Source: a virus | DNA length: 64,000 nt | IMG/VR virus record: IMGVR_UViG_3300050343_000182 | Reading direction: 5' to 3' (one strand) | Part shown: in pieces, positions 1 to 64,000 of the stretch | Layout of the letters: every line of letters begins with the position of its first letter | Numbering within the stretch: the first letter of the stretch is position 1 | Translations under genes and position numbers: made by a program | Notes under the pieces: model-generated | Database searches by the model: none | What the model saw: the letters and a program-made list of their open reading frames with translations, nothing else | What the model was told of the DNA's origin: nothing

Positions 1-2
1 AG

Positions 3-31
3 AGCGTAGCACAACGAGTTTTTTTTGTCAA
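3..31 (-). promoter_or_regulatory. sigma70-type early promoter pointing out of the window (leftward)
   Basis: The reverse complement reads TTGACA (31-26), 17-nt spacer, TACGCT (8-3). Confidence 0.55.
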
Positions 32-68
32 ACATACCGAGGACACTACACAAACCCACACAGACCAC

Positions 69-97
69 TTGACAATCATGCCAATCAATCCTACAAT
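69..97 (+). promoter_or_regulatory. sigma70-type early promoter
   Basis: TTGACA (69-74), 17-nt spacer, TACAAT (92-97), about 40 nt upstream of the ORF at 139. Confidence 0.8.
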
Positions 98-138
98 CAT
101 TGAGTAGTTAACCAAAGACACTTTTGATCTGCTGACTA

Positions 139-306
139 ATGGGAAGGACCTACAAACGAAATGATCTACACAACTCACGACGCCCCAAATCTATCAGAGA
201 AAAGAGACAGTATTCAAAGACTAATCGCACAGTGAGCGATGAGTTTTCCACAGACGAATCCACAGGCAACAAATCAATCAAACGACCCGAGGACTACAAC
301 CAATGA
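139..306 (+). CDS. small basic hypothetical protein (55 aa), not in ORF track
   Basis: Hand translation MGRTYKRNDLHNSRRPKSIREKRQYS...EDYNQ*; directly downstream of the early promoter; ATGA overlap with the next ORF. Confidence 0.7.
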   Translation: MGRTYKRNDLHNSRRPKSIREKRQYSKTNRTVSDEFSTDESTGNKSIKRPEDYNQ

Positions 307-410
307 ATGAACTAGACACTGATTGGATTGATGACATTCTCGACGAGGATTCGCCTGAGTATGATGACATCAACGAAGACACCCTAGCAGACACTTACAC
401 TGATTCATGA
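303..410 (+). CDS. very acidic micro-protein (35 aa), not in ORF track
   Basis: MNELDTDWIDDILDEDSPEYDDINEDTLADTYTDS*; ATGA overlaps at both ends. Confidence 0.65.
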   Translation: MNELDTDWIDDILDEDSPEYDDINEDTLADTYTDS

Positions 411-574
411 ATACAATCACGCTCGACACTTCACCCCCTGTAGAGGTTAAACTATGGGAGAAGAGTAAACGTTACTTTTGGCGATACGATTACGAGGGTT
501 GTCCTAAGAATGGTCCTTTTAAGTCTAAGCAGCAAGCAGTTAACGACGCACGCACATTCTCTGCACAACTATGA
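407..574 (+). CDS. hypothetical protein (55 aa), not in ORF track
   Basis: MNTITLDTSPPVEVKLWEKSKRYFWRYDYEGCPKNGPFKSKQQAVNDARTFSAQL*; ATGA overlaps at both ends. Confidence 0.7.
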   Translation: MNTITLDTSPPVEVKLWEKSKRYFWRYDYEGCPKNGPFKSKQQAVNDARTFSAQL

Positions 575-777
575 CACAATCATCATCCCTATCTAATAAA
601 CTAGAAATGCTTCTAGAGTTATACGATGAGGGACATCTACCACCCGATGAGCAAGTAGAACTAGCACAGGAGTTGATAGACTTAGATCTAGATGATGACC
701 TGAGACAGTATCAACAATTCTGTGACTATTGCATTGCTGAGGGTATGTGCTATGATGTAGATGTAGGGGACAGTTAA
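571..777 (+). CDS. acidic hypothetical protein (68 aa)
   Basis: ORF track; last member of the ATGA-coupled chain. Confidence 0.75.
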   Translation: MTQSSSLSNKLEMLLELYDEGHLPPDEQVELAQELIDLDLDDDLRQYQQFCDYCIAEGMCYDVDVGDS

Positions 778-784
778 CGACACC

Positions 785-853
785 TAGGACAGTGTTTTGG
801 CGCTTGGTTGATGTTACCGCGAAGCGGGTATATTAAAAACGCTTAAGTCCCTA
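785..853. other. intergenic structured element containing a GCGAAGC mini-hairpin
   Basis: CCGC-GAA-GCGG at 817-827, enclosed by GTGTTTT/AAAACGC (792-798/836-842) and TAGGAC/GTCCCTA (785-790/847-853) pairings. Confidence 0.4.
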
Positions 854-893
854 ACCTACAAAAGTAACTATCCGAGATCTCTATATTAATCAA

Positions 894-1061
894 ATGAAAC
901 TTCGGGTCCCCCCTACAGAAAAAAATTCCCAGTATAATTTTACTCTCTCAACCCCTTTGAGAGCACAGTTGAATTATATCTGGGAATCACTCTCAGAGAC
1001 CGCTAGGATCGCCTCAGGGCACCTTCGCGCCTCAATTACAAACAAGACTACCAAACCATGA
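894..1061 (+). CDS. hypothetical protein (55 aa), not in ORF track
   Basis: MKLRVPPTEKNSQYNFTLSTPLRAQLNYIWESLSETARIASGHLRASITNKTTKP*; ATGA overlap with the 1058 ORF. Confidence 0.55.
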   Translation: MKLRVPPTEKNSQYNFTLSTPLRAQLNYIWESLSETARIASGHLRASITNKTTKP

Positions 1062-1540
1062 GTATTACTCGCAAAGAAGAAATGATTGCCCTTAGAGAGC
1101 AATACAGTGATCTCATAGGAATTCCATGGACAGGACGACGTATCTACGGATGTTATGAAATCATTCGTAAATACTATAAGTATATCCATGATGACGATCT
1201 GCCAGACTTCAACGCTAGAGGAATCATCACATTCACTGATGAGGCAATTGAAGAGGGTGGTGCAGAGAAACTATGGGAGAGTGAATGGGGAGAAGAGACA
1301 GACTTCTCTACAGTGGTTGCAGAAGATGTATTACTCTTCAGATTGTATACCAATCCATTAGGAGGATCATACTCAGCACCACGGGGCAGAGCACCGAATC
1401 ATGGAGGGATTTACCTAGGTAATGGTTTCATGCTACACCATCCATATGATGCTATGAGTCAGATTGCAGATCTTGAGAGACAGGGCAATCGTGTATGGAA
1501 TACGAGTTGCATCGGCGCAATTCGCAAGAAGTCTACATAA
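1058..1540 (+). CDS. NlpC/P60-family (C40 peptidase-like) protein
   Basis: YGCYEIIRKYY (catalytic Cys region) and HGGIYLGNGFMLHH (His motif) match the NlpC/P60 pattern. Confidence 0.7.
   Translation: MSITRKEEMIALREQYSDLIGIPWTGRRIYGCYEIIRKYYKYIHDDDLPDFNARGIITFTDEAIEEGGAEKLWESEWGEETDFSTVVAEDVLLFRLYTNPLGGSYSAPRGRAPNHGGIYLGNGFMLHHPYDAMSQIADLERQGNRVWNTSCIGAIRKKST
1533..1539 (+). promoter_or_regulatory. possible late-promoter variant CTACATA
   Basis: One mismatch to CTAAATA, about 21 nt before the ATG at 1561; the same motif precedes petE. Confidence 0.35.
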
Positions 1541-1560
1541 GGTGTAGAAACAACGAACGT

Positions 1561-1725
1561 ATGTCGAAACGCTATGTCCTAAACGTTGAGGTAGATGAGC
1601 ACGGTGAGTGCTTTGTTACACTACCTGATCAATTGCTTGAAGATGCACAATGGGACGTGGGTGATGTCTTAGAATACTCTGAAGACATCGACGGATCCAT
1701 TATTATTACAAAAGTAGTGACTTAA
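1561..1725 (+). CDS. AbrB/MazE-like swapped-hairpin DNA-binding protein (54 aa)
   Basis: MSKRYVLNVEVDEHGECFVTLPDQLLEDAQWDVGDVLEYSEDIDGSIIITKV fits the AbrB pattern (xLPxxx...xxGDxLxx...xIxI); start moved from 1495 to 1561. Confidence 0.65.
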   Translation: MSKRYVLNVEVDEHGECFVTLPDQLLEDAQWDVGDVLEYSEDIDGSIIITKVVT

Positions 1726-1754
1726 AAAATCCGCGAAAAACCGCGTCCAAAATT

Positions 1755-2045
1755 ATGAGTGATACACCAAAGTTTGAAACCCTAGAAGAATATACCAACT
1801 GGGGTTTTGAGCAACTATCTCAAGGGTTAGTCACAATGACTAATCGCGTGACTGCCTTAGAGCAGGCAGTATCTAAGTTTCCCCCGCCTGGTGCGGATAT
1901 GATTAAGTATAAGATACCAGAGCGAGAAGAGTATAGTAACTTAGTAGAATTGTTTGATAATCTATATGACCGTCTCCGCAATCTTGAAGATGAGCGAGAC
2001 GATCTAAAGACCCGTCTAAATAAAATTGAAGGGTTTGATCATTAA
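1755..2045 (+). CDS. coiled-coil hypothetical protein
   Basis: ORF track; heptad-like C-terminus (LYDRLRNLEDERDDLKTRLNKIE). Confidence 0.8.
   Translation: MSDTPKFETLEEYTNWGFEQLSQGLVTMTNRVTALEQAVSKFPPPGADMIKYKIPEREEYSNLVELFDNLYDRLRNLEDERDDLKTRLNKIEGFDH
2016..2022 (+). promoter_or_regulatory. T4-type late promoter
   Basis: CTAAATA about 30 nt upstream of the 2051 ORF. Confidence 0.55.
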
Positions 2046-2050
2046 TTGTA

Positions 2051-5000
2051 ATGCCTGCATATCTCCTAGAATCTGCTCGGAGCTTTCCTAATCCTATTGC
2101 AGGAGAGGAATACAACACAACCTGGAAAAGACCATCCAGTGGTGACTATGAAAGTCATTCGTCTGGTAATGGTCTTGGCACGGGCACAGATTACTTTATT
2201 ACCTTTGAGGGTAGTGGACCTGGATCCTATCCTCTGGGGAAAGATGCTGTACACTATATCGGTGATCAAGAGGAGACCTGTGTAGCATTCTGCGGATATA
2301 CCCGTAAACCTGTATACAGATGGTATCGTGGTGCAAAGCGCGATCACAAGTATACAAAGAATCCTGAGATGACCGAAGCAGATGCAGGATGTGAGAATGA
2401 ATCGTGGAAGAAGATATCAAGTGGATATAACAAAGAACCTAGGAAAGGCACTCCATACTTCTTCTGTCTAGATCGTCAGCAAGAAGGTAGTGTGCCACTT
2501 CAGATGTGGTATTCATATTGGCCTGACAATACTATTCTAGTTGCTGGCACTGGTAACCCTTCTGGTGTTAGCACTGGTTGTGGTAAAGGAAAGTATTACG
2601 ACTGTTATACCTTAGGGTATATTTTTACAAATGAGTCTGATGCACTACAGTATGGACCTGATGCTGTACCTCTGTATCATTACCGCTATGGTAATTACAG
2701 TGCGGGTAGTGGTAAAGATATTGATGACTTCTATACTATTCAACCTGCAGAGGAAGTCAATCTAGATGGTGGTCCAGTCCCACCTAAGAAACTGATGGAC
2801 CTGGAATACAAGTATCAGGGTATCATTGGGTATGTGTATCCTGCAGACGCCCCTAACAGTCCACAGGAACGTGTTATAGACGTTGGTAAGTTAGGACCTA
2901 CTGGTCAGTGTATAGACAAAACATCCTGGTATGCATTTGCTCAGGATGGTCCCTATGCAAGACCTGGATATTACAGAGCAACCAGTACTCCTGGTGTTGT
3001 TGGTTTTGGTAATCCTGACAATGCAGAGAAGATAAGTGAGGAAGCAAACTTTGAGTGGATGTATGGACTTAATGGAGCGATCAAAGGTGCAGTGCCACGC
3101 TTCCTAGGGTTTGAGGATTCGTATGACTCACAGTTTTACTACTACTTGTATGACACATCATACCCTTGGAATGGTCCTCTCTTCGGCATCCAGTATGGAT
3201 TGAATGATATTCCGTGCTGTCCTAACGCTGATGATGATGAGGGTAACCCTATATGCCTACCTAACGAGCATTTCTACTCACACTTCTACAAGATTCGTGA
3301 GGATTCTTGGGAGACTACTAAGTCTAGATGCGTGTTAACTGATGAATCTACTAATGCAGTTAACGAATCCTTTGAAACTATTGACACAGATAGCACTAAA
3401 GTCTTGTTTAGATACCTAACAAGGAGTGGTGACTTCAATAGAGGTGAGCAAATCAACGGTTGGAATATAGTTTCCGTCCTTTATTACGGTGATCAACTCA
3501 AATGTGGCATCATGGAGTTGGAAGGTAGCGGAAGTACCTTCACTTATCAGCAGAATTTTACTTCTACAGACGGTGGTCAGTGCGAAATTCTTGCTGGATA
3601 CGGCATTGCAGACAAATGTGCGTTTGCTGGAGTGTATGAATTCCCTAAAAAGGTAGCATTCTACAAGGTTGAGCTCTCTCCTAAGGCACTTATACCTAAT
3701 CGCACACTGGATGAGGCAAAGTTTGAGGCAGTTATTAATGACAAAGGCGGTATTGATGAGGTTATTATCATTAATAGCGGACGTGGTTACTCTAAAAATG
3801 CAAACGTTACCGCAATTACACCTAAAGTCCTCAAGAACTTCTCACCTACAGACACTACAGAGCACTTAGAAGACCTGATTAAGAAGGATAAAGACTTCAA
3901 TAAAGCACTCAACCCCAAATTTAAGGGTGATGATCCTGTCAGAGACGTGCAAATTGCTGCTGGTGGTCTCGGTGGAGCTATTGACTTCCCCATTGACCAT
4001 GATGATATCGCAGTAAAGCTCACTTCTGCCAAGTTAAAGATCGCTGCATTCGATGAAATTGGTGGTATCGCGGCAATTAGAGTGGTCAAACCTGGATCAG
4101 GATACGATGCTGAAGAGCCACCTGATGTATTTGTGACTGATCCTGAATACATTGAGTATGAAAGTCCAAACATTGGGGACATTGCTGCACTAGGACAGGG
4201 TATCTCTGACCAGTTTACTAACATTGACAGTAGTTTACCTACTGGTGGACGGAAGGGTAAGAAGCAAGACCCCACAGATTGGATCAATACCAACACCGAA
4301 AATGACTTTAGGGGCGCACCTACTAAGTTTCAGAGCCTAGGAACTACGGGTCTTGGGTCTGCGACCTCCCCCAATCAAGTAGCAAACACGGGTTTCACTA
4401 TTATGAATACCCCTGTTGCCTCTGCAGCACCTGATTCTTACATCAGAATGGCGGAGCTTGACAATGAAAACGAAACAAAACTGTGTTTTGACCTCCCACC
4501 TAACTGTTTAGATGTAGATGGTCGCGGTGATGTGCTTGATGCTATCCCTAAAAAGGACTTCTGGGAGCTTATGAGTGGCAGAGATGACCGCATTCGCAAG
4601 TTTGAGTCGCAAGTTATGCCTGATGTTTACACTACAGTCACAAGATTGGGTGAATTTCAGGAATCTACGTCTCATGTTTACGGTCCTTTCCAGAAAGACC
4701 GCTGTTTGACCATGGGTCAACCTAAGGTTTACAACATTAAACGCTGGTTTGACATGCCATGTGCGTATGTTAGCAACACTGAGAAGGGATCTGCCACTCT
4801 TGACATGATTGAGAAGGGTAGAAACCTCACTGATGAGCGTGCTTTCGGTTATTTGCCTTATAAATACTGCGCTTCTAAGGTTAAAGAGGCAGAATTTAAC
4901 GTATCAATCATGATTGAAGGCAAAGTTACTGGATCTCAGGGCGCAGCTTTCATGGATTTCATGGAAAGTTTCAAAAAACCCAAGGTAACACCGCGCAGAA

Positions 5001-5854
5001 AGGTGTCTGGTGGTTATAAAACGTGGAATTGTAACAATGGAGCGGTTAATGGGCGCTGCTATCGCGATCCTAATGACCAAAATGACATTATTTTCGTCCC
5101 AGTGGGGTTAGATGAGAACACTTTTGACTATAACCGTCTAGGTTTTAGTGAATATGAGCAATTCCAGCTCTGGTTGGGTGACAATTTGACTGGTGGAGCA
5201 CTCACAGGTGGCGCATCAGTGAGTTGGGCATGGGATGTGACCACAGCAGGACCTCCAGATGAGAATGGTAACGCCACATCTACGACTAATTCGTATTCTG
5301 GCAATGGATCATACACTGCATTCAGTGTAGATTGCAATCCTAACCCTGCTTCTACCAATGTGCCTAACCATGAGTGCTGGGATACCTATACAAGGAAGAC
5401 AGGAGCGCCCTCAGACGCCCCTCTAGACGTTTACTGTGGATATGATAGCGAAGGTAACCCAATCCCTGGAAACCGCTTCTGGGAGATCACAGGACCAGGC
5501 GTAGGCACTGTGCAGAATAGTCCTACAGGACCCGTCAATCCATTCTGTGCAACCTGCACACCTGCTGCATCCACTTACTATGCTTGGATCTTTGGTGGAC
5601 CTCCTGCTGCTGGTTTGGAGAATGTTAATGATGCGTCTATTGCTATTGACCCATCAAGAATGTATACCAACTCAGATGGCGACAAGGTATTCAAGATGGG
5701 ATCTTACAGCGGAACAATGCGTGTAAGGAATTGGTTGACTGGCGGTATCCAGGCACTGAGTAACGCATTAAATAACTTTGGCAACCCATACTTCACTGAA
5801 TGTGATGTTGCTAGACCTGATACTGCAGGTAAAGATATTAACCAAGAATTTTAA
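2051..5854 (+). CDS. large virion structural protein (1267 aa) with DUF5648-like repeats and GSGY baseplate-type repeats
   Basis: PVYRWY...DHKYT and VPLYHY...DDFYT...YQGIIGYVY repeats; IINSGRGY and VVKPGSGY motifs; TAATG coupling to the PAAR-like gene. Confidence 0.75.
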   Translation: MPAYLLESARSFPNPIAGEEYNTTWKRPSSGDYESHSSGNGLGTGTDYFITFEGSGPGSYPLGKDAVHYIGDQEETCVAFCGYTRKPVYRWYRGAKRDHKYTKNPEMTEADAGCENESWKKISSGYNKEPRKGTPYFFCLDRQQEGSVPLQMWYSYWPDNTILVAGTGNPSGVSTGCGKGKYYDCYTLGYIFTNESDALQYGPDAVPLYHYRYGNYSAGSGKDIDDFYTIQPAEEVNLDGGPVPPKKLMDLEYKYQGIIGYVYPADAPNSPQERVIDVGKLGPTGQCIDKTSWYAFAQDGPYARPGYYRATSTPGVVGFGNPDNAEKISEEANFEWMYGLNGAIKGAVPRFLGFEDSYDSQFYYYLYDTSYPWNGPLFGIQYGLNDIPCCPNADDDEGNPICLPNEHFYSHFYKIREDSWETTKSRCVLTDESTNAVNESFETIDTDSTKVLFRYLTRSGDFNRGEQINGWNIVSVLYYGDQLKCGIMELEGSGSTFTYQQNFTSTDGGQCEILAGYGIADKCAFAGVYEFPKKVAFYKVELSPKALIPNRTLDEAKFEAVINDKGGIDEVIIINSGRGYSKNANVTAITPKVLKNFSPTDTTEHLEDLIKKDKDFNKALNPKFKGDDPVRDVQIAAGGLGGAIDFPIDHDDIAVKLTSAKLKIAAFDEIGGIAAIRVVKPGSGYDAEEPPDVFVTDPEYIEYESPNIGDIAALGQGISDQFTNIDSSLPTGGRKGKKQDPTDWINTNTENDFRGAPTKFQSLGTTGLGSATSPNQVANTGFTIMNTPVASAAPDSYIRMAELDNENETKLCFDLPPNCLDVDGRGDVLDAIPKKDFWELMSGRDDRIRKFESQVMPDVYTTVTRLGEFQESTSHVYGPFQKDRCLTMGQPKVYNIKRWFDMPCAYVSNTEKGSATLDMIEKGRNLTDERAFGYLPYKYCASKVKEAEFNVSIMIEGKVTGSQGAAFMDFMESFKKPKVTPRRKVSGGYKTWNCNNGAVNGRCYRDPNDQNDIIFVPVGLDENTFDYNRLGFSEYEQFQLWLGDNLTGGALTGGASVSWAWDVTTAGPPDENGNATSTTNSYSGNGSYTAFSVDCNPNPASTNVPNHECWDTYTRKTGAPSDAPLDVYCGYDSEGNPIPGNRFWEITGPGVGTVQNSPTGPVNPFCATCTPAASTYYAWIFGGPPAAGLENVNDASIAIDPSRMYTNSDGDKVFKMGSYSGTMRVRNWLTGGIQALSNALNNFGNPYFTECDVARPDTAGKDINQEF

Positions 5855-6387
5855 TGGCATACGGATTTCTAAAACCAGTTGCATCACTGAATGGTCTACC
5901 CTGCTCAGGGCATGGTCTTTGTCTACCATCCACTGTCCACTCAGTACAAGCGTGTGGCACCCCTCCAGTGCCCTACAGCATCGTTATTAAGAATTTTACA
6001 TGCTGGTGGCCACCCACACCTCTAATTCCACTTACAGCGGTTAACCCAATACGAGCAACGGTTCTTGTGCAGTTTATTCCCATCATGATTGGTGGCGATA
6101 CATTCACTCCACACATTGCTTTGTGTACAAATATTGTGATTTACATCTGCCCTTGCGGTAAGGGTGTGTGTCCTATTCCTACACCTATCCCATGCAGCAC
6201 ACTGACTATTGAAGACGCTGGTGGAGTGGGACATCCTAGAGTGCTCTTCCCAACTACGTTGACAGTGTTTGCATTCAAGATTCCTATTGCAAGGATTCTA
6301 GATCCACTGGGTGTCGGATTCCCTGGATTCTCATATCCATGCTCCTCAGTGGTTGCTTTTGGGCATCCAACTGTGCTATCATCCTAA
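5854..6387 (+). CDS. PAAR-like spike-tip protein (T4 gp5.4 analogue), Cys-rich
   Basis: CSGHG, GDTFTPH and IARILDPLG resemble PAAR repeat motifs; lies upstream of g25. Confidence 0.6.
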   Translation: MAYGFLKPVASLNGLPCSGHGLCLPSTVHSVQACGTPPVPYSIVIKNFTCWWPPTPLIPLTAVNPIRATVLVQFIPIMIGGDTFTPHIALCTNIVIYICPCGKGVCPIPTPIPCSTLTIEDAGGVGHPRVLFPTTLTVFAFKIPIARILDPLGVGFPGFSYPCSSVVAFGHPTVLSS

Positions 6388-6406
6388 GGTAGTTTGAAAG
6401 GGACTA

Positions 6407-6556
6407 ATGCCCGCACGCGCAACGACAGGACTGGTTAAAGATGGATGGGTGCCTGGTAAACCAAAAATGACTCGACAGGGTACCTCTAAAAATACTAAAT
6501 ATTCTGCAACATCTCGTAACAGTAAAGGTAAGCGGTATCGTGGTCAAGGTCGATGA
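6407..6556 (+). CDS. small basic protein (49 aa) ending KRYRGQGR, not in ORF track
   Basis: MPARATTGLVKDGWVPGKPKMTRQGTSKNTKYSATSRNSKGKRYRGQGR*; GAAAGGGA upstream; ATGA overlap with 6553. Confidence 0.75.
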   Translation: MPARATTGLVKDGWVPGKPKMTRQGTSKNTKYSATSRNSKGKRYRGQGR

Positions 6557-6804
6557 GATCTGAGACCAGAGAGTCTATGGAGATGCTTTGGTCTGCTAAG
6601 TGGAATCTTCCAAAAGCAGCAAATCACTGCGGACTCTCTTACAAAGAGATGAAGATTACCTTTAACGAGTATTGTAATTTCCATCCAGCAACATATAATC
6701 ATGAAGAGGAAACTCAATTTCATTTCCCAAGACAAGGAGATGGCACTGATTCAGGAAATGATCTATCGGATCCAAATGGAGGATCCAGACATTCATCCGA
6801 GTAA
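6553..6804 (+). CDS. hypothetical protein, possible HTH (WNLPKAANHCGLS)
   Basis: ORF track; ATGA-coupled; CTAAATA at 6495-6501 upstream. Confidence 0.7.
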   Translation: MRSETRESMEMLWSAKWNLPKAANHCGLSYKEMKITFNEYCNFHPATYNHEEETQFHFPRQGDGTDSGNDLSDPNGGSRHSSE

Positions 6805-7225
6805 CACTTGTTTCTTATGTGTCTCACCAGATTATTCCAGTATTGTGACTCAACATTTGAGTCATGCACTAAGTAAGGATGGTGAGATTTATCACATTGA
6901 AGCAGTGAATGTTCCATTCCCAGATGAATCTACTGAAGCATATGCTAAGAGATTCACCATAGACTTTTTGTCATGGACTCTAGACTGGGACAACTTTGTG
7001 TTGATCGAAGCAGGTGTCATTAGAGGTGGCAACTACACTTGGATCACAAATATCATGAAAGAGTATCAAGTAGTTGGTGATCACACACCTTACTATACTG
7101 TTGCTCTTTGTGAGAATACAGGAAGCAGATTTAAGTCTGACTTCGTTTCCCATTATTATGACAATACCAAAGAAGATTTACACTTCTGGTGGGAGCGTCC
7201 TAATAACCATTGGGAATGTCCATAA
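6701..7225 (+). CDS. type I phosphoribosyltransferase-like protein
   Basis: FVLIEAGVIRGGNY resembles the PRPP-binding loop (hhhhDDhhxTGxT) of PRTases. Confidence 0.55.
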   Translation: MKRKLNFISQDKEMALIQEMIYRIQMEDPDIHPSNTCFLCVSPDYSSIVTQHLSHALSKDGEIYHIEAVNVPFPDESTEAYAKRFTIDFLSWTLDWDNFVLIEAGVIRGGNYTWITNIMKEYQVVGDHTPYYTVALCENTGSRFKSDFVSHYYDNTKEDLHFWWERPNNHWECP

Positions 7226-7228
7226 ATA
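7221..7228 (+). promoter_or_regulatory. T4-type late promoter
   Basis: CATAAATA upstream of GGAGG and a GTG start at 7253. Confidence 0.7.
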
Positions 7229-7252
7229 AAATTACCATGTGGAGGAATCATC

Positions 7253-7399
7253 GTGGCCAACAGTCCAGTACCTGACCAGAGCGAAGACTTTATCAAATCG
7301 GGTATGCGTCTAATAACCGACCCACGAAGTGATAAATATCTTCATAAGGTGAGTCGTAACATTCAACCACCTGAGAGACCAAAGAAAAAAGAGGGTTAA
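7253..7399 (+). CDS. hypothetical protein (48 aa, GTG start), not in ORF track
   Basis: MANSPVPDQSEDFIKSGMRLITDPRSDKYLHKVSRNIQPPERPKKKEG*; GGAGG RBS; stop abuts the g25 start. Confidence 0.7.
   Translation: MANSPVPDQSEDFIKSGMRLITDPRSDKYLHKVSRNIQPPERPKKKEG
7331..7338 (+). promoter_or_regulatory. T4-type late promoter for g25/g6
   Basis: GATAAATA about 60 nt upstream of g25. Confidence 0.5.
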
Positions 7400-7813
7400 A
7401 TGCCTGCTTACAGATTCAGATCAGACAAGTACGTCAGTAGAGGGTTTAAGGACTTAGCAATTTCCTTTAATTCAAATCCTTCTACCGACGACTTTGGTGC
7501 TGTCAAGAATGAGAGAGCAATCAATCAATCTGTAAGAAATTTATTATTGACTATATTAGGTGAAAGACCTTTTCAGCCGAGCATTGGAAGTCGGGTGAAA
7601 GGTCTTCTTTTTGAGCCATGGGATCCATTCTCAAAAGACGCTATTAGGACTGAAATTGAAGATTGCCTTGAGCGTCTCGAGCCACGGATTACTGTACAGG
7701 ATGTGCGGGTTGAAGACAACAGTGATCTAAATGAAATTCAAGTTGAGCTTGAATACTTGATTACTGGAGAAAACATAACCCAAGAAGTAACATTCCTCTT
7801 AGAGAAGACCTGA
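7400..7813 (+). CDS. g25: baseplate wedge subunit gp25
   Basis: AINQSVRNLLLTILGERPFQPSIGS and LERLEPRITV are gp25/GPW motifs; followed by g6. Confidence 0.92.
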   Translation: MPAYRFRSDKYVSRGFKDLAISFNSNPSTDDFGAVKNERAINQSVRNLLLTILGERPFQPSIGSRVKGLLFEPWDPFSKDAIRTEIEDCLERLEPRITVQDVRVEDNSDLNEIQVELEYLITGENITQEVTFLLEKT

Positions 7814-7814
7814 A

Positions 7815-10049
7815 ATGGCTGCTATCCCATCACAACTAACATCGCTAGACTTCTTTGAGATTAAAGAGTCTATCAAATCCTACCTCAGAACGCGTAACGA
7901 GTTTACAGATTACGACTTTGAAGGTAGTGCTGCGGCGTATCTTATTGATACCCTCGCTTATAACACATATTATACGGCATTCAACGCTAACATGGCGCTG
8001 AATGAAGCATTTCTTGAGAGTGCTACGGTCAGAGATAACATTGTCCGCATTGCGAAGCAGTTAAATTACACTCCTAGGTCAATTAAAGCACCTAGAGCGT
8101 GTGTAACTATCCGTGTGCAGACACAACTTTCACTGAATGGCACCACATATCCAGAATTCTGCACACTTGCTGCAGGAGATGTGTTTGTTGCCCGTAACTT
8201 TAATGATACTTACACCTTCTGTGTAACCAGAGAGTTGCAAACTACGGTAAATCCCGCAACTGGTATCGCAGTGTTTGACCCTGTGCTCGTTTATCAGGGC
8301 AATTTACTTAAATTTAATTATACAGTTGACTATACAAAGAGACAAGACTATATCATCCCCACGGAAGATGTAGACACCGCCTTGGTTTATGTTGATATCT
8401 CACCTAATGCACAGTCGCAAGAGATTGACACATACAACCTTGCTGCAAACGTAACTACGCTTAACGATACTTCTCGTGTTTACTTCCTTGAGGAGTCTGA
8501 TGACCTTAGATACCGTCTAGTCTTCGGTGATGGCGTCCTTGGACGTAAATTGATTGATGGCGAATTCATCAGACTGTCCTATGTGACCACTTTTGGCGAA
8601 GAAGCAAACGGTTGTAAGGACTTTGCCTTCATTGGCACTATTAGAGATAGTGACCAACGTGCAATTGGACCTGCAAACATCGCAGTCGTCACTAGAGAGG
8701 CAGCAGCAGATGGTGAAGCACGCGAAAGTGCGCTATCAATTAAATTTAGAGCACCTAGAGCATTCGCTACTCAGAACAGAGCAGTGACTGAGACGGACTA
8801 TGAGCATATTGTCTCAGAAATCTATCCTCAAGCAGCTGCCGTGACCGCATACGGTGGTGAGAAACTCAATCCACCAATTTACGGTAAAGTTTATGTTGCC
8901 ATCCGTCCAAAAACGGGTAATAAACTGAATGAGACAACAAAAGCAAAGATCAGGAATGATCTGAAGCGTTATACGGTTGCATCAATTGATCCTGTGATCA
9001 TTGATCCTACTGTATTCTACGTTATTCCCAAATCTTACGTTTACTACGACGGTAATAACACTAATAAGAGTGGCGCACAACTCGCAAGTGACGTTTTGCG
9101 TAATGTTGACCAATTTAACAAGAATGGTCAGAATAATCGCTTTGGTGGTCGTATTGATACGTCCAAATATAACTCAATGGTCGATAATAGCGACCCTGCG
9201 ATTTCTGGTAGCGTTACTCAACTGACAGTCGGTCAAAATCTTGACCAATTCGAGATGGGAAGTGTTTTCACTCAATGTCTTGACTATGGTAACCCACTTT
9301 ATAACCCTGGCGATTATTCAGGCACCCCTGGTGGTAGTGGCGGTAGTGGTGGATATGATCCTGGCGATGGTAGCGGCGATAACAAAGACGGTCCTTGTTC
9401 TACCGATGCAGATTGTCCAGAAGGTCAAATTTGTATAGATGGTAGATGTCAAGATGATCCAAATGCTGGTGGAGGCAATGGTGACGATGGGAAGTGTGCT
9501 CCTGCTTTCTCTGTGGTCAAATCTGGCACATTCTATGCAACAGGTTACACCGAAGACCTTGTTAACTTGACCTTGCAAGGTTCTGGCACTAATTCAACCA
9601 GTCCTGTTGCGTCATCTCAGTCTGTTACAGACGAAAATCAAGTTTTGGTCCCCGTCAACATTAGAGATGATGGAAAAGGCAATCTTCTCCTTGTCACAAA
9701 AAGAGACGAGGTTGAAGTTGTGTTAAATAATGCTGTTGGTAGCGTTGACTATAGTACAGGTCAGGTTTGTGTAGGTCCCATTGCAATTGAAGGAACACCA
9801 GACGATACAACTCGTCTTCCTATTCAAGTATTACCTTATGGCGGATCTCTCACTATTCCACCTGGCGTTGATCCCACATTATTTGATGTTAATGTCTTCC
9901 CAATCGATTGGAAGACCAATGACATCTCAATCCCCAACTTCGATCCAAACAACTTTAGCGGTTACAACTTCGGTGACCCAAGTGGGATAAATATCATTGA
10001 TTATCCCACGGATAGTTTTACATATCCAGTAGATACCTCCTGTTTCTGA
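7815..10049 (+). CDS. g6: baseplate wedge subunit gp6
   Basis: LDFFEIKESIKSYL, DYDFEGS, NEAFLESATVRDNIVRIAKQLNYTP and TQNRAVTETDYE are canonical gp6 motifs. Confidence 0.93.
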   Translation: MAAIPSQLTSLDFFEIKESIKSYLRTRNEFTDYDFEGSAAAYLIDTLAYNTYYTAFNANMALNEAFLESATVRDNIVRIAKQLNYTPRSIKAPRACVTIRVQTQLSLNGTTYPEFCTLAAGDVFVARNFNDTYTFCVTRELQTTVNPATGIAVFDPVLVYQGNLLKFNYTVDYTKRQDYIIPTEDVDTALVYVDISPNAQSQEIDTYNLAANVTTLNDTSRVYFLEESDDLRYRLVFGDGVLGRKLIDGEFIRLSYVTTFGEEANGCKDFAFIGTIRDSDQRAIGPANIAVVTREAAADGEARESALSIKFRAPRAFATQNRAVTETDYEHIVSEIYPQAAAVTAYGGEKLNPPIYGKVYVAIRPKTGNKLNETTKAKIRNDLKRYTVASIDPVIIDPTVFYVIPKSYVYYDGNNTNKSGAQLASDVLRNVDQFNKNGQNNRFGGRIDTSKYNSMVDNSDPAISGSVTQLTVGQNLDQFEMGSVFTQCLDYGNPLYNPGDYSGTPGGSGGSGGYDPGDGSGDNKDGPCSTDADCPEGQICIDGRCQDDPNAGGGNGDDGKCAPAFSVVKSGTFYATGYTEDLVNLTLQGSGTNSTSPVASSQSVTDENQVLVPVNIRDDGKGNLLLVTKRDEVEVVLNNAVGSVDYSTGQVCVGPIAIEGTPDDTTRLPIQVLPYGGSLTIPPGVDPTLFDVNVFPIDWKTNDISIPNFDPNNFSGYNFGDPSGINIIDYPTDSFTYPVDTSCF
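9986..9993 (+). promoter_or_regulatory. T4-type late promoter for g7
   Basis: GATAAATA within the g6 3' end, about 60 nt before g7. Confidence 0.5.
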
Positions 10050-10054
10050 GATAG

Positions 10055-13000
10055 ATGCCACACAAGAATATTAACATTTCGGATAGAGTTGCAAATCAAC
10101 TCCCAGAATTTATTAGGGAGGAAGATCAACAATTTGTTGACTTTCTCTTACAATATTACAAGTCTCAAGAAAAAACAGGTCGTCCTTACGATATCCTGAA
10201 TAACCTTCTGGGTTATTTGGATCTCGATAGTTATACCTCAGACGAACTGTCAAATGATACACTCTTATTGAGTGATATTGGTCTGAACGATAAGACTATC
10301 AGAATTGAGGCGATTGATGGTTTCAAAGCGACCGATGGATCTATCAAGATTGATAATGAGGTAATTTACTACGAGAATGTTACTCGTGGACCTGATGCTA
10401 TTGTCACTCCAGGTGTTTCTCCTGCACAATTTGATAAAAAGAAACAACAACTAGAAAATCCTTTCCAGTTGTTCGATGGGACTAGAAATAAATTCCCTCT
10501 TAACTTTTTAGGCACTCCTGTAAATCCCCCTTCAGTAGATCACCTAATTGTTGTTGTATACAATGAAATGTTAGTCCCTGGGACTGATTATTTCCTTGAG
10601 GGCGATGAGATTCGCTTTGCCGTTGCTCCCCGTGAAAGATCTGGTGCTGACGACTCTGCATTCACTGAAATTATATATTTGGTTGGGTATGCCGATCAAA
10701 CGATCGTCACAACTGATGCAGTACCCTTTGAAGAATATCAAAGTAAGAAAGAATATCCCCTCAGAGTAAATACACAACCATATACCCCAACTTCAGCGAT
10801 TGGTCTGATTGTCAAGAAAAACAATCGCCAACTTGAGCCATATACCGACTATACCGTATATGGAAGTGAAATTATCTTTAGATTCCCACTGGGTGGCGCT
10901 GATAATATTCATATTCGCTCTGTTGAGTATATTGCCCCAAATTTTGGATCTGGAGCATCTGCAGTTGTCTCTGTCGATAATTTTGGTCAAGTTGACCGCC
11001 TAATTCCTAAAACTGGTGGTAGTGGTTATAGACTAGATTTTGCACCTAAAGTTGTAGTCCAACACAGTGAAGGTGTGGGTGCGACTGCCAAAACTTTGGT
11101 TAGTGGCATCAAGAATATTAACCTAATTGATGGTGGACAGGGTTACACGTCATATAACCCTCCTATCGCTCTTGTAGGCGCTCCTACAGGTGGTACACTG
11201 GCAAAGGTTGCCCTAACCGTAGATGATGTAACTGGTCAGGTTGATAGTCTAACTATCATGAATTCTGGTAGTGGATATGATTTTATCCCTGCAATTTCTT
11301 TTGCCAATCCTGGTGGTTGTAAAATTGGTCAACCTACAATTGATAGTGAAGGTCGTGTAAACATTGACAGTATTGCTGTCGAAGAATTTGGACTGAACTA
11401 TAGCAATCCTCCTATTGTTTATCTAGATCCTGCACCTGAAGGCGGCATCAACGCTCAGGCAATCTCTAGAATCAACCAAGACGGTCAAGTCTACGAGATC
11501 GTTATTACGAATAGAGGTAGAGGGTATGCAACCCCACCTAGAGCAAGGATCATTCAACCTATTGGTGCTCAGGTTCTCGATGTTACTGTTGCATCTGGTA
11601 ACGTCACCAATATTGAAATGCTAACAGGTGGCAACGGTTATACCGATGCTCCTTCTGTGTACATTGTTGACGATAGAAAGGATCCATATGGCGATCCTAT
11701 TGGTGGCACAGGAGCAACTGCTGCTGCAACTATCTTTAATGGTCAGATCACGGATATCAACATTACCAACTTCGGTAGTGGATATTCTGAAACAGAGCCC
11801 CCTAAAATTTACATTGCCGAGCCTAAATCGGCAAGAGCATCTGTTGCTGTTGGTTTCAATGAACTGACTGGTTACGAGATCATTGAAAGAGGTAGTGGAT
11901 ATTCCCCTTCTGCATTCCTAGGATGTAGTCGTGGTGTATCTGGTGCTGTTGGATATGACAACCTCCATAATGAGATCTACGCTGGTGAAGCAACACTGCG
12001 TCAGTCTACTCACCCAGCAGCGTCTACAGTTATCAACCTAGACTCTTTGTTCATCAGAGAAGTCTTTGATAAGTTTAGAAGACAATATCTCCCCACTATT
12101 GAGATTGATTACTCTTCAATCAATCCAATTCAAGTAATTAAGAGCATTACTGATTTCTACATCAGTAAAGGTACTGAGCTTTCCACACAGTATCTGTTTA
12201 AGATCATGTTTGGTGAGCAGGTGGAGATCTACTATCCTAGAGATGAGATCATTTCCCCATCTGCTGCAACATGGGTTGTTGATACTGTTCTGCGTGCTGA
12301 ATTGATTTCAGGTGATCCTGGAAATCTCATCGATTCTCAACTTATTCAGTATGCTGATCCTGTTGACCTTAGTGTCAAGGCAGCAAATGCTCTGATTGAA
12401 AACGTCATTACCATTATTGAAGGTAAGGACACTATCTACGAATTGGCAATCTCAGAAGAGACGCTATCTGGTAGTTTCATCATCCCTTATAAGACTACTC
12501 TAGTTGAGCCACTGACCACCACAGGTCAGATTATTACCGTTGACTCCACGATTGGATGGCCAGAAAGAAACGGCACCATTCGTATTAACGATGTAGAGAC
12601 TGCACAGTATAAGGAGAAATCACTTAACCAGTTTATCGAATGCACCAGATCTCAAAATGGTGTTGTAGAAGATTGGGATCCTGGCACGATTGTATACTCT
12701 GACATTTTTGTCTATGTCAATAAGGGTACATCTACTGAGTGTAAACTCAGAGTGCTTGGTATTGCAGAAGCAGGTACAACGATCCTGGAAGATACTGGAT
12801 CTTACTATCTGCAAGGCGACAAACTAAAAGTTGCTAAACTCGGATCTTCATCTGAAGATGAGAGATTATCTTCTTGGTTATACAACGTTAAGAAACTGAT
12901 TCAGGTTAATACTGTCACTCCTGGTGGTGTTAACAACCAAACTGCTACAGTTGTTTGTGATAACCCACATGGTCTCCTGGTATCTGATCAGGTGACGATT

Positions 13001-16000
13001 TATGGTGCTAACCCTGTTGTATTCAACGGCACGTTTACCGTTACTTCCCGTATCGATACACTGCAGTTTACATATCAGATTAATACACCTACAGAAATTA
13101 TTCCAGAAGGTAACATTCTTCTCTCTGTGGACCTTAACAGAGGTAAGTCCGATATCAATTCCATTAACAGTGTTGTTAGTGAGTTTACAACGAACATCCA
13201 AAACTCCTTCTTCAATGCTGATTATGTTTATGTTGCTTCCTCTGGTCTACCCAACTATAAGGTTGGTCCTTTCACAGGATCAGCACTGATTCCTGGTAAC
13301 CAGCGCAAGCTGCTCCGTTTCCCCCGTTTAGTCCAAACGATTTCCGAGCGTCAAGACATCTCAGCAAACACCTCGATTGGTGCTTGGGTGAATGGTGTGT
13401 CTATCTGGGCATATAAGTCTGGCGACTTTGTTAGATTCGGTCCACTGACTGGCATCACAGTTAGTAACACTGGTCAGGACTATGATGCAGGATCCAAACC
13501 TGCTCTGGAAATCACTGGTGGTGGCGGTACAGGTGCTACTGGTGAAGTTGTTGTTAATGGTAGTCTAACTTCATTTGACGTTACTGAGCAAGGTAGCGGA
13601 TACACAGAATCTCCTCTGGTCTCCATCGTTGGCGGTGGTGGTATCGGAGCAACTGCACAAGCTATCGTAACAGGTGGTCGTGTCACCAGAATCCTGGTTG
13701 AGCAACCAGGCACAGGGTATACTTCACAACCTAGCGTCTCAGTTACTGGTGGCGGTGGTACAGGTGCCTTAGCAAAGGCAAACGTCCGTGGTCCTATTCA
13801 GAGTGTTAGCATCACTGCCAATGGTAGTGGATATACTGAGTTACCTAGTATCCGAGTTAACTCTGGTGAAGGTGCTTTGGCACAACCCATTGTTATCAAT
13901 GGTCGTATTGTTTCTATTGCTATTATTAACTCTGGTAGTGGTTATACTACTGCTCCCACGATCATCATTAATGGTGATGGTTTTGGTGCTATTGCACGAG
14001 CAGTAATTGGCACTATTGGCGAAGATAAAGGTAGAGTCCTTAGTGTTGAGATCACTAACAGAGGTATTGGATATACCCAAGGTCTTACTACTGTCAGACT
14101 TGAGTCTGTCGGTGACTTTGCTGAGTTTACTCCACAAGTTTTTGAGTGGAATAAAAACCTTCAGTATGATCTTGCCACTAATTATGATGGAGCACGAGGA
14201 TACGTCTTTACTGGTCGTAATAACCAGTTCGGTGGTGAATATGCTCACCTTAGTGATCCTAAAGAACTCCGCTATGTGGTTGGCGATAACGTCTTCCTTA
14301 ATGCAGTTACACAACAATTCCAAGAAGTTGAATCCAACTATGAGCACTCTCCTATTCTGGGTTGGGCGTATGATGGTAACCCAATCTACGGTCCCTACGG
14401 TTACATTGACCCAACTGACCAGAATAGCGGAATCAGAAGACTTCGCACTTCATATAAACTAAAAGATAACGTTGTATATGACTTAGCAACTAACCCCAAT
14501 CCTGCTCGTGTTGATGGACCTGAGCTGTCCTCATATCCTGCTGGATCGTTTGTTGCTGACTATGAGTATGACTTCCAGTCTGGCGATCTCGACAACTATA
14601 ACGGTCGTTTCTGTAAGACACCTCAGTATCCTGATGGCACCTATGCATACTTTATTACTATTGATGCATCGGAAGCAGGTATTGCTGAATTCCCATATAT
14701 CCTTGGTCCTCAGTTTAACTCACTGCCTGATCCATGGAACTTTACTCAGGGTGCAACCCAGGAAAACATTCCTCAAGACGTTGTAAGATATAGAGATCCT
14801 TATGTCAACGTTGATATTGATGTTGATCGTCAACCTAACCAGGAAGCAGATGTACTGACGACTGAGATTGAAGGATATCCTCTCATCTTTGAGATCCAGG
14901 ACAGTAATAACGACGGAATCATTGATGCTAATGAGCAACAAGAAGTCCTAGAGATGTCTGAAGAGGCAACTCTACAAATCTATGATTACTTCCCTCAGGT
15001 TTCTGAAGAGTCTAGAGTTGACATCGAAGTTGAGACAACTACTCAGTTTGAAGATGCTCAGATCGACGGTTTCGTTATTGAAAACCCTGGTGTTTCCTAT
15101 CAGGTTAATGATACCATCTTCTTTGACGATGGAGATACTGGTGGTTTCGGTGCTTCGGCATTCATCGAATCTGTTAAGGGTCAAAGCATCCAATCATACA
15201 GTAAGGAGATCATTGGTGATCGTCCATATGGTGTGATTAATACATCAGCTAATCACGACTTGCGTCAGCAAGATGAGTTGATTCTTAACTCATCCCCTGT
15301 TATTGATAACACCAACAAAAACTTCAAAGTTAAGGTTGTGTCTGGCATTGAGCGTATCAATGTAACTCAGGGTGGTGTTGGTTACAACGAAGATATTCCT
15401 CCTACGTTTGAATTGATCACATCTGCTGGTCAGGATGGTCAACTAGAGATTGTCCTACAAAATACTGGTCAGATCAGCAGTGTCAACATTATCAACTCTG
15501 GTAATGGTTATGATCCTGAGAATCCTCCACAAATCCGTGTTTCCCATCCACAGCAGTTTAAGAAAACTCGCTATTGGTTGACCGAATACATGGAAGCAGA
15601 TGGTATCATTAATGTTAATGATATCAAGGTAACCTCACAACGCAATACCTATATCTGCGGTAAGATTACCGAGACAGATGGAGATGAGTCTGCGTTCCTT
15701 GCCAAGTTTGACGACTTGGGTCAGAAGATCTGGGAGAGAACTCTCATTCCTACCAATGCCAACCAGAAGAGGGCTGAATTCCTCAAGATGGTGGTCAATG
15801 CTGCTCCAGAAAACGACCTCATATATGTTACAGGCCAAACAAAGAATCCTGACAACGACACGTACAACCCAGACATCTGGTTAGGACTTTATGAGTCTGG
15901 ATTCAACAATGCAAACGATCCTGACGGTATCCTGCAGTGGCAGAGAGCAATTGCTGGTATCTCTGGTAGCACCAGAAGAGACTTTGTAACTTCTATCGCT

Positions 16001-19000
16001 CTTGATCAGGAGCAACGTATCTACCTTTGCGGTTATACCGATACTAACTCTGTTGATCCCGATGACATGTGGATCATCCAGTGTGGTATTGAAGGCGATC
16101 TGGTTGAGAAGCGTAAGGTTGCATCTCAGGATGATTCTGAGAAAATGCATCAGATCATGATGATCTCCGATGATAGATTCTTCTTTATTGGTGTTAATGA
16201 TCAAAATGATGACTTGATCTTCGGTGAATTCTTCTACGATGGTGCAAACCTTGAGATGGATTGGATCAAGCAGATTCCTACGGTGGGTGGACGTGTTGTC
16301 AACCCAACAATGGTCATGGATGACTATGGTGCAATTATTGTTGCTTGGGATATCTTCAACTCTGCAGCATCTAAGTATGATAAGATCCAGATCAACAAGT
16401 TCCTACTTTCCACTGCACAAACTGAGTGGGACTGGAGTAAGACTGTTACTACCGCTGGTGATTTCCTGGGAATGCATCATGCAGGTATCTCATATGATCA
16501 GTGGGGTAACTACACTCTAGTTTCTGATGTAACTGAAGCACAGAATCAGAGATATTCAGTTATCACTTATATGAAGTATGACGGGACTCTGCTGCATCAA
16601 ACAAAGGTTGATGATACTACAAACATTGGTTTCCAAGCAACTACTCATGCCCTGGATAACTCTGGTGATACTATTCTTGCTGTCAACCGTCAGCAATCTG
16701 ATCAGCTTGCCTCTTGGAGAATGGGCAACAGTGCAAATCCTGTAGAGGATACAACCAAGCAACAACTTGGCACTTACAACTACTTCAGTCAGTCTGATAT
16801 TACTCATGATGCTGCTGTTTACAAGTTTGACGGCGGATCTCTGAAGTTTAACGACGTTGCACCTATTACTATTGCTGATTTGGGTCTGACCCCTCTTGAG
16901 TGGAGTGGCAGAATGTGGATGTCCATGAATACGACAGCATGGAACACTGCACATGAGCCCACATTACTGCATTTTAACGATGCAACTAATACCAACTCAA
17001 TTACTGCAACTATCAAAGGTGATAACACTGATCCTGACTATCAGAAGGTTATCCTTTACTTGAATGGCACTCAGGTTGCTTCTTCTGTTGCTGCAACTAA
17101 CTGGGATGCCTTTGCTGCTGCAGCATGGGTCCATATTACTGTCCAGAAGCGTCAAGAATCTCTGGGTCTGTATCGTTATGAGGTATTCGTTGGCGGTAAC
17201 CAGCAGATCAGTTATCAGAGCACTACTGATGTTGCTCTTGATGATGTTGTTATCTGTGGTCCTGTCAGTTCTCCAACAGTTGCAAATAGTTTCCGTGGTA
17301 ACATCGATGACTTTGTGCTCGATGATGCTGCTCCATATTCTGGCACTTCTTATACTGTGCCCACTTCTGAGATTGCAATCACTACGTCCAACTCTGACGT
17401 TGCACTGATCAAGTTTGATAGAGCACATACTCAGCGTGCAGCATACACTCTGACTGGTCTTAGCAATTACAGTAATATTGCATTCACCGATCACACTATC
17501 GGTATGACTTGGACGAGTGTTTCTCCAGGTGCAATTTCTACATGGTTAGAGGGTCCTGGTGGTCTGCAAATTCTGGACATGTCCCAGACTTTCTCCACGT
17601 TGATCCCTGGTACATATACACTATCTTCAGCGTATGACCAGTATGCATCCAAGACTTCTACCATCCCATCACCTCGTGGTAAGAGATTAATTATCTCTGC
17701 TGATGTTATCCCCAAATTCTATCTGAGGGATGCTCTATATCAGAAAATTGATAACGTCCAAGAATTTACGTTTACCCAACCACTTAAACTTACTCAGTAT
17801 TCTATACTGCAACAGTTTAACAACGTTGGCACTACGACTGCCTTTGCAACTATTACAGAGGTTCCTGCAGGTAGTCTGAGGAATCCTGGTATTGGCACCA
17901 AGTATAGAGTTGGTAAGATCTTTGGCACATTTAATAATACTGATAGATTCCGCACTACAACTCTTGGTGGAGATATCAACCAGATTGAAGGCACTTACTT
18001 CGATACTATTGAAGAGGAATCTCCTTGGGTAGCATCAACTGCATATGCACAAGGTGATCGTGTCTACAACCAAAAGAGAATCTATGAAGCACAGGGTGCT
18101 GGCACATCTGGCACAATTTCACCTCAGCACAACACTGGTGTTGTTACTGATGGTGTCATTAACTGGGCATTCATCGACGACGCAGGTAAATTTACTCTTG
18201 ATCTGACTGAGCACCCCTTCCCCAGACCTCAATATACTGGTCTGGATATGCCTGAATGGTTGCCACATCGTCTATACGCTGTTGGTCAGCGTGTGTGGTA
18301 TAAACTCAACGTTTATCAGGTTGCTGTTGGTGGCGGTGGTGTTACTACACCCACTCCTCCCACACATACTACTGGTGATGTATCTGATGGTAGTGTTACT
18401 TGGTCCTTCGTTGAAACTAACGAGGCAATCAGTCAGTACACCCGTTTGATGCCTTATGATCAAGGTAACAACTATAGTATTGAGATCTTAGAAGTCCAAC
18501 CTGGATCAAACTTCATTCCTAATGACGTTGTTAGTGTCAACACCAACAATATTACGTTGGCAGAAGATGAGAAGTCTGTAGAGATCTCTGGTTTTGCATC
18601 TGTTAAGAAGATTCGTGTTACTGCACGTCTTGAGAAAGATATTCTTCTTGCTAGCAGCGTTAGAACTGATAAAGTCTATTGCACATCCAATTCCCCACAC
18701 TTCTATAAGGAAGGCGAGATTATCTTTGCTGAAGGATTCTCTGGTGCTCAATATAACGGATCATTCTTCATCGATGATGTTATTGGATCTAGAGAATTCA
18801 CATTTGGTATTAGAGACACCGCAGTGTCCGATCCAACGTTTGTAAACAATGGAATTGCAAACGTCAACATCTATGCTAAGCATCCTACTCTGATTTTCAC
18901 TAGAAATCACCAGTATAACTTCGAGCTTAGCGATCCTTCCAACTTCGGTTACTATCTGTCATTCTCTCAGGACAACCAGTATAAACTGGAGTATTCCTTC

Positions 19001-22000
19001 AACAATACTGTTAGAGAGGGCACTCCTGGTATCCAAGGTGCAGGTGCAAGCACACCATTCGTTAAATTCTTGGTGCTTGGTGATGTTACTAACATCTCTT
19101 ACTACTTTGACCCATCAAGGACTGGATCTAACTCCCCAGTTGGAGAAAACTCATACATTGATGTTATCACAACTCCATATCAAGGTAGATTCAGAATTAG
19201 TGAGATTGTAAGTGATACTGAATTCAAATTCCCACTCAACAGAGAACCTGAGCGTAATAATGCTGAGATTGGATCTGATGATCAAGGAAATGAGTATTCA
19301 TACTACTCCACGACATCTACCAGAGCAGTTGGTCCTATTAATACGATCAAACTTGTTTCTCCTGGTGGATTCTATAAGAAACTGCCTATCATCTCCGATA
19401 TTGCATCCTTCCGTCAAATTGAGAAGGTTGAGGTTATTGATGGCGGCACAGAATACGCACCTGGCGTCTACTACGACGTTCCTGTTAATGGAGACGGCGA
19501 AGGCGGTAAAGTTACCGTCACAGTCCTTCTAGATGATGAAACTGGGTCTGGTGCAATCTCTAGTGTCGCTGTTGCAGACCCAGGTAAAGGTTATACCGTT
19601 GCTAGTGTTGATATTGACGCTATCACTGGTATTCTTGGTCCCACACTGTCTGGATCTGGTGGTGCTGTCAGCGTTAACATTCCTAGCGAAGGTACTGGTG
19701 CATCTGTCTTCCTGACAGGTAGAAACATTGGTAAGATCAAGAGACTTAAGAATAATGAGTTTGGTTTCGGATATTCCCATGATTATACCCTGAAACCTGA
19801 AATTACCTTCCCTGTTAACCTTCAACTCTTCAATACTTCGATTCTTTCCGAAATCAAGATCACAGATCCTGGTGCTGGTTATACATCGACTCCTGCAGTT
19901 GTTATTGACGGTGGCGGTGGTACAGGTGCAGATGCAGTCGCAGTTATCAAGAATAACCGACTCAATGAGATCATCATCAAGAATCCTGGTGCTGGATACT
20001 CATCTGAGCCTGTTGTGACTCTGAAGTCTGAGTTTAACTATGTTGTTAACCTCGACCTCAACTATCTGCAGTTTAACTTCCCTCACGGTATCACAACTGG
20101 TGCAGAAATCCAATTCCGCTCTGAAGATGTTGGTAGCACTGAAGGCATCCTTCCCAAACCATCCAGTGCAGGTTTGACTGCATTGATTGCTGGTCAGGTC
20201 TATTATGCAATCGCTGGTCAGGCAAACTCACTAGAATCCGACCAAATCCGCTTTGGATTGACTCTACAGTCAGCACAAGCAGGTGATTACATTACATTCC
20301 TGACTCAAGGTAGTGGTCGTCAAGTATTGCTTACCGAAGTCTTCGGTGGTAAAGCAGAAGCAGTTGTTGCAACATCTCGCTTCCTTGAAGGCGAAGAAGT
20401 CTTCCAAGGTAGTGCAATTGAGCTTGCAAGTGCAACTGGTAAGGTTTCTACTAATACTGGTTGGCAAATCGGTCCTAAGATCCTCAAGATCGTCGATTAT
20501 GACGGAGATTGGAAAATGGGCGAAAAAGTCACTGGATCCATCTCCAAAGCATCTGGTGTTATCGATAACATGAGTATTGCTCGTGGTGTGTTGAATATCG
20601 GATCTTTGACTAAGACTCCTGGTAAGTTTATCGATAACGTCGGCAAACCTTCCGAAATTGTCCAAAAGATTCAAGATTCCTTCTTCTATCAGAACTTCTC
20701 TTATGTTATCAAGTCTGAGATTCCCATCACAAAATGGAAGACTCAAATCCTTGAAAACAATCACCCTGCTGGATTCCAACTGTTTGGACAGTTGCAATTG
20801 GTCGGTGGTAAGGATGTTTCGGGTAGAAAGGTCGGTACTGAGTTTACGAAGGAAGTTAACATCAATAACTACTCCAACGTCAACCAGATCACATCTTTCG
20901 GTGCAGCACAACCAATTTACACCGATTACAACAATACTGAAGTCCTCTTCCGTAAAAAGCGTCTGACTTCCTCTGAGGAAATCTTGACCTCTATCGTGAA
21001 GAAACTTGACGACATTTCACCTCAGTTTAACGGTATTGATAAGCAATTCCCAATTACTGTAGAAGGTGAGCAGGTTATCGTCCAACAGAATCAGTTGCTG
21101 ATTACTATTAACGGTGTGATTCAGGCACCTGGCGTTTCCTATACTATTGTTGGTGGACAAATTGTATTTGGCGAGCCACCAAAACCAGCGTCTAGAGTCA
21201 ACTACAGATCTCTGGAGATTACTCCTACCGTAATTTACAGAATTGAATTGTATTCTGGTCAGGCAGGTCCACCAAACTTCGGCATCTTCCCAACTCTGGG
21301 TCAGCAAGTCCAAGGTAAAGATAGCGACGTTGTTGCTACTATTATCGACTCTGGCACGACTCATATCGACGTTATCAACTTGGTTGGTGGATCATTCAAC
21401 TTGAATGAAGAGATCACTCGTGGCACCCTCTTCTCGGCACTTGTCCAGAGTGTTACTGCTATTAATAGCGATACTATCTTCCAGTTTGGTGAATCTATCA
21501 CTAACCTTGAAGGTGACACTGCTATTATCGAAGAAACTAATATTGATGGAGATGGTAATGTCACTGATGCTATCGTGGTTAGTAAGACCTCAGGTACTGC
21601 ACAGTTTGAAACTGGTATCTTTGATCTAAGACTTAATGAGTTTGTTTACTCAGCATCATCTAAGATTGCTGGTCAGATTACATTCATCTCTCCTTATATT
21701 GATCCTGCCACCCAGGATGCTGTTGATGAGTTGATTATCAACCCAGGATCTACATTCTACGGTCTGCTGTTTGAGCGTCTGGTTAGTATTACTAATCCTA
21801 ACGTTATCATCGATAACATTTCACAATCTTCTATTACACCTACTGAGCTTTACGATTCTAGTAGCAGAATCAATGCTGACTTCCTTGACTTTGAAGAAGT
21901 TAGAAATACTGAAGTCCAGTATACTCAGTTGGCAGGTGGCAACTTCTCTGAAGGCGATATTGTCATTAACAATAGAGCAAACTACGGCAACCCAAGCTCT

Positions 22001-25000
22001 GTCTTCCATGGTGTTGCTACCAACAGATTCAAAGATGCCTCGGCAATGATCCTTGGTAACAAAGATCAAATCATTGATTTTGCTGAAGCAGAAATTGCTG
22101 TCAAGCACCCCAGATTCTACTTCCCTGGTGATATCATTACCAACTCCTGGAGTAGGTATTCTGACGCATATCGTTTGATCCAGAAAAATAAATCATACAT
22201 TGCTAATAAGGCATACGATGAGATGATGACGCAATATACGTCACTCACCGTTCCTGATCCTAATAAGTGCATCCGTGACCTTGAGTTGTATATCGATGCT
22301 ATCTCCATTGACATTTTCCGTGGTGGTAATGTCTATACTCGTAAACTTTGTGCCAAGTATTTTGATGTAGATGGCAACTTTGTGTATGTCAACAATGAGT
22401 CTGCTGAGACTCGTTATGGATTTGAAAAAGCAAAAGACATGATGAAGTTGGCAATCGTCAACAATCTGACTAATAGTTTCACTGTGCCAAGTGGTCAACC
22501 TAATCAAGGTATCACTTACGTTCCTTGGAGCGAGGTAGATCATGGTGGTTATGATGGCAACGGTATCACTGCTGACCCATCACCTAACGATCCTTATGGC
22601 ACTAACGGTGCTAACCAGTCTAACAATGGCACTGACAACTGCAGCGATGTCCAAGCAGCAATCACCACTCTCTATGATGTGGTTGATGAGACTCTGCTGA
22701 ATGGCACGCTGGTTGACCTCCCTGATGAGTCGAAAGGCACCTATTCTCCTGGTCAAATCAAGTGTCGTCGTGACATCGGTCTGATGATCGATGCCTTGGC
22801 AGAAGACGTTTCTCAGGGTGGTAACTACAACATCATCGAATTCACTAAGAAGTATTTCGATGCTGCTGGAGCACCTATTGCTAACGGTCTAATCGGTGAG
22901 TATGCAGAATCTCTGACTGCTATCGATAAGGCAATGCACTTGTCCTTCCAGGCAATCAACAACCTCCTCTATTATCAAGTCAATTCCAGGACTTCTGTCA
23001 CTGGATTCATGCTGAAAGATCCTACAACATATCAAGGATCCTACAGCGGTGGTGAAGATGACCTGCAAGAATTCGATGTGTCTGCTGCAGTCTACACACC
23101 TTCAAATGGTCAAATGGTTCTTACCATTGGCACTCACTCACTGACAACTTCGGATACTGTTACGATCCGTCCACACTCTCTGAAGTTTACTTGTGATTCG
23201 GATAACGATGCATCCTTCCACGACTATCCTCGTGCTGGAGATCCTGCATTCAACACTCCTCTTGCTATTAGTGCTGAGACTGGCACTACAATCACAGTCA
23301 ACGTTGGCGCATCTCCTCTGGTCCAATTCACACCAACTGCTGCTACCTACAATCCAGCAACGGGTGATATGGTATTGACTATTGGATCCCACAGTCTTGA
23401 AATCAATGACTATGTGACTATTGCTAACGATTCGTTGGTATTCACATGTGATATGGATGCTAATGGCACCACTCACACATATCCTAGATCTACTGACCCT
23501 GCATCTGGCAAGCGTCTGTTTATCCATGGTGCTGATGCAACCACCATTACGGTTAACGTTGCAGCATCTCCTGCTGATCAGCAGTATGCTCACACATTCG
23601 TTTCTGCTTCTGCCAATTCAGTCAGTAGTGGCGGTGGATATACACATACATTCGTCAAGGGACTGGATAATGCAGTCTTCACTGGCGGTGGCACAACTGC
23701 CAAGTATTTCGACCCTAATTACTACTCAGGCCGAAATGAAACAATCCAGAATTGTGCTAACGTCCAGGCATATATCGCTACGCTCGTAGACATCTCTACG
23801 ACTGCGATTGCAGCACAAAATCTCAATAATATTAACGCTCTCGCAAGCATCACTGATGGCACCTTCGTTGCTGGTGAAAACATCCGCACCACGAAGATTG
23901 CATATAAGGATCGTGCGGGTGGTTTGTTTATCGTTGGCGACACCATTACTGGTATTACTAGCGGTGCCCAATTTGAAGCAATTGGATCTAACTCTGGTTT
24001 GAAGTGGATCTTTGCTGACGCTGTTACTGGATCATTCCAGGATGGTGAGTATATTACCAACTCCACCACTGCTAACCAAAACGGTGTTTCTCTAAGTGTT
24101 ATCGAGAAATACAAGAGACTTAGCGGTAAGAAGTCTATCAAATTCCCATCTACTGGATATTTGGTCACTAAAGATAGTTACGACTTCTCCTTCGGCAATA
24201 CTGCAGACTTTACTGTCCAAGGTTGGTTTAGAGCAGATAACCTGAGCACAACTCAGCATCTGTTTGACTTCCGTCGTCTGTCTGCTACCGCTGGTTTGAG
24301 AATTACTCTGCAGACTTCTGGTGCAATCACTGTCTACAACGGCACATCTCAACTGCTGACTGGTGGCACGCTGCTTGCTAATAACTGGCATCACGTTGCA
24401 GTTGTCAGGACTACTAGCGTCTTACAACTCTATGTTGATGGCGTGCAGGTTGGTGGCAACTACGCTGATACCAACGATTATGGTTATGCTGCTATCTACG
24501 TCGGCGCTGACTTCAACGCTGCCAATCAGTTTACTGGTTACATGGACAACGTGGTTGTTAAGAATGGAGAGTCCGACTTCAACACTGGATTCGTGCCTCC
24601 TACTCAGATCGACTACTCTAACCAGTATGTGAAGTTTGGTCTTGACGGTGAGCAACCATTCGTCATGGATAATCAGGAAACATATGCTATCTACACTGGT
24701 CAGCGTATCTCCTCTGCTGCTATCAAGGAACTTAACTACGATCAAAACTTTGCAATCATTGAAAACGTTGATCTTGGTAGATCAGATCACAGAAACTGTG
24801 CTGATATTATCGATCTTAACGCTGCCTGGATTGCTGAAGAAGCAGTCGGTAGAATGGAAGCAGCATTCCCTGATTTTGTCATCCCAGGCAACAACGTGGC
24901 CGAAGGTAGTTATGGTGGCACCAACAAGTGTATCAGGGATACTAAAGACTACATCATCGGCGCTCTTGTCAAGGACTTGAGAGACGGTGGTAACTACAAC

Positions 25001-28000
25001 TCACTATACACCGCTCGTACTTACCTCGAAGCATCAGGCAAACTGAAGCACGTTGGTAACGAGATTCTACAAACTCTGTATGCATGGGATCAGGCATTCG
25101 TCCTTTGTAAGTATGTAATTACTACAACTGACACAACTCTGACTGGCACCTATACAAACAGATTGAGACTTCCCAACAACTTCGCAACTCCTGCATCTCA
25201 ATCCATCCAAGATGAGTTTGATACTCTGGGTCGTGAAGTGCTAGAAGTCCTTGCACCTAATCCTGATATTTTCAGAGACACTGGTGTCTTGGTCTGGAAA
25301 AACCGCGACTATATCGCAGAAGAAGTTGCTGGATACATCCTTAATAAGTATGAGATTGACCTCAATGGCACGCTCACACAGTTCTTGGAAATGCCTGGTT
25401 ATGGTCAACCATACTGCGAGAGGGATGTTAAGCAATTCATTCTCCCTGCTGTGATTGCTGACCTTTGCACGGGTGGCACATACAATGTGGAAGCAGTCAT
25501 TGATAATTATCTGGATGATCAAAACAACATCCTTCATGTTGAGCATGAGTTGAATCCAATGCTTGATGCATTCCATCATGCCAAGTATCTCACACAGAAA
25601 GCAGGTAACAACTTGCTCCTTTCTCCTGGAGAAGTTTCTGGAGATCTTGGTATCCCAGCATGGGCACAAGATGATTACCATACACCTCTGTATACTTCCC
25701 GTGGTGCATTTAGAGATGATACCATCATTATCGATGATGAAGGATATCCTCAGGATAACGTTTCTAACTGGAATCGTTATAAGGATGCTACCAATGCTAT
25801 CGCGGCAAACATTGATCTGATTGCACATGAGGCAGTCGAGACAATGAATGACATGTCCAAGTATGCCCTATTCCAAATCAAGGGTGGTCCTGTTAACTGT
25901 AGTGATGACGTTAAGGATATCCTTAAGGCTCTTGTCCATGACCTCAACTACAACTGTAATGAAAGAACATGGGATGCTGCAAATCTCTACGTTGAGCCAG
26001 AGAATAATTCTCTGAAGCACATCGAAGACGATTGGGAAGCAACTGTCTCCGTCATGAAAATTGTTAAGGATATTGCAACCATAACCATGAGAAATGGTTT
26101 CGGTAGAGATTATATCCCTGGCAACGATCCTAATAACGTTGATCCTTCTACATACGAGGCAAATCCCAAAGAGCAAATCTTTGCTGATTGTGCCGATGCT
26201 ATTGATGCAAACATTCGTTGGATTGCTGAGCAAGCAGTTAAGGCAGGTCAGACACAGTATCCTTCACTGAGTATTAACGGTGGAATTTACGGTGGTCAGC
26301 AATACACTCCATCGGATGCAACTTACATTGCATCAAGTGGTGAGATGGTCATTACCATGGCAGGTCATGGTTTGGTTACAGGTAACAGAGTTACCGTTAG
26401 ACCTGATTCTATTGGATTTACATGCACACTTGATGGTAACAACGTTACCAACTACTATCCCCGTAAAGGTGACCCTGCATACACCACATCTAGATTAATT
26501 ACTGCACATACCACTGATACGATTACGATCAACGTTGGTGCATCTCCTGCAGGTGAGCAATATACTCATACCTTTGTCAATGCACATGAAGGTGCTGTTG
26601 TTTCTAACGGTAGCATCGATTGCGTCCATGACGTGACTGACATCCTCAGAGCACTGGTCTTCAACCTCAAGTACGATGGAGACAACTGGATCAACTGGGT
26701 ATCTGAGTTCTATACAACATACAGTGGATCTCTCGCACACGTTACATCTCTGGCAACAGAGGTAAATTGGATTCTGGAAGAAGCGAAGAGGCTTGTGAAG
26801 CGTGCAATGCGTGGTCAAATTATTACTAACGTTGCATCATACAGCGGTGGCGTCCAGGCATTCTCCGAGGCAGTCCCCAAACCTACTACGGTGCTCCGCA
26901 ATTCATTGGTTGATGAGGGTATCACTCTTGGTGGAGATTACAATAACGTCGTTACTCGCACATTTACCAACGGCACAAACAACATTGCAAGTGGATCTGC
27001 TTCTGCAACTGGTATTACCAATGACGAAGATCTGGTTTGTAGTTGTGTAACCGTGCTTCCTGCTGGCACACCTAGCGATGGCGTCCTCTGGGAGCTTGGT
27101 GGAAACGGTGCTGGTGCATTCATTGGTATCAGAGACAGCGGCACATACCTCCGTCTCCGTGCTGGTAATGGTGCTAACTCCTATGCAGGTGGTGCATCTA
27201 CTGCTAGCGACAACGGTCTTGCACTCCTTGATGTCCAAGTCTCTACTCTCTCAGATTACTTCGATGGTGGTGAGCATGAGATCACTTGGGAAATTAGAGT
27301 TGGCGGCACAGTTGCTTCTGGATCTGGTCGTGTCAAACTCTGGATTGACGGCAACCTTATTGGTGAAGCTTCAACTCCTGGACTAAACACTGGTCTTTAT
27401 GAGGCAGGTGGATTGCTGGCAGGGGGATCTACTGGTGGTTTTGCCACAATGTCTTCTGACAGCACCGTCCCACAAGGAGAGCCTACAGCATCATGGGCAT
27501 ACACAACAGGTGATATGTCATACTACAGATCACGTCTGGTCGATCCTATCTACACAGGTAGTGAGTCTGATAATGTTGCAACCGAAGTTGATACTCTAAT
27601 GCAACTGGTCACAGATGCAATTAGCAATCCTGCTGATGTTACAAACCGCGTTAGCATCCTACCTAAGATCTGGCCTATTAAATATACGCCTGATATTGCG
27701 GTTAGGGACACTGGTCTTACCTACGACTCCTCTGCTGCTGAGTGGAATCAGACTTGTGCTGAAGTTGCTTCTGCTATCGATACACTTCTTGAGATTTACA
27801 TCGATACAATTGAAAACGCAGCAAACAACAACACAAATCAGTTGGATTCCATCGTTAGGACAACTAGACTTGACGCTTACACAAATAGCAACTATCAGCA
27901 AGGTACATGTGAAGGACCACAATCCGCGATCGACACCTTGTTTGACATCATGGTTGATACTCTTGGCGCTGGATTAAATACCGACAAATCTATCGCTAAC

Positions 28001-31000
28001 ATGCTGCTCTTTAACAAAGATGCTATCGCACAGAGAGCGTTTGATGAAACTGTGACTTACTATGGCACCACTGAAATGACAGTGGACTTCTGTGCTGACA
28101 TCCTCAAGGCAGTCAGATATGACATGATCACTGGCGGTAACGCAGGTGCATTTAGACTGGTCCAAAACTGGTTTGACGGTGAAGGGAACTTCATTGCATT
28201 CCAGGATATAGCTCGCACACACTTGATCTATGCAAACACTCGCGTGCGTGAGTATATCAAGTCTGTGTTGTATCAGTTGACTGAAGATCCTGGTTGGACA
28301 ACCTACAATACCTATCAGTTAGGTATCGATGGTCGTTTGGATTACAACCGTGAGGCATCTGAATTTATCATTGACTCCTCTATCAATGCCATTGAGTATT
28401 CATTAGAGACATCTAAATTCCCAACAGAAGGTAGCGTTACTTGGGTCCCAAGTAGCGATGCAGTTAACATCAACACCAAGTATGAATTGGGTTATGACTA
28501 TAACACTGATCCTGCTCTGGTTACTCTTACTCCTATCGTCCCCGTTGGTTTCGACCGCGCTGAATATAGAGTCAGAATTAACCGCGTTAACTCCTTCCGT
28601 CGTGGTGACATCCTACAGTATATCCCAGCATCTGAGACTTCAGTCGCAGCATTTACTGGTCAGACGTACTGGTATGTGATGACTGCCACTGCACAGTGGT
28701 TTGAAGTTGGTGCTCACTACATGCACGATGGTAGATTTAGAAGAATTGAAGTTAACACTGCCAACACTGGTCAGCAGATCTTCTCCGTCGTCAGACGTAC
28801 TGGTATCGATAGGTCTGCTTCTCTCTTCCCAGCAGATCCTTCACAGACTCCTATCCAGGGTGGATTCAACCCCGCAGATGTTATCTACGGCACCACGTCT
28901 GAATCTTCATCTGAAGTTGGTAGCATCTCGCTCAACCAAGCAGAGATTAACAGACTCTATACTCGTTATAATCTGAATAACGTAAGTCAGAATCTGGGTG
29001 TTTATGAAAACTTCCAGAACGGTGAGCAAATCACAGTCCAATCAAATCCTGCTGTTTCTGGCATAATTCTCCAGTCTGATAGGACCGATAACGACGGTCT
29101 CAACTTCGTCAATCTAACTACTGTCGCGGGTGTGATCAACGTAGGCGATATCTTGGTTGGTGCTGATAGTGGCACGACTGCCGAAGTTACCTCCTTCGAT
29201 TCTCGCATGTTGATTAACGTTGAGAGAGGATCATTCGCACAGGGCGACTGGTTGTTTGACAAGGCATCTGCTACTGAGGCATACGCTAACACATATCTCA
29301 ATAAGTCTGGATCTCTTACAGGTAATGACGGTGGTCGTATTACGATTGACGTTGAAACCATCGGAGATGCATGGGATGCTGGCGATATCATCTACGGTAG
29401 CGTCACTGACTACATCCTCGAAATTAAGGGTCTCTCTGGCACACAGATTCAACTTAACCAGTATATCCACGGCACCAACATCTATCAGTTGGAGCTTGGC
29501 ACTGCAATCGTTGACACTGGCATTTCCGATACATTCCGTGTTGGTGATGAGGTCGTCCTCCTGCAAGGCACCACACTGAAGGATCCTGGGTTCCGTGCAA
29601 CGGTAACTGAATATATCAATGGCATCAACGCAGATCCTGCTGATCCAAACTATGGCATCCATCGCTTGTTTATCGGTAACTTGATTCCTATAGGCACGGG
29701 TGAAGATATCACTGCTCTTACCATTGGATCTAATAACATCGGTAAACTTGATCTTGGATCTAACTTCCCAAGCATCTACGCTAACGTTACCTCGGTCATA
29801 GACACTACATATAACTCCTACGGGCGCGTGGCTGCTATTGACCAGCAGGGTATCACAGCAACCGTCTGGTTGGAAAATGTCAAGGGTGACTTCCTTAACA
29901 ATATGACCGTCGTCTCCGACTATGGTTGGGGTGGTGTGGTTGCTAAGGCACGCACGCTTGAGGGTCGCGTTGATCGTTACTTCCGTGGTTTCGACGGTAG
30001 TCAGACACAGTTTGATCTCACGATCAGCAATGGTGAAGCATACTTCCCAGATCCCGCTGGTCACATGCTCATCTTCGTCAATGGCATCCTACAACCTCCT
30101 GGTGGTAACAACTCCTACGTTGCATTCTCAGACAAGATTAACTTCTCTGAGGCACCTGACATTGGATCTGAATTCGTTGGTTACTACGTTGGTAAACTCC
30201 GTCAGATGGACGATATCAGCTTCGAGTTTGACTCCTTGCGCTCGTCCTTCAACCTCAGACGTGAAGGTCTCTTCTACTCGCTGACTCTGACTGAAGGTGT
30301 TTCTTCTAACGTGATTCGCCCAGAAAACAACATCATCGTTTCACTCAACGGTATTATTCAAGAACCTGGCGTCGCATACGAGATCGTCGGATCTAGAATC
30401 ATCTTTGCTGAAGTGCCTCGCGCAGGATCAACCTTTGTTGGATTCTCCTACATTGGATCTGATACTGACGTGATCGCTGCAACCGTTGTGCCACCTGTGG
30501 AAGCAGGTGACAAACTTGAGATTGATGGTGAGGAATTCGCTCGTGACGTTGCTCTGATCGAATCTTCAAACTCCTTGATCACCTTTGAATACACAGGATC
30601 TGTTAAGGGACGTAACGCTGCTGCATTGGCAACAATCCGCTCTGGTCAGTTGAATAGTGCAATCCTCACCAACTCTGGCGATGGTTACACCTCACGCCCC
30701 AACGTGGACGTGATTTCATCCTCAGGTTTCGATGGTCGTATCAAGGCACTCATGGGTATCACACGCATTGACGTGAAGACCCCTGGTGTTTCTTATCTAC
30801 AACCATTAGTTGAGATTGACAATATTGTCCCAGACGACTTTGTTAATCCTTCAGGCACGCCTGTCAACGGTGGTAGAGATATCTACAACGCTGATGAGGC
30901 AATTGATGGCGACACCACTACGATTACTCCTGGCGCGATTGCGATCTCTCAGGATCCTGTAAACGTAACGGTTAACCAAGGTCAGACTGCATCCTTCACG

Positions 31001-31273
31001 GTTGCTGCTACTGTCTCCAACAGTCAGCAACTCAACTACCAGTGGCAGAAGAAGGAATACGGCACTCAGACCTGGAGTAACATCATCGGTGCTAACCAGT
31101 CAACATTCAATACCAACGATGCTGCTCAGGCAGACGATGGTGATGAATACAGAGTTGCAATTACTGCTGCAGGTGCTACACCTGTTTACTCACTGTCTGC
31201 TATCCTCACGGTCCAGACTGGTGCTACTGTGATTAGTAACTTCACTCCAGATCAAATCTTCGACGACATCTAA
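10055..31273 (+). CDS. g7: giant baseplate wedge initiator gp7 (7072 aa), multi-domain
   Basis: N-terminus ISDRVANQLPEFIREEDQQFVDFLLQYY; position between g6 and g8; GSGY repeats, YHYH-like, beta-propeller-like, LamG-like, CBM-like, phycobiliprotein-like and Ig-like segments. Confidence 0.85.
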   Translation: MPHKNINISDRVANQLPEFIREEDQQFVDFLLQYYKSQEKTGRPYDILNNLLGYLDLDSYTSDELSNDTLLLSDIGLNDKTIRIEAIDGFKATDGSIKIDNEVIYYENVTRGPDAIVTPGVSPAQFDKKKQQLENPFQLFDGTRNKFPLNFLGTPVNPPSVDHLIVVVYNEMLVPGTDYFLEGDEIRFAVAPRERSGADDSAFTEIIYLVGYADQTIVTTDAVPFEEYQSKKEYPLRVNTQPYTPTSAIGLIVKKNNRQLEPYTDYTVYGSEIIFRFPLGGADNIHIRSVEYIAPNFGSGASAVVSVDNFGQVDRLIPKTGGSGYRLDFAPKVVVQHSEGVGATAKTLVSGIKNINLIDGGQGYTSYNPPIALVGAPTGGTLAKVALTVDDVTGQVDSLTIMNSGSGYDFIPAISFANPGGCKIGQPTIDSEGRVNIDSIAVEEFGLNYSNPPIVYLDPAPEGGINAQAISRINQDGQVYEIVITNRGRGYATPPRARIIQPIGAQVLDVTVASGNVTNIEMLTGGNGYTDAPSVYIVDDRKDPYGDPIGGTGATAAATIFNGQITDINITNFGSGYSETEPPKIYIAEPKSARASVAVGFNELTGYEIIERGSGYSPSAFLGCSRGVSGAVGYDNLHNEIYAGEATLRQSTHPAASTVINLDSLFIREVFDKFRRQYLPTIEIDYSSINPIQVIKSITDFYISKGTELSTQYLFKIMFGEQVEIYYPRDEIISPSAATWVVDTVLRAELISGDPGNLIDSQLIQYADPVDLSVKAANALIENVITIIEGKDTIYELAISEETLSGSFIIPYKTTLVEPLTTTGQIITVDSTIGWPERNGTIRINDVETAQYKEKSLNQFIECTRSQNGVVEDWDPGTIVYSDIFVYVNKGTSTECKLRVLGIAEAGTTILEDTGSYYLQGDKLKVAKLGSSSEDERLSSWLYNVKKLIQVNTVTPGGVNNQTATVVCDNPHGLLVSDQVTIYGANPVVFNGTFTVTSRIDTLQFTYQINTPTEIIPEGNILLSVDLNRGKSDINSINSVVSEFTTNIQNSFFNADYVYVASSGLPNYKVGPFTGSALIPGNQRKLLRFPRLVQTISERQDISANTSIGAWVNGVSIWAYKSGDFVRFGPLTGITVSNTGQDYDAGSKPALEITGGGGTGATGEVVVNGSLTSFDVTEQGSGYTESPLVSIVGGGGIGATAQAIVTGGRVTRILVEQPGTGYTSQPSVSVTGGGGTGALAKANVRGPIQSVSITANGSGYTELPSIRVNSGEGALAQPIVINGRIVSIAIINSGSGYTTAPTIIINGDGFGAIARAVIGTIGEDKGRVLSVEITNRGIGYTQGLTTVRLESVGDFAEFTPQVFEWNKNLQYDLATNYDGARGYVFTGRNNQFGGEYAHLSDPKELRYVVGDNVFLNAVTQQFQEVESNYEHSPILGWAYDGNPIYGPYGYIDPTDQNSGIRRLRTSYKLKDNVVYDLATNPNPARVDGPELSSYPAGSFVADYEYDFQSGDLDNYNGRFCKTPQYPDGTYAYFITIDASEAGIAEFPYILGPQFNSLPDPWNFTQGATQENIPQDVVRYRDPYVNVDIDVDRQPNQEADVLTTEIEGYPLIFEIQDSNNDGIIDANEQQEVLEMSEEATLQIYDYFPQVSEESRVDIEVETTTQFEDAQIDGFVIENPGVSYQVNDTIFFDDGDTGGFGASAFIESVKGQSIQSYSKEIIGDRPYGVINTSANHDLRQQDELILNSSPVIDNTNKNFKVKVVSGIERINVTQGGVGYNEDIPPTFELITSAGQDGQLEIVLQNTGQISSVNIINSGNGYDPENPPQIRVSHPQQFKKTRYWLTEYMEADGIINVNDIKVTSQRNTYICGKITETDGDESAFLAKFDDLGQKIWERTLIPTNANQKRAEFLKMVVNAAPENDLIYVTGQTKNPDNDTYNPDIWLGLYESGFNNANDPDGILQWQRAIAGISGSTRRDFVTSIALDQEQRIYLCGYTDTNSVDPDDMWIIQCGIEGDLVEKRKVASQDDSEKMHQIMMISDDRFFFIGVNDQNDDLIFGEFFYDGANLEMDWIKQIPTVGGRVVNPTMVMDDYGAIIVAWDIFNSAASKYDKIQINKFLLSTAQTEWDWSKTVTTAGDFLGMHHAGISYDQWGNYTLVSDVTEAQNQRYSVITYMKYDGTLLHQTKVDDTTNIGFQATTHALDNSGDTILAVNRQQSDQLASWRMGNSANPVEDTTKQQLGTYNYFSQSDITHDAAVYKFDGGSLKFNDVAPITIADLGLTPLEWSGRMWMSMNTTAWNTAHEPTLLHFNDATNTNSITATIKGDNTDPDYQKVILYLNGTQVASSVAATNWDAFAAAAWVHITVQKRQESLGLYRYEVFVGGNQQISYQSTTDVALDDVVICGPVSSPTVANSFRGNIDDFVLDDAAPYSGTSYTVPTSEIAITTSNSDVALIKFDRAHTQRAAYTLTGLSNYSNIAFTDHTIGMTWTSVSPGAISTWLEGPGGLQILDMSQTFSTLIPGTYTLSSAYDQYASKTSTIPSPRGKRLIISADVIPKFYLRDALYQKIDNVQEFTFTQPLKLTQYSILQQFNNVGTTTAFATITEVPAGSLRNPGIGTKYRVGKIFGTFNNTDRFRTTTLGGDINQIEGTYFDTIEEESPWVASTAYAQGDRVYNQKRIYEAQGAGTSGTISPQHNTGVVTDGVINWAFIDDAGKFTLDLTEHPFPRPQYTGLDMPEWLPHRLYAVGQRVWYKLNVYQVAVGGGGVTTPTPPTHTTGDVSDGSVTWSFVETNEAISQYTRLMPYDQGNNYSIEILEVQPGSNFIPNDVVSVNTNNITLAEDEKSVEISGFASVKKIRVTARLEKDILLASSVRTDKVYCTSNSPHFYKEGEIIFAEGFSGAQYNGSFFIDDVIGSREFTFGIRDTAVSDPTFVNNGIANVNIYAKHPTLIFTRNHQYNFELSDPSNFGYYLSFSQDNQYKLEYSFNNTVREGTPGIQGAGASTPFVKFLVLGDVTNISYYFDPSRTGSNSPVGENSYIDVITTPYQGRFRISEIVSDTEFKFPLNREPERNNAEIGSDDQGNEYSYYSTTSTRAVGPINTIKLVSPGGFYKKLPIISDIASFRQIEKVEVIDGGTEYAPGVYYDVPVNGDGEGGKVTVTVLLDDETGSGAISSVAVADPGKGYTVASVDIDAITGILGPTLSGSGGAVSVNIPSEGTGASVFLTGRNIGKIKRLKNNEFGFGYSHDYTLKPEITFPVNLQLFNTSILSEIKITDPGAGYTSTPAVVIDGGGGTGADAVAVIKNNRLNEIIIKNPGAGYSSEPVVTLKSEFNYVVNLDLNYLQFNFPHGITTGAEIQFRSEDVGSTEGILPKPSSAGLTALIAGQVYYAIAGQANSLESDQIRFGLTLQSAQAGDYITFLTQGSGRQVLLTEVFGGKAEAVVATSRFLEGEEVFQGSAIELASATGKVSTNTGWQIGPKILKIVDYDGDWKMGEKVTGSISKASGVIDNMSIARGVLNIGSLTKTPGKFIDNVGKPSEIVQKIQDSFFYQNFSYVIKSEIPITKWKTQILENNHPAGFQLFGQLQLVGGKDVSGRKVGTEFTKEVNINNYSNVNQITSFGAAQPIYTDYNNTEVLFRKKRLTSSEEILTSIVKKLDDISPQFNGIDKQFPITVEGEQVIVQQNQLLITINGVIQAPGVSYTIVGGQIVFGEPPKPASRVNYRSLEITPTVIYRIELYSGQAGPPNFGIFPTLGQQVQGKDSDVVATIIDSGTTHIDVINLVGGSFNLNEEITRGTLFSALVQSVTAINSDTIFQFGESITNLEGDTAIIEETNIDGDGNVTDAIVVSKTSGTAQFETGIFDLRLNEFVYSASSKIAGQITFISPYIDPATQDAVDELIINPGSTFYGLLFERLVSITNPNVIIDNISQSSITPTELYDSSSRINADFLDFEEVRNTEVQYTQLAGGNFSEGDIVINNRANYGNPSSVFHGVATNRFKDASAMILGNKDQIIDFAEAEIAVKHPRFYFPGDIITNSWSRYSDAYRLIQKNKSYIANKAYDEMMTQYTSLTVPDPNKCIRDLELYIDAISIDIFRGGNVYTRKLCAKYFDVDGNFVYVNNESAETRYGFEKAKDMMKLAIVNNLTNSFTVPSGQPNQGITYVPWSEVDHGGYDGNGITADPSPNDPYGTNGANQSNNGTDNCSDVQAAITTLYDVVDETLLNGTLVDLPDESKGTYSPGQIKCRRDIGLMIDALAEDVSQGGNYNIIEFTKKYFDAAGAPIANGLIGEYAESLTAIDKAMHLSFQAINNLLYYQVNSRTSVTGFMLKDPTTYQGSYSGGEDDLQEFDVSAAVYTPSNGQMVLTIGTHSLTTSDTVTIRPHSLKFTCDSDNDASFHDYPRAGDPAFNTPLAISAETGTTITVNVGASPLVQFTPTAATYNPATGDMVLTIGSHSLEINDYVTIANDSLVFTCDMDANGTTHTYPRSTDPASGKRLFIHGADATTITVNVAASPADQQYAHTFVSASANSVSSGGGYTHTFVKGLDNAVFTGGGTTAKYFDPNYYSGRNETIQNCANVQAYIATLVDISTTAIAAQNLNNINALASITDGTFVAGENIRTTKIAYKDRAGGLFIVGDTITGITSGAQFEAIGSNSGLKWIFADAVTGSFQDGEYITNSTTANQNGVSLSVIEKYKRLSGKKSIKFPSTGYLVTKDSYDFSFGNTADFTVQGWFRADNLSTTQHLFDFRRLSATAGLRITLQTSGAITVYNGTSQLLTGGTLLANNWHHVAVVRTTSVLQLYVDGVQVGGNYADTNDYGYAAIYVGADFNAANQFTGYMDNVVVKNGESDFNTGFVPPTQIDYSNQYVKFGLDGEQPFVMDNQETYAIYTGQRISSAAIKELNYDQNFAIIENVDLGRSDHRNCADIIDLNAAWIAEEAVGRMEAAFPDFVIPGNNVAEGSYGGTNKCIRDTKDYIIGALVKDLRDGGNYNSLYTARTYLEASGKLKHVGNEILQTLYAWDQAFVLCKYVITTTDTTLTGTYTNRLRLPNNFATPASQSIQDEFDTLGREVLEVLAPNPDIFRDTGVLVWKNRDYIAEEVAGYILNKYEIDLNGTLTQFLEMPGYGQPYCERDVKQFILPAVIADLCTGGTYNVEAVIDNYLDDQNNILHVEHELNPMLDAFHHAKYLTQKAGNNLLLSPGEVSGDLGIPAWAQDDYHTPLYTSRGAFRDDTIIIDDEGYPQDNVSNWNRYKDATNAIAANIDLIAHEAVETMNDMSKYALFQIKGGPVNCSDDVKDILKALVHDLNYNCNERTWDAANLYVEPENNSLKHIEDDWEATVSVMKIVKDIATITMRNGFGRDYIPGNDPNNVDPSTYEANPKEQIFADCADAIDANIRWIAEQAVKAGQTQYPSLSINGGIYGGQQYTPSDATYIASSGEMVITMAGHGLVTGNRVTVRPDSIGFTCTLDGNNVTNYYPRKGDPAYTTSRLITAHTTDTITINVGASPAGEQYTHTFVNAHEGAVVSNGSIDCVHDVTDILRALVFNLKYDGDNWINWVSEFYTTYSGSLAHVTSLATEVNWILEEAKRLVKRAMRGQIITNVASYSGGVQAFSEAVPKPTTVLRNSLVDEGITLGGDYNNVVTRTFTNGTNNIASGSASATGITNDEDLVCSCVTVLPAGTPSDGVLWELGGNGAGAFIGIRDSGTYLRLRAGNGANSYAGGASTASDNGLALLDVQVSTLSDYFDGGEHEITWEIRVGGTVASGSGRVKLWIDGNLIGEASTPGLNTGLYEAGGLLAGGSTGGFATMSSDSTVPQGEPTASWAYTTGDMSYYRSRLVDPIYTGSESDNVATEVDTLMQLVTDAISNPADVTNRVSILPKIWPIKYTPDIAVRDTGLTYDSSAAEWNQTCAEVASAIDTLLEIYIDTIENAANNNTNQLDSIVRTTRLDAYTNSNYQQGTCEGPQSAIDTLFDIMVDTLGAGLNTDKSIANMLLFNKDAIAQRAFDETVTYYGTTEMTVDFCADILKAVRYDMITGGNAGAFRLVQNWFDGEGNFIAFQDIARTHLIYANTRVREYIKSVLYQLTEDPGWTTYNTYQLGIDGRLDYNREASEFIIDSSINAIEYSLETSKFPTEGSVTWVPSSDAVNINTKYELGYDYNTDPALVTLTPIVPVGFDRAEYRVRINRVNSFRRGDILQYIPASETSVAAFTGQTYWYVMTATAQWFEVGAHYMHDGRFRRIEVNTANTGQQIFSVVRRTGIDRSASLFPADPSQTPIQGGFNPADVIYGTTSESSSEVGSISLNQAEINRLYTRYNLNNVSQNLGVYENFQNGEQITVQSNPAVSGIILQSDRTDNDGLNFVNLTTVAGVINVGDILVGADSGTTAEVTSFDSRMLINVERGSFAQGDWLFDKASATEAYANTYLNKSGSLTGNDGGRITIDVETIGDAWDAGDIIYGSVTDYILEIKGLSGTQIQLNQYIHGTNIYQLELGTAIVDTGISDTFRVGDEVVLLQGTTLKDPGFRATVTEYINGINADPADPNYGIHRLFIGNLIPIGTGEDITALTIGSNNIGKLDLGSNFPSIYANVTSVIDTTYNSYGRVAAIDQQGITATVWLENVKGDFLNNMTVVSDYGWGGVVAKARTLEGRVDRYFRGFDGSQTQFDLTISNGEAYFPDPAGHMLIFVNGILQPPGGNNSYVAFSDKINFSEAPDIGSEFVGYYVGKLRQMDDISFEFDSLRSSFNLRREGLFYSLTLTEGVSSNVIRPENNIIVSLNGIIQEPGVAYEIVGSRIIFAEVPRAGSTFVGFSYIGSDTDVIAATVVPPVEAGDKLEIDGEEFARDVALIESSNSLITFEYTGSVKGRNAAALATIRSGQLNSAILTNSGDGYTSRPNVDVISSSGFDGRIKALMGITRIDVKTPGVSYLQPLVEIDNIVPDDFVNPSGTPVNGGRDIYNADEAIDGDTTTITPGAIAISQDPVNVTVNQGQTASFTVAATVSNSQQLNYQWQKKEYGTQTWSNIIGANQSTFNTNDAAQADDGDEYRVAITAAGATPVYSLSAILTVQTGATVISNFTPDQIFDDI
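22022..28410 (+). repeat. about 7 phycobiliprotein-like (globin-fold) helical repeats inside gp7
   Basis: Recurrent DAxxxIxxNxxxIxxxA, KCxRDx(14-15)GG and CxxVxxAIxTL motifs; C84-like Cys codons at 22268, 22763, 24929, 25415, 25898, 26621. Confidence 0.7.
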
Positions 31274-31276
31274 ATA
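31270..31276 (+). promoter_or_regulatory. T4-type late promoter
   Basis: CTAAATA overlapping the g7 stop, 11 nt before the next ATG. Confidence 0.65.
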
Positions 31277-31287
31277 AAAGTAAAACC

Positions 31288-32880
31288 ATGGGGGCAACTG
31301 CAAGTTATAACGATGCCACTGACATTCTTACAGTAGAGGCGGATGGTCTTCCCTCTCCTGTAGGGTTTGGCACGTTTCCTAATGCCAACAACCCAAACAC
31401 AGTAACGGAGCAAGATTTCGATCATGCTTTTACTTACCGTGGTGGGACCTTTGGTATTAGTCGCACATTCGATACTAACGTTTGGAATCAAGACGGGTTC
31501 CTTAGGTCTATAGTCATATCTGGTAATGATAACTCGTTGTTTAACAATGAGATTCAAGTGGGTGACAGACTTATGGTTACCTTCAGTGATGGTATTAAAA
31601 GAGTATTCCTCTATAAGGGTACTACATTTACATCCATCGAAGACGAATGTTGGTTGGCAACATCAGATAGACTTGACTTTATTATGAGAGACCAAGAGTC
31701 TCTAACTAGCGGCACATATGAGTATTATGATCAGCGAAATGGTCGGAGCGCAACTCCTCTTGGTACTATTGGCATTGCCGCTAATGGCGTTGCTTTGTTT
31801 AACCCTTCTGCTGGTGCTGGTGGAAACCCCCCAGTAGGATTCAGTTGGAATGCCCACTATCCACAGTCTCCTGTAGATTTTGGTGATGATGATTGTGGTG
31901 GACATCCTGAGCAAAGTGGTCAGTATCATTATCACGATACACACTTCTTAGATTGCTGGCGGGAAGGGTCCTCGATGGCAGGATACAATGATTACTATGG
32001 CACTACACAATATAACGGCGATAACCTGAGACATCCTGATGGTCATTCTAAGATCATCGGTATTGCATTTGATGGATTCCCCATTTATGGACCTTATGCT
32101 TATGCATCTCCATGGGACAATCTGACTACTCCCAGAATTATGAAGTCTTCCTACTCAACTAAATCAGTTGAAACGACAGATAGACCTGACTATGGTAACA
32201 CCATCCAAAACCCCCCTGCAGGCGCTCTGGTGGAGGACTGGGAGTATGTAGAGGCAACGGGTGACCTAGACATCCATAATGGTAGATTTTGCATTACTCC
32301 AGAATTCCAGGGTGGCACCTTTGCATATTTCTTATCTGTAGACCCAGACGACATTGATCTCCCTGAGTTTCCATACATGATTGGATCTTCCACTAGGGAG
32401 ACCATCAATACAAACTTTACATTACAAGCACCTGCTGCTCCACCCAGTGGCGGTGGTGGTGATGGTGGACCACCAGTACTTCCAACTCTGGTGTTTACAT
32501 CACAACCTCAGAATGCAACAACAAACCCTGGAGAAACGGCAACGTTTACTGTGCAGGCAGAGATCAGTCCAGAAAACGGACCTATTGCATATCAGTGGTA
32601 TCGCTCCACAGACGGCGGTTTCGCATTCGCTGCTATTACAGGAGCAACTGCAAACTCCTATACACTCAGCACTCTTGCATACATGACGGGATACAGATTC
32701 CGTTGCCGTATCATCGGTCCTTTGGGAGTATCAATTCAAGCAGAAAACTCACCACTTGATTCCAATGCAGCAGTATTGACTGTTACTGGATCTGGCGGTG
32801 GAAGCGGATCTACCGCTAATAGATTCGATAGCACGCAGAGTACTCTCGACTCTACGGCACAAACCTTCGATGGCACCTAA
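31288..32880 (+). CDS. YHYH-domain virion protein with C-terminal Ig-like domain
   Basis: TPLGTIGIAANGVALFNP, GGHPEQSGQYHYHD and HSKIIGIAFDGFPIYGPY; Ig-like FTSQPQNATTNPGETATFTV...YQWY. Confidence 0.85.
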   Translation: MGATASYNDATDILTVEADGLPSPVGFGTFPNANNPNTVTEQDFDHAFTYRGGTFGISRTFDTNVWNQDGFLRSIVISGNDNSLFNNEIQVGDRLMVTFSDGIKRVFLYKGTTFTSIEDECWLATSDRLDFIMRDQESLTSGTYEYYDQRNGRSATPLGTIGIAANGVALFNPSAGAGGNPPVGFSWNAHYPQSPVDFGDDDCGGHPEQSGQYHYHDTHFLDCWREGSSMAGYNDYYGTTQYNGDNLRHPDGHSKIIGIAFDGFPIYGPYAYASPWDNLTTPRIMKSSYSTKSVETTDRPDYGNTIQNPPAGALVEDWEYVEATGDLDIHNGRFCITPEFQGGTFAYFLSVDPDDIDLPEFPYMIGSSTRETINTNFTLQAPAAPPSGGGGDGGPPVLPTLVFTSQPQNATTNPGETATFTVQAEISPENGPIAYQWYRSTDGGFAFAAITGATANSYTLSTLAYMTGYRFRCRIIGPLGVSIQAENSPLDSNAAVLTVTGSGGGSGSTANRFDSTQSTLDSTAQTFDGT

Positions 32881-32883
32881 ATA
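32877..32883 (+). promoter_or_regulatory. T4-type late promoter
   Basis: CTAAATA overlapping the stop, about 22 nt before 32906. Confidence 0.65.
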
Positions 32884-32905
32884 ACACTGTAGAAATCTAC
32901 CCACC

Positions 32906-34390
32906 ATGGCAAAACAGAATCTTAGTATTGGATCGTCAGCAAATGACGGAACAGGTGATAGTCTCAGAGATGGTGCTATCAAACTGAATAGCGTCATTGA
33001 CGAAGTTTATACCGCTCTTGGTAATGACACCAACCTGTTGGTGAATATTGGCAGTCCTACCTCAGGACAATTATTAAAATGGAATGGATCCCAATTTGCT
33101 GAGGGAGATTTTGATACGTTAACTTCTAATTTAGATGTTGGTGGATTCCAAGTCAGCTCAACAAACAATGGCGATGTCGTCATAAAACCTAACGGTAGTG
33201 GTCATATTAAGTTTTGGGCAGGTGGCACTGGAAGTGCTCTGACATATATTGATGGCACAGACGGTAAACTAAAGTATTCAAACCATTTTGCTGAAACCGC
33301 AGATCTTCCTGCTGCAGCAGATCATCATGGTATGTTTGCACATGTCCATGCTGAGAATCATGGATACTTTGCACATGGCGGTGCTTGGGTCCAACTGATT
33401 GATTCTGGATCTAGCGTTGGTGAGTTAACCGATGTTGACATGACAGTTGGTGGTGGTCCCTCCGATGGTCAAGTCCTTAAATGGTCTGCTGCCAATAGCA
33501 ATTGGTATCCAGACAACGATGCCACTGCATCTGGAGGCGGTGGATCTACACAGAATTTATTTGAAGGTTTTAATGCTGATACGGGATCTACTACTGCGAG
33601 TGCTGCTACTGATGTCCTCACTGTATCTGGTGGCACAAATATTTCCACGACCATTGCTGGAGATACATTAACAATTGCAATGACGGGGACGTTAGGTGAT
33701 CCTGATCAAAATCTTTTCTCTGTTATCGGATCTGATTCGGGATCCAAAACGGCTGGCAGTGCTACTACTACTGTTAACTTTGTTGGCGGTACTGGGATCT
33801 CCACTGCTGTGGGTGGTGATAATCTAACAATCACTAATGATTCCCCTAACGTTGATCAAAATATTTTTGCTACGGTAACTGGCGATTCTGGCACTACTAC
33901 TTCCAATTCCACTACTGGATCATTGGCAGTCGTTGGTGGCAACGGCGTAACGACAACTGTTACTGAGAATAACGTCAGCATTGCTGCTGAATTGTTTCTT
34001 GCTAGTGGTCAGTCTCTGTCAGAGAATCAGAGTTTCATTACTAATACAAGTGGTGAAGTTGAAGCGGTTGCAACTCCTGCTGTGGGTTTCGAGATTTCTG
34101 GGACGACAGGTGGTGGATATTCCTTCAACAACAATGGATGGAGTGGAACTGGAAACCCAACCATCTATGTCTATCGTGGTTTCACGTATAGATTTAATAA
34201 CACTACTGGTAGTGGACACCCATTTGCTCTGAGACAGACAAATGCTGGATCTGCTGTAACTGCTGGTGTGAGTGGATCCCAAACTGCAGTCCAATATTGG
34301 ACCGTGCCTATGACCCTTGCAGCAGGCACAACATATGTCTATCAATGCACCATTCACTCTGGAATGGTCGGTAATCTCGTGGTTGTCTAA
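32906..34390 (+). CDS. gp9/gp10-like fibre-connector protein with C-terminal cupredoxin-like domain
   Basis: MAKQNLSIGSSANDGTGDSLRDGAIKLN resembles the T4 gp9/gp10 N-terminus; C-terminus GHPF...YVYQCTIHSGMVG. Confidence 0.7.
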   Translation: MAKQNLSIGSSANDGTGDSLRDGAIKLNSVIDEVYTALGNDTNLLVNIGSPTSGQLLKWNGSQFAEGDFDTLTSNLDVGGFQVSSTNNGDVVIKPNGSGHIKFWAGGTGSALTYIDGTDGKLKYSNHFAETADLPAAADHHGMFAHVHAENHGYFAHGGAWVQLIDSGSSVGELTDVDMTVGGGPSDGQVLKWSAANSNWYPDNDATASGGGGSTQNLFEGFNADTGSTTASAATDVLTVSGGTNISTTIAGDTLTIAMTGTLGDPDQNLFSVIGSDSGSKTAGSATTTVNFVGGTGISTAVGGDNLTITNDSPNVDQNIFATVTGDSGTTTSNSTTGSLAVVGGNGVTTTVTENNVSIAAELFLASGQSLSENQSFITNTSGEVEAVATPAVGFEISGTTGGGYSFNNNGWSGTGNPTIYVYRGFTYRFNNTTGSGHPFALRQTNAGSAVTAGVSGSQTAVQYWTVPMTLAAGTTYVYQCTIHSGMVGNLVVV

Positions 34391-36273
34391 TGACAAGAAC
34401 AGTCCCTGGATCTGGTGCTTCAATTTTCCCTGTATTTAATAGTATATTTGGGGTAAGAGAAGTTTATGTTACTGCGGGAGGTAGTGGGTATGATCCTGCT
34501 GACCCCCCTAGACTTCGTGTTGAAAATTGTGGCACTCCCATCAGGGATGCTGTGCTTAGACCAGTCATTGATGGTGTCAATGGTGAAGTCACTGCTGTAG
34601 AAGTATTGGATCCAGGTGAAGGGTATGATCCCATGCGTCTGGAAATTACTGATGAAAATGCAACTGTCCCTGCTGAAGGAAAGATCTTCCTGAAGGATAA
34701 CGGTGGTATTGACTTCATCCAGATGACTCAGTTTGGTGATGAATACTTTACTGCTGAAGCAGAAGTTAAAGGTGGTGGTGGATCTGGATCCGAGTTGGTG
34801 CCTATTACAGGTCTGGTTACAGGTCTTGCCATTGAAGAGTTTGGTAGAAACTATACCGAAGAAGATGTCAACATTATCATCTCAGGTGGTGGTGGACAAG
34901 GTGCAACTGGCGTTGCGGGTGTCAACCCATTCGGTAAAGTTACTGCAATTACCCTCACCGATTCTGGTGAGTTCTTTGAAGATCCTCCTCTAATTCAAAT
35001 TATTGGTGGTGGTGGATCTGGTGCCAGTGCTGCAGCATTTATTGATCTTGGTGCTATTACCACTATTGATCTCATAGCAGGTGGTGCTGGTTATGTAAAT
35101 CCTCCTCAGGTTATCTTCACAAGAGATACAAACCTGATCAAGACTGCAAGAAACAGACAGTCTCTAAACTCTGTTGTTTACAATTTAGCAGGTATTCTGA
35201 CTGACGTTGGCACTGGTGATGAAACTATTCACGTTGAGTCAACTGCACCTTATCCTGGATCTGGTAAATTCCTTCTCGGTAGAGAAGTTGTCAGATATAC
35301 AGGTAAAACTGCCACATCATTTATTGGGTGTGACAGGGGCACAAACTTTAGATTTGATCAGAAAGTCATTCTTGACACTCTCCAAAATGATATCAATACA
35401 GGAGACACACTTTACGACTTCCAAGTTACGGATAAAGTAAGACGTGTTATTGAATCTGCAAGTAACAGAGTCGCTATTGTTTATGATTGGAATGAGACCG
35501 AGAGAGCATTATATCTGACATTCCAGGTTGATGAGTTGGCATTTATTGATGCTGGTAGATCAGGTGAGAAGTCAAAGATCATTGCATTCTTTGCAGGTAC
35601 TTCTGGATCATCTTCAACTGGTGTCGCACCACATACTTTGGTTGAAGCAGAAGGCAGCGAAATTGTTGCATTTACTACACCTTTGTCAGTCATTCAAAAC
35701 AGAAGGTTTGAAGATGACGATGAGGAGTTTGTTGATGCCGATGGTGTGCAGCAGTTTGGAGATGGCATTCCTGACATTCTGAATGACGGCACAGATTTTG
35801 AAAACCAAGTCAACTTAGATGGGGGCATCGCCTCGTCTAAATATGGTATTGAGGAAGAATTAGGTGGCACCAACACCACGCTCTTCCAGATTGGCGATCA
35901 AATCTATGATGGTAGTCCTAACCAATTGGTTGCTACTATCCAGTCTGCAGGTGCTTTAGGAGATGGTGATGCCCATGTCGCTACTGCAACTATCATAATT
36001 GAGTATATTACTGCTGCTCTTTTTAACGTCCCAAATGCTGGTGGCGAAGAACTTGCAACTGGACAATCATCTGGTGTCGCAGCAACAACTACAAATAGAA
36101 GACTTGGACCTAAAGATGGTCAATTCTATCTAGATGTTAAGTCGATTCAAGATAATGACCCAACATATAAATTTACTGTAGGTGAGACACTGCAAGGAAA
36201 CTCCTCTGGAGCCCAAGCAAAAATCATCGCAGTTGAGTATAACAACTTCCTCAGAAATGAGGGTGAGTATTAA
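34390..36273 (+). CDS. baseplate-associated structural protein with GGSG/GSGY repeats
   Basis: ORF track; repeats of the same type as in gp7; TAATG-coupled. Confidence 0.75.
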   Translation: MTRTVPGSGASIFPVFNSIFGVREVYVTAGGSGYDPADPPRLRVENCGTPIRDAVLRPVIDGVNGEVTAVEVLDPGEGYDPMRLEITDENATVPAEGKIFLKDNGGIDFIQMTQFGDEYFTAEAEVKGGGGSGSELVPITGLVTGLAIEEFGRNYTEEDVNIIISGGGGQGATGVAGVNPFGKVTAITLTDSGEFFEDPPLIQIIGGGGSGASAAAFIDLGAITTIDLIAGGAGYVNPPQVIFTRDTNLIKTARNRQSLNSVVYNLAGILTDVGTGDETIHVESTAPYPGSGKFLLGREVVRYTGKTATSFIGCDRGTNFRFDQKVILDTLQNDINTGDTLYDFQVTDKVRRVIESASNRVAIVYDWNETERALYLTFQVDELAFIDAGRSGEKSKIIAFFAGTSGSSSTGVAPHTLVEAEGSEIVAFTTPLSVIQNRRFEDDDEEFVDADGVQQFGDGIPDILNDGTDFENQVNLDGGIASSKYGIEEELGGTNTTLFQIGDQIYDGSPNQLVATIQSAGALGDGDAHVATATIIIEYITAALFNVPNAGGEELATGQSSGVAATTTNRRLGPKDGQFYLDVKSIQDNDPTYKFTVGETLQGNSSGAQAKIIAVEYNNFLRNEGEY

Positions 36274-36276
36274 CCC

Positions 36277-36284
36277 CATAAATA
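36277..36284 (+). promoter_or_regulatory. T4-type late promoter for g8
   Basis: CATAAATA in the intergenic gap before 36309. Confidence 0.7.
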
Positions 36285-36308
36285 AAACTATAGGATAATT
36301 GGTAACAA

Positions 36309-37844
36309 ATGGCGCTACTAACCGACCAATTTAGAATTTTTACTGCCAGCCGACTTATCAAGTCTCTGCAAGGACCCGATCCTGCTCAGACTGATAGTGA
36401 AGCTGGAAGTAGTCGTGATCGTCTGTATGTTTTCATCGGTCGTCCCCAACCTTGGGATAACGAGAATGCAGCGCCCGATCCTGTAGACTCTTTCCAAGAG
36501 TTTAGCGATGACTTCGCTGACATGATATCAATGAAGCGGGTGCTGGCGAATGATACTATTCAAGTTATTCGTAGGACTGACTGGATTCCTCCTGAGCAAA
36601 CCACTGGTGGCTTGGGTTATGTTTACGATATGTATCGTCATGACTACAGCGCAACTAAAACCGCGTCTTCTGGTGCTACCAAACTTTATGATGCAGACTT
36701 TTACGTTGTTAACTCATCGTATCAAGTCTATAAGTGCATCTATAACGGGACATCCCCTAGTGATCCTAACGGTAAGCCTTCTACTGTTGAGCCTACGGGT
36801 ACTTCAACTTCTATTATTACCACTGCTGACGGTTATCGTTGGAAGTATATGTATACGATCCCTGTGGGTCTTGTACTGAAATTCTTCTCCAATGAATACA
36901 TGCCTGTGCTGAGTGACACCGCTGTGGTGTCCGATGCAATTGGTGGTGAGATCGATACAGTTATTATTTCTTCTTCTGGTGCAGGGTATAACAATGGAAC
37001 CTACGAGAATGTGCCTATCAAAGGAGATGGTGTTGGCGGTCGTGTTTCTTTGGTTGTCGATGGGGGGCGTATTGTTAATGCTACTGTCACATCGGGTGGA
37101 TCAGGATACACCTTCGGTAAAGTCATCATCGATGAAGTCAACGGTATCGGTGCAGGTGCAGGATCAGGCGGCACCGTTGAAGTGATCATTCCCCCAACTG
37201 TCGGTCATGGTGCTGAGCCAGGGACAGAGATGGGTGGATACCGAGTCATGATTAACACCAAGTTTACCTATGCTGAGGGTAGTGGTGACTTCCCAACTGA
37301 TAACGACTACCGTCGTATTGGTTTGGTGATCAACCCTAACAAATTCGGCACAACAGAATTGGCAGCAGATCTTACTCTGTCCGCCACAAAGTCAGTTATC
37401 TTTGCTCCTACCTTCACAGGTAACTTTGCTACTGACGAAATTATCACACAGTCTCGCACAATTGGTGGTCAGCAAGTGACTGCTCGTGGACGTGTGATCT
37501 CATGGAATAGCACAACCAAAGTGCTTAAGTATTACCAGAATAGAATTGATGGTGTCTTCCCTGAATTCACTGGTAGTCTAATTGAGTTTGAGGGTGGTAA
37601 CCCTGTCGTGGGTGCAACATCTGGTGCATCTGCCGACCCTGATATTAACTTCCCAATTGTATCAGGATCCTCTACTCGTGTTATTAACAACACTGAGTAT
37701 GACTTGGGTATGTCTTTTACCAACGGTTATGCAAGACCAGAGGTTGAGCCAAATTCGGGTCGGGTTATTTACATAGATAATAGAGGCGCTATCACTCGTG
37801 CTGGTGACCAAATCGAAGACATTAAGATCGTAGTAGAGTTCTAA
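36309..37844 (+). CDS. g8: baseplate wedge subunit gp8
   Basis: LYVFIGRPQPW, VYKCIYNG, DGYRWKYMYTI and YIDNRGAITRAGDQIEDIKIVVEF are gp8 motifs. Confidence 0.92.
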   Translation: MALLTDQFRIFTASRLIKSLQGPDPAQTDSEAGSSRDRLYVFIGRPQPWDNENAAPDPVDSFQEFSDDFADMISMKRVLANDTIQVIRRTDWIPPEQTTGGLGYVYDMYRHDYSATKTASSGATKLYDADFYVVNSSYQVYKCIYNGTSPSDPNGKPSTVEPTGTSTSIITTADGYRWKYMYTIPVGLVLKFFSNEYMPVLSDTAVVSDAIGGEIDTVIISSSGAGYNNGTYENVPIKGDGVGGRVSLVVDGGRIVNATVTSGGSGYTFGKVIIDEVNGIGAGAGSGGTVEVIIPPTVGHGAEPGTEMGGYRVMINTKFTYAEGSGDFPTDNDYRRIGLVINPNKFGTTELAADLTLSATKSVIFAPTFTGNFATDEIITQSRTIGGQQVTARGRVISWNSTTKVLKYYQNRIDGVFPEFTGSLIEFEGGNPVVGATSGASADPDINFPIVSGSSTRVINNTEYDLGMSFTNGYARPEVEPNSGRVIYIDNRGAITRAGDQIEDIKIVVEF

Positions 37845-37847
37845 ACG

Positions 37848-40800
37848 ATGCCCCAGAATACCAATCTAAATATTGCTCCTTATTTCGACGACTTCGATAA
37901 GGATAAGAATTTCTACAGAGTGTTATTCCGCCCTGGATATCCTATCCAAGCGCGTGAATTAACGACTCTACAATCGATTCTCCAGAATCAGATTGAATCC
38001 ATCGGTCAACACTTCTTCAAAGAAGGCGCGATGGTTATCCCTGGTCAGGTCGGTTATGACCTGAATGTGCAGGCAATCATTCTGCAACAATCATTCCTAG
38101 GTGTCGATGTCGAAACCTACAGGACTCAACTGCATGGTCAGATTGTTGAGGGTATCACGACTGGCGTTAAAGCAAAGGTCTTGTATTCAATTGCTGCTTC
38201 TGAATCTGAGCGTGGTTACGTCACTCTATACGTTAAGTATATCGAGTCTGGTGACACAGTTTCTGACACAACCATTAAAGGATTCCAATCTAATGAGCAG
38301 TTGCTTGCTCAAAACGAAATTACTTTCGGCACAACACTGATCGAAATTGGATCACCATTTGGACAGTTGCTACCCGTTGACTCTACTGCGGTTGCATCTG
38401 CTGCATACATTAACAATGGTGTGTACTTTATTAGAGGTCACTTTGTTGATGTTGCATCTGCAAACCTGATCCTTGAGCAATATAGCAATAACCCTTCTTA
38501 CAGGGTTGGTCTGGAAGTTAGTGAATCTATTGTTACCCCAGAAGACGATCCGTCACTGAATGACAACGCTGCAGGAACTTCAAACTACTCAGCACCTGGC
38601 GGTCATAGATTTAAGATTAAGACTACCCTTGTCAAGAAGGCAATCAATGATTCGACTGACAAAAACTTCGTTGAATTACTACGAATCAACAATAGTAAAG
38701 TTGAGCAGTTTGTTGATCATACTGCATACTCAGAGCTTGAGAAGTCGATGGCACGTCGGACCTATGAAGAGTCTGGCGACTATGTTATCGACACTTTCAG
38801 TATCAAGGCAAGAGAATGTCTTGATGATGGTTTTAACAACGGGGTCTACACTCCTACTCAAACGACTCAGCAAAACAATATTCCTACAGATGATCTCCTA
38901 AGTTATGAGATCTCTCCTGGTAGAGCGTATGTGAAAGGATACAGGACTGAATTCCTTACACCTCAGTATGTTGACTCTGCCAAACCTAGAGATTTTGCTT
39001 GTGTAGAAAACGGTATTATCCACTTCAGACTTGGCAACTTTGTTAAAGTCTACGATCAGTATGGTTGGGCTGACCTAACTGGTGAAGGTGTGTCTGATGC
39101 ATACCAAGTTATCGAATTATACGATGACTGGAATCTAGGCGTATCCAACTCAATTGTTGGTAATCAGATCGGTCGGGCTCGTATTGTCCAACTTCAAGTT
39201 GATCAGGCAAACCAGTATGACATGTGGTTCTTTGATCCACAGATGTTTACTGCTATAAACTTTGCATCTGGTAACAACTCTGTTTCTATTGGTGATGTGC
39301 TTAGAGGTCGCACCTCTGGTGCCCGTGGTTTCGTTGCTGATAGTGGTAGCAGCACTCACTGTAAACTAGAGCAGGTCTCTGGTGTCTTCCTTAACAACGA
39401 AGTTGTTGAAAGAGATGGTCGTGTAATCGGCACACTGGAAGCAGCACATACTTATAACCTATCCGATGTCCGTCGTTCTGTTGGTAGAAATGATAGCAAC
39501 GTTGTAACATTTGCAGCAAACTGGTTGCTGAATGATAATGCTTCTATTGAGTCTTCTACCGTTACTGTAAGTGGCACTGGTGCTCTTTCTACAGGTTTCA
39601 GGACCAAGTTTGCAGAAGATCTCCGTCCTGGTGATGTTGTTACTACAACTGCATCTGGTCTAAATGGTGGCAATACTTTAAGAATTAAGAGAGTTGATCC
39701 TACTCTGATTGCTACCAACACTGGTAACATCGCTACAGGTGGCACACCAGTCTTTGATTACCTTAATCAAACCGCCATTATGGATGCCTCCCTCAAGAAG
39801 GGTAGTGGCAATGCTGATGGTGAGTATGCTGAGATGGTAAGGATGCGTCCTTTCATCTTCCAGAAAGACTATCAGAATGGTGAGTTGTCAATTGACGCTC
39901 CTAGAACTTCGATGAAGTCTATCTCTGACGAGTCATTCTTTGTATACAGGACATTCGCTAACAAGACCGTTGTGTCTGGTGGTGTTACTGTGTCTCTGCC
40001 TGAATCCGAGCAGTTTGCAGCACTCGATGATGAAAACTATGTGTTGACGATTGTTGCTGAGTCTGGATCTTCATATAGTGTTGGTGATAACCTTGACATT
40101 GATAATCTCAATGACCTTGGATCTCTGACTGTTACCTTCGGTGCTGATGCACAGTCTATTACCATCTCTGGTTTGGCTAACGTCAACACCGTTAAGTTGA
40201 CTGCTCTTATCTCTAAGAATATCGTCACCAGAAAGATTAAGACTGCCGCTAAGATGCGTGCAATGAAGGTGACCCGCACACGTATTAACAATGACCAAAC
40301 CAAGTATGGTCTGGCATATGGTAACCTGTATGGCACCCGTATTGAAGATGAAGAGATTTCATTTGCATTGAATGATGTCTATAAGATTCATGCTGTATAT
40401 GAGTCTGAGGGTGATAATGATGCTGAATCACCTTATATGGTGTTGTCAGAATCTACCTTCTTTGATAACGGATCAGTTGTTGTAGGTAAGACCTCTGGTG
40501 CTCGTGGTCGAGTTATCCAGTTTGTCAACAGCACACTGAGACTGTACTTCGTTGCACTTAACGAAATTCCATTCATCCCTGGCGAGACCATTGATGGTGT
40601 TGATGATGACGGCATTCCTCTGCAGGCAATTGTTGATGACTCTGACGGATCCGTTTCTAAGGGATCTAAAGTTGTCACAACCCAGTTTGAATTGGAAAGT
40701 GGTCAGAAGGCACACTTCTATGATGTCTGTAAACTGGCTCGGATGCCTGGTTTCTCCCCACCAATTCGTAAGATACTTGTAATCTTTGACTACTTCTTGC

Positions 40801-43800
40801 ATGAGTCTTCAGGTGATTACTTCTCAGCCCAGTCTTACACTGGTATCATGTATAAGGAGATTCCTAAGTATAAACTAGATGGATCGATTAACTATATCCG
40901 TGACCAGATTGACTTCCGTCCTGGTATCGGTGAATTAGCATCTGGATCTGGCACCATCACGTCACCTTTCTTTGTGAATTGTGCGTCACTTGATTTTGGA
41001 TCTAGACAGTTTGATACCTCTGGTGGTGTCGGTGGATCTACCATCTTCGATATCCCTAAGGTTAACACACAATTTAGATGTGACTACTGCTACTATCTCC
41101 CTAGAGCAGACAAGTTGTATTTGACACATGACAACAAACTGAAAATTGTCAAGGGTGTGTCCTCTGAGGATGTTCCTCATCCTGATAAGATTGACAATGC
41201 GATGCTTCTCGCAACGATTGAGATGCGTCCATATGTGTATGACGTTGAGCGTGATGTCCTGATCTATCCTGAGATCATCAAGCGTTATACCATGAAGGAC
41301 ATCGGAGATCTGGAGACCAGACTCTCCCACGTTGAGTATTACACTTCACTGTCTCTGCTAGAAGTACAAGCAGACAACACTAAGACATATGATGATAACG
41401 GTTTCGACCGTCTGAAGAATGGTTACGTTGTAGATGACTTCACCGACCACACTGTTGGTGACGTTCTCAGCATTGATTATAAGTGCTCCATGGACTTCAA
41501 AGAGGGTCACCTCCGTCCTTCGCACTATACTTCTAACGTGCCCCTGCAAATTAACATGGGTGCATCCAGCAACGTCGTTAAGACTACTGGAAACATGGTG
41601 ATGCTGCCTTATGAAGATCTGGCAATCATTACTCAACCATATGCATCTAGGACTGAGAATGTTAACCCATTCAACGTGTTTACATTCATTGGTCGTATTG
41701 ACCTGACACCTGCATCTGACGACTGGATTGATATCGAGCGTCTTCCTGCTCGTGTTGAGAACGTTGAAGGTGACTTCTCTGCTGTTGCTAGAGACCTTCA
41801 GATTGATCAGAATGGTTTTGCTCCTCTCCAATGGGGTGGTTGGCAAACTAACTGGACTGGTGAATCTCTCCAATCAACCACTCAAACTAGAAACAGGTCT
41901 GGTAGTTTCTCCTCTGGTGGTCGTAGACTCGGTAGATTGGGTCACGGTCAAGGAAGACAACCTCTGTTTGTGCATGAGAGACGCACCTATCGTGTTGTTA
42001 ACAACCAGGCACGTCAAGGCGTGAGAACTCGCGTTACGCCCAAGATTGATAGAAAGTCTTTGGGTGATACCATGCTGTCACAAACAGCAATCCCCTGGAT
42101 TAGATCTAGAAACATCGGTTTCAACATCGATCGCCTCAAGCCTCGCACAAGAATGTATTACTTCTTCGATGGCGTTAATGTCAGCGGTTATGTAACACCT
42201 AAGGTTATTGAGCTTACTAAGTCTTCTACTGCTGATCCCAACTCTAACGAGACCCCATTCGTGGTGGGCGAGACTGTGGTAGGTCAGACCTCTGGCGCAA
42301 GAGTATTAGTTGCTCCTGCCAATGACGGATATAAGACTGACCCATATGGTATTGGTCCAACTGGACTCGCTGAGTCTTATGCATCACAAACCAACTTCCT
42401 GAATATTGACATCACTGCAATGGCAGAGACAGTCAATCCTAACTTCTACGGTAACGTCAACGTGGGTGAAGTCCTTCTTGGATTGACCTCTGGTGCTCGT
42501 GCTGTTGTAAGAGATCGTCGTCTTCTTTCCGATAACGTTGGTAACCTACAAGGCACGTTCTTCATTCCTTCTCCTAAGAATGATTCAAACCCACGCTGGG
42601 CAACTGGCACAAGGACGGTTAGAGTCACAACTTCGGATACGAATGATAGGACTCCTGGAAATGTGGATTCCTCTGCAGACGCATCATACTCCGCAACTGG
42701 CACCTTACAAACTGTTAGAGAAAACATTCTTGCCGTCCGTAATGCTGAGATCGTCCGCGATACAGTTAATGACGAAAGGACTGTTATTACTACCAGGACT
42801 GAGCAACGTCAGATTGGTTGGTATGACCCTCTTGCACAATCCTTTATTTGCGATTCGGAAGGCGGCGTATTCCTGACAGGTGTTGACATCTTCTTCAGGA
42901 CTAAGGACGCTAACATTCCTATCTCAATTCAGATCAGGACCATGGAGAATGGTTATCCTACTAAGGATATCATTCCTTTCTCTGATACTACTATCGATCC
43001 TGACACTGTTGAATTGTCGGAAAACGCAAGTATTCCTACAAGATTTACATTTAGATCTCCTGTTTACATTAAGTCAAACATTGAATATTGCTTCGTGCTT
43101 CTGTCTGACTCCAACGAATATAACGTCTGGATCTCCAGAATGGGTGATGTTGATGTGACAGGTACAAGGACAATCTCCGAGCAACCATATGCTGGTGTGC
43201 TCTTCAAGTCACAAAACGCTTCTACCTGGACTGCTGACCAGTATGAAGATTTGAAGTTTACCATGTATCGTGCTGAGTTTACTGCAAACTTAGGCACAGC
43301 AATCTTTAACAACGCTGAGCTTGGTAAGGGTAACAATGGTATTCACAGACTGATTGAAAATCCAATCCAGACTCTGAAACCTAAGCAGACTCTCACGCTT
43401 CCTGTTGATAGTAACTACACCTTTACAGTTGGTGCAAGAATCATTCAAACACCTTCTAATGCAGAAGGTACTATTGTTGAATTTGATTCTATATCCAATC
43501 CTGAAACTATTACTATTACAGATATTGATGGTATCTGGTCTGCTGGTTTCCTTGATGCCAACAACAACACATTCCAAGGCATCGCTTCCTCCCAATCTGT
43601 CGCTACGATTATCCTGTCTGCGATCTTCAACGGCACGTTTGAGGTTGGTGATGTTGTAAGTGGATCTACATCTGCTTCAACTGGTGTTGTCACAGCATAT
43701 GATACAGGCACGCAGACTCTGACACTCAACTACATTACTAGAGCATTTGATCTTTCAGATACTCTATCTGAGCCAGGTGGCACATCTGCAACGATCACTA

Positions 43801-45155
43801 GCATCGTCTACAGCGGCGATTCCTACGATTCATTCCCAACTTCTTCTCCTTCTTATCCTAACGATGACAAGGAAGTGCTGGTTTATCACAGAAACCATGG
43901 TATGCATCAACGTAGTAATAACGTTGAGGTTGAGGGCATTATCTCAGAAGTGCCTCCTACTACATTGACCACTACCCTGACTGCTGGAGCAACTTCCATC
44001 CAAGTTAATGATGGATCTCAGTTCCATCAAATTATCGGTGGATCTCCAATTGGTAACCTCAACCAAGGTTATCTTAAGATTGAAGATGAGATTATTCAAT
44101 ACTCCTCAATCTCTGTTAACGGTCAAGTCATCACAGTGGCAACCTCTGGTAGAGGTAACAGTGGCACTGCTGATGTTGAGCACGCCTCTGGTGCAATTGT
44201 CGAATGCTACAACCTCGATGGCATTCCTCTGACTCAAATCAATAAGGTCCACACTACTATCTCTTGCCCATGGTTAGATACCTACATGTTGCACATTGAT
44301 AGTGTTGCAACTAACGGTATTCGTGGTGGTGGCACCATGGTTTATTCTTCTCAGAATGTCCAGTTTGAAACCATTACACCTACGGTGTCTACGATGGTTA
44401 TGGCAGATACAAGTCTGTCAGCAAGACTGAATACTACTACTGCTACATCAGTTGGTGATGGATCTAATGTAGTTGACCAAAACTCCTTCATCAATAATGG
44501 CACTTATGTTGACATTGTATTGAATGAGCAAAACGTGTTTACTGCTCCTCAGATGGTTGCATCTAAGATTAATGAGCAGAACAAACTGGATGGTAACAAG
44601 TCCCTTACTATGGCAATCGCACTTGAGACTGAAAAATCATCACTCTCTCCTTGTATTGACCTTGACCGTGTGTCACTGATTACAACATCTAACCGCGTAA
44701 ATATGTGGCCAGGTGGACAATCAACTTACGGTCAGCAATCACAAATTGATAGAGATCAAGATGTTTCTACTCTTGCTGTTGGTGATCAAAATGATGCTGT
44801 CTATGTCACACGTCTGGCACGTTTGGGCAAAGAAGCACGCTCACTGAAGATTGACTTCCAAGTTACCCGTCACCCTGCTACCGAGCTTCGTATCTACTAC
44901 AAGGCATTCAAGGTTGGTGATGCTACTGATCCTAATACTATTGGTTGGACACAAATGGGTCTTCCCACTTCCAATCAAAACTTAGGTGAAGCATATGATA
45001 CAACTCCTACAGAAGAATACCTCTGGAAGGATTATACATATGAAGCAAGGGGACTTAACTTCAACGCTTTCCAAGTGAAGATTGTAATGAGATCTAAAAA
45101 CCAAGCACGAGTACCACTCATAGCTGATCTTAGATCCATTGCTCTTGCAACCTAA
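37848..45155 (+). CDS. large virion structural protein, VrlC/DUF4815-like (2435 aa)
   Basis: MPQNTNLNIAPYFDDFD...FYRVLFRPGYPIQARELTTLQSILQNQIE and DPLAQSF...GVFLTGVDIFF. Confidence 0.85.
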   Translation: MPQNTNLNIAPYFDDFDKDKNFYRVLFRPGYPIQARELTTLQSILQNQIESIGQHFFKEGAMVIPGQVGYDLNVQAIILQQSFLGVDVETYRTQLHGQIVEGITTGVKAKVLYSIAASESERGYVTLYVKYIESGDTVSDTTIKGFQSNEQLLAQNEITFGTTLIEIGSPFGQLLPVDSTAVASAAYINNGVYFIRGHFVDVASANLILEQYSNNPSYRVGLEVSESIVTPEDDPSLNDNAAGTSNYSAPGGHRFKIKTTLVKKAINDSTDKNFVELLRINNSKVEQFVDHTAYSELEKSMARRTYEESGDYVIDTFSIKARECLDDGFNNGVYTPTQTTQQNNIPTDDLLSYEISPGRAYVKGYRTEFLTPQYVDSAKPRDFACVENGIIHFRLGNFVKVYDQYGWADLTGEGVSDAYQVIELYDDWNLGVSNSIVGNQIGRARIVQLQVDQANQYDMWFFDPQMFTAINFASGNNSVSIGDVLRGRTSGARGFVADSGSSTHCKLEQVSGVFLNNEVVERDGRVIGTLEAAHTYNLSDVRRSVGRNDSNVVTFAANWLLNDNASIESSTVTVSGTGALSTGFRTKFAEDLRPGDVVTTTASGLNGGNTLRIKRVDPTLIATNTGNIATGGTPVFDYLNQTAIMDASLKKGSGNADGEYAEMVRMRPFIFQKDYQNGELSIDAPRTSMKSISDESFFVYRTFANKTVVSGGVTVSLPESEQFAALDDENYVLTIVAESGSSYSVGDNLDIDNLNDLGSLTVTFGADAQSITISGLANVNTVKLTALISKNIVTRKIKTAAKMRAMKVTRTRINNDQTKYGLAYGNLYGTRIEDEEISFALNDVYKIHAVYESEGDNDAESPYMVLSESTFFDNGSVVVGKTSGARGRVIQFVNSTLRLYFVALNEIPFIPGETIDGVDDDGIPLQAIVDDSDGSVSKGSKVVTTQFELESGQKAHFYDVCKLARMPGFSPPIRKILVIFDYFLHESSGDYFSAQSYTGIMYKEIPKYKLDGSINYIRDQIDFRPGIGELASGSGTITSPFFVNCASLDFGSRQFDTSGGVGGSTIFDIPKVNTQFRCDYCYYLPRADKLYLTHDNKLKIVKGVSSEDVPHPDKIDNAMLLATIEMRPYVYDVERDVLIYPEIIKRYTMKDIGDLETRLSHVEYYTSLSLLEVQADNTKTYDDNGFDRLKNGYVVDDFTDHTVGDVLSIDYKCSMDFKEGHLRPSHYTSNVPLQINMGASSNVVKTTGNMVMLPYEDLAIITQPYASRTENVNPFNVFTFIGRIDLTPASDDWIDIERLPARVENVEGDFSAVARDLQIDQNGFAPLQWGGWQTNWTGESLQSTTQTRNRSGSFSSGGRRLGRLGHGQGRQPLFVHERRTYRVVNNQARQGVRTRVTPKIDRKSLGDTMLSQTAIPWIRSRNIGFNIDRLKPRTRMYYFFDGVNVSGYVTPKVIELTKSSTADPNSNETPFVVGETVVGQTSGARVLVAPANDGYKTDPYGIGPTGLAESYASQTNFLNIDITAMAETVNPNFYGNVNVGEVLLGLTSGARAVVRDRRLLSDNVGNLQGTFFIPSPKNDSNPRWATGTRTVRVTTSDTNDRTPGNVDSSADASYSATGTLQTVRENILAVRNAEIVRDTVNDERTVITTRTEQRQIGWYDPLAQSFICDSEGGVFLTGVDIFFRTKDANIPISIQIRTMENGYPTKDIIPFSDTTIDPDTVELSENASIPTRFTFRSPVYIKSNIEYCFVLLSDSNEYNVWISRMGDVDVTGTRTISEQPYAGVLFKSQNASTWTADQYEDLKFTMYRAEFTANLGTAIFNNAELGKGNNGIHRLIENPIQTLKPKQTLTLPVDSNYTFTVGARIIQTPSNAEGTIVEFDSISNPETITITDIDGIWSAGFLDANNNTFQGIASSQSVATIILSAIFNGTFEVGDVVSGSTSASTGVVTAYDTGTQTLTLNYITRAFDLSDTLSEPGGTSATITSIVYSGDSYDSFPTSSPSYPNDDKEVLVYHRNHGMHQRSNNVEVEGIISEVPPTTLTTTLTAGATSIQVNDGSQFHQIIGGSPIGNLNQGYLKIEDEIIQYSSISVNGQVITVATSGRGNSGTADVEHASGAIVECYNLDGIPLTQINKVHTTISCPWLDTYMLHIDSVATNGIRGGGTMVYSSQNVQFETITPTVSTMVMADTSLSARLNTTTATSVGDGSNVVDQNSFINNGTYVDIVLNEQNVFTAPQMVASKINEQNKLDGNKSLTMAIALETEKSSLSPCIDLDRVSLITTSNRVNMWPGGQSTYGQQSQIDRDQDVSTLAVGDQNDAVYVTRLARLGKEARSLKIDFQVTRHPATELRIYYKAFKVGDATDPNTIGWTQMGLPTSNQNLGEAYDTTPTEEYLWKDYTYEARGLNFNAFQVKIVMRSKNQARVPLIADLRSIALAT

Positions 45156-45184
45156 CACGGTTATTATAATAGTTATTCTTTGAT

Positions 45185-45457
45185 ATGTCAACAGATTCTG
45201 ATTACATTAAACCATTCAATGATGACCTAATCCCTGTTGAAGGCAGGGATGGTTGGTTTCGTGATCCAAATAGTAATGCTATTGTGAACTGTAATATGTC
45301 AGAGTATGACAACTATATGGCGGCATTTAATCGTCGCACCAAGAAAGAGGAGAAGTTAAACACTTTACAAGATGAGGTATCTGGGTTAAAATCGGATATC
45401 GGTGAAATCAAAAACCTACTTAAATCATTACTACACGGAGACAACAATGCCAGCTGA
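45185..45457 (+). CDS. small protein with C-terminal coiled coil
   Basis: ORF track; LNTLQDEVSGLKSDIGEIKNLLKSLL heptads. Confidence 0.8.
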   Translation: MSTDSDYIKPFNDDLIPVEGRDGWFRDPNSNAIVNCNMSEYDNYMAAFNRRTKKEEKLNTLQDEVSGLKSDIGEIKNLLKSLLHGDNNAS

Positions 45458-45689
45458 TGTGACTGAAACTGCCTCACAAGAAGAATTGCTTGAGCAATTC
45501 AAAACTCGTTACCAGGGTCTTTTGAAAGACAACCGCGAGATGGCAGACAAGATTAAGAGCAATGAAGCTACCGCTCTAAAACTTCTCGGTGCTATTGAGA
45601 CTCTTGAGTATCTCAATCCACCAACTGAAGAAGAAGTTGAGCCACGTCCAGACGGGACTATTGATCCCGACGACCTGGAAACTACCTGA
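45447..45689 (+). CDS. small coiled-coil protein (80 aa)
   Basis: GGAG RBS before the ATG at 45447 (start moved from 45402). Confidence 0.75.
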   Translation: MPADVTETASQEELLEQFKTRYQGLLKDNREMADKIKSNEATALKLLGAIETLEYLNPPTEEEVEPRPDGTIDPDDLETT

Positions 45690-45694
45690 CCCCT

Positions 45695-45716
45695 ACCCCC
45701 CGAAAGGGGGGTTTTT
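45695..45716 (+). terminator. rho-independent terminator
   Basis: ACCCCCC-GAAA-GGGGGGT followed by a T run, right after the stop at 45689. Confidence 0.85.
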
Positions 45717-45721
45717 CGTGA

Positions 45722-45729
45722 CATAAATA
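45722..45729 (+). promoter_or_regulatory. T4-type late promoter for the tail fibre gene
   Basis: CATAAATA immediately after the terminator. Confidence 0.75.
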
Positions 45730-45770
45730 AGTCAGACAGACTAACTGTTGTGCTAGGATCCTTTTAAGCA

Positions 45771-48700
45771 ATGGCAAATAGAATACAATTAAGACGTGAC
45801 GGTGCTCAGCAGTGGGCAAACGTCAACCCTATTCTCGCCCAAGGTGAGTTGGGAATCGAAATTGATACCTCGCGTATCAAAATCGGTGATGGTGTAACCG
45901 CCTGGAACTCTCTAAGATATGAGAGACCGATTGAGACGGAATCTAATACCGCTAACACGCTTGTTAAACGTGATGCTGACGGTAACTTTGAGGCAGGTGC
46001 AATTACTGCTTCTCTCGTCGGTAACTCCGCTACTGCAACCCGACTGGCAAACGCACGACAGATCGCCCTGGGTGGTGACATGTCTGGTGCTGGCACGTTT
46101 GATGGATCCTCAAACCTGACCATTACTGCCGAATTGAATTATGTGGTGGCACTGCCTCACTATGATGAGAATGACCTAGCAGCAACTGGCACCTACACCC
46201 GTATCACGGTGGACTCTCGTGGTCGTATTATCGATGCTGAGACACCTGGCACTCTTGCTGAGTATGGTATTGGTGACGCACAACCTTTAGATAGTGATTT
46301 GACCTCTCTTGCCGACATGGCAGGTTTCGGTTTCATCTCTAGACAAGCAGAAGGAACCCTAGTAAACCGCACCATTACGGGTGGTAGTGGTCGTGTCATT
46401 GTCAACAATGGTAATGCTCAAACTAATAATCCATTCATTGACCTAGCAGATACCACAGTTGTGGTGGGTAAGTATAATACCCTCAACTCAATGGATCCTC
46501 TGGTCAATCCTTTGATCAGTGCTACAACTGGTGAGGAGACAGTCAACACAGTTAACTTCCAAGTTGACAGATATGGTCGTCTAGTTTATGCTAATACTTC
46601 ACCGATTGCTACGGCAACTGAAGGAGCTAAGGATGGCACATCTTTCACCAATTACGATAACGCTACTGCGTATCCTAGATTTTCAAAGGTTATTGCTACT
46701 AACGGTCGCGTCTACCAAGCGGCTATTAGGGATATCGGATCAGGACTCGGAGAGCCTTCCCACAACATCCAAGGTGGTGATGCAGACGATCAAGGTGGAT
46801 GGAGAGATCTGGGTACTGATACCGTCGAGCAAAAGGGTCTTGCGAGTTTCGACCAGGAAGACTTCAACGTAGATGCTAACGGTCATGTAACGATTGCGGC
46901 TAACGCCATTGAAAATTCCCAGTTGCAATCACTGGGTCATTTGATGTTTACGGATCAGAATGCAACTGAAACCTTTGAGCTGGACCCCGAAAGGACGACT
47001 GATAATGCTTATCATGGCATTACCAAGCTTAACCATATTAACGTTAACAACAGAACTGGCGGTAGCGTATTCCGTATCGTTGGTTACGATACTGGTGAGT
47101 ATCCTTTCCAACCTGGAGTTTTGGGGCAGGGCAATTCCTATCCTGCTATTGCTGCTGATGACGCTAACGGTAACGGTAGTGCCACCAGTGGATCATCTCT
47201 CACTGGTCTTGTTGACGTTAACCTCGATGCTACCATTAGTGGTAACATTACTCTTGATGTTACAAAAGCCGACCAGTTCATTAAGCGAACCTCGGGAAAT
47301 CTCGAAATTGCCCTAGAGGTAAATGAAGCGACAAATCGCTCCATGGATATCAACGTTACCAATGCTGGTAGTGGAGATGCAACTCTAAACATTACTTCAG
47401 ATCAGGACATCACCATTGCGGTGACTGACGTTGACCATAGAGTCAACATCGAAGACTTCCATATTCAGGATAATGTTATCTCTACAACCAATGCCATCAT
47501 GGTATTGGATCCTAATGATGACGATGACCTTACTGGCACCGTCCGTATCCGTGGTGACCTGACAGTTGATGGTGTTACAACCACTGTTAACTCAACTGTA
47601 GTGACCATCCAAGACCCCATCATGACGTTGGGTGGCGAGGATACACTGTTAACAGATGATAACAAAGACCGTGGTATTGAATTTAGGTATTATGATAGTC
47701 AAGAGCGATTTGGATTCTATGGTTGGGATGAAGACTATGCGGACTCTAACATTTGGTCTGGCACTGGCGGGTATAGGTTCCTCTACAACGCGACTAACGC
47801 CTCTGAAGTTTACTCTGGCACTGACGCTCCTATCATTGCTGGTAACCTCAGACTAACTACAGACACTTCTTCTACTTGGAAGACACCTACAACTGGCACC
47901 TTGGTGGTGACTGGTGGCACAGGTATCTCTGAGAATCTTAACGTCGGTGGCACGACCCACCTGAATGGTAACGTTGAGATTGATGGCACAGTTGACATTG
48001 ATGCCAACTTCGCTGTTAGAAACAATACTACTGATAAGTTTACTATTGAAAGTGCAACTGGTAACACTGTTATCGAAGGCACCCTGGATATTCAACTTGA
48101 GACTGAGATTACAGATAATCTCATCCTCACTGCTGATAACAAAGAATTTATTATCCGCACTGCTGGATCAGTCAATAAGTTTACTGTTGATTCTGATAAC
48201 GGTAATACTGATGTCCAAGGGACACTACATGTAGTCCAAGGTGTTGACTTTGATTCAACTCTTAATGTTGATAGCAACGTAACATTCAATGCTGAATTGG
48301 ATGTCGATGATGATGTGGTCTTCCATAATGACTTCCTGATGGATGTCACTGGTAAGTATTTCACTATTACCAATGGCAGCAATCAAACGTTCCGTATCCT
48401 GAGCACAAATGGCAATACAGATATCGAAGGTAGTCTTAATGTTGGGGGCGTCAACACTTTTGAGCGCACTAACAATATCACTATTGGTGAGACTGATTCT
48501 GACATCACCCTAAGCAGTGGTGGAAATGCTACCTTCGCTGGTGGCGTCAACATGGATAAGGATCTCCGTGTTGGTGGTGACATCTATCTGGCAGATCGTC
48601 TGGTCGTCAAGGATGCTGGCACTGCTCGCACCCGTCCTTCTCTGCTTAATAACGTTGATGTCCTATACCGCACCTATCTGGGTGGTGGCACAGCACACAA

Positions 48701-51700
48701 CGCATCCTTTGCAAATGATGCTGATGCTCAACTGAGAGTTGCTGGTGGTGTTGGTATTGTCCAAGACCTGCATGTTGGTGATGACTTCTACGTTGGTAAG
48801 GTTGCCACTAATGATAACGTTGAATTCTCTATCCTTGGCGAGTCTGGTTACACAACCATTGGTCGTGTTGGACAGGGTAACGCTACTGATGGTGCAATCC
48901 TTGTCCATGGTTACGCTACATTCAACGAGCAATTTACGATCAATGGTCCTCTGACCACTATTGGTGATGCAAATACTGATGTCTTGACAGTCAACGCTGT
49001 CTCTACATTCACCGATAACGTTACTATTAATGGTGACTTTGATATCGATGGCAATGCCATTATCGAAGGAAACTTGACAGTTAACGGAGTTACGACTACA
49101 GTTAATAGCACAGTAGTGACGTTGGATGATCCTGTCATTACTTTAGGTGGGGACACTGCTCCTACCCAGTCGGATGCTAAAGATCGTGGTGTCGAATTCC
49201 GATACTACGACTCGACTGCTCGTGTTGGTTTCTTCGGTTGGGATGTGAGTGCTGCAAGATATGCTCTCTATCACAACGCAACCAACTCCAGTGAAGCATT
49301 CAGTGGATCAAGATCAGGTCTTGACGCTGGATCTATTAAACTATTTGATACAACCAATGCAACTAGCGCATCTTCTGGTACTCTTATCGTTGGTGGCGGT
49401 GTTGGCATCGGTCTCGATCTTTATGTGGGAGATGATCTCGTTGTTACCGACGATGGATCTTTCGGGGGTAACGTTGACATCACTGGCACTCTGGATGTCA
49501 CCGATGACTTCGCAGTCTCCACTGTATTTACAGTAGATGCACAGACTGGTAATACATTTGCTAACGGCACATTCAATGTCAATGGTAATGCACAGATTGG
49601 TAACCAGTCAGGTGACTCTCACACTGTTAACGGCACAGTCCAGTTTAACCAAGCACTGACTGCTGCTGAGAGACTTAATATTCGCGACCTTAAGGTCGGC
49701 ACAGATGCTGCTAACGAGATCGGCACCTCTTCAGGTAACCTGATTCTTGATTCAGCAGCTGGCACAGTCAATATCACAGACAATGCTGACGTAGATGGAG
49801 ACTTAAATGTTGACGGCAATACTCAAATCGATGGCACTCTTACTGTTGATGGTAATGCTACTATTGGCAACCAGGCAGGAGATAACCACATCGTTACTGG
49901 CACGGTTACATTTAACCAAGCAATCACCAGTACTGACATCACCGCCGACGCGATCCAGATCGGGGTCGATGCTAACAATGAGATTAGTACCACAACTGGT
50001 AACCTCATTCTCGACTCCGCTGACGGAAAGGTCCACATTACAGACAACGCCGAGGTTGATGGCAACCTTCAGGTAGATAGCAACACAACTCTGGGTGATG
50101 CTTCTGGCGACACTCTGACAGTCAATGCAACGTCAACCTTTAACGCTCCTATTACTTCTACAGACATTACTGCTGATGCTGTAAGAATTGGTGTTGCTGC
50201 TTCTAACGAGATTGACACCACTGCTGGTAACCTTGTCCTTGACTCTGCTGGTGGATCAGTAGACATCACTGATAATGCTACAGTCAGTGGCACTCTGGTC
50301 GTATCTGATCAGGTTACTGTCAATGACACTCTACTTATTGATGCTACTAACGAAAACTTTGTCATCAGATCTTCTCTGGTTGACAGATTCACTGTTGACA
50401 CTGACAACGGTAACACCTTTATTGCTGGCACAACTCAGATCGAAGGTCTGCTAACTGTCAATGATAACATTGATCACAATGGCAATCAGGATACTTCTGG
50501 CACATTAACTGTCGGTGGTCGCACCGAGTTGAATGGTATTGTAGATGTTGATGCTGACTTCGCTGTCCGCTCTGGCACTACTGATAAGTTTACTGTTACC
50601 TCTGCAACTGGTAACTTCGCTACTGTTGGTAACGGTAGTATCACAGGCACGTTGGCAGTCACTAACACTGCTGCATTTGCTGAGAAGGTTACACTCAGTG
50701 CTAATGAAACCGCTAATCGTCTGACTGCTAACGCAGCACTGATGGTTCCTAACGGTGGTATTGCAGTCTACGAAGATTCTTACTTCGGTCAAGATGTATT
50801 CATCGGACCTGACCAGAATGAAACCATCACCTTATTCGGTGCTACAGGTAACATCACTGCAGACGGCACAATCACCTCTTCCGTAGTTGCTGCTACTACA
50901 GCAAACATTGCTACCGTCAACACGACTTCTAACGTTAACGTTGGTGGATCGATCCTTGTTAACACTAATAAGTTTATCGTCCAAGGATCAACAGGTAACG
51001 TTACTGTTGCTGGCACCCTAGACGTTGCGGGTAGAGCAATCATTGATGATACTCTGCAAGTTACACAGAATGTTGACTTTGATTCTGATCTGAATGTTGA
51101 TGGTGATCAGCAACTAGACGGCACGCTGACTGTCGATAGCACCTCATTGTTTAAGGACAACGTGGTCCTCCGTGGTGCTACTAAGACTCTCAAGTTGCAG
51201 AATGGCAGCGGCACTGACAAGATTACACTTAACTCCACTTCAGGTAACGCTGAGATCACTGGTCTTGGCACCCTTGGAAGTCTTGACGTAACAAACAACA
51301 CCACCATGGGTGGCACGTTGGGTGTTACTGGTCAGATTACTGGTAACGTTACTGGTGACCTGACAGGTACTGCAGACAAGTCAAATCTGGTTGATGTTAC
51401 TGAGACAGCAACTTCTAACCTTACTTACTTCCCCACATTTGTTTCTGCAACGTCTGGACATACTGAGGTCCGCACAGACTCCAGTAACCTTACCTACAAC
51501 CCAAGCACTAACACACTTCAGGTTACTAACTTCAAGTCAGTAACTGACTTTGAGATTCAGGGTAACTTGAATGTTACTGGTGCTTTGACCTTCTTCCAGT
51601 CACAGGTTGGTAGTATTGCTAACCATGACACTGATGCATTAACAGAAGGCACCAGCAACCTCTACTTCACTGATGAGAGAGTCGATGACAGAGTTAACGC

Positions 51701-52808
51701 TCTGATCACAGGTGGCACTGGTATCACTGCTACATATGATGATGCAGGTAATATCCTGACACTGAGTGCAACTCAGGGTGACATCAACACCGACAACATC
51801 ACAGAAGGATCTACTGCCCTATTCACCACTGCTGCACGCACAAGGTCACACTTCACGTATGGCACTGGTATTACACATAGTAGTGGCACCCTATCTGTTA
51901 CCCAATCTGATATTGATACTGATAATGTCACAGAAGGATCCACAAACATCTTCTTTACTGAGTCTCGCGCTAGGGGTGCATTTAGTGCTGGTGGTGACCT
52001 GTCTTATAACGCTAGCACTGGCGCGTTTAGTGTAACCACATTTACGACTGCTAATGCTCGTGGCGCTGTAAGTGCTGGTGGCGATCTGTCTTATAACGGT
52101 AGCACTGGCGTCTTCTCTTATACCACACCTGACTCGGATGGTATTACTGAGGGAAGCACCAATCTTTATCACACTTCTGGTCGTGTTGATACTCGTATCG
52201 CACTTCAAGTTGGTGCAAACCTTGACCTGTCTAATCAGGACACTGGTGATCTGGCAGAGGGCACTAACCTCTACTACACCAACGCTCGTGCTGATGCTCG
52301 TGCCTCAGCAGCCATCACCGCTTTGGGTCTTGGATCTGCTGCTACAACAGCATCTACTGATTATGCAACTGCTGCACAGGGCGCACTCGCTGCTTCTGCT
52401 ACTCAACCAGGAGATCTAGGCACTGCTGCTACTACTGCTGCAACTGATTATGCCACTGCCGCCCAAGGCACACTTGCTGCCTCTGCTACACAACCAGGAG
52501 ATCTGGCAACTGTAGCAACCAGTGGTTCTTACAATGATCTTACTAACCTGCCTTCGCTCTTCTCTGGAGCATACGCTGATCTGACTGGCAAACCTACATT
52601 ATTCTCTGGTGCATATGCTGACCTGACTGGCAAACCTACTCTGGGTACTGCTGCTGCAACTGCTTCTACTGATTATGCTACTGCTGCACAAGGCACAACT
52701 GCTGACTCTGCACTACAAGCAGAGACTATTACCCTCACAACTCTCAAGTCCGTCGCCGCGGCTGCTGCTGATTTCGCAGCATTCCAGGCTGCAATCGCTG
52801 CTCTCTGA
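45771..52808 (+). CDS. long tail fibre protein (2345 aa)
   Basis: Mtd-type N-terminus MANRIQLRRD...NPILAQGELGIEIDTSRIKIGDGVTAWNSL; beta-rich repeats; repeated TxxxxEGxxNLYxTxxR motifs; Ala/Thr-rich C-terminus. Confidence 0.85.
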   Translation: MANRIQLRRDGAQQWANVNPILAQGELGIEIDTSRIKIGDGVTAWNSLRYERPIETESNTANTLVKRDADGNFEAGAITASLVGNSATATRLANARQIALGGDMSGAGTFDGSSNLTITAELNYVVALPHYDENDLAATGTYTRITVDSRGRIIDAETPGTLAEYGIGDAQPLDSDLTSLADMAGFGFISRQAEGTLVNRTITGGSGRVIVNNGNAQTNNPFIDLADTTVVVGKYNTLNSMDPLVNPLISATTGEETVNTVNFQVDRYGRLVYANTSPIATATEGAKDGTSFTNYDNATAYPRFSKVIATNGRVYQAAIRDIGSGLGEPSHNIQGGDADDQGGWRDLGTDTVEQKGLASFDQEDFNVDANGHVTIAANAIENSQLQSLGHLMFTDQNATETFELDPERTTDNAYHGITKLNHINVNNRTGGSVFRIVGYDTGEYPFQPGVLGQGNSYPAIAADDANGNGSATSGSSLTGLVDVNLDATISGNITLDVTKADQFIKRTSGNLEIALEVNEATNRSMDINVTNAGSGDATLNITSDQDITIAVTDVDHRVNIEDFHIQDNVISTTNAIMVLDPNDDDDLTGTVRIRGDLTVDGVTTTVNSTVVTIQDPIMTLGGEDTLLTDDNKDRGIEFRYYDSQERFGFYGWDEDYADSNIWSGTGGYRFLYNATNASEVYSGTDAPIIAGNLRLTTDTSSTWKTPTTGTLVVTGGTGISENLNVGGTTHLNGNVEIDGTVDIDANFAVRNNTTDKFTIESATGNTVIEGTLDIQLETEITDNLILTADNKEFIIRTAGSVNKFTVDSDNGNTDVQGTLHVVQGVDFDSTLNVDSNVTFNAELDVDDDVVFHNDFLMDVTGKYFTITNGSNQTFRILSTNGNTDIEGSLNVGGVNTFERTNNITIGETDSDITLSSGGNATFAGGVNMDKDLRVGGDIYLADRLVVKDAGTARTRPSLLNNVDVLYRTYLGGGTAHNASFANDADAQLRVAGGVGIVQDLHVGDDFYVGKVATNDNVEFSILGESGYTTIGRVGQGNATDGAILVHGYATFNEQFTINGPLTTIGDANTDVLTVNAVSTFTDNVTINGDFDIDGNAIIEGNLTVNGVTTTVNSTVVTLDDPVITLGGDTAPTQSDAKDRGVEFRYYDSTARVGFFGWDVSAARYALYHNATNSSEAFSGSRSGLDAGSIKLFDTTNATSASSGTLIVGGGVGIGLDLYVGDDLVVTDDGSFGGNVDITGTLDVTDDFAVSTVFTVDAQTGNTFANGTFNVNGNAQIGNQSGDSHTVNGTVQFNQALTAAERLNIRDLKVGTDAANEIGTSSGNLILDSAAGTVNITDNADVDGDLNVDGNTQIDGTLTVDGNATIGNQAGDNHIVTGTVTFNQAITSTDITADAIQIGVDANNEISTTTGNLILDSADGKVHITDNAEVDGNLQVDSNTTLGDASGDTLTVNATSTFNAPITSTDITADAVRIGVAASNEIDTTAGNLVLDSAGGSVDITDNATVSGTLVVSDQVTVNDTLLIDATNENFVIRSSLVDRFTVDTDNGNTFIAGTTQIEGLLTVNDNIDHNGNQDTSGTLTVGGRTELNGIVDVDADFAVRSGTTDKFTVTSATGNFATVGNGSITGTLAVTNTAAFAEKVTLSANETANRLTANAALMVPNGGIAVYEDSYFGQDVFIGPDQNETITLFGATGNITADGTITSSVVAATTANIATVNTTSNVNVGGSILVNTNKFIVQGSTGNVTVAGTLDVAGRAIIDDTLQVTQNVDFDSDLNVDGDQQLDGTLTVDSTSLFKDNVVLRGATKTLKLQNGSGTDKITLNSTSGNAEITGLGTLGSLDVTNNTTMGGTLGVTGQITGNVTGDLTGTADKSNLVDVTETATSNLTYFPTFVSATSGHTEVRTDSSNLTYNPSTNTLQVTNFKSVTDFEIQGNLNVTGALTFFQSQVGSIANHDTDALTEGTSNLYFTDERVDDRVNALITGGTGITATYDDAGNILTLSATQGDINTDNITEGSTALFTTAARTRSHFTYGTGITHSSGTLSVTQSDIDTDNVTEGSTNIFFTESRARGAFSAGGDLSYNASTGAFSVTTFTTANARGAVSAGGDLSYNGSTGVFSYTTPDSDGITEGSTNLYHTSGRVDTRIALQVGANLDLSNQDTGDLAEGTNLYYTNARADARASAAITALGLGSAATTASTDYATAAQGALAASATQPGDLGTAATTAATDYATAAQGTLAASATQPGDLATVATSGSYNDLTNLPSLFSGAYADLTGKPTLFSGAYADLTGKPTLGTAAATASTDYATAAQGTTADSALQAETITLTTLKSVAAAAADFAAFQAAIAAL
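52557..52640 (+). repeat. 2 x 42-nt in-frame tandem repeat (LFSGAYADLTGKPT)
   Basis: Identical 14-aa units with synonymous differences; flanked by about 3 copies of AATxASTDYATAAQG. Confidence 0.85.
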
Positions 52809-52814
52809 TAACAA

Positions 52815-53615
52815 ATGGCAAAACCTACTTCCAAAGCAGAATTAAAGGAGTATTGCCTCCGTAGACTGGGTAAACCAGTCTTGGAGATTAATGTCTCTGA
52901 CGATCAGGTCGATGATGCTATCGATTACACTCTGCAAAAATTCCAACAGTTTCATTATGATGGATGTGAAAAAGTTTATCTGAAACATCTGTTGACACAG
53001 GATGTCATCGACAGAGCAAAGACCAACACAAACTCAACGTCTGATGGTGGTAATGACATCTGGGCAGAGGCAAATGGGTATATTGAAATGCCCGAGCATA
53101 TTCTTTCAGTAGAAGGTCTCTTCGGTTTCACCGATAAGGGCACCAGGAATATGTTTGATATTCGTTATCAGATGAGACTGAATGATCTGTATGACTTCAC
53201 GTCTACTCAGTTCTATAATTACTACATGGTCCAGCAGCACCTGGAAACTATTGACTTCCTGTTGGAAGGCATGAAACCAGTTAGATATAGTGCTGTGCAA
53301 GACAGATTGTATATTGACTTTGATTGGAGAGCAGATGCTTTGGTTGGTCAGTATATTGTTATCCACGCATATCGTGCTCTGAATCCAGACACATGGACTG
53401 AGATTTACGATCAGATGTGGGTCAAGGATTATGCTTCCGCTAAGATTAAAAAGCAATGGGGAAGCAATATGACTAAATTTACTGGAGTGCAAATGCCAGG
53501 TGGTGTGTCTCTAAATGGTGAGATGATTTATAACGATGCTGTAGATGAGCTCAAGACACTAGAAGAGCAACTACGTACAGAATGGGAATTACCACCTCTA
53601 GATATGATCGGATAA
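52815..53615 (+). CDS. g13: neck protein gp13
   Basis: LKEYCLRRLGKPVLEINV...QQFHYDG and QWGSNMTKFTGVQMPGGVSLNG. Confidence 0.93.
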   Translation: MAKPTSKAELKEYCLRRLGKPVLEINVSDDQVDDAIDYTLQKFQQFHYDGCEKVYLKHLLTQDVIDRAKTNTNSTSDGGNDIWAEANGYIEMPEHILSVEGLFGFTDKGTRNMFDIRYQMRLNDLYDFTSTQFYNYYMVQQHLETIDFLLEGMKPVRYSAVQDRLYIDFDWRADALVGQYIVIHAYRALNPDTWTEIYDQMWVKDYASAKIKKQWGSNMTKFTGVQMPGGVSLNGEMIYNDAVDELKTLEEQLRTEWELPPLDMIG

Positions 53616-53616
53616 G

Positions 53617-54498
53617 ATGGCTACTAACAGTTACTTTAGTCAAGGCACAACAGGAGAGCAAGATCTCGTAGGAGATCTAGTGGTCGAGCAGATCAAGATG
53701 TTCGGTAAGGATGTTTACTATGTCCCGAGGACGTTGGTTAATGAAGATACTGTTTTTGGAGAAGATACCTTATCAAAATTTGATGGTGCATATCTTCTAG
53801 AAGCATACATCGAAGATGCCAATGGGTTTCGTGGCGATGGTGACATGTTTAGCAAATTCGGAGTCAGAATCTCCGACCAAGTTACATTCATTATTTCACG
53901 CACTAGGTTTACTGAAGTAGTAGACGACAACCACACACTTATAGTAGAAGGACGACCCAATGAAGGTGACCTCATTCATTTCCCCCTTGCTAACAAAACT
54001 TTTGAGATCCAATTCGTCGAGCATGAAATTCCCTTCTATCAACTCGGAAAGATTCATGTCTGGGGTTTACGTTGTGAGCTCTTTGAATACTCTGACGAAG
54101 ACTTCGATACAGGAGTCGCAGAAGTCGATGCTATCGAGCTCAACTTTGCCAACGCTATCACCGTCACATTATTGGCAGGTGGGTCAGGAGACTTTACCGT
54201 TGGTGAGACTGTTACGGGCGGTACCTCCAACACCACAGCTGATGTTAAATCGTGGGATGCTAGTACTGGTAAGTTAATCGTCATCAATCGTGACGGTAGA
54301 TTTACAATTCCTGAGACCATCACTGGAGATGTGTCTAGTGCATCCTGGACAAGTGCTAATTACAACACCATAAATAATGTGAATACTTCTGACACTATCG
54401 ATACTAACCAAATTATCGAGACACAGGCAGATGGCATTCTGGACTTTACTGAGGTTAATCCCTTCGGTGAGTTTGGTAATTCTGGAGGCACTCTGTAA
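53617..54498 (+). CDS. g14: neck protein gp14
   Basis: EQIKMFGKDVYYVPR, RPNEGDLIHFPL and FEIQFVEHEIPFYQLG...CELFEYS. Confidence 0.93.
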   Translation: MATNSYFSQGTTGEQDLVGDLVVEQIKMFGKDVYYVPRTLVNEDTVFGEDTLSKFDGAYLLEAYIEDANGFRGDGDMFSKFGVRISDQVTFIISRTRFTEVVDDNHTLIVEGRPNEGDLIHFPLANKTFEIQFVEHEIPFYQLGKIHVWGLRCELFEYSDEDFDTGVAEVDAIELNFANAITVTLLAGGSGDFTVGETVTGGTSNTTADVKSWDASTGKLIVINRDGRFTIPETITGDVSSASWTSANYNTINNVNTSDTIDTNQIIETQADGILDFTEVNPFGEFGNSGGTL

Positions 54499-55295
54499 TG
54501 CTAGGCACTTACACATATCACGAAATTATAAGAAAGACAGTTGTCGGATTCGGCACACTGTTTAATAACATTGAGCTTCGTCGCACTAAGGGATCGAAGA
54601 CTGAAGTTATGAAGGTGCCTCTGGCGTATGGTCCTAAGCAAAAATTCTTGGCACGTCTCCGTCAAGTAGGTGACTTGTCTACACAAGATCAGGCACAGAT
54701 CACACTCCCTAGAGTTTCGTTTGAGATCGGTGGTATCTCTTATGATCCTACTAGGAAGTTGTCACCTATCTCTGCGATCAGAAATACTAAGACTGACGGC
54801 ACTAATACAAAGGCATTCATGCCTGTGCCATACAATATCAATTTTGAATTAGCAATCCTTGCAAAGAATCAGGATGACTCTCTGCAAATCCTAGAGCAGA
54901 TTCTTCCATACTTCCAACCAAGTTTTAACCTCACCATGAATCTGGTCCCAGATCTCGGTGAGAAAAGAGACTATCCTGTGACTCTCACATCAGTAGATTA
55001 TAGTGATGAATATGAGGGTGACTATGACACTCGCCGCACACTTGTATATACCCTACAATTCGTCGCTAAGACATACCTGTACGGTCCTGTAGGCGACGCA
55101 AGTGGCGAAGTCATCAAGAAAGTCCAGGTGGACTATGCAACTACTGTGGACCGTCAGGCACCACGGGAATTGCGTTATACCGTCCAACCAGATCCGCTCA
55201 ATGCAGATCCTACAGACGATTTTGGATTCTCCGAGTTCTCATCTCATTATGTCGATGCAAAAGATTACAACCCAGTCACAGGACAAGACGAGTAA
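54498..55295 (+). CDS. g15: tail sheath stabiliser / tail terminator gp15
   Basis: YHEIIRKTVVGFGTLFNNI, KVPLAYGPKQKF and QILEQILPYFQP. Confidence 0.93.
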   Translation: MLGTYTYHEIIRKTVVGFGTLFNNIELRRTKGSKTEVMKVPLAYGPKQKFLARLRQVGDLSTQDQAQITLPRVSFEIGGISYDPTRKLSPISAIRNTKTDGTNTKAFMPVPYNINFELAILAKNQDDSLQILEQILPYFQPSFNLTMNLVPDLGEKRDYPVTLTSVDYSDEYEGDYDTRRTLVYTLQFVAKTYLYGPVGDASGEVIKKVQVDYATTVDRQAPRELRYTVQPDPLNADPTDDFGFSEFSSHYVDAKDYNPVTGQDE

Positions 55296-55704
55296 GTATG
55301 ACGGCATTGAGGAAGCACTCGATGTCGCTAGCGAAATCGTCCCTGAAGCAAAACCCGAACCTATTGTGCCTGTAGAGAATCCCGTCTCTACTCAGGATCA
55401 ACTGAAGAAAGACTATGAGTATACTCGTGGCAATCTATACTCCCTGATTGAAAAAGGTCAGGAAGCAGTAGATGGAATTCTTGAGTTAGCACAACAATCC
55501 GATCAACCTCGTGCGTTTGAGGTTGCTGGTCAATTGATCAAGCACGTTGGCGACGTGGCGGACAAACTCGTAGACCTTCAAAAGAAAGTCAACGATATCG
55601 AAAATCCCAAAAAATCTAAAGAAGTTAACACTACAAACAATACCATGTTTGTAGGTAGCACAGCAGATCTCGCCAAGTTTCTAAAACAACAACGCGATAA
55701 ATAG
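55255..55704 (+). CDS. g16: terminase small subunit gp16 (start uncertain)
   Basis: DYEYTRGNLYSLIEKGQEAVDGILELA...PRAFEVAGQLIK and NNTMFVGSTADL; the track start at 55102 overlaps g15 by about 190 nt and is unlikely. Confidence 0.88.
   Translation: MQKITTQSQDKTSKYDGIEEALDVASEIVPEAKPEPIVPVENPVSTQDQLKKDYEYTRGNLYSLIEKGQEAVDGILELAQQSDQPRAFEVAGQLIKHVGDVADKLVDLQKKVNDIENPKKSKEVNTTNNTMFVGSTADLAKFLKQQRDK
55696..55703 (+). promoter_or_regulatory. T4-type late promoter
   Basis: GATAAATA overlapping the g16 stop. Confidence 0.6.
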
Positions 55705-55727
55705 AATCGTAGGAGTACGTATTAACA

Positions 55728-56261
55728 ATGTCAGTATTAAATGTCATTGACACCCAAACCATTTCTGCAAGTGGCAGTGGCTACGTTGTGGTGAAGTCAG
55801 GTGTCCTCCGCTGCTATGCAGCATCAGCGTCCACTATCAAGATTGATGCTGGTCCTGCCGTAACACTTGCAGCAGGTGAAGCACTGCTCCTGTCTTGCGG
55901 TAAGGCAAAGAATGCACAAATCAACGCGATGACTGATGCAGCAGCTGCTGTTATCACCGTCCTTGGTGGTGGCACCCCCGCACATAAGTTTGCTGTTGGA
56001 GATTATATCGCAACTGAAGCAAATAGTGATGCAGCGTTTACAAGTGATTTTGTATCTGCTGGATCTGGTGGTAAGAAAGTAACTGCGGTTTCAAATACCA
56101 CAATCACTACTGACTATGACAGTAGTGCAGCAAGTGCTGATTATGCCCTGGGTACTGCAAAGGTTGCAGCAGGCACTGTCCCCGCACTTAAGCGTGCAGT
56201 TAAACTCACTGCTGGAGGAGCCGACGTTGTAGTCGAGCAAGTCCAAGTGGTTGGTGGTTGA
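55728..56261 (+). CDS. hypothetical, probably structural beta-rich protein
   Basis: ORF track; late promoter upstream; Ala/Gly/Thr-rich. Confidence 0.75.
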   Translation: MSVLNVIDTQTISASGSGYVVVKSGVLRCYAASASTIKIDAGPAVTLAAGEALLLSCGKAKNAQINAMTDAAAAVITVLGGGTPAHKFAVGDYIATEANSDAAFTSDFVSAGSGGKKVTAVSNTTITTDYDSSAASADYALGTAKVAAGTVPALKRAVKLTAGGADVVVEQVQVVGG

Positions 56262-56288
56262 TCACACTAATTAAATACAGAGAAGCAC

Positions 56289-58403
56289 ATGAAATCCTTT
56301 TCACAAATCGCTGCCCTCAGTGAGGAAGACTACGACAAGATGAAAGACCGCCAACTAGAGCGTGGTGGTATGGGAGCTCGTAGTAGTAAAGCACCTATTG
56401 GTAAACCAAATACGTTTGGTAAGAAACCTGCAGGTAAAACTCCTCTACAGAAAGATGCAGATAAGAAGTATGGTGCTGGCACCTCTGCAATAGACAGAGT
56501 AAAGGCAGACATCACTGCTAAGTATGGCAAGGGTGCCATCATGAAGACTAAGAAAGAAGAGACTGACCTGGGAGAAGGTAAGAAAGGTCTCTGGGACAAC
56601 ATTCATGCCAAGCGTAAGCGTGGTGAAGCACCTGCTAAGAAAGGATCTAAGGACTATCCTAAGACTCTCGAAGTGGAAGGTTATGCTCCTGGTGACGTTG
56701 ACCAGAAGGTTGGCGCAGTAACTGCTATTCCTAAGAAGGATCAGGATGATGCAAAGGCACGCATCCTTGCTAAGACTAAGGCAAAGAGAGCTGCCAAACT
56801 ACAGAAAGAAAGTGTCTTCGATCAAGTTGACATCTTTGCTGAGTTGAATGATTGGGAGGTCTCACTCCTTAGCGATACTCTTATTGAAGAGATCGTGGCA
56901 GAAGTCTTCGTTGAGGAGATGGCAGAAGGTAGAGATATTGATCACGTCACAGAGATGCTCTGTGAGTCTGTTGACTATTCACTGAGTTTACTCACTGAGG
57001 TTACCAGTCCTGCTAAGGTCAATGCTCTTCGCTTGAAGGACAAAGCATCTGCTGCTTCTGGTGAAGGACAAAGTGCTGGCAAGGATGCTGGTGCTGAAGC
57101 AAGGAGTCGTATCGGAAGTGGTTCTTCATCTAGATCCGATAAACTTGCCAAGGTTAAGAGTGCTGCTCAGAAGGTTGGGTCTGCACTGAAGTCTGGTCTT
57201 AAGACTGGCGCTAAACTGGCACGCAAAGGTGCTGTCAAGGGTGCTGAAGTTGCTGGTAAGGCAGCAGGACACGCGAAAAATCTCGCGAAAGACATGGGTA
57301 GTGCCGCTAAGAGTGGTTACAAGTCCACCCAATCGTCTTCCCCTTCTAAGGATTCTGAGACTACCTCTTCTAATCCCACTACGTCATCTTCTGATTCTTC
57401 CTCTAGCAGCAGTGACTCCTCTTCTAGCAGCAGCGATTCAGGTCCTAAGAAGCCTGGTCTGCTCAGCAGAATTGGTAGCAAACTGAAGCGTGGTATTAAG
57501 AAAGCAGTTGGTGCTGGTGCGAGATCCCTTTCCCGTGGTGCTCGTGGAGTAGCACGCAGAATGGGTGAATCTGTTATTGTCGAGCGTGGTGACCATTGGC
57601 ATCCAGATCCTGAGCAGGATCGTAAGTTGGGTGGTCCTGGTGCTAATGCTCGTGCTCGTGAAGATCGTGCTGATGCAGCAAAACCTAAGACAGATCCTAA
57701 GAAACTGAAGAAGGGTGAGTCCTACATGGACTACTCCAAGCGTCAGAAGGCAGCAAGGTCTGGCACTGCTACTAGCAGATTGAATAAGTTGGGTGCTAAC
57801 ATCAAACCCAAAGAGCGTAAGCGCGACAAGATCGGTAAGGCAATCGGTAAAGCACTCGATAAGATCGGTGGTATCAAGCGTGAGGAAGTGACTACACTTT
57901 CATTCAGTGCATTCCTTGCAGAAGGTAATGCTACTGGTCGCATGATGCAGAAGTCAAAGACTCAGGTTACTGGACACATCAGTGCTGATAGAGGGTCTGA
58001 CGAAAAAAAGAACCGTGCGGGTCGTAAAGGACTCGAAAAGGATCTAAAGAAGCATGGCATCGGACACAAGAAAGGTGTCGGTGAGTATAAGTATGACAGT
58101 GGAGAAACTGGACGCGAAGTGTCCTATCAGACCTCAAAACCTGATAAGATGAGTAAGCGCAGATTCGGTAAAGTTATGCGTCGCATGGGACGCAAGCACG
58201 GGCAAGAATCCGTGATCACCAAGGACAAGGACAAGTCTGCTAAACTTCACTATACTGAGAAGGGCAGTAAGGCAAAGTCTGATTCTATTGGTAAGACCAA
58301 AGCAGGCAAACATCCCGAAGGGTATGGCGAAACCTCTGGCACCAAAGCTAGAAGTGGCAAACTACCTAAGAAAACTACTAAAGGAGCTTATCATTATGGC
58401 TGA
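56289..58403 (+). CDS. putative internal head (poly)protein, Lys/Arg-rich blocks separated by acidic spacers
   Basis: N-terminus MKSFSQIAALSEE; internal SFSAFLAE; TTAAATA at 56271 upstream; Ser-rich linker near 57385-57440. Confidence 0.6.
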   Translation: MKSFSQIAALSEEDYDKMKDRQLERGGMGARSSKAPIGKPNTFGKKPAGKTPLQKDADKKYGAGTSAIDRVKADITAKYGKGAIMKTKKEETDLGEGKKGLWDNIHAKRKRGEAPAKKGSKDYPKTLEVEGYAPGDVDQKVGAVTAIPKKDQDDAKARILAKTKAKRAAKLQKESVFDQVDIFAELNDWEVSLLSDTLIEEIVAEVFVEEMAEGRDIDHVTEMLCESVDYSLSLLTEVTSPAKVNALRLKDKASAASGEGQSAGKDAGAEARSRIGSGSSSRSDKLAKVKSAAQKVGSALKSGLKTGAKLARKGAVKGAEVAGKAAGHAKNLAKDMGSAAKSGYKSTQSSSPSKDSETTSSNPTTSSSDSSSSSSDSSSSSSDSGPKKPGLLSRIGSKLKRGIKKAVGAGARSLSRGARGVARRMGESVIVERGDHWHPDPEQDRKLGGPGANARAREDRADAAKPKTDPKKLKKGESYMDYSKRQKAARSGTATSRLNKLGANIKPKERKRDKIGKAIGKALDKIGGIKREEVTTLSFSAFLAEGNATGRMMQKSKTQVTGHISADRGSDEKKNRAGRKGLEKDLKKHGIGHKKGVGEYKYDSGETGREVSYQTSKPDKMSKRRFGKVMRRMGRKHGQESVITKDKDKSAKLHYTEKGSKAKSDSIGKTKAGKHPEGYGETSGTKARSGKLPKKTTKGAYHYG

Positions 58404-58521
58404 AACTAAGAAGTGTCGTTACTGTGGCATCACGGTGCCTGTTGGACACCAGCGTCCTAAGACGTGGTTAGAAAAGCATGAGAAGAATTGTGCTAACAAC
58501 CCTGACAATGTAGAAGAATGA
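58396..58521 (+). CDS. C2HC zinc-finger-like micro-protein (41 aa)
   Basis: AAGGAG RBS; CRYC-x17-H-x3-C-x-NNP. Confidence 0.7.
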   Translation: MAETKKCRYCGITVPVGHQRPKTWLEKHEKNCANNPDNVEE

Positions 58522-58787
58522 AATCCTTTAATGAATTCATTACTGAAGACTGGCAGAAAAAGTCAGGTAAAAACTCTGAAGGAGGACTAAATGAAAAAGG
58601 ACGGAAGTCGTATGAGCGTGAAAACCCAGGAAGCGATCTTAAGGCACCTTCAAAAAAAGTTGGGAACCCTCGTAGAAAGAGTTTTTGTGCGCGAATGAGC
58701 GGGATGAAGAGGAAACTCACATCTAAGAAGACAGCGAGCGATCCAGATAGTAGAATAAATAAATCACTGAGAGCTTGGAATTGCTAG
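58518..58787 (+). CDS. basic protein with T4 capsid-targeting-sequence-like N-terminus
   Basis: MKSFNEFITE compared with the T4 internal-protein CTS MKTYQEFIAE; ATGA-coupled. Confidence 0.75.
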   Translation: MKSFNEFITEDWQKKSGKNSEGGLNEKGRKSYERENPGSDLKAPSKKVGNPRRKSFCARMSGMKRKLTSKKTASDPDSRINKSLRAWNC

Positions 58788-58790
58788 ATC

Positions 58791-59078
58791 ATGGATAAAG
58801 AACTGTCCGACTTTAAGTTGGAACGTAAAGAGTGCCAGAAGTGTGGTGCTACATGGATTAATGGCACCCACGTTTGGCGTGGAACTGGATCATCATCTGA
58901 CTCTTCAGAGTTGGATCTTGCTGGTCTGGTATGTAATAAGTATGGCGACTCACAGTGCATCAATCCCCTGAAAGGGAAAGATGGTGGGCAGACTTGGGAG
59001 TATAGAGCAGGGTATATTGACGGCATGTTGAAGGGTAAAACTGACGCTATGAAACAGTTACGGGACCTTGACATTTGA
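58791..59078 (+). CDS. hypothetical four-Cys protein
   Basis: CQKC ... LAGLVCNKYGDSQCINP. Confidence 0.75.
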   Translation: MDKELSDFKLERKECQKCGATWINGTHVWRGTGSSSDSSELDLAGLVCNKYGDSQCINPLKGKDGGQTWEYRAGYIDGMLKGKTDAMKQLRDLDI

Positions 59079-59088
59079 ATGTGGCTAT

Positions 59089-59109
59089 GGGGGATAAACC
59101 CCCTACATA
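59089..59109 (+). promoter_or_regulatory. GGGGG-ATAAA-CCCCC hairpin abutting a CTACATA late-promoter variant upstream of petE
   Basis: 5-bp GC stem at 59089-59103; CTACATA at 59103-59109. Confidence 0.4.
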
Positions 59110-59131
59110 ACTACAGTTACACAAATAGCAT

Positions 59132-59455
59132 ATGAAGTTTTTCATAGTTTTATTTGCTTCGTTATTCCTCGCGTTGCCAACGTGGGCAGTAGAAGTTACA
59201 ATGGGATCTAACGGAAATCTCATTTTTGAGCCTAACGATATTTCAATTTCCGCTGGGGACACCATAACGTTTACAAATGGTATGCTCCCCCCACACAACA
59301 TCATTGTTGAAGGTCGTGCTGACCTCAGCAGAGAATCACTCATGTTCACTCCTGGAGAAACTCAGGAGATTAAGTTTGCAGATGCAGGCGATTATGAATT
59401 CTTTTGTGGTCCTCACCAAGGCGCTGGTATGACAGGCGTTATTCACGTTAACTAA
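59132..59455 (+). CDS. petE: plastocyanin
   Basis: Signal peptide; PPHN and FCGPHQGAGM retain all four Cu ligands. Confidence 0.96.
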   Translation: MKFFIVLFASLFLALPTWAVEVTMGSNGNLIFEPNDISISAGDTITFTNGMLPPHNIIVEGRADLSRESLMFTPGETQEIKFADAGDYEFFCGPHQGAGMTGVIHVN

Positions 59456-59458
59456 ATT

Positions 59459-60115
59459 ATGAAAATCTTTTTAGATACTGCTGATGTCTCTGAAATTAAA
59501 AAGGCATACAGCACAGGGTTGATTGATGGCGTCACTACAAATCCGACACTAATTTTGAGATCGGGTGACACCCTTTATAATGTAGCATCAAGACTACTTA
59601 AGGAATGTCCAGAACTTATCAGCGTCTCCACGGAGGTGGTTGCCGAGACAGCTGACGAAATGATTGAGCAAGCAAAAACTTACTTCCCACTAGGTGAAGC
59701 AGTTACAATTAAAGTCCCTTGCACTGTAGAGGGACTGAAGGCATGTAAGGTCCTCTCAGCAGAAGGGATCAAGGTCAATGTAACTCTCATCTTCTCAGTA
59801 GCACAAGCACTGCTAGCGGCGAAAGCAGGGGCAGCATACGTGTCTCCTTTCATTGGTCGCTGTAATGATAACTCATTCAGTGGCATTGAGTTGGTCCGTG
59901 CAATCGCTAATGCATTCAGTGTGCAGATGATGCCTACAGAGATCCTTGCAGCGTCCCTGAGGGATGTGCATCACGTCTCAAGGTGCTATACTTATGGTGC
60001 TAGTACCGTTACTATGCCACCTAAGATCTTCTGGAAGATGTATGATCACGTCTTGACTCGCGAGGGACTTGATCAATTCCAGAAAGACTGGGAATCTGCA
60101 AACACCACAGGCTGA
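59459..60115 (+). CDS. talC: transaldolase (TalC type)
   Basis: IFLDTAD, GVTTNPT, TIKVP, NVTLIFS and YVSPFIGR; Glu in STEV and Phe in SPF point to transaldolase rather than FSA. Confidence 0.95.
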   Translation: MKIFLDTADVSEIKKAYSTGLIDGVTTNPTLILRSGDTLYNVASRLLKECPELISVSTEVVAETADEMIEQAKTYFPLGEAVTIKVPCTVEGLKACKVLSAEGIKVNVTLIFSVAQALLAAKAGAAYVSPFIGRCNDNSFSGIELVRAIANAFSVQMMPTEILAASLRDVHHVSRCYTYGASTVTMPPKIFWKMYDHVLTREGLDQFQKDWESANTTG

Positions 60116-60119
60116 CACT

Positions 60120-60590
60120 ATGAAAGTTGGGATGATTACTCTTGGTCGTATGGGTGAGGACATTGCTCGCCGTATGATGCAGGATGAGATCAGCGTATTT
60201 TCTTATCAACAGAATTACGAGTTATCAAGTGAGCAGTATGATGCTGGATACATTAGTGGATGCACCACTAGCATCCCACTTCTGGTTGATCAGATTAAGA
60301 AGAAGATGGTATACGGAGTTAAGTCTGGAGAGTCAGTCTTGTTTGAAGAGTCTGGTATCTTTATGCTGTGCATTCCACCTGAGAATGTTGAGCACACACT
60401 TGACCAGTTGTTACCATTAATGGTTGAGGGAGATGTCCTCATCGATTTAAGCAGCTCCGATGCAAAAGCATGTCAAGAGTTAGAATTGTATTGCTCCAAG
60501 TTGGGCATTGCATATATCTACTCTAATGTCTTTGGGTCAAGAGTTGCAATTGACACATGTAGAAAAATCTTTCGCTCGTTAGCACCATGA
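60120..60590 (+). CDS. truncated 6-phosphogluconate-dehydrogenase-like Rossmann domain (156 aa)
   Basis: MKVGMITLGRMGEDIARRMM...GIFMLCIP...LLPLMVEGDVLID...IFRSLAP; no helical catalytic domain; start moved from 60069. Confidence 0.75.
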   Translation: MKVGMITLGRMGEDIARRMMQDEISVFSYQQNYELSSEQYDAGYISGCTTSIPLLVDQIKKKMVYGVKSGESVLFEESGIFMLCIPPENVEHTLDQLLPLMVEGDVLIDLSSSDAKACQELELYCSKLGIAYIYSNVFGSRVAIDTCRKIFRSLAP

Positions 60591-60718
60591 CCTTCGCCCA
60601 TGTCTTACTTTTCGGATCACTACCCTTTGTATTATCCACAATATATTTCGGGTTACGAAAAGGTGAGAATATCTATTACGAAAGCGACGCCTACTCAGGA
60701 AATGGAACAGCGCATTAG
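60587..60718 (+). CDS. ndhP: NdhP-like NDH-1 small subunit (43 aa), not in ORF track
   Basis: MTFAHVLLFGSLPFVLSTIYFGLRKGENIYYESDAYSGNGTAH*: one TM helix, then FG...YxxDxYxGNG(S/T)AH as in cyanobacterial NdhP; ATGA-coupled. Confidence 0.8.
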   Translation: MTFAHVLLFGSLPFVLSTIYFGLRKGENIYYESDAYSGNGTAH

Positions 60719-60911
60719 AATGCGATTCGCATTCGCAATGTCCTCCTTCGGGAGGATGTTTAGACCTGACGGTATTACCTTGGAGATGCGAGATATATGT
60801 ACGTGTTGGTCTGAAGACATAGATAGTCTACCACCACCTGCTGCTGATCTCTATCAAGTAGACAGGTATTTCTTGGAGATTTGGAAAAACCGTTATGACC
60901 TCGATCGATAA
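60702..60911 (+). CDS. hypothetical protein (MEQRIRMRFAFAMSSFGRMF...)
   Basis: Track ORF 60600-60911; start moved to 60702 (or 60720) because the upstream part overlaps the ndhP-like gene. Confidence 0.65.
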   Translation: MEQRIRMRFAFAMSSFGRMFRPDGITLEMRDICTCWSEDIDSLPPPAADLYQVDRYFLEIWKNRYDLDR

Positions 60912-61071
60912 GTTAAAGCATCAGATTTATATGTTGAAACTCGAAAATAAACACCTCAAGCAAAGGCTAAAAGAATTAAATAGTGGGTGGGTACATCCTG
61001 ACTCCTGCCTACACAATGAGGATCCATGGGTAAAATGGTGTGGACAAAAGCAATTGCAATTCTGGGAGTAA
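60895..61071 (+). CDS. hypothetical protein (58 aa), not in ORF track
   Basis: MTSIDKLKHQIYMLKLENKHLKQRLKELNSGWVHPDSCLHNEDPWVKWCGQKQLQFWE*; fills the gap; coiled-coil N-terminus. Confidence 0.55.
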   Translation: MTSIDKLKHQIYMLKLENKHLKQRLKELNSGWVHPDSCLHNEDPWVKWCGQKQLQFWE

Positions 61072-61118
61072 TAGTGTATTCTATTACATGGGGATTAGAC
61101 AATGCTTACTATCATTAG
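61035..61118 (+). CDS. 27-aa single-TM peptide, not in ORF track
   Basis: MVWTKAIAILGVIVYSITWGLDNAYYH*. Confidence 0.5.
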   Translation: MVWTKAIAILGVIVYSITWGLDNAYYH

Positions 61119-61127
61119 AGATTAATT

Positions 61128-61328
61128 ATGAGAAACGAAATTCTGAAAGCACTTCGCATCGATGCAGAAGGCAACATTGAAAAGGCACGACTCAATATTG
61201 AGATCTACCTTAAGAATCCAGTAGGCATTGGTGAGCACCCTGATGTGCTCGCTGCCATTCAAGACCAGTTAGATATCATTGCTCACGAGCAAGAGCGCAT
61301 AGACATTCTATCAAAATACTTCCTATAA
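61128..61328 (+). CDS. hypothetical protein (66 aa)
   Basis: ORF track; NPVGIGEHPDV motif. Confidence 0.8.
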   Translation: MRNEILKALRIDAEGNIEKARLNIEIYLKNPVGIGEHPDVLAAIQDQLDIIAHEQERIDILSKYFL

Positions 61329-61501
61329 TGTTACAGTTTGCTAGATTCTGTGGGGTTGTATTAAACAACCCATACGGAATAGGAATCCTGTCCATGAGTT
61401 TAGTCTTTGTCCCTGTCATAGGCATGTGGGCAGTACATAAATATGGTTGGGAGCATTGGGAACCATTCACAAAAAAACATGGAATTCGATCCGAAGGATA
61501 A
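61328..61501 (+). CDS. small membrane protein (57 aa), not in ORF track
   Basis: MLQFARFCGVVLNNPYGIGILSMSLVFVPVIGMWAVHKYGWEHWEPFTKKHGIRSEG*; TAATG-coupled. Confidence 0.7.
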   Translation: MLQFARFCGVVLNNPYGIGILSMSLVFVPVIGMWAVHKYGWEHWEPFTKKHGIRSEG

Positions 61502-61697
61502 CGAAGGCACATTTGGGTATGAATGGAATATTGAAGACATTTACTTACTCTACCACTGCGTAAAGGAAACAATAAGACTGTGGCCAGGTGCTCCTGCTCG
61601 TCCTTATGAGGAGCAAGAGCATTTGTATGTCATTAGAGACGAACTATATAAGGCAGTATTAGATTACAAATTTCGCTACATGGATGTCGATGAATGA
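61479..61697 (+). CDS. hypothetical protein (WPGAPARP motif)
   Basis: Track ORF with start moved to 61479; CATAAATA at 61436-61443 upstream. Confidence 0.7.
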   Translation: MEFDPKDNEGTFGYEWNIEDIYLLYHCVKETIRLWPGAPARPYEEQEHLYVIRDELYKAVLDYKFRYMDVDE

Positions 61698-61900
61698 ATG
61701 CAAAACTTCTACTTTGCTTAGCCCCTGTTGGGATCATATTCATTATGATGAAGGTTGCAGTCTGGATGTCCGCAGTCAATGTCGAGACTGATTATGTCAG
61801 ACGAGAACCTTTACGCAAACGAGGACCCTTCGTGGCAGACGCATATGCGGACGTTGATGAAGAGGAAGAGGAATATGGAGATCGCACAGATTATAGATGA
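61694..61900 (+). CDS. membrane-anchored protein with acidic tail
   Basis: N-terminal TM segment; ATGA-coupled. Confidence 0.75.
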   Translation: MNAKLLLCLAPVGIIFIMMKVAVWMSAVNVETDYVRREPLRKRGPFVADAYADVDEEEEEYGDRTDYR

Positions 61901-62018
61901 AGCGATTAGAGAGTATTATTCGCTTCAAGGATTGCCAGTCCCAAATTGGAAAAGAAAAGATCCAGACTGGTGGACAGAATATTTAATTAGTTTAGGACTT
62001 GACCCAAAAAACTCGTAA
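61875..62018 (+). CDS. hypothetical protein (47 aa)
   Basis: MEIAQIIDEAIREYYSLQGLPVPNWKRKDPDWWTEYLISLGLDPKNS; start moved from 61755. Confidence 0.6.
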   Translation: MEIAQIIDEAIREYYSLQGLPVPNWKRKDPDWWTEYLISLGLDPKNS

Positions 62019-62024
62019 CAAATT

Positions 62025-62099
62025 ATGGAAATCATCGCAATCGTCGCAGCAATCTTAGTAACATCTGCTGGAGCATATGCATTAACACCTAAGAAATGA
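62025..62099 (+). CDS. 24-aa single-TM peptide, not in ORF track
   Basis: MEIIAIVAAILVTSAGAYALTPKK*; ATGA overlap with 62096. Confidence 0.6.
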   Translation: MEIIAIVAAILVTSAGAYALTPKK

Positions 62100-62305
62100 A
62101 TTTATTATTACGCCCTCTGGATAATGCTAACGACCCTGTGTGGTCGGTTATTATCTGTGTGATACTTGCAGTTGCAGGTGCCTTGTTTGTAGTCATATAC
62201 ATATTAAGACAAGCATTTGCAGAGTTAGAAGATGGGAGTAATGACACCACCAAGCAGGAAGAGCTGCTACAACTTCAGAGTGACGGAGATCAACCGTGTC
62301 CTTGA
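62096..62305 (+). CDS. small membrane protein
   Basis: TM segment VWSVIICVILAVAGALFVVIYIL. Confidence 0.7.
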   Translation: MNLLLRPLDNANDPVWSVIICVILAVAGALFVVIYILRQAFAELEDGSNDTTKQEELLQLQSDGDQPCP

Positions 62306-62693
62306 TGGTGATACTATCGATGTCACTATTGACCTCGGGTTTGATTTATACAAGAAAGAAAGAGTTAGAGTTGCAGGAGTTGATACGCCAGAGAAAAGGA
62401 CGAGAAACCTAGAGGAGAAAGCACTTGGAATCGACGCAACCAACTGGCTCAAAGAAAAACTCGAAGGCACGCTGGCTGGTGATGATGAGTTGTCTGTTAG
62501 GACTGAACTTGTTGGTGGCACTGGCAAATACGGGCGTCTTCTGGGTTGGCTTTACATTGGGGACGACAGTGTGTCCCTTAACGAGCAAATGATTACTGAA
62601 GGTTTCGCTCATGCATATGATGGCGGCACCAAGGATATGAATTTGGAAAAACTAAAAGAAATTCGTAGGGCACATGGTACTCTGGTAGAGTAA
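62232..62693 (+). CDS. staphylococcal-nuclease (thermonuclease)-like endonuclease
   Basis: VLDGDTI, RVRVAGVDTPE, KYGRLLG and LNEQMITEGFA are SNase motifs. Confidence 0.88.
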   Translation: MGVMTPPSRKSCYNFRVTEINRVLDGDTIDVTIDLGFDLYKKERVRVAGVDTPEKRTRNLEEKALGIDATNWLKEKLEGTLAGDDELSVRTELVGGTGKYGRLLGWLYIGDDSVSLNEQMITEGFAHAYDGGTKDMNLEKLKEIRRAHGTLVE

Positions 62694-62698
62694 GTGTA

Positions 62699-63307
62699 AT
62701 GGATATAATGAAATTTGATCAGGTGATGGTCATTGACGATCTCTTCACAGATGATGAGATCCTTTACATGGACACATACTTCACCCACTTTGACGGATGG
62801 CAACTTATCTTTGATAATGCGCCAGACGATACCTTATCCACTTATTCCCTAGGCAGAGCGATTGACTATCCTAACTACGGGGAGTTTGATCACTTCTGTA
62901 TTAAACATGCATTTCTTCGCGCTGGGATTCCCATTCCTTCATTTCACCGAGTCGTTTATAATGCTTTCCGTCTTGGTGATAGTCCTTCTATCCACTGTGA
63001 CGGGGAAGAAATAGACGCACTGAGTTTCCTTGTCTACACGAACAAGGCATGGATACCCGAATGGGGTGGTGAAACTGTCTTCATGATGGGAGATCGAATC
63101 ACAGATACAGTCATTCCTAAACCAGGAAGGATTGTAATATTCCCAGGATTAGTACCTCATGGAGGTAGAGCGCCAACAAGACACTGCCCTGTTGCTGCTA
63201 GATATAGTGCAGTCTTTCAATTCTGTCCTGGACAGGAAGAGGTTGTGCTAGCACACGCAGCAGGTCAGGAGAAAAACAGGAGACCATTCCCGTATGAGCC
63301 AAAATGA
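62699..63307 (+). CDS. 2OG-Fe(II) oxygenase
   Basis: HCD ... WGGETVF ... PKPGRIVIFPG..PH ... R facial-triad pattern. Confidence 0.88.
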   Translation: MDIMKFDQVMVIDDLFTDDEILYMDTYFTHFDGWQLIFDNAPDDTLSTYSLGRAIDYPNYGEFDHFCIKHAFLRAGIPIPSFHRVVYNAFRLGDSPSIHCDGEEIDALSFLVYTNKAWIPEWGGETVFMMGDRITDTVIPKPGRIVIFPGLVPHGGRAPTRHCPVAARYSAVFQFCPGQEEVVLAHAAGQEKNRRPFPYEPK

Positions 63308-64000
63308 GATCTATCTAGGTAATCCTAACCTAAAGAGGGCTAACGTAGCACAGAGCTTCAATGATGAGCAGGTGGCAGAGTTTATCAAGTGCTCTAAGGA
63401 TCCTGTCTACTTCATTAAAAACTACATCCAGATCATCTCGCTGGATCGTGGTTTGATTCCATTTGAGTTGTACGACTTTCAGGAGTCGATGGTCGAAAGA
63501 TTTCATGCGAATAGATTTAATATTGCAAAACTACCACGACAGTCAGGTAAGTCAACTGTTGTTACTGCATATCTGCTGTGGTATATCATTTTTAATGACA
63601 ATGTTAACGTAGCAATCCTTGCTAACAAGGCAGCTACGGCACGAGAGATGTTACAACGTTTGCAACTATCCTATGAAAACCTCCCAAACTGGCTCCAACA
63701 AGGAGTCGTCAACTGGAACAGAGGCAGTCTCGAATTGGAAAACGGAAGCAAGATTATGGCTGCTTCTACTTCAGCTTCTGCCGTCCGTGGTATGTCTTTT
63801 AACATCATATTTCTGGATGAATTCGCCTTTATACCAACGCATATTGCTGACGAGTTCTTTAGCTCTGTGTATCCTACTATTAGTTCTGGTAAATCTACCA
63901 AAGTAATCATCATCTCCACGCCCAAGGGGATGAATATGTTTTACAAACTCTGGCATGATGCAGAGAAGGGCAAGAATGAATACACTACCACAGAAGTCCA
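63294..64000 (+). CDS. g17: terminase large subunit gp17 (N-terminal part, runs off window; not in ORF track)
   Basis: MSQNEIYLGNPNLK; Walker A LPRQSGKST; Walker B IIFLDEFAF; CAGGAG RBS. Confidence 0.97.
   Translation, partial: MSQNEIYLGNPNLKRANVAQSFNDEQVAEFIKCSKDPVYFIKNYIQIISLDRGLIPFELYDFQESMVERFHANRFNIAKLPRQSGKSTVVTAYLLWYIIFNDNVNVAILANKAATAREMLQRLQLSYENLPNWLQQGVVNWNRGSLELENGSKIMAASTSASAVRGMSFNIIFLDEFAFIPTHIADEFFSSVYPTISSGKSTKVIIISTPKGMNMFYKLWHDAEKGKNEYTTTEV

Follow-up and report, generated by a model that had tools for sequence, protein, structure and literature searches.

Could a virus particle carry relatives of cyanobacterial antenna proteins, and could these be pigmented? The question is raised by a stretch of DNA of 64,000 nucleotides from a T4-like marine cyanophage (IMG/VR record IMGVR_UViG_3300050343_000182, here called the window), in which the initial annotation had described phycobiliprotein (PBP)-like repeats with bilin-attachment motifs at positions 22022-28410, inside the baseplate protein gp7.

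A giant protein of the baseplate module and its repeats

The described region was found to lie in frame within one single open reading frame (ORF), which starts directly after the end of gp6 (ORF list and Pfam):

7815..10049, + strand: gp6 baseplate wedge protein (Pfam Gp6-like_1st, E 5.6e-17, plus Gp6_C-I)
10055..31273, + strand: giant virion ORF of 7072 amino acids (aa), in the position of gp7, the baseplate wedge initiator

Within the baseplate module, the repeat protein is found where gp7 is located, in agreement with the name it had been given. PHROG 701 (‘virion structural protein’) matches it over its full length and PHROG 2885 (‘baseplate wedge subunit’) matches it as well. Parts of the ORF are matched by PHROG families that carry the label baseplate wedge subunit, and no Pfam gp7 family showed a match to it. 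The nearest isolate, S-WAM1, shares only 52% protein identity; its homologue has the same synteny (gp6 followed by the giant ORF) and is annotated as baseplate wedge initiator. A megablast search of the repeat region against phage records returned no match.

Repeat segments were located inside the window by iterated profile search (jackhmmer). Between aa 3986 and 6081 of the giant ORF, this search recovered six full repeats, another that is divided by an insert and a fragment consisting of a helix only, so that the previous count of about seven repeats is correct. No other ORF of the window showed a repeat match in the iterated search. The segments, all on the + strand, are:

22010..22129, +: repeat fragment 1 (aa 3986-4025), a helix-B-like segment only; jackhmmer aa 3990-4024, profile positions 8-42
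22130..22729, +: repeat 2, a complete PBP-fold domain with helix H and a long G-H loop predicted to be disordered; CIRD at 22268; jackhmmer aa 4026-4175
22730..23056, +: repeat 3, without a helix B of its own; CRRD at 22763; jackhmmer aa 4231-4316, profile positions 41-126
24767..25255, +: repeat 4, a complete PBP-fold domain; CIRD at 24929; jackhmmer aa 4912-5056
25265..25645, +: repeat 5; CERD at 25415; jackhmmer aa 5087-5189
25757..26170, +: repeat 6; degenerate CSDD at 25898; jackhmmer aa 5237-5362
26159..26926, +: repeat 7, split (helix B 26159-26329, rest 26516-26926); CVHD at 26621; two jackhmmer pieces, aa 5376-5410 and 5514-5594 (profile positions 10-44 and 38-118)
27956..28297, +: repeat 8, motif Cys lost, with a neighbouring Cys at 28091 out of register; jackhmmer aa 5978-6057, profile positions 11-95

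The insert of repeat 7 is beta-rich, comprises about 60-100 aa and matches a module of PHROG 1276. As previously described, the C-x-R-D motif is intact in repeats 2 to 5 and degenerate in repeats 6 and 7. The full triad is kept in four of the eight window repeats, so any chromophore load in this phage would be partial.

Relationship of the repeats to phycobiliproteins

Lectin-like and beta-rich modules are interleaved with the repeats in the giant ORF, and when PDB sequences were searched by phmmer with the entire region, a lectin-like S-layer domain was the sole match. PBPs were missed by this search, which indicates that a profile is needed to reach them. The comparison with the Pfam profile PF00502, which had been proposed as a check, gave 36.0 bits for the repeat region (E 8.5e-9), above the curated cut-off of 22.2 bits. 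Tested singly, repeat 2 reached 23.3 bits, while repeat 4 remained below the cut-off (16.6 bits, E 0.0078). A profile of seven window repeats matched 31 PDB sequences, 27 of which are PBPs. In the profile-profile comparison with hhalign, the repeats matched the PBP profile with a probability of 94.7% (E 6e-8, score 50.7, 93 columns, confined to PBP positions 38-139), and reversed or column-shuffled controls scored at most 15.6 with probabilities of at most 0.6%. Both HMMER and hhalign place the repeat Cys on the bilin-attachment Cys84. Identity between repeats and PBPs amounts to 13-17%.

The predicted structures point in the same direction. The AlphaFold model of repeat 2 (pLDDT 79.4, pTM 0.81) retrieved PBPs as all of its top Foldseek matches, with E-values of only about 1e-3 to 1e-2, and it superposed on phycoerythrin beta with Z 15.2 over 149 aa (rmsd 3.3 Å; VIA). 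For repeat 4, modelled with high pLDDT, the alignment with residues 27-177 of a PBP beta chain reached Z 17.5 with an rmsd of 2.0 Å over 141 residues (VIA). The same helix pattern was predicted for repeat 5 (pLDDT about 70-85) and, at low pLDDT (about 50-60), for repeat 6. The globin-like core (helices A/B, E, F', G and H) superposes on solved PBPs, which fill the top ranks in the structural check suggested beforehand. A Cys-bearing helix near 22640, listed in the initial annotation as the fourth PBP motif, corresponds to helix H of the model, and the structural alignment extends to the PBP C-terminus. The next matches of the repeat 2 model after PBPs were globin-coupled sensors, photocobilins and the RsbR N-domain (Z about 8-10.5).

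It might be argued that an unrelated helical bundle was mapped onto PBPs by AlphaFold and Pfam, through convergence or as a modelling artefact, given the marginal single-repeat Pfam scores, the modest Foldseek E-values and the high background Z typical of helical folds. Yet four independent methods arrive at the same family in the same register (Cys on Cys84, Gly-Gly on PBP positions 102-103), shuffled controls fail and PBPs lead the other globin folds by 3-7 Z units. We therefore consider such an artefact very improbable. Taken together, sequence profile, profile-profile comparison and predicted structure make it almost certain that the repeats are homologous to PBPs and adopt a globin-like fold.

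The earlier term ‘globin-fold antenna domains’ is apt for the PBP-related globin-like fold and does not extend to whole antenna subunits. The N-terminal X/Y helices of PBPs pair alpha with beta subunits. Neither AlphaFold model contains an equivalent of them, and the structural alignments start at PBP chain residues 25-33. The repeats are thus not whole antenna subunits and lack what alpha-beta pairing or the formation of rings would require; given their tandem fusion in addition, (alpha-beta)3 rings are not expected.

Distribution, bilin lyases and light-dependent adsorption

A profile search of 1.84 billion representative proteins assigned 1094 of them to the family. The best 150 of these 1094, which were the ones listed, are without exception large phage proteins; they reach 6982 aa in length and contain as many as 34 repeats. 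This search was unable to show PBPs themselves, as E-values computed across the whole library are too harsh. Within a set of 50,697 phage records the family is confined to cyanophages, and no repeats were found in about 1900 non-cyanophage T4-like records carrying gp6. To our knowledge, PBPs occur only in cyanobacteria and plastids. Because of this combined distribution, capture from the host is the parsimonious direction of transfer.

Using a profile from which the motif had been excluded, we detected 1503 family repeats, of which 91% have an intact C-x-R-D and 95.7% retain the Cys. The three bilin-contact residues are kept at 91-98%, whereas pairwise repeat identity is only about 20%. C-x-R-D usually holds the only Cys of a repeat (exactly one Cys in 152 of 204 units), which precludes an intradomain disulfide in such units. 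The minimal unit comprises about 108 aa in some relatives. A second Cys at the start of helix H, similar to Cys-beta153, recurs in this ORF; it was rejected as a family feature, since no more than about 10% of the family units have it.

Three further residues, Asp +14, Asn +20 and Tyr +30 from the Cys, are near-invariant in the repeats and are not shared by PBPs, which might point to a different ligand or to a structural network. Instead of a phycobilin, the ligand of the Cys/Arg/Asp/Asp/Tyr site might be another tetrapyrrole, a metal or a host-surface molecule, perhaps held covalently via the Cys. A conserved constellation larger than the PBP triad would be in line with this, as would the rank of globin-fold sensors for haem or other cofactors directly after PBPs in the structural comparison. 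However, PBPs and not haem globins are closest in both sequence and structure, a proximal His is not conserved across the family repeats and the associated lyase is a bilin lyase. We regard a different ligand or chemistry as improbable.

The lyase in question is CpeT, a T-type bilin lyase. In 23 complete genomes, all 16 occurrences of CpeT fall into repeat-bearing genomes, four genomes have neither CpeT nor repeats and three (S-BM3, ACG-2014f and DSL-LC03) have repeats without CpeT; these matches are few and uncorrected for phylogeny, and some of the genomes were chosen via CpeT or repeat matches. In Syn1, S-PM2 and S-CAM1, a distance of 0.7-2 kb separates cpeT from the repeat gene downstream of it. 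Related IMG/VR records are fragments of 33-51% completeness, in which absence of CpeT is uninformative. The three repeat-bearing genomes without CpeT rule out a strict rule that every repeat-bearing phage encodes it. An S-type lyase as a substitute in them was likewise discarded (no PF09367 match in the 23 genomes), and S-CBWM1, with an S-type lyase and no repeat, rules out that every lyase-bearing cyanophage has repeats. The genes pebS and ho1 are present in P-SSM2 and S-SSM7 (Sullivan 2010 Table 3), and neither phage carries repeats. The role of phage CpeT and of the bilin-synthesis genes has been described as unresolved, especially for Prochlorococcus phages, the hosts of which lack phycobilisomes (PMC3037559).

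According to a published account (PMC6628666), P-HM2 and S-PM2 adsorb only in the light, in S-PM2 independently of host photosynthesis, and P-SSM2 adsorbs in the dark. Repeats are present in P-HM2 and S-PM2 and absent from P-SSM2, so presence or absence of the repeats agrees with the adsorption phenotype in three of three cases, a comparison that is likewise small and uncorrected for phylogeny.

These observations can be combined into one explanation. The array in the gp7-position protein would derive from a cyanobacterial PBP, each domain being a PBP globin-like core (helices A/B, E, F', G, H) minus the X/Y helices and linked in series to lectin-like and beta-rich modules; the protein as a whole would project from the baseplate. 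During assembly in the infected cell, bilin supplied by the host or by phage Ho1/PebS/PcyA would become thioether-linked to the lone conserved Cys, at least in intact repeats, either through a lyase (phage CpeT or a host enzyme) or autocatalytically as in ApcE. The resulting virion would carry a few dozen chromophores. Light absorbed by the domains might then cause a conformational change of the baseplate or fibre, which could contribute to the light-dependent adsorption of some cyanomyoviruses. Against it speak the exceptions in the distribution of lyases, pebS and ho1 given above, the site specificity of T-type lyases given below, the near-invariant residues foreign to PBPs and the loss of part of the triad in half of the window repeats. 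We assign this explanation as a whole a probability of about 0.4. Regarding its parts, bilin attachment is suggested by circumstantial evidence, namely triad conservation, CpeT co-distribution and adsorption phenotypes, and has somewhat less than an even chance of being true. That a virion-borne photoreceptor, formed by covalently bound bilins on PBP-derived domains of baseplate and fibre proteins, gates adsorption, and that cpeT and in some phages ho1/pebS/pcyA at least partly serve the maturation of the virion and not that of the host antenna, seems rather unlikely.

The repeats might instead be apo-domains, a PBP fold captured long ago and serving without bilin as a stiff helical spacer or as a module that binds the host surface, with Cys, Arg and Asp retained for folding, an inter-subunit disulfide or another contact. 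We hold this to be a realistic possibility, albeit not a probable one. The invariant family-specific Asp, Asn and Tyr, the loss of the X/Y helices, the degenerate triad in half of the window repeats and the alternation with lectin-like and beta modules of a kind that is typical in fibres all fit such a role, as do the three genomes with repeats and without CpeT. Moreover, the target of T-type lyases, CpeT among them, is Cys-beta153/155 and not the Cys84-type site (PMC10452541), which is the type conserved in the repeats, and no report of pigmented cyanophage particles was found in the literature. There is, however, no obvious reason why a scaffold should preserve precisely the three bilin-contact residues as the remainder of the domain drifts, any disulfide could not be intradomain with a lone Cys, and the CpeT association and the phenotype match would be left unexplained.

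Significance and comparison with known systems

The only PBPs known to us are the antenna proteins found in cyanobacteria, red algae and cryptophytes, and no published description of these repeats was found in the literature. A large virus-specific PBP branch that forms part of the infection machinery would be without precedent. The repeats are a concrete molecular candidate for light-dependent cyanophage adsorption, and phage CpeT and the phage genes for bilin synthesis might act on them as their substrate. Pigment and light sensing are now testable. With pigmented domains, the virus particle would carry a photoreceptor; as apo-domains, they would still clearly exemplify how a host antenna fold is recruited to build a virion.

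T4 gp7 and the giant gp7-like proteins of cyanomyoviruses (PHROG 701 / 2885) share the position directly after gp6, but T4 gp7 has no PBP domain. Globin-coupled sensors, the RsbR N-domain and photocobilins have the same globin-like fold, there as a sensory input module; they differ from the repeats in their cofactor sites, show no sequence signal and score clearly below PBPs. With PBP alpha and beta subunits (CpcA/B, CpeA/B, ApcA/B, cryptophyte beta chains) the repeats share a globin-like core in which the order of the helices is preserved, a size of about 140-165 aa per domain and Lys-Cys-x-Arg-Asp at the start of helix E followed by Gly-Gly 18 residues on, in the same register. The nearest kin are alpha chains by profile and beta chains by structure. 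Unlike PBPs, the repeats occur as tandem copies inside virion proteins, mostly of 700 to about 7000 aa. As parts of a larger protein they resemble the PBP-like domain that the phycobilisome core-membrane linker ApcE carries embedded in a large multidomain chain; this domain ranks with the closest structural matches (Z 12.9, rmsd 2.1 Å; Z 15.4, rmsd 1.8 Å). ApcE attaches its bilin without a lyase, so embedded PBP domains can be holo; it has, however, a single PBP domain instead of an array, carries the bilin at a different Cys and is a component of a cellular antenna, not of a virion.

The giant ORF in the gp7 position and its repeats

The structural module of a T4-like cyanomyovirus makes up the window. 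Besides gp6 and the giant ORF that takes the position of gp7, it contains gp9/10-like and gp8-like genes as well as genes for a neck protein, gp15, a transaldolase and a terminase. Gene order is identical in the nearest isolate, Synechococcus phage S-WAM1 (Kyanoviridae), whose homologue of the giant ORF (6737 aa) is annotated as baseplate wedge initiator. The giant ORF is a full-length member of PHROG 701, a cyanophage family of giant 'virion structural proteins', with a further match to PHROG 2885 ('baseplate wedge subunit').

Positions of gp6, the giant ORF and the repeats that were modelled
7815-10049: gp6
10055-31273 (+): giant ORF, 7072 aa, gp7 position; a single ORF starting six bases past gp6
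22130-22729 (+): repeat 2
24767-25255, 25265-25645 and 25757-26170 (+): repeats 4, 5 and 6

The initial annotation had proposed about seven phycobiliprotein-like repeats with bilin-attachment motifs at 22022-28410. This range is in frame with the giant ORF (aa 3990-6119), and all six of the Cys motifs lie where they had been placed. An iterated profile search with one repeat as start detected eight related segments in the giant ORF, namely five complete repeats, one with no first helix of its own, one interrupted by a beta-rich insertion (~100 aa) and one fragment that is a helix only; the same search gave no match in the other ORFs of the window. The C-x-R-D motif, in register with Cys84-x-Arg86-Asp87 of phycobiliproteins, is present in four repeats, replaced by CSDD or CVHD in two, and the Cys is lost in one. 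Since half of the repeats no longer have the full triad, the gp7 array of this phage may be partly relaxed.

The repeats are interleaved with other modules. A beta-rich module of ~85 aa that matches PHROG 1276 occurs in three copies (23090-23620 and 26330-26515; aa ~4345-4530 and 5425-5487), each with a conserved Phe-Thr-Cys-Asp and Tyr-Pro-Arg-x-x-Asp-Pro motif, and one copy interrupts repeat 7, separating helix B from helix E. A Concanavalin-A-like/Laminin_G_3 lectin-type domain (24160-24560; Pfam E 7e-18) and a second, Gly-rich beta region (~27000-27450) also lie among the repeats, which is consistent with binding of the host surface by this part of the protein. Furthermore, a helix starting with Asn/Asp/Thr-Cys-Ala/Ser-Asp/Glu/Asn recurs at 22640, 23753, 24797, 26189, 27755 and 27908. 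It resembles the Cys-beta153 region of phycobiliproteins, the site served by T-type lyases, and is frequent in the giant ORF, but only ~10% of the family units have it.

Elsewhere, the giant ORF carries a YHYH domain (PF14240; 14230-14670), with a second one in the next protein downstream (530 aa, 31288-32880), and a weak Ig-like match below the Pfam cut-off near its C-terminus (30590-30830). Further downstream are two neighbouring ORFs, both probably encoding fibre proteins: one of 2435 aa with DUF4815 (37848-45155) and one of 2345 aa (45771-52808) that starts with Mtd_N (major tropism determinant N-terminal domain; E 1e-12).

Homology to phycobiliproteins

Sequence and structure comparisons together make the homology of the repeats to phycobiliproteins secure. 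The Pfam Phycobilisome family (PF00502) matched the repeat region with 36 bits (E 8.5e-9; cut-off 22.2) and one repeat alone with 23.3 bits. A profile built from only the seven repeats of the window matched 31 PDB sequences (E < 10, all PDB sequences searched), 27 of which are phycobiliproteins. The top match was phycocyanin alpha (E 0.0026), with the repeat Cys aligned on Cys84 and Gly-Gly on positions 102-103. We also compared a deeper profile of 445 repeats from 151 proteins with a profile of 141 alpha and beta phycocyanins from 80 cyanobacterial loci using hhalign. Repeat positions 15-108 aligned with phycobiliprotein positions 38-139 (probability 94.7%, E 6e-8, score 50.7, 93 columns), while reversed or column-shuffled phycobiliprotein alignments reached a probability of at most 0.6% and a score of at most 15.6.

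An AlphaFold2 model of repeat 2, with phage repeats only as input alignment, had a pLDDT of 79.4 and a pTM of 0.81, and its ~48 top Foldseek matches in the PDB were all phycobiliproteins. When 48,161 chains were scanned exhaustively by structure, phycobiliproteins and the phycobiliprotein domain of ApcE took places 1-8 (Z 15.2 to 11.6), followed by other globin folds (Z ~10). The model of repeats 4-6 showed the helix pattern three times over, with confidence declining along the model, and 141 residues of repeat 4 superimposed on residues 27-177 of phycobiliprotein beta chains (Z 17.5, rmsd 2.0 A). The structural alignments begin past the X/Y helices, so the phage domain, as modelled, is the globin core only. 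In precomputed Pfam results, PF00502 appears on two relatives, and there only as a 'faint' match, and a full-text literature search found no description of phycobiliprotein-like domains in phage structural proteins.

Distribution of the repeats and co-occurrence with CpeT

With the window repeat profile (E <= 1e-3), the repeat was found in 1094 representatives of protein clusters at 50% identity. Among the best 150, lengths range from 730 to 6982 aa and repeat numbers reach 34. The repeats are mostly spaced by 160-180 aa, which is the size of a phycobiliprotein; in some proteins the unit is ~108-130 aa. A tblastn search of 50,697 phage records with the window repeats and two very divergent arrays matched Synechococcus and Prochlorococcus phages only (251, 98 and 26 records). 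With gp6 of the window as query, 2366 T4-like records were found, and none of the ~1900 non-cyanophage records among them contained the repeat. A 730-aa fragment with 8 repeats lies on a 2.2-kb contig binned to a MAG labelled as the freshwater actinobacterium Candidatus Nanopelagicaceae; the contig probably belongs to a phage and was mis-binned, and it shows that fresh water is also home to the family.

We searched 23 complete cyanomyovirus genomes with the repeat profile and with Pfam PF06206 (CpeT).

Repeats and CpeT in 23 complete cyanomyovirus genomes
Repeats and CpeT: 16 genomes
Repeats without CpeT: 3 genomes (S-BM3, ACG-2014f, DSL-LC03)
CpeT without repeats: 0 genomes
Neither: 4 genomes (P-SSM2, S-SM2, S-SSM7, SynMITS9220M01)

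The three genomes with repeats and no CpeT reject the idea that repeats occur only alongside CpeT. The converse holds, as every CpeT-bearing phage in this set also has repeats. For CpeT to be missing from each of the four genomes without repeats, the naive hypergeometric probability is 35/8855 (~0.004). This value overstates the evidence, because the phages are related to one another and CpeT or repeat matches guided the choice of some genomes. The distance from cpeT to the repeat-bearing giant gene downstream of it is 0.7-2 kb in Syn1, S-PM2 and S-CAM1. The Syn1 gene (GU071105.1 19950-20462), two genes upstream, encodes a full-length CpeT (PF06206 E 1.5e-35); Sullivan et al. 2010 (Table 3) list none for Syn1. 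In S-PM2 (NC_006820.1 168872-169589), RefSeq places seven tRNA genes inside a 3780-aa repeat-bearing CDS; this stretch coincides with an uninterrupted 3792-aa frame bearing the repeat, and the overlap suggests that the annotated coordinates are shifted.

Phage CpeT reportedly binds phycoerythrobilin tightly without transferring it to the host beta subunit, which would fit some other substrate. Several points count against a lyase link. T-type lyases are well established to target Cys-beta153/155 and not Cys84-type sites (PMC10452541), and pebS and ho1 also occur in the repeat-less P-SSM2 and S-SSM7 (Sullivan et al. 2010, Table 3). No S-type lyase was found in the 23 genomes, and S-CBWM1 has an S-type lyase and no repeats.

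Constraint on the Cys site and light-dependent adsorption

As the motif could have biased repeat detection, repeats were re-detected with a profile of the columns downstream of it only. Among the 1503 repeats of this motif-blind set, C-x-R-D was present in 91%, the Cys in 95.7% and the Asp in nearly all, at an overall identity between repeats of only ~20%. The motif Cys is the sole Cys in 152 of 204 full units. In contrast to phycobiliproteins, which lack them, the phage family has a near-invariant Asp, Asn and Tyr at +14, +20 and +30 from the Cys. A pure scaffold does not readily account for this pattern, which points to a conserved ligand site or chemistry, with phycobilin not necessarily being the ligand. 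That the repeats are an apo scaffold or binding module is almost as likely as that they are chromophorylated. We favour the latter reading, with a probability of roughly 0.4, in which the intact repeats would carry a chromophore and the baseplate would thereby be light-responsive.

In the dark P-SSM2 adsorbs, unlike P-HM1 and P-HM2, and light-sensitive receptors or tail fibres have been proposed (Liu et al. 2019, PMC6628666). For S-PM2, light-dependent adsorption is described as independent of host photosynthesis (Jia 2010, as cited in PMC6628666). In a comparison that is suggestive only, the presence or absence of repeats agrees with light or dark adsorption in three of three phages, with 5 repeat matches in P-HM2, 10 in S-PM2 and 0 in P-SSM2.

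What the first reader, a model, noticed from the sequence alone, without database searches (positions are those of the whole stretch)
22637..27910. beta-155-like cysteines in gp7 as a candidate substrate for the cyanophage CpeT lyase
Seen: closing-helix motifs NCSDVQAAITTL (Cys 22640), NCANVQAYIATL (23753), TCAEVASAIDTL (27755) and TCEGPQSAIDTL (27908) align with GDCSALASEIASY, the second bilin site of beta subunits. Established: T-type lyases (CpcT/CpeT) attach bilins at this beta-153/155-type Cys and S-type lyases at Cys84. T4-like cyanophages often encode cpeT plus ho1/pebS/pcyA, usually read as host-antenna remodelling. Inference: the phage bilin pathway may instead, or also, pigment its own baseplate. 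No cpeT, ho1 or pebS gene is in this window, so the link is untested.
Basis: inference. Interest (0 to 1): 0.75.

Follow-up and report, generated by a model that had tools for sequence, protein, structure and literature searches.

The report
Second pigment-site cysteines in cyanophage baseplate
Four conserved cysteines in the giant baseplate protein of this cyanobacterial virus sit where the host's light-harvesting beta subunits attach their second pigment, so the virus's puzzling pigment-attaching enzyme CpeT may act on the virus particle itself, which is untested.

Summary
The four motifs exist at the stated codons (Cys 4196, 4567, 5901, 5952 of a 7072-aa protein in the gp7 position). They are invariant in 19-26 relatives down to 47% identity.

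- **What they are.** Each cysteine caps the last helix (H) of a phycobiliprotein (PBP)-fold domain. The structure match (Z 17.8 and 15.9) and the profile alignment both place Cys4196 on beta-Cys153/155. The register of the structure match places Cys5901 on phycoerythrin (PE) beta-Cys158. The partner Asp39, specific to the beta subunits that carry this bilin, is also kept.
- **Nesting.** The domains are nested, so a closing helix can lie about 555 residues after its domain opens.
- **The CpeT link is plausible but unproven.** cpeT is not in the window, and the full genome was not available.
  - The window groups with four isolates in a gp6 tree, and all four carry cpeT.
  - Among 23 isolates: 19 have cpeT and the repeats, 1 has repeats only, 3 have neither, and none has cpeT only. 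The four cpeT-less phages form one clade, so this is roughly one evolutionary event.
  - In S-PM2, Syn1 and S-CAM1, cpeT lies just upstream of a giant PBP-repeat protein.
  - P-HM1 keeps cpeT although its host's only PBP lacks this site.
- **Bilin-synthesis genes** do not track the repeats.
- **Earlier scan notes.** This scan had already noted PBP-like domains in at least 11 other cyanophage genomes. I found no paper describing them.

The parts
10055..31273 (+). Giant 7072-aa baseplate protein in the gp7 position. It follows the gp6 homologue at 7815-10049.
   Evidence: ORF list and translation. Same gene order (gp25, gp6, giant protein, then gp10- and gp8-like genes) in P-TIM40 and S-WAM1. 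Weak Pfam Baseplate_wedge hit, plus YHYH, Laminin_G_3 and Phycobilisome hits.
22115..22720 (+). PBP-fold domain 1 (aa 4021-4222): helices B, E, F and G, a long G-H loop and helix H. The Cys84-type motif KCIRD has its Cys at 22268.
   Evidence: PF00502 hit at 29.2 bits against a cut-off of 22.2. AF2 model plus VIA-align gives Z 17.8 to PBP beta chains. hhalign to CpcB.
22640..22642 (+). Cys4196, the beta-153/155-equivalent cysteine at the N-cap of helix H of domain 1.
   Evidence: Invariant in 26 relatives.
22748..23032 (+). Domain 2 core (aa 4232-4326; helices E-G). KCRRD Cys at 22763.
   Evidence: HMM hit at E 5.5e-12. Helices in the model.
23039..23644 (+). Two beta-strand insert domains (aa 4329-4530) inside the G-H loop of domain 2.
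   Evidence: Internal repeats. Beta strands in the model. Their number varies among relatives.
23753..23815 (+). Cys4567 and the helix H that closes domain 2 (aa 4567-4587).
   Evidence: HMM aligns aa 4517-4592 to positions 119-197 of domain 1 at E 1e-4. The helix starts right after the Cys in the model. Invariant.
24785..25264 (+). Domain 3 (aa 4911-5070). It has a Cys on helix B (4915, nt 24797) and KCIRD (Cys at nt 24929). Its closing helix carries Ser in place of Cys.
   Evidence: The Ser comes from reading the sequence by eye.
25268..25615 (+). Opening part of domain 4 (aa 5072-5187). YCERD Cys at 25415.
25745..26113 (+). Opening part of domain 5 (aa 5231-5353). NCSDD Cys at 25898.
   Evidence: VIA-align range 177..861.
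26165..26854 (+). Domain 6: helix B with Cys5379 (nt 26189), a beta insert, then helices E-G (DCVHD Cys at 26621).
26894..27541 (+). Laminin-G/ConA-like domain nested in the G-H loop of domain 6.
   Evidence: VIA-align Z about 12 to laminin G and CBM40 domains, model residues 570-780.
27569..27625 (+). Closing helix of domain 6 (aa 5839-5857). It has no Cys here (Ser), but relatives L020 and L022 have a Cys at this place.
27755..27829 (+). Cys5901 and the helix H that closes domain 5, about 555 residues after that domain opens.
   Evidence: VIA-align Z 15-16, model 177/179..861 on beta 29/33..177. Invariant in 19 relatives.
27908..27964 (+). Cys5952 and the helix H assigned to domain 4.
   Evidence: HMM alignment at E 0.025. 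Helix 896-911 in the model. Invariant. The assignment to domain 4 follows from nesting and was not seen directly.
27977..28270 (+). Domain 7 (aa 5975-6072). Its Cys84-type Cys 6013 (nt 28091) is not conserved.

Best explanation
Shown. Residues about 4020-6100 of the gp7-position baseplate protein hold seven phycobiliprotein (PBP)-fold domains, several nested inside the G-H loop of another. The four cysteines sit at the N-cap of the closing helix H of domains 1, 2, 5 and (by nesting) 4. Two of them (4196, 5901) are mapped onto the position where PC/PE beta subunits bind their second bilin (Cys153/155/158); the other two are placed there by weaker evidence. The Asp39 partner and the Cys84-Arg86-Asp87 triad of the first site are kept as well.

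Inferred. During infection a T-type lyase hands a host- or phage-made bilin (PEB or PCB) to these cysteines. The lyase would be the phage's own CpeT where present, otherwise a host CpcT/CpeT/RpcT. A thioether forms before baseplate assembly, so the virion carries a few dozen bilins. These could act as a light sensor, for example for the light-dependent adsorption known in S-PM2 and P-HM1/P-HM2.

My odds. That these are the beta-155-equivalent positions of true PBP-fold domains: about 0.9. That they carry bilin in vivo: about 0.4. That the phage CpeT is the enzyme: about 0.3.
For: Fold and register.

Selective conservation of bilin-contacting residues over 139 domain hits in 21 phages:
- Cys84-equivalent 82 of 89.
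- Asp87-equivalent 83 of 89.
- Asp39-equivalent 56 of 63.
- Cys155-equivalent 17 of 17 contiguous complete domains where that column aligned (3 more were gapped there).

Asp39 is found only in the beta subunits that carry the 155 bilin. CpcB, CpeB and MpeB have Asp, ApcA/B have Arg, and CpcA/CpeA have Glu.

In domains 1 and 3-6 the helix-B start and the helix-H N-cap together carry exactly one Cys; domain 2 has no helix B of its own and carries its Cys on helix H. In domain 6 that Cys sits on helix B in the window's lineage and on helix H in L020/L022.

By tblastn, the repeat occurs only in cyanophages among 50,697 phage records.

cpeT links: present in the four isolates that group with the window; no phage has cpeT without repeats; gene neighbourhood in S-PM2, Syn1 and S-CAM1.

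MED4's only PBP has only the Cys82 site (10.1101/2020.03.31.018853). Yet the MED4 phage P-HM1 has cpeT and a gp7 domain with GCADVKSAINTL.

Light-dependent adsorption of P-HM1/P-HM2 and S-PM2 is unexplained and independent of host photosynthesis. P-SSM2 adsorbs in the dark (PMC6628666) and has no repeats.
Against: - No pigment has been reported on cyanophage virions, and nothing here tests binding.
- The Arg86-equivalent is kept in only 43 of 89 domains. Some domains have lost one or both Cys (P-TIM40 domain 1, the window's domain 7, L032 domain 6).
- In real PBPs the 155 pocket is partly completed by neighbouring subunits, and the X-Y hairpin needed for alpha-beta pairing has no counterpart here.
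- DSL-LC03 keeps the Cys without cpeT.
- The co-occurrence is about one evolutionary event.
- Bilin reductase and heme oxygenase genes do not follow the repeats, and P-SSM2 and S-SSM7 have both genes without repeats.
- Sequence similarity to PBPs is weak (E 0.13-1 against PDB). Helical folds give high Z scores easily.
- I could not read model coordinates, so a disulfide partner cannot be excluded.
Confidence: 0.4

Rival explanations
1. Domesticated scaffold without pigment. A host beta-type phycobiliprotein gene was captured long ago and multiplied as a rigid helical spacer for fibre and baseplate proteins. The cysteines and acidic residues persist for reasons unrelated to bilins, such as inter-domain disulfides in an extracellular particle, metal binding or helix capping. 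Phage CpeT acts on host antenna proteins or merely holds bilins.
For: - The domains serve as insertion platforms for beta and laminin-G domains in a structural protein.
- Arg86-equivalent is lost in half of the domains.
- No X-Y hairpin aligned at low rmsd.
- DSL-LC03 has the Cys without cpeT.
- Virion proteins commonly conserve cysteines.
- The Cys relocation in domain 6 would also fit a disulfide partner that must stay nearby.
Against: - The conserved set is exactly the chromophore-contacting residues of both sites, including the beta-specific Asp39.
- As far as I know, in solved PBPs the Cys84 and Cys155 sites of one domain are far apart. No other conserved Cys is available within a domain.
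- The restriction to cyanophages is not expected for a generic spacer.
- P-HM1's cpeT has no host substrate site in MED4.
Confidence: 0.38
2. Pigmented, but not through phage CpeT or not at these cysteines. Bilin is attached at the Cys84-type sites (autocatalytically or by host S-type lyases) and/or at the 155-type sites by host T-type lyases. Phage CpeT serves host antenna remodelling, as usually assumed.
For: - The Cys84-type site is the most conserved feature (82 of 89).
- DSL-LC03 has repeats without cpeT.
- As far as I know, marine Synechococcus hosts carry their own T-type lyases.
- Cluster C cyanophages carry an S-type lyase instead (PMC10665884).
Against: - No phage in the sample has cpeT without the repeats.
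- cpeT is adjacent to a PBP-repeat gene in three phages.
- MED4 has no 155-type site for P-HM1's CpeT.
Confidence: 0.17
3. Chance resemblance. The helices merely look like the beta-155 region, and the domains are unrelated helical bundles.
For: - Single-sequence and profile searches against PDB sequences are not significant (E 0.13 or worse).
- Helical models often reach Z of about 13-14.
Against: - The Pfam hit is above the gathering score.
- 13 of 14 weak PDB hits are phycocyanin or phycoerythrocyanin alpha chains.
- An HMM of all phage repeats scores true PBPs at 18-28 bits.
- Z 17.8 and 15.9, with the top 50 and the top 11 chains all PBP beta chains or close relatives, and rmsd about 2 A over about 135 residues.
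- Three key positions coincide in one alignment.
Confidence: 0.03

Closest known systems
Phycobiliprotein beta subunits with two bilin sites (CpcB/RpcB, CpeB, MpeB, cryptophyte beta chains; Pfam PF00502)
   Same: - Globin-like PBP fold from helix B to helix H.
- Cys84-Arg86-Asp87 motif.
- Long G-H loop followed by a Cys at the N-cap of helix H.
- Asp39 on helix B.
   Different: - Embedded many times in a 7072-aa virion protein.
- Domains nested within each other's G-H loops, with beta and laminin-G inserts.
- No X-Y hairpin.
- Only 15-20% identity.
- Pigment binding unknown.
- In two domains the pocket Cys is on helix B instead of helix H.
T-type bilin lyases CpcT/CpeT and cyanophage PhiCpeT (PF06206; Gasper et al. 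2017, J Biol Chem 292:3089, not readable here)
   Same: The known target of T-type lyases is the beta-153/155 cysteine, the position these four residues occupy. Phage cpeT occurs in most T4-like cyanophages that have the repeats.
   Different: No lyase gene lies in this window. The substrate relation to a virion protein has never been tested. The accepted reading is remodelling of the host antenna.
T4 gp7 baseplate wedge protein and the giant gp7-fused proteins of P-SSM2 and P-SSM4 (Sullivan et al. 2005, PMC1079782)
   Same: Gene position after gp6, a weak Baseplate_wedge Pfam signal near the N-terminus, and very large size.
   Different: T4 gp7 has no PBP-fold domains. P-SSM2's genome shows none either.
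ApcE (the phycobilisome core-membrane linker)
   Same: A PBP-fold domain that is part of a large multidomain protein and has a loop insertion (from my own knowledge; not tested here).
   Different: ApcE has one PBP domain, binds bilin autocatalytically and sits in the phycobilisome core, not in a virus particle.

Membership tests
Phycobiliprotein superfamily (PF00502) | Match to the family HMM above the curated cut-off | tested here: met
   Domain 1 scores 29.2 bits against a cut-off of 22.2, E 1.1e-6. The same precomputed hit is on many homologues. The other domains reach it only through the phage-repeat HMM.
Phycobiliprotein superfamily (PF00502) | Globin-like PBP fold (helices B, E, F, G, H) | tested here: met
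   AF2 models (pLDDT 67-68) against PDB. Z 17.8 with rmsd 3.2 A over 149 residues, Z 17.6 with rmsd 1.9 A over 135 residues, and the top 50 chains all PBP beta chains or close relatives. Z 15.9, and rmsd 2.2 A over 134 residues, for nested domain 5.
Phycobiliprotein superfamily (PF00502) | N-terminal X-Y helical hairpin that pairs alpha with beta subunits | tested here: not met
   Low-rmsd alignments start at beta residue 24-33. Only high-rmsd rows (5-7 A) reach residues 11-17.
Phycobiliprotein superfamily (PF00502) | Covalently bound bilin | not testable with these tools
   Needs spectroscopy or mass spectrometry of virions or recombinant domains.
Two-site beta subunits (PC/PE beta type) | Cys at 153/155/158 before helix H, plus Asp39 on helix B | tested here: met
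   hhalign pairs C177 with C153 and D18 with D39. The register of the structural ranges agrees. Asp39 is beta-specific among the PBPs fetched. Met for domains 1, 2, 4 and 5, but not for the helix H of domains 3 and 6.
Substrate of a T-type lyase (CpcT/CpeT) | A T-type lyase gene in the same genome | tested here: inconclusive
   None in the window. Present in the four isolates that group with the window and in relatives G019 and G034.
Substrate of a T-type lyase (CpcT/CpeT) | Lyase-dependent bilin transfer to the cysteine | not testable with these tools
   Needs a co-expression or in vitro assay.
T4 gp7-type baseplate wedge protein | Position next to gp6 and a gp7-like N-terminal part | tested here: inconclusive
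   Synteny is met. PF23786 scores only 15.8 bits against a cut-off of 27, although a precomputed PF23786 hit is listed for this protein.

The most novel reading that the evidence does not exclude
T4-like cyanophage virions are biliproteins. Phage CpeT chromophorylates the beta-155-type cysteines of PBP-fold domains in baseplate and fibre proteins, with phage PcyA/PebS/Ho1 supplying bilin in bilin-poor Prochlorococcus hosts. The pigmented baseplate would then be the light sensor behind light-dependent adsorption and diel infection rhythms. If so, this one idea would cover three open puzzles:
- the role of phage cpeT;
- the role of bilin genes in Prochlorococcus phages;
- the light requirement for attachment.
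Probability: 0.2. Interest if true: 0.93.

Novelty: new variant of a known kind. Interest (0 to 1): 0.72.

Why it matters
The function of cpeT has been called unresolved since the first genomes, although more than 60% of T4-like cyanophages reportedly encode it (PMC3037559; PMC10665884). The bilin-synthesis genes of Prochlorococcus phages are described as a mystery. Light-dependent adsorption has no known sensor (PMC6628666).

A virion protein that keeps both bilin-attachment sites of a beta phycobiliprotein gives all three questions one concrete, cheaply testable hypothesis. The P-HM1/MED4 case makes this sharper: the phage has a T-type lyase, and its own baseplate protein carries such a site while the host's only PBP does not.

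If pigment is found, it would be, as far as I know, the first chromophore-bearing, possibly light-sensing, virus particle. If not, it is still a clear case of a host antenna protein turned into a nested structural module.

Tried and rejected
- **Own genome.** It is not held. So the cpeT, ho1, pebS and pcyA status of this phage stays unknown.
- **Megablast** of the region against phages found nothing.
- **phmmer** of repeats 1-2 against PDB sequences found nothing.
- **BLASTP self-comparison** missed the repeats; phmmer on pieces found them.
- **hhalign in global mode** gave a meaningless alignment; local mode worked.
- **Foldseek on the 601-residue model** gave no hit at E 0.001 or better. PE beta chains appeared only at rank 23 with probability 1.00. 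VIA-align resolved this.
- **A PetE look-up** meant to reach a cyanobacterial genome hit only a mis-binned phage contig. A short cpcB DNA motif worked instead.
- **Sullivan 2010 Table 3, as extracted,** marks Syn1 as lacking cpeT. The GenBank record and the HMM (E 1.5e-35) show that it has one.
- **PF06206 alone** missed the divergent CpeT of P-SSM7, S-ShM2 and S-SSM4. A phage CpeT profile found them.
- **Fisher test rejected.** The 19/1/3/0 table is not evidence of co-evolution, because the gp6 tree puts all four cpeT-less phages in one clade.
- **Non-cyanophage hits** (Pseudomonas, Dinoroseobacter and others) to the 2100-aa query disappear when only the PBP repeat is used. I therefore attribute them to other domains, but did not check which.
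- **Not run:** the search of protein representatives and the protein atlas.
- **Gasper et al. 2017** could not be read.

Full report
**1. What is there**

The finding lies inside one open reading frame, 10055-31273 (+), which encodes 7072 residues. The gene follows a gp6 homologue. In the isolates P-TIM40 and S-WAM1 the same order (gp25, gp6, giant protein, then gp10- and gp8-like genes) is annotated. So this is the giant gp7-position baseplate protein of a T4-like cyanophage.

In a gp6 tree the window groups with P-TIM40, S-WAM1, S-SZBM1 and P-RSM6 with 100/100 support.

Pfam finds YHYH, Laminin_G_3 and, above its gathering score, Phycobilisome (PF00502; aa 4037-4101, 29.2 bits against 22.2).

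**2. The observation**

The four motifs are present, with Cys codons at 22640, 23753, 27755 and 27908, which are Cys 4196, 4567, 5901 and 5952.
- A pattern covering them occurs four times in the protein and nowhere else in the six frames of the window. It occurred 0 times in 2000 shuffles. The pattern is post hoc.
- All four Cys are invariant in 26 and 19 relatives from IMG/VR at 47-97% identity.

**3. What they are**

phmmer on pieces of the protein and an HMM of repeat 1 define seven repeats. Their helix-E cysteines are at 4072, 4237, 4959, 5121, 5282, 5523 and 6013, with KCxRD in the first four. The same analysis separates out closing helices.

*First model.* An AlphaFold model of aa 4020-4620 (26-row alignment, pLDDT 68) was compared with the PDB.
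- The top 50 chains are all PBP beta chains or close relatives.
- Z is 16-18, with rmsd 1.9-3.2 A over 130-149 residues.
- Model residues 6/11..196 lie on beta 24/32..172-184.
- The model helix 178-197 starts right after Cys177 (aa 4196). With an ungapped last helix, 196 on 172 puts Cys177 on Cys153 of phycocyanin, and 196 on 177 puts it on Cys158 of phycoerythrin.

*Independent profile alignment.* I fetched 110 CpcB genes with a short DNA motif. I aligned a profile of 64 of them to the repeat-1 profile with hhalign, which gave E 1e-3 over 131 columns. It pairs:
- C53/R55/D56 with Cys82/Arg84/Asp85 (the Cys84 site);
- D18 with Asp39;
- C177 with Cys153.

*Asp39.* As far as I know, Asp39 is the acid that holds the 155 bilin. 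Among PBPs fetched from a marine Synechococcus and a Thermosynechococcus genome, CpcB, CpeB and MpeB have Asp at this position. ApcA/B have Arg, and CpcA/CpeA have Glu.

*Second model.* A model of aa 5060-6110 (pLDDT 67) gives Z 15-16 and rmsd 2.2-2.8 A over 132-134 residues.
- Model 177/179..861 lies on beta 29/33..177.
- So domain 5 opens at aa 5236-5346 and is closed by the helix that follows Cys5901 (model 842, on PE beta Cys158), about 555 residues later.
- Domain 6, a beta insert and a laminin-G domain (Z about 12) lie nested in its G-H loop.

*The other two cysteines.* For Cys4567 and Cys5952 the same role follows from three weaker lines: the HMM alignment (E 1e-4 and 0.025), helix starts in the models, and the nesting order. 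I did not see these two directly in a structural match.

**4. Conservation pattern**

Counts over 139 domain hits in giant proteins of 21 phages:

| Position | Conserved |
|---|---|
| Cys84-equivalent | 82 of 89 |
| Asp87-equivalent | 83 of 89 |
| Arg86-equivalent | 43 of 89 |
| GGN | 84-91% |
| Asp39-equivalent | 56 of 63 |
| Cys155-equivalent | 17 of 17 contiguous complete domains where the column aligned (3 more were gapped) |

In the window, domains 3 and 6 have no Cys on helix H. They have one on helix B instead, next to the Asp39 position (Cys 4915 and 5379).

In domain 6 this alternates among relatives:
- 16 sequences have the helix-B Cys only.
- L020 and L022 have the helix-H Cys only.
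- L032 has neither, and none has both.

This looks like a requirement for one Cys in this pocket. It is a single swap, and it would also fit a disulfide partner.

**5. Distribution**

tblastn with repeat 1 finds 240 phage records. All are cyanophages, apart from one unclassified marine virus.

The repeats also occur in a second giant protein of S-PM2, Syn1, S-CAM1 and others. That protein is annotated as a tail or short tail fibre protein.

**6. The CpeT question**

*In the window.* cpeT is not there.

*In relatives.* Two IMG/VR contigs (gp7 region 67% and 53% identical) carry cpeT next to gp5.

*Co-occurrence in 23 isolates.* I searched whole records with PF06206, with a phage CpeT profile and with the repeat profile.

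| cpeT | Repeats | Phages |
|---|---|---|
| yes | yes | 19 |
| no | yes | 1 (DSL-LC03, whose repeats keep the Cys) |
| no | no | 3 (S-SM2, S-SSM7, P-SSM2) |
| yes | no | 0 |

The gp6 tree puts the four cpeT-less phages in one clade with 94/98 support. The association therefore amounts to about one event and is not statistical evidence.

*Gene neighbourhood.* In S-PM2, Syn1 and S-CAM1 the order is cpeT, tRNAs, a 2OG-Fe(II) oxygenase, then the PBP-repeat giant gene. This region is also a known variable hot-spot near gp5 (PMC3037559).

*P-HM1 and MED4.* P-HM1 was isolated on Prochlorococcus MED4. MED4's only PBP, CpeB, has a single site at Cys82 (10.1101/2020.03.31.018853). Yet P-HM1 has cpeT and a gp7 domain with KCARD and GCADVKSAINTL. 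In that system the phage's own protein carries a 155-type cysteine while the host's only PBP does not.

**7. Bilin-synthesis genes**

A bilin reductase gene is present in 10 of 23 records and heme oxygenase in 4 of 23.
- They do not follow the repeats: 8 of 20 with repeats against 2 of 3 without.
- They do follow the host used for isolation. Eight of nine phages isolated on Prochlorococcus have a reductase, against two of 14 isolated on Synechococcus.
- That would make sense if a phage needed bilin in a bilin-poor host. But P-SSM2 and S-SSM7 have pebS and ho1 without repeats, so this is only a hint.

**8. Light**

P-HM1/P-HM2 do not adsorb in the dark. S-PM2's light-dependent adsorption does not need host photosynthesis. 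P-SSM2 adsorbs in the dark. The sensor is unknown (PMC6628666).

P-HM1 and S-PM2 have the repeats and P-SSM2 has none. That is three phages only, so it is an anecdote.

**9. Literature and earlier notes**

Full-text searches found no paper describing PBP-like domains in cyanophage structural proteins. The Pfam hit is, however, visible in precomputed annotations.

This scan had already noted such domains in at least 11 other genomes, including one note on cpeT lying beside such a gene. The same stretch of this genome carries two sister notes. My results agree with those notes.

**10. Verdict**

The main rival is a pigment-free domesticated scaffold, and I rate it almost as likely. Simple experiments would decide between them.

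Noticed in passing
window 24797-24799 and 26189-26191; L020/L022 homologous region: Domains 3 and 6 carry their pocket cysteine on helix B, next to the Asp39-equivalent, instead of on helix H. In relatives L020 and L022 the domain-6 Cys is back on helix H, and L032 has neither.
   Followed up: partly
L216 (Syn1), L217 (S-PM2), L228 (S-CAM1): Conserved neighbourhood of cpeT, tRNA genes, a 2OG-Fe(II) oxygenase and a giant tail protein with PBP-like repeats. In S-PM2 and Syn1 that giant protein is T4-GC 734. The oxygenase may belong to the same module.
   Followed up: partly
23 phage records: Bilin reductase genes are in eight of the nine phages isolated on Prochlorococcus but in only 2 of 14 isolated on Synechococcus. 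P-RSM6 has two reductases plus a heme oxygenase.
   Followed up: partly
window 14228-14668 (aa 1392-1538 of the giant protein): YHYH domain (PF14240, E 6e-28). The same protein also gives a beta-propeller repeat hit, a first laminin-G domain (aa about 4702-4835) and a C-terminal Ig-like region.
   Followed up: no
window 23039-23644 and 26264-26614: Three copies of a beta-strand module of about 85-100 residues (FTCD...YPR motif) are inserted in G-H or B-E loops. The copy number varies between relatives, and L019 has extra copies in the loop of domain 1. Hits of the larger query to Pseudomonas, Dinoroseobacter, Acidovorax and Paracoccus phages probably come from this module or from the laminin-G domain.
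   Followed up: no
L071 (NYWG01000069.1) and protein P0039: Cyanophage DNA is filed under bacterial bins. A contig of a 'Verrucomicrobiales' MAG encodes a PetE 70% identical to the window's. A gp7 homologue is named after a 'Flavobacteriales bacterium TMED113' MAG.
   Followed up: no
GU071105.1 (Syn1), locus L216 4222-4761: Table 3 of Sullivan et al. 2010, as extracted, shows no CpeT for Syn1. The record annotates cpeT (Syn1_028), and PF06206 matches at E 1.5e-35.
   Followed up: yes
L068 and L069 (IMG/VR contigs G034 and G019): In these relatives cpeT lies directly upstream of the gp5 baseplate hub gene, about 45 kb upstream of gp7. P-TIM40's cpeT lies a similar distance upstream of its gp7. 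This predicts where to look in the window's genome.
   Followed up: partly
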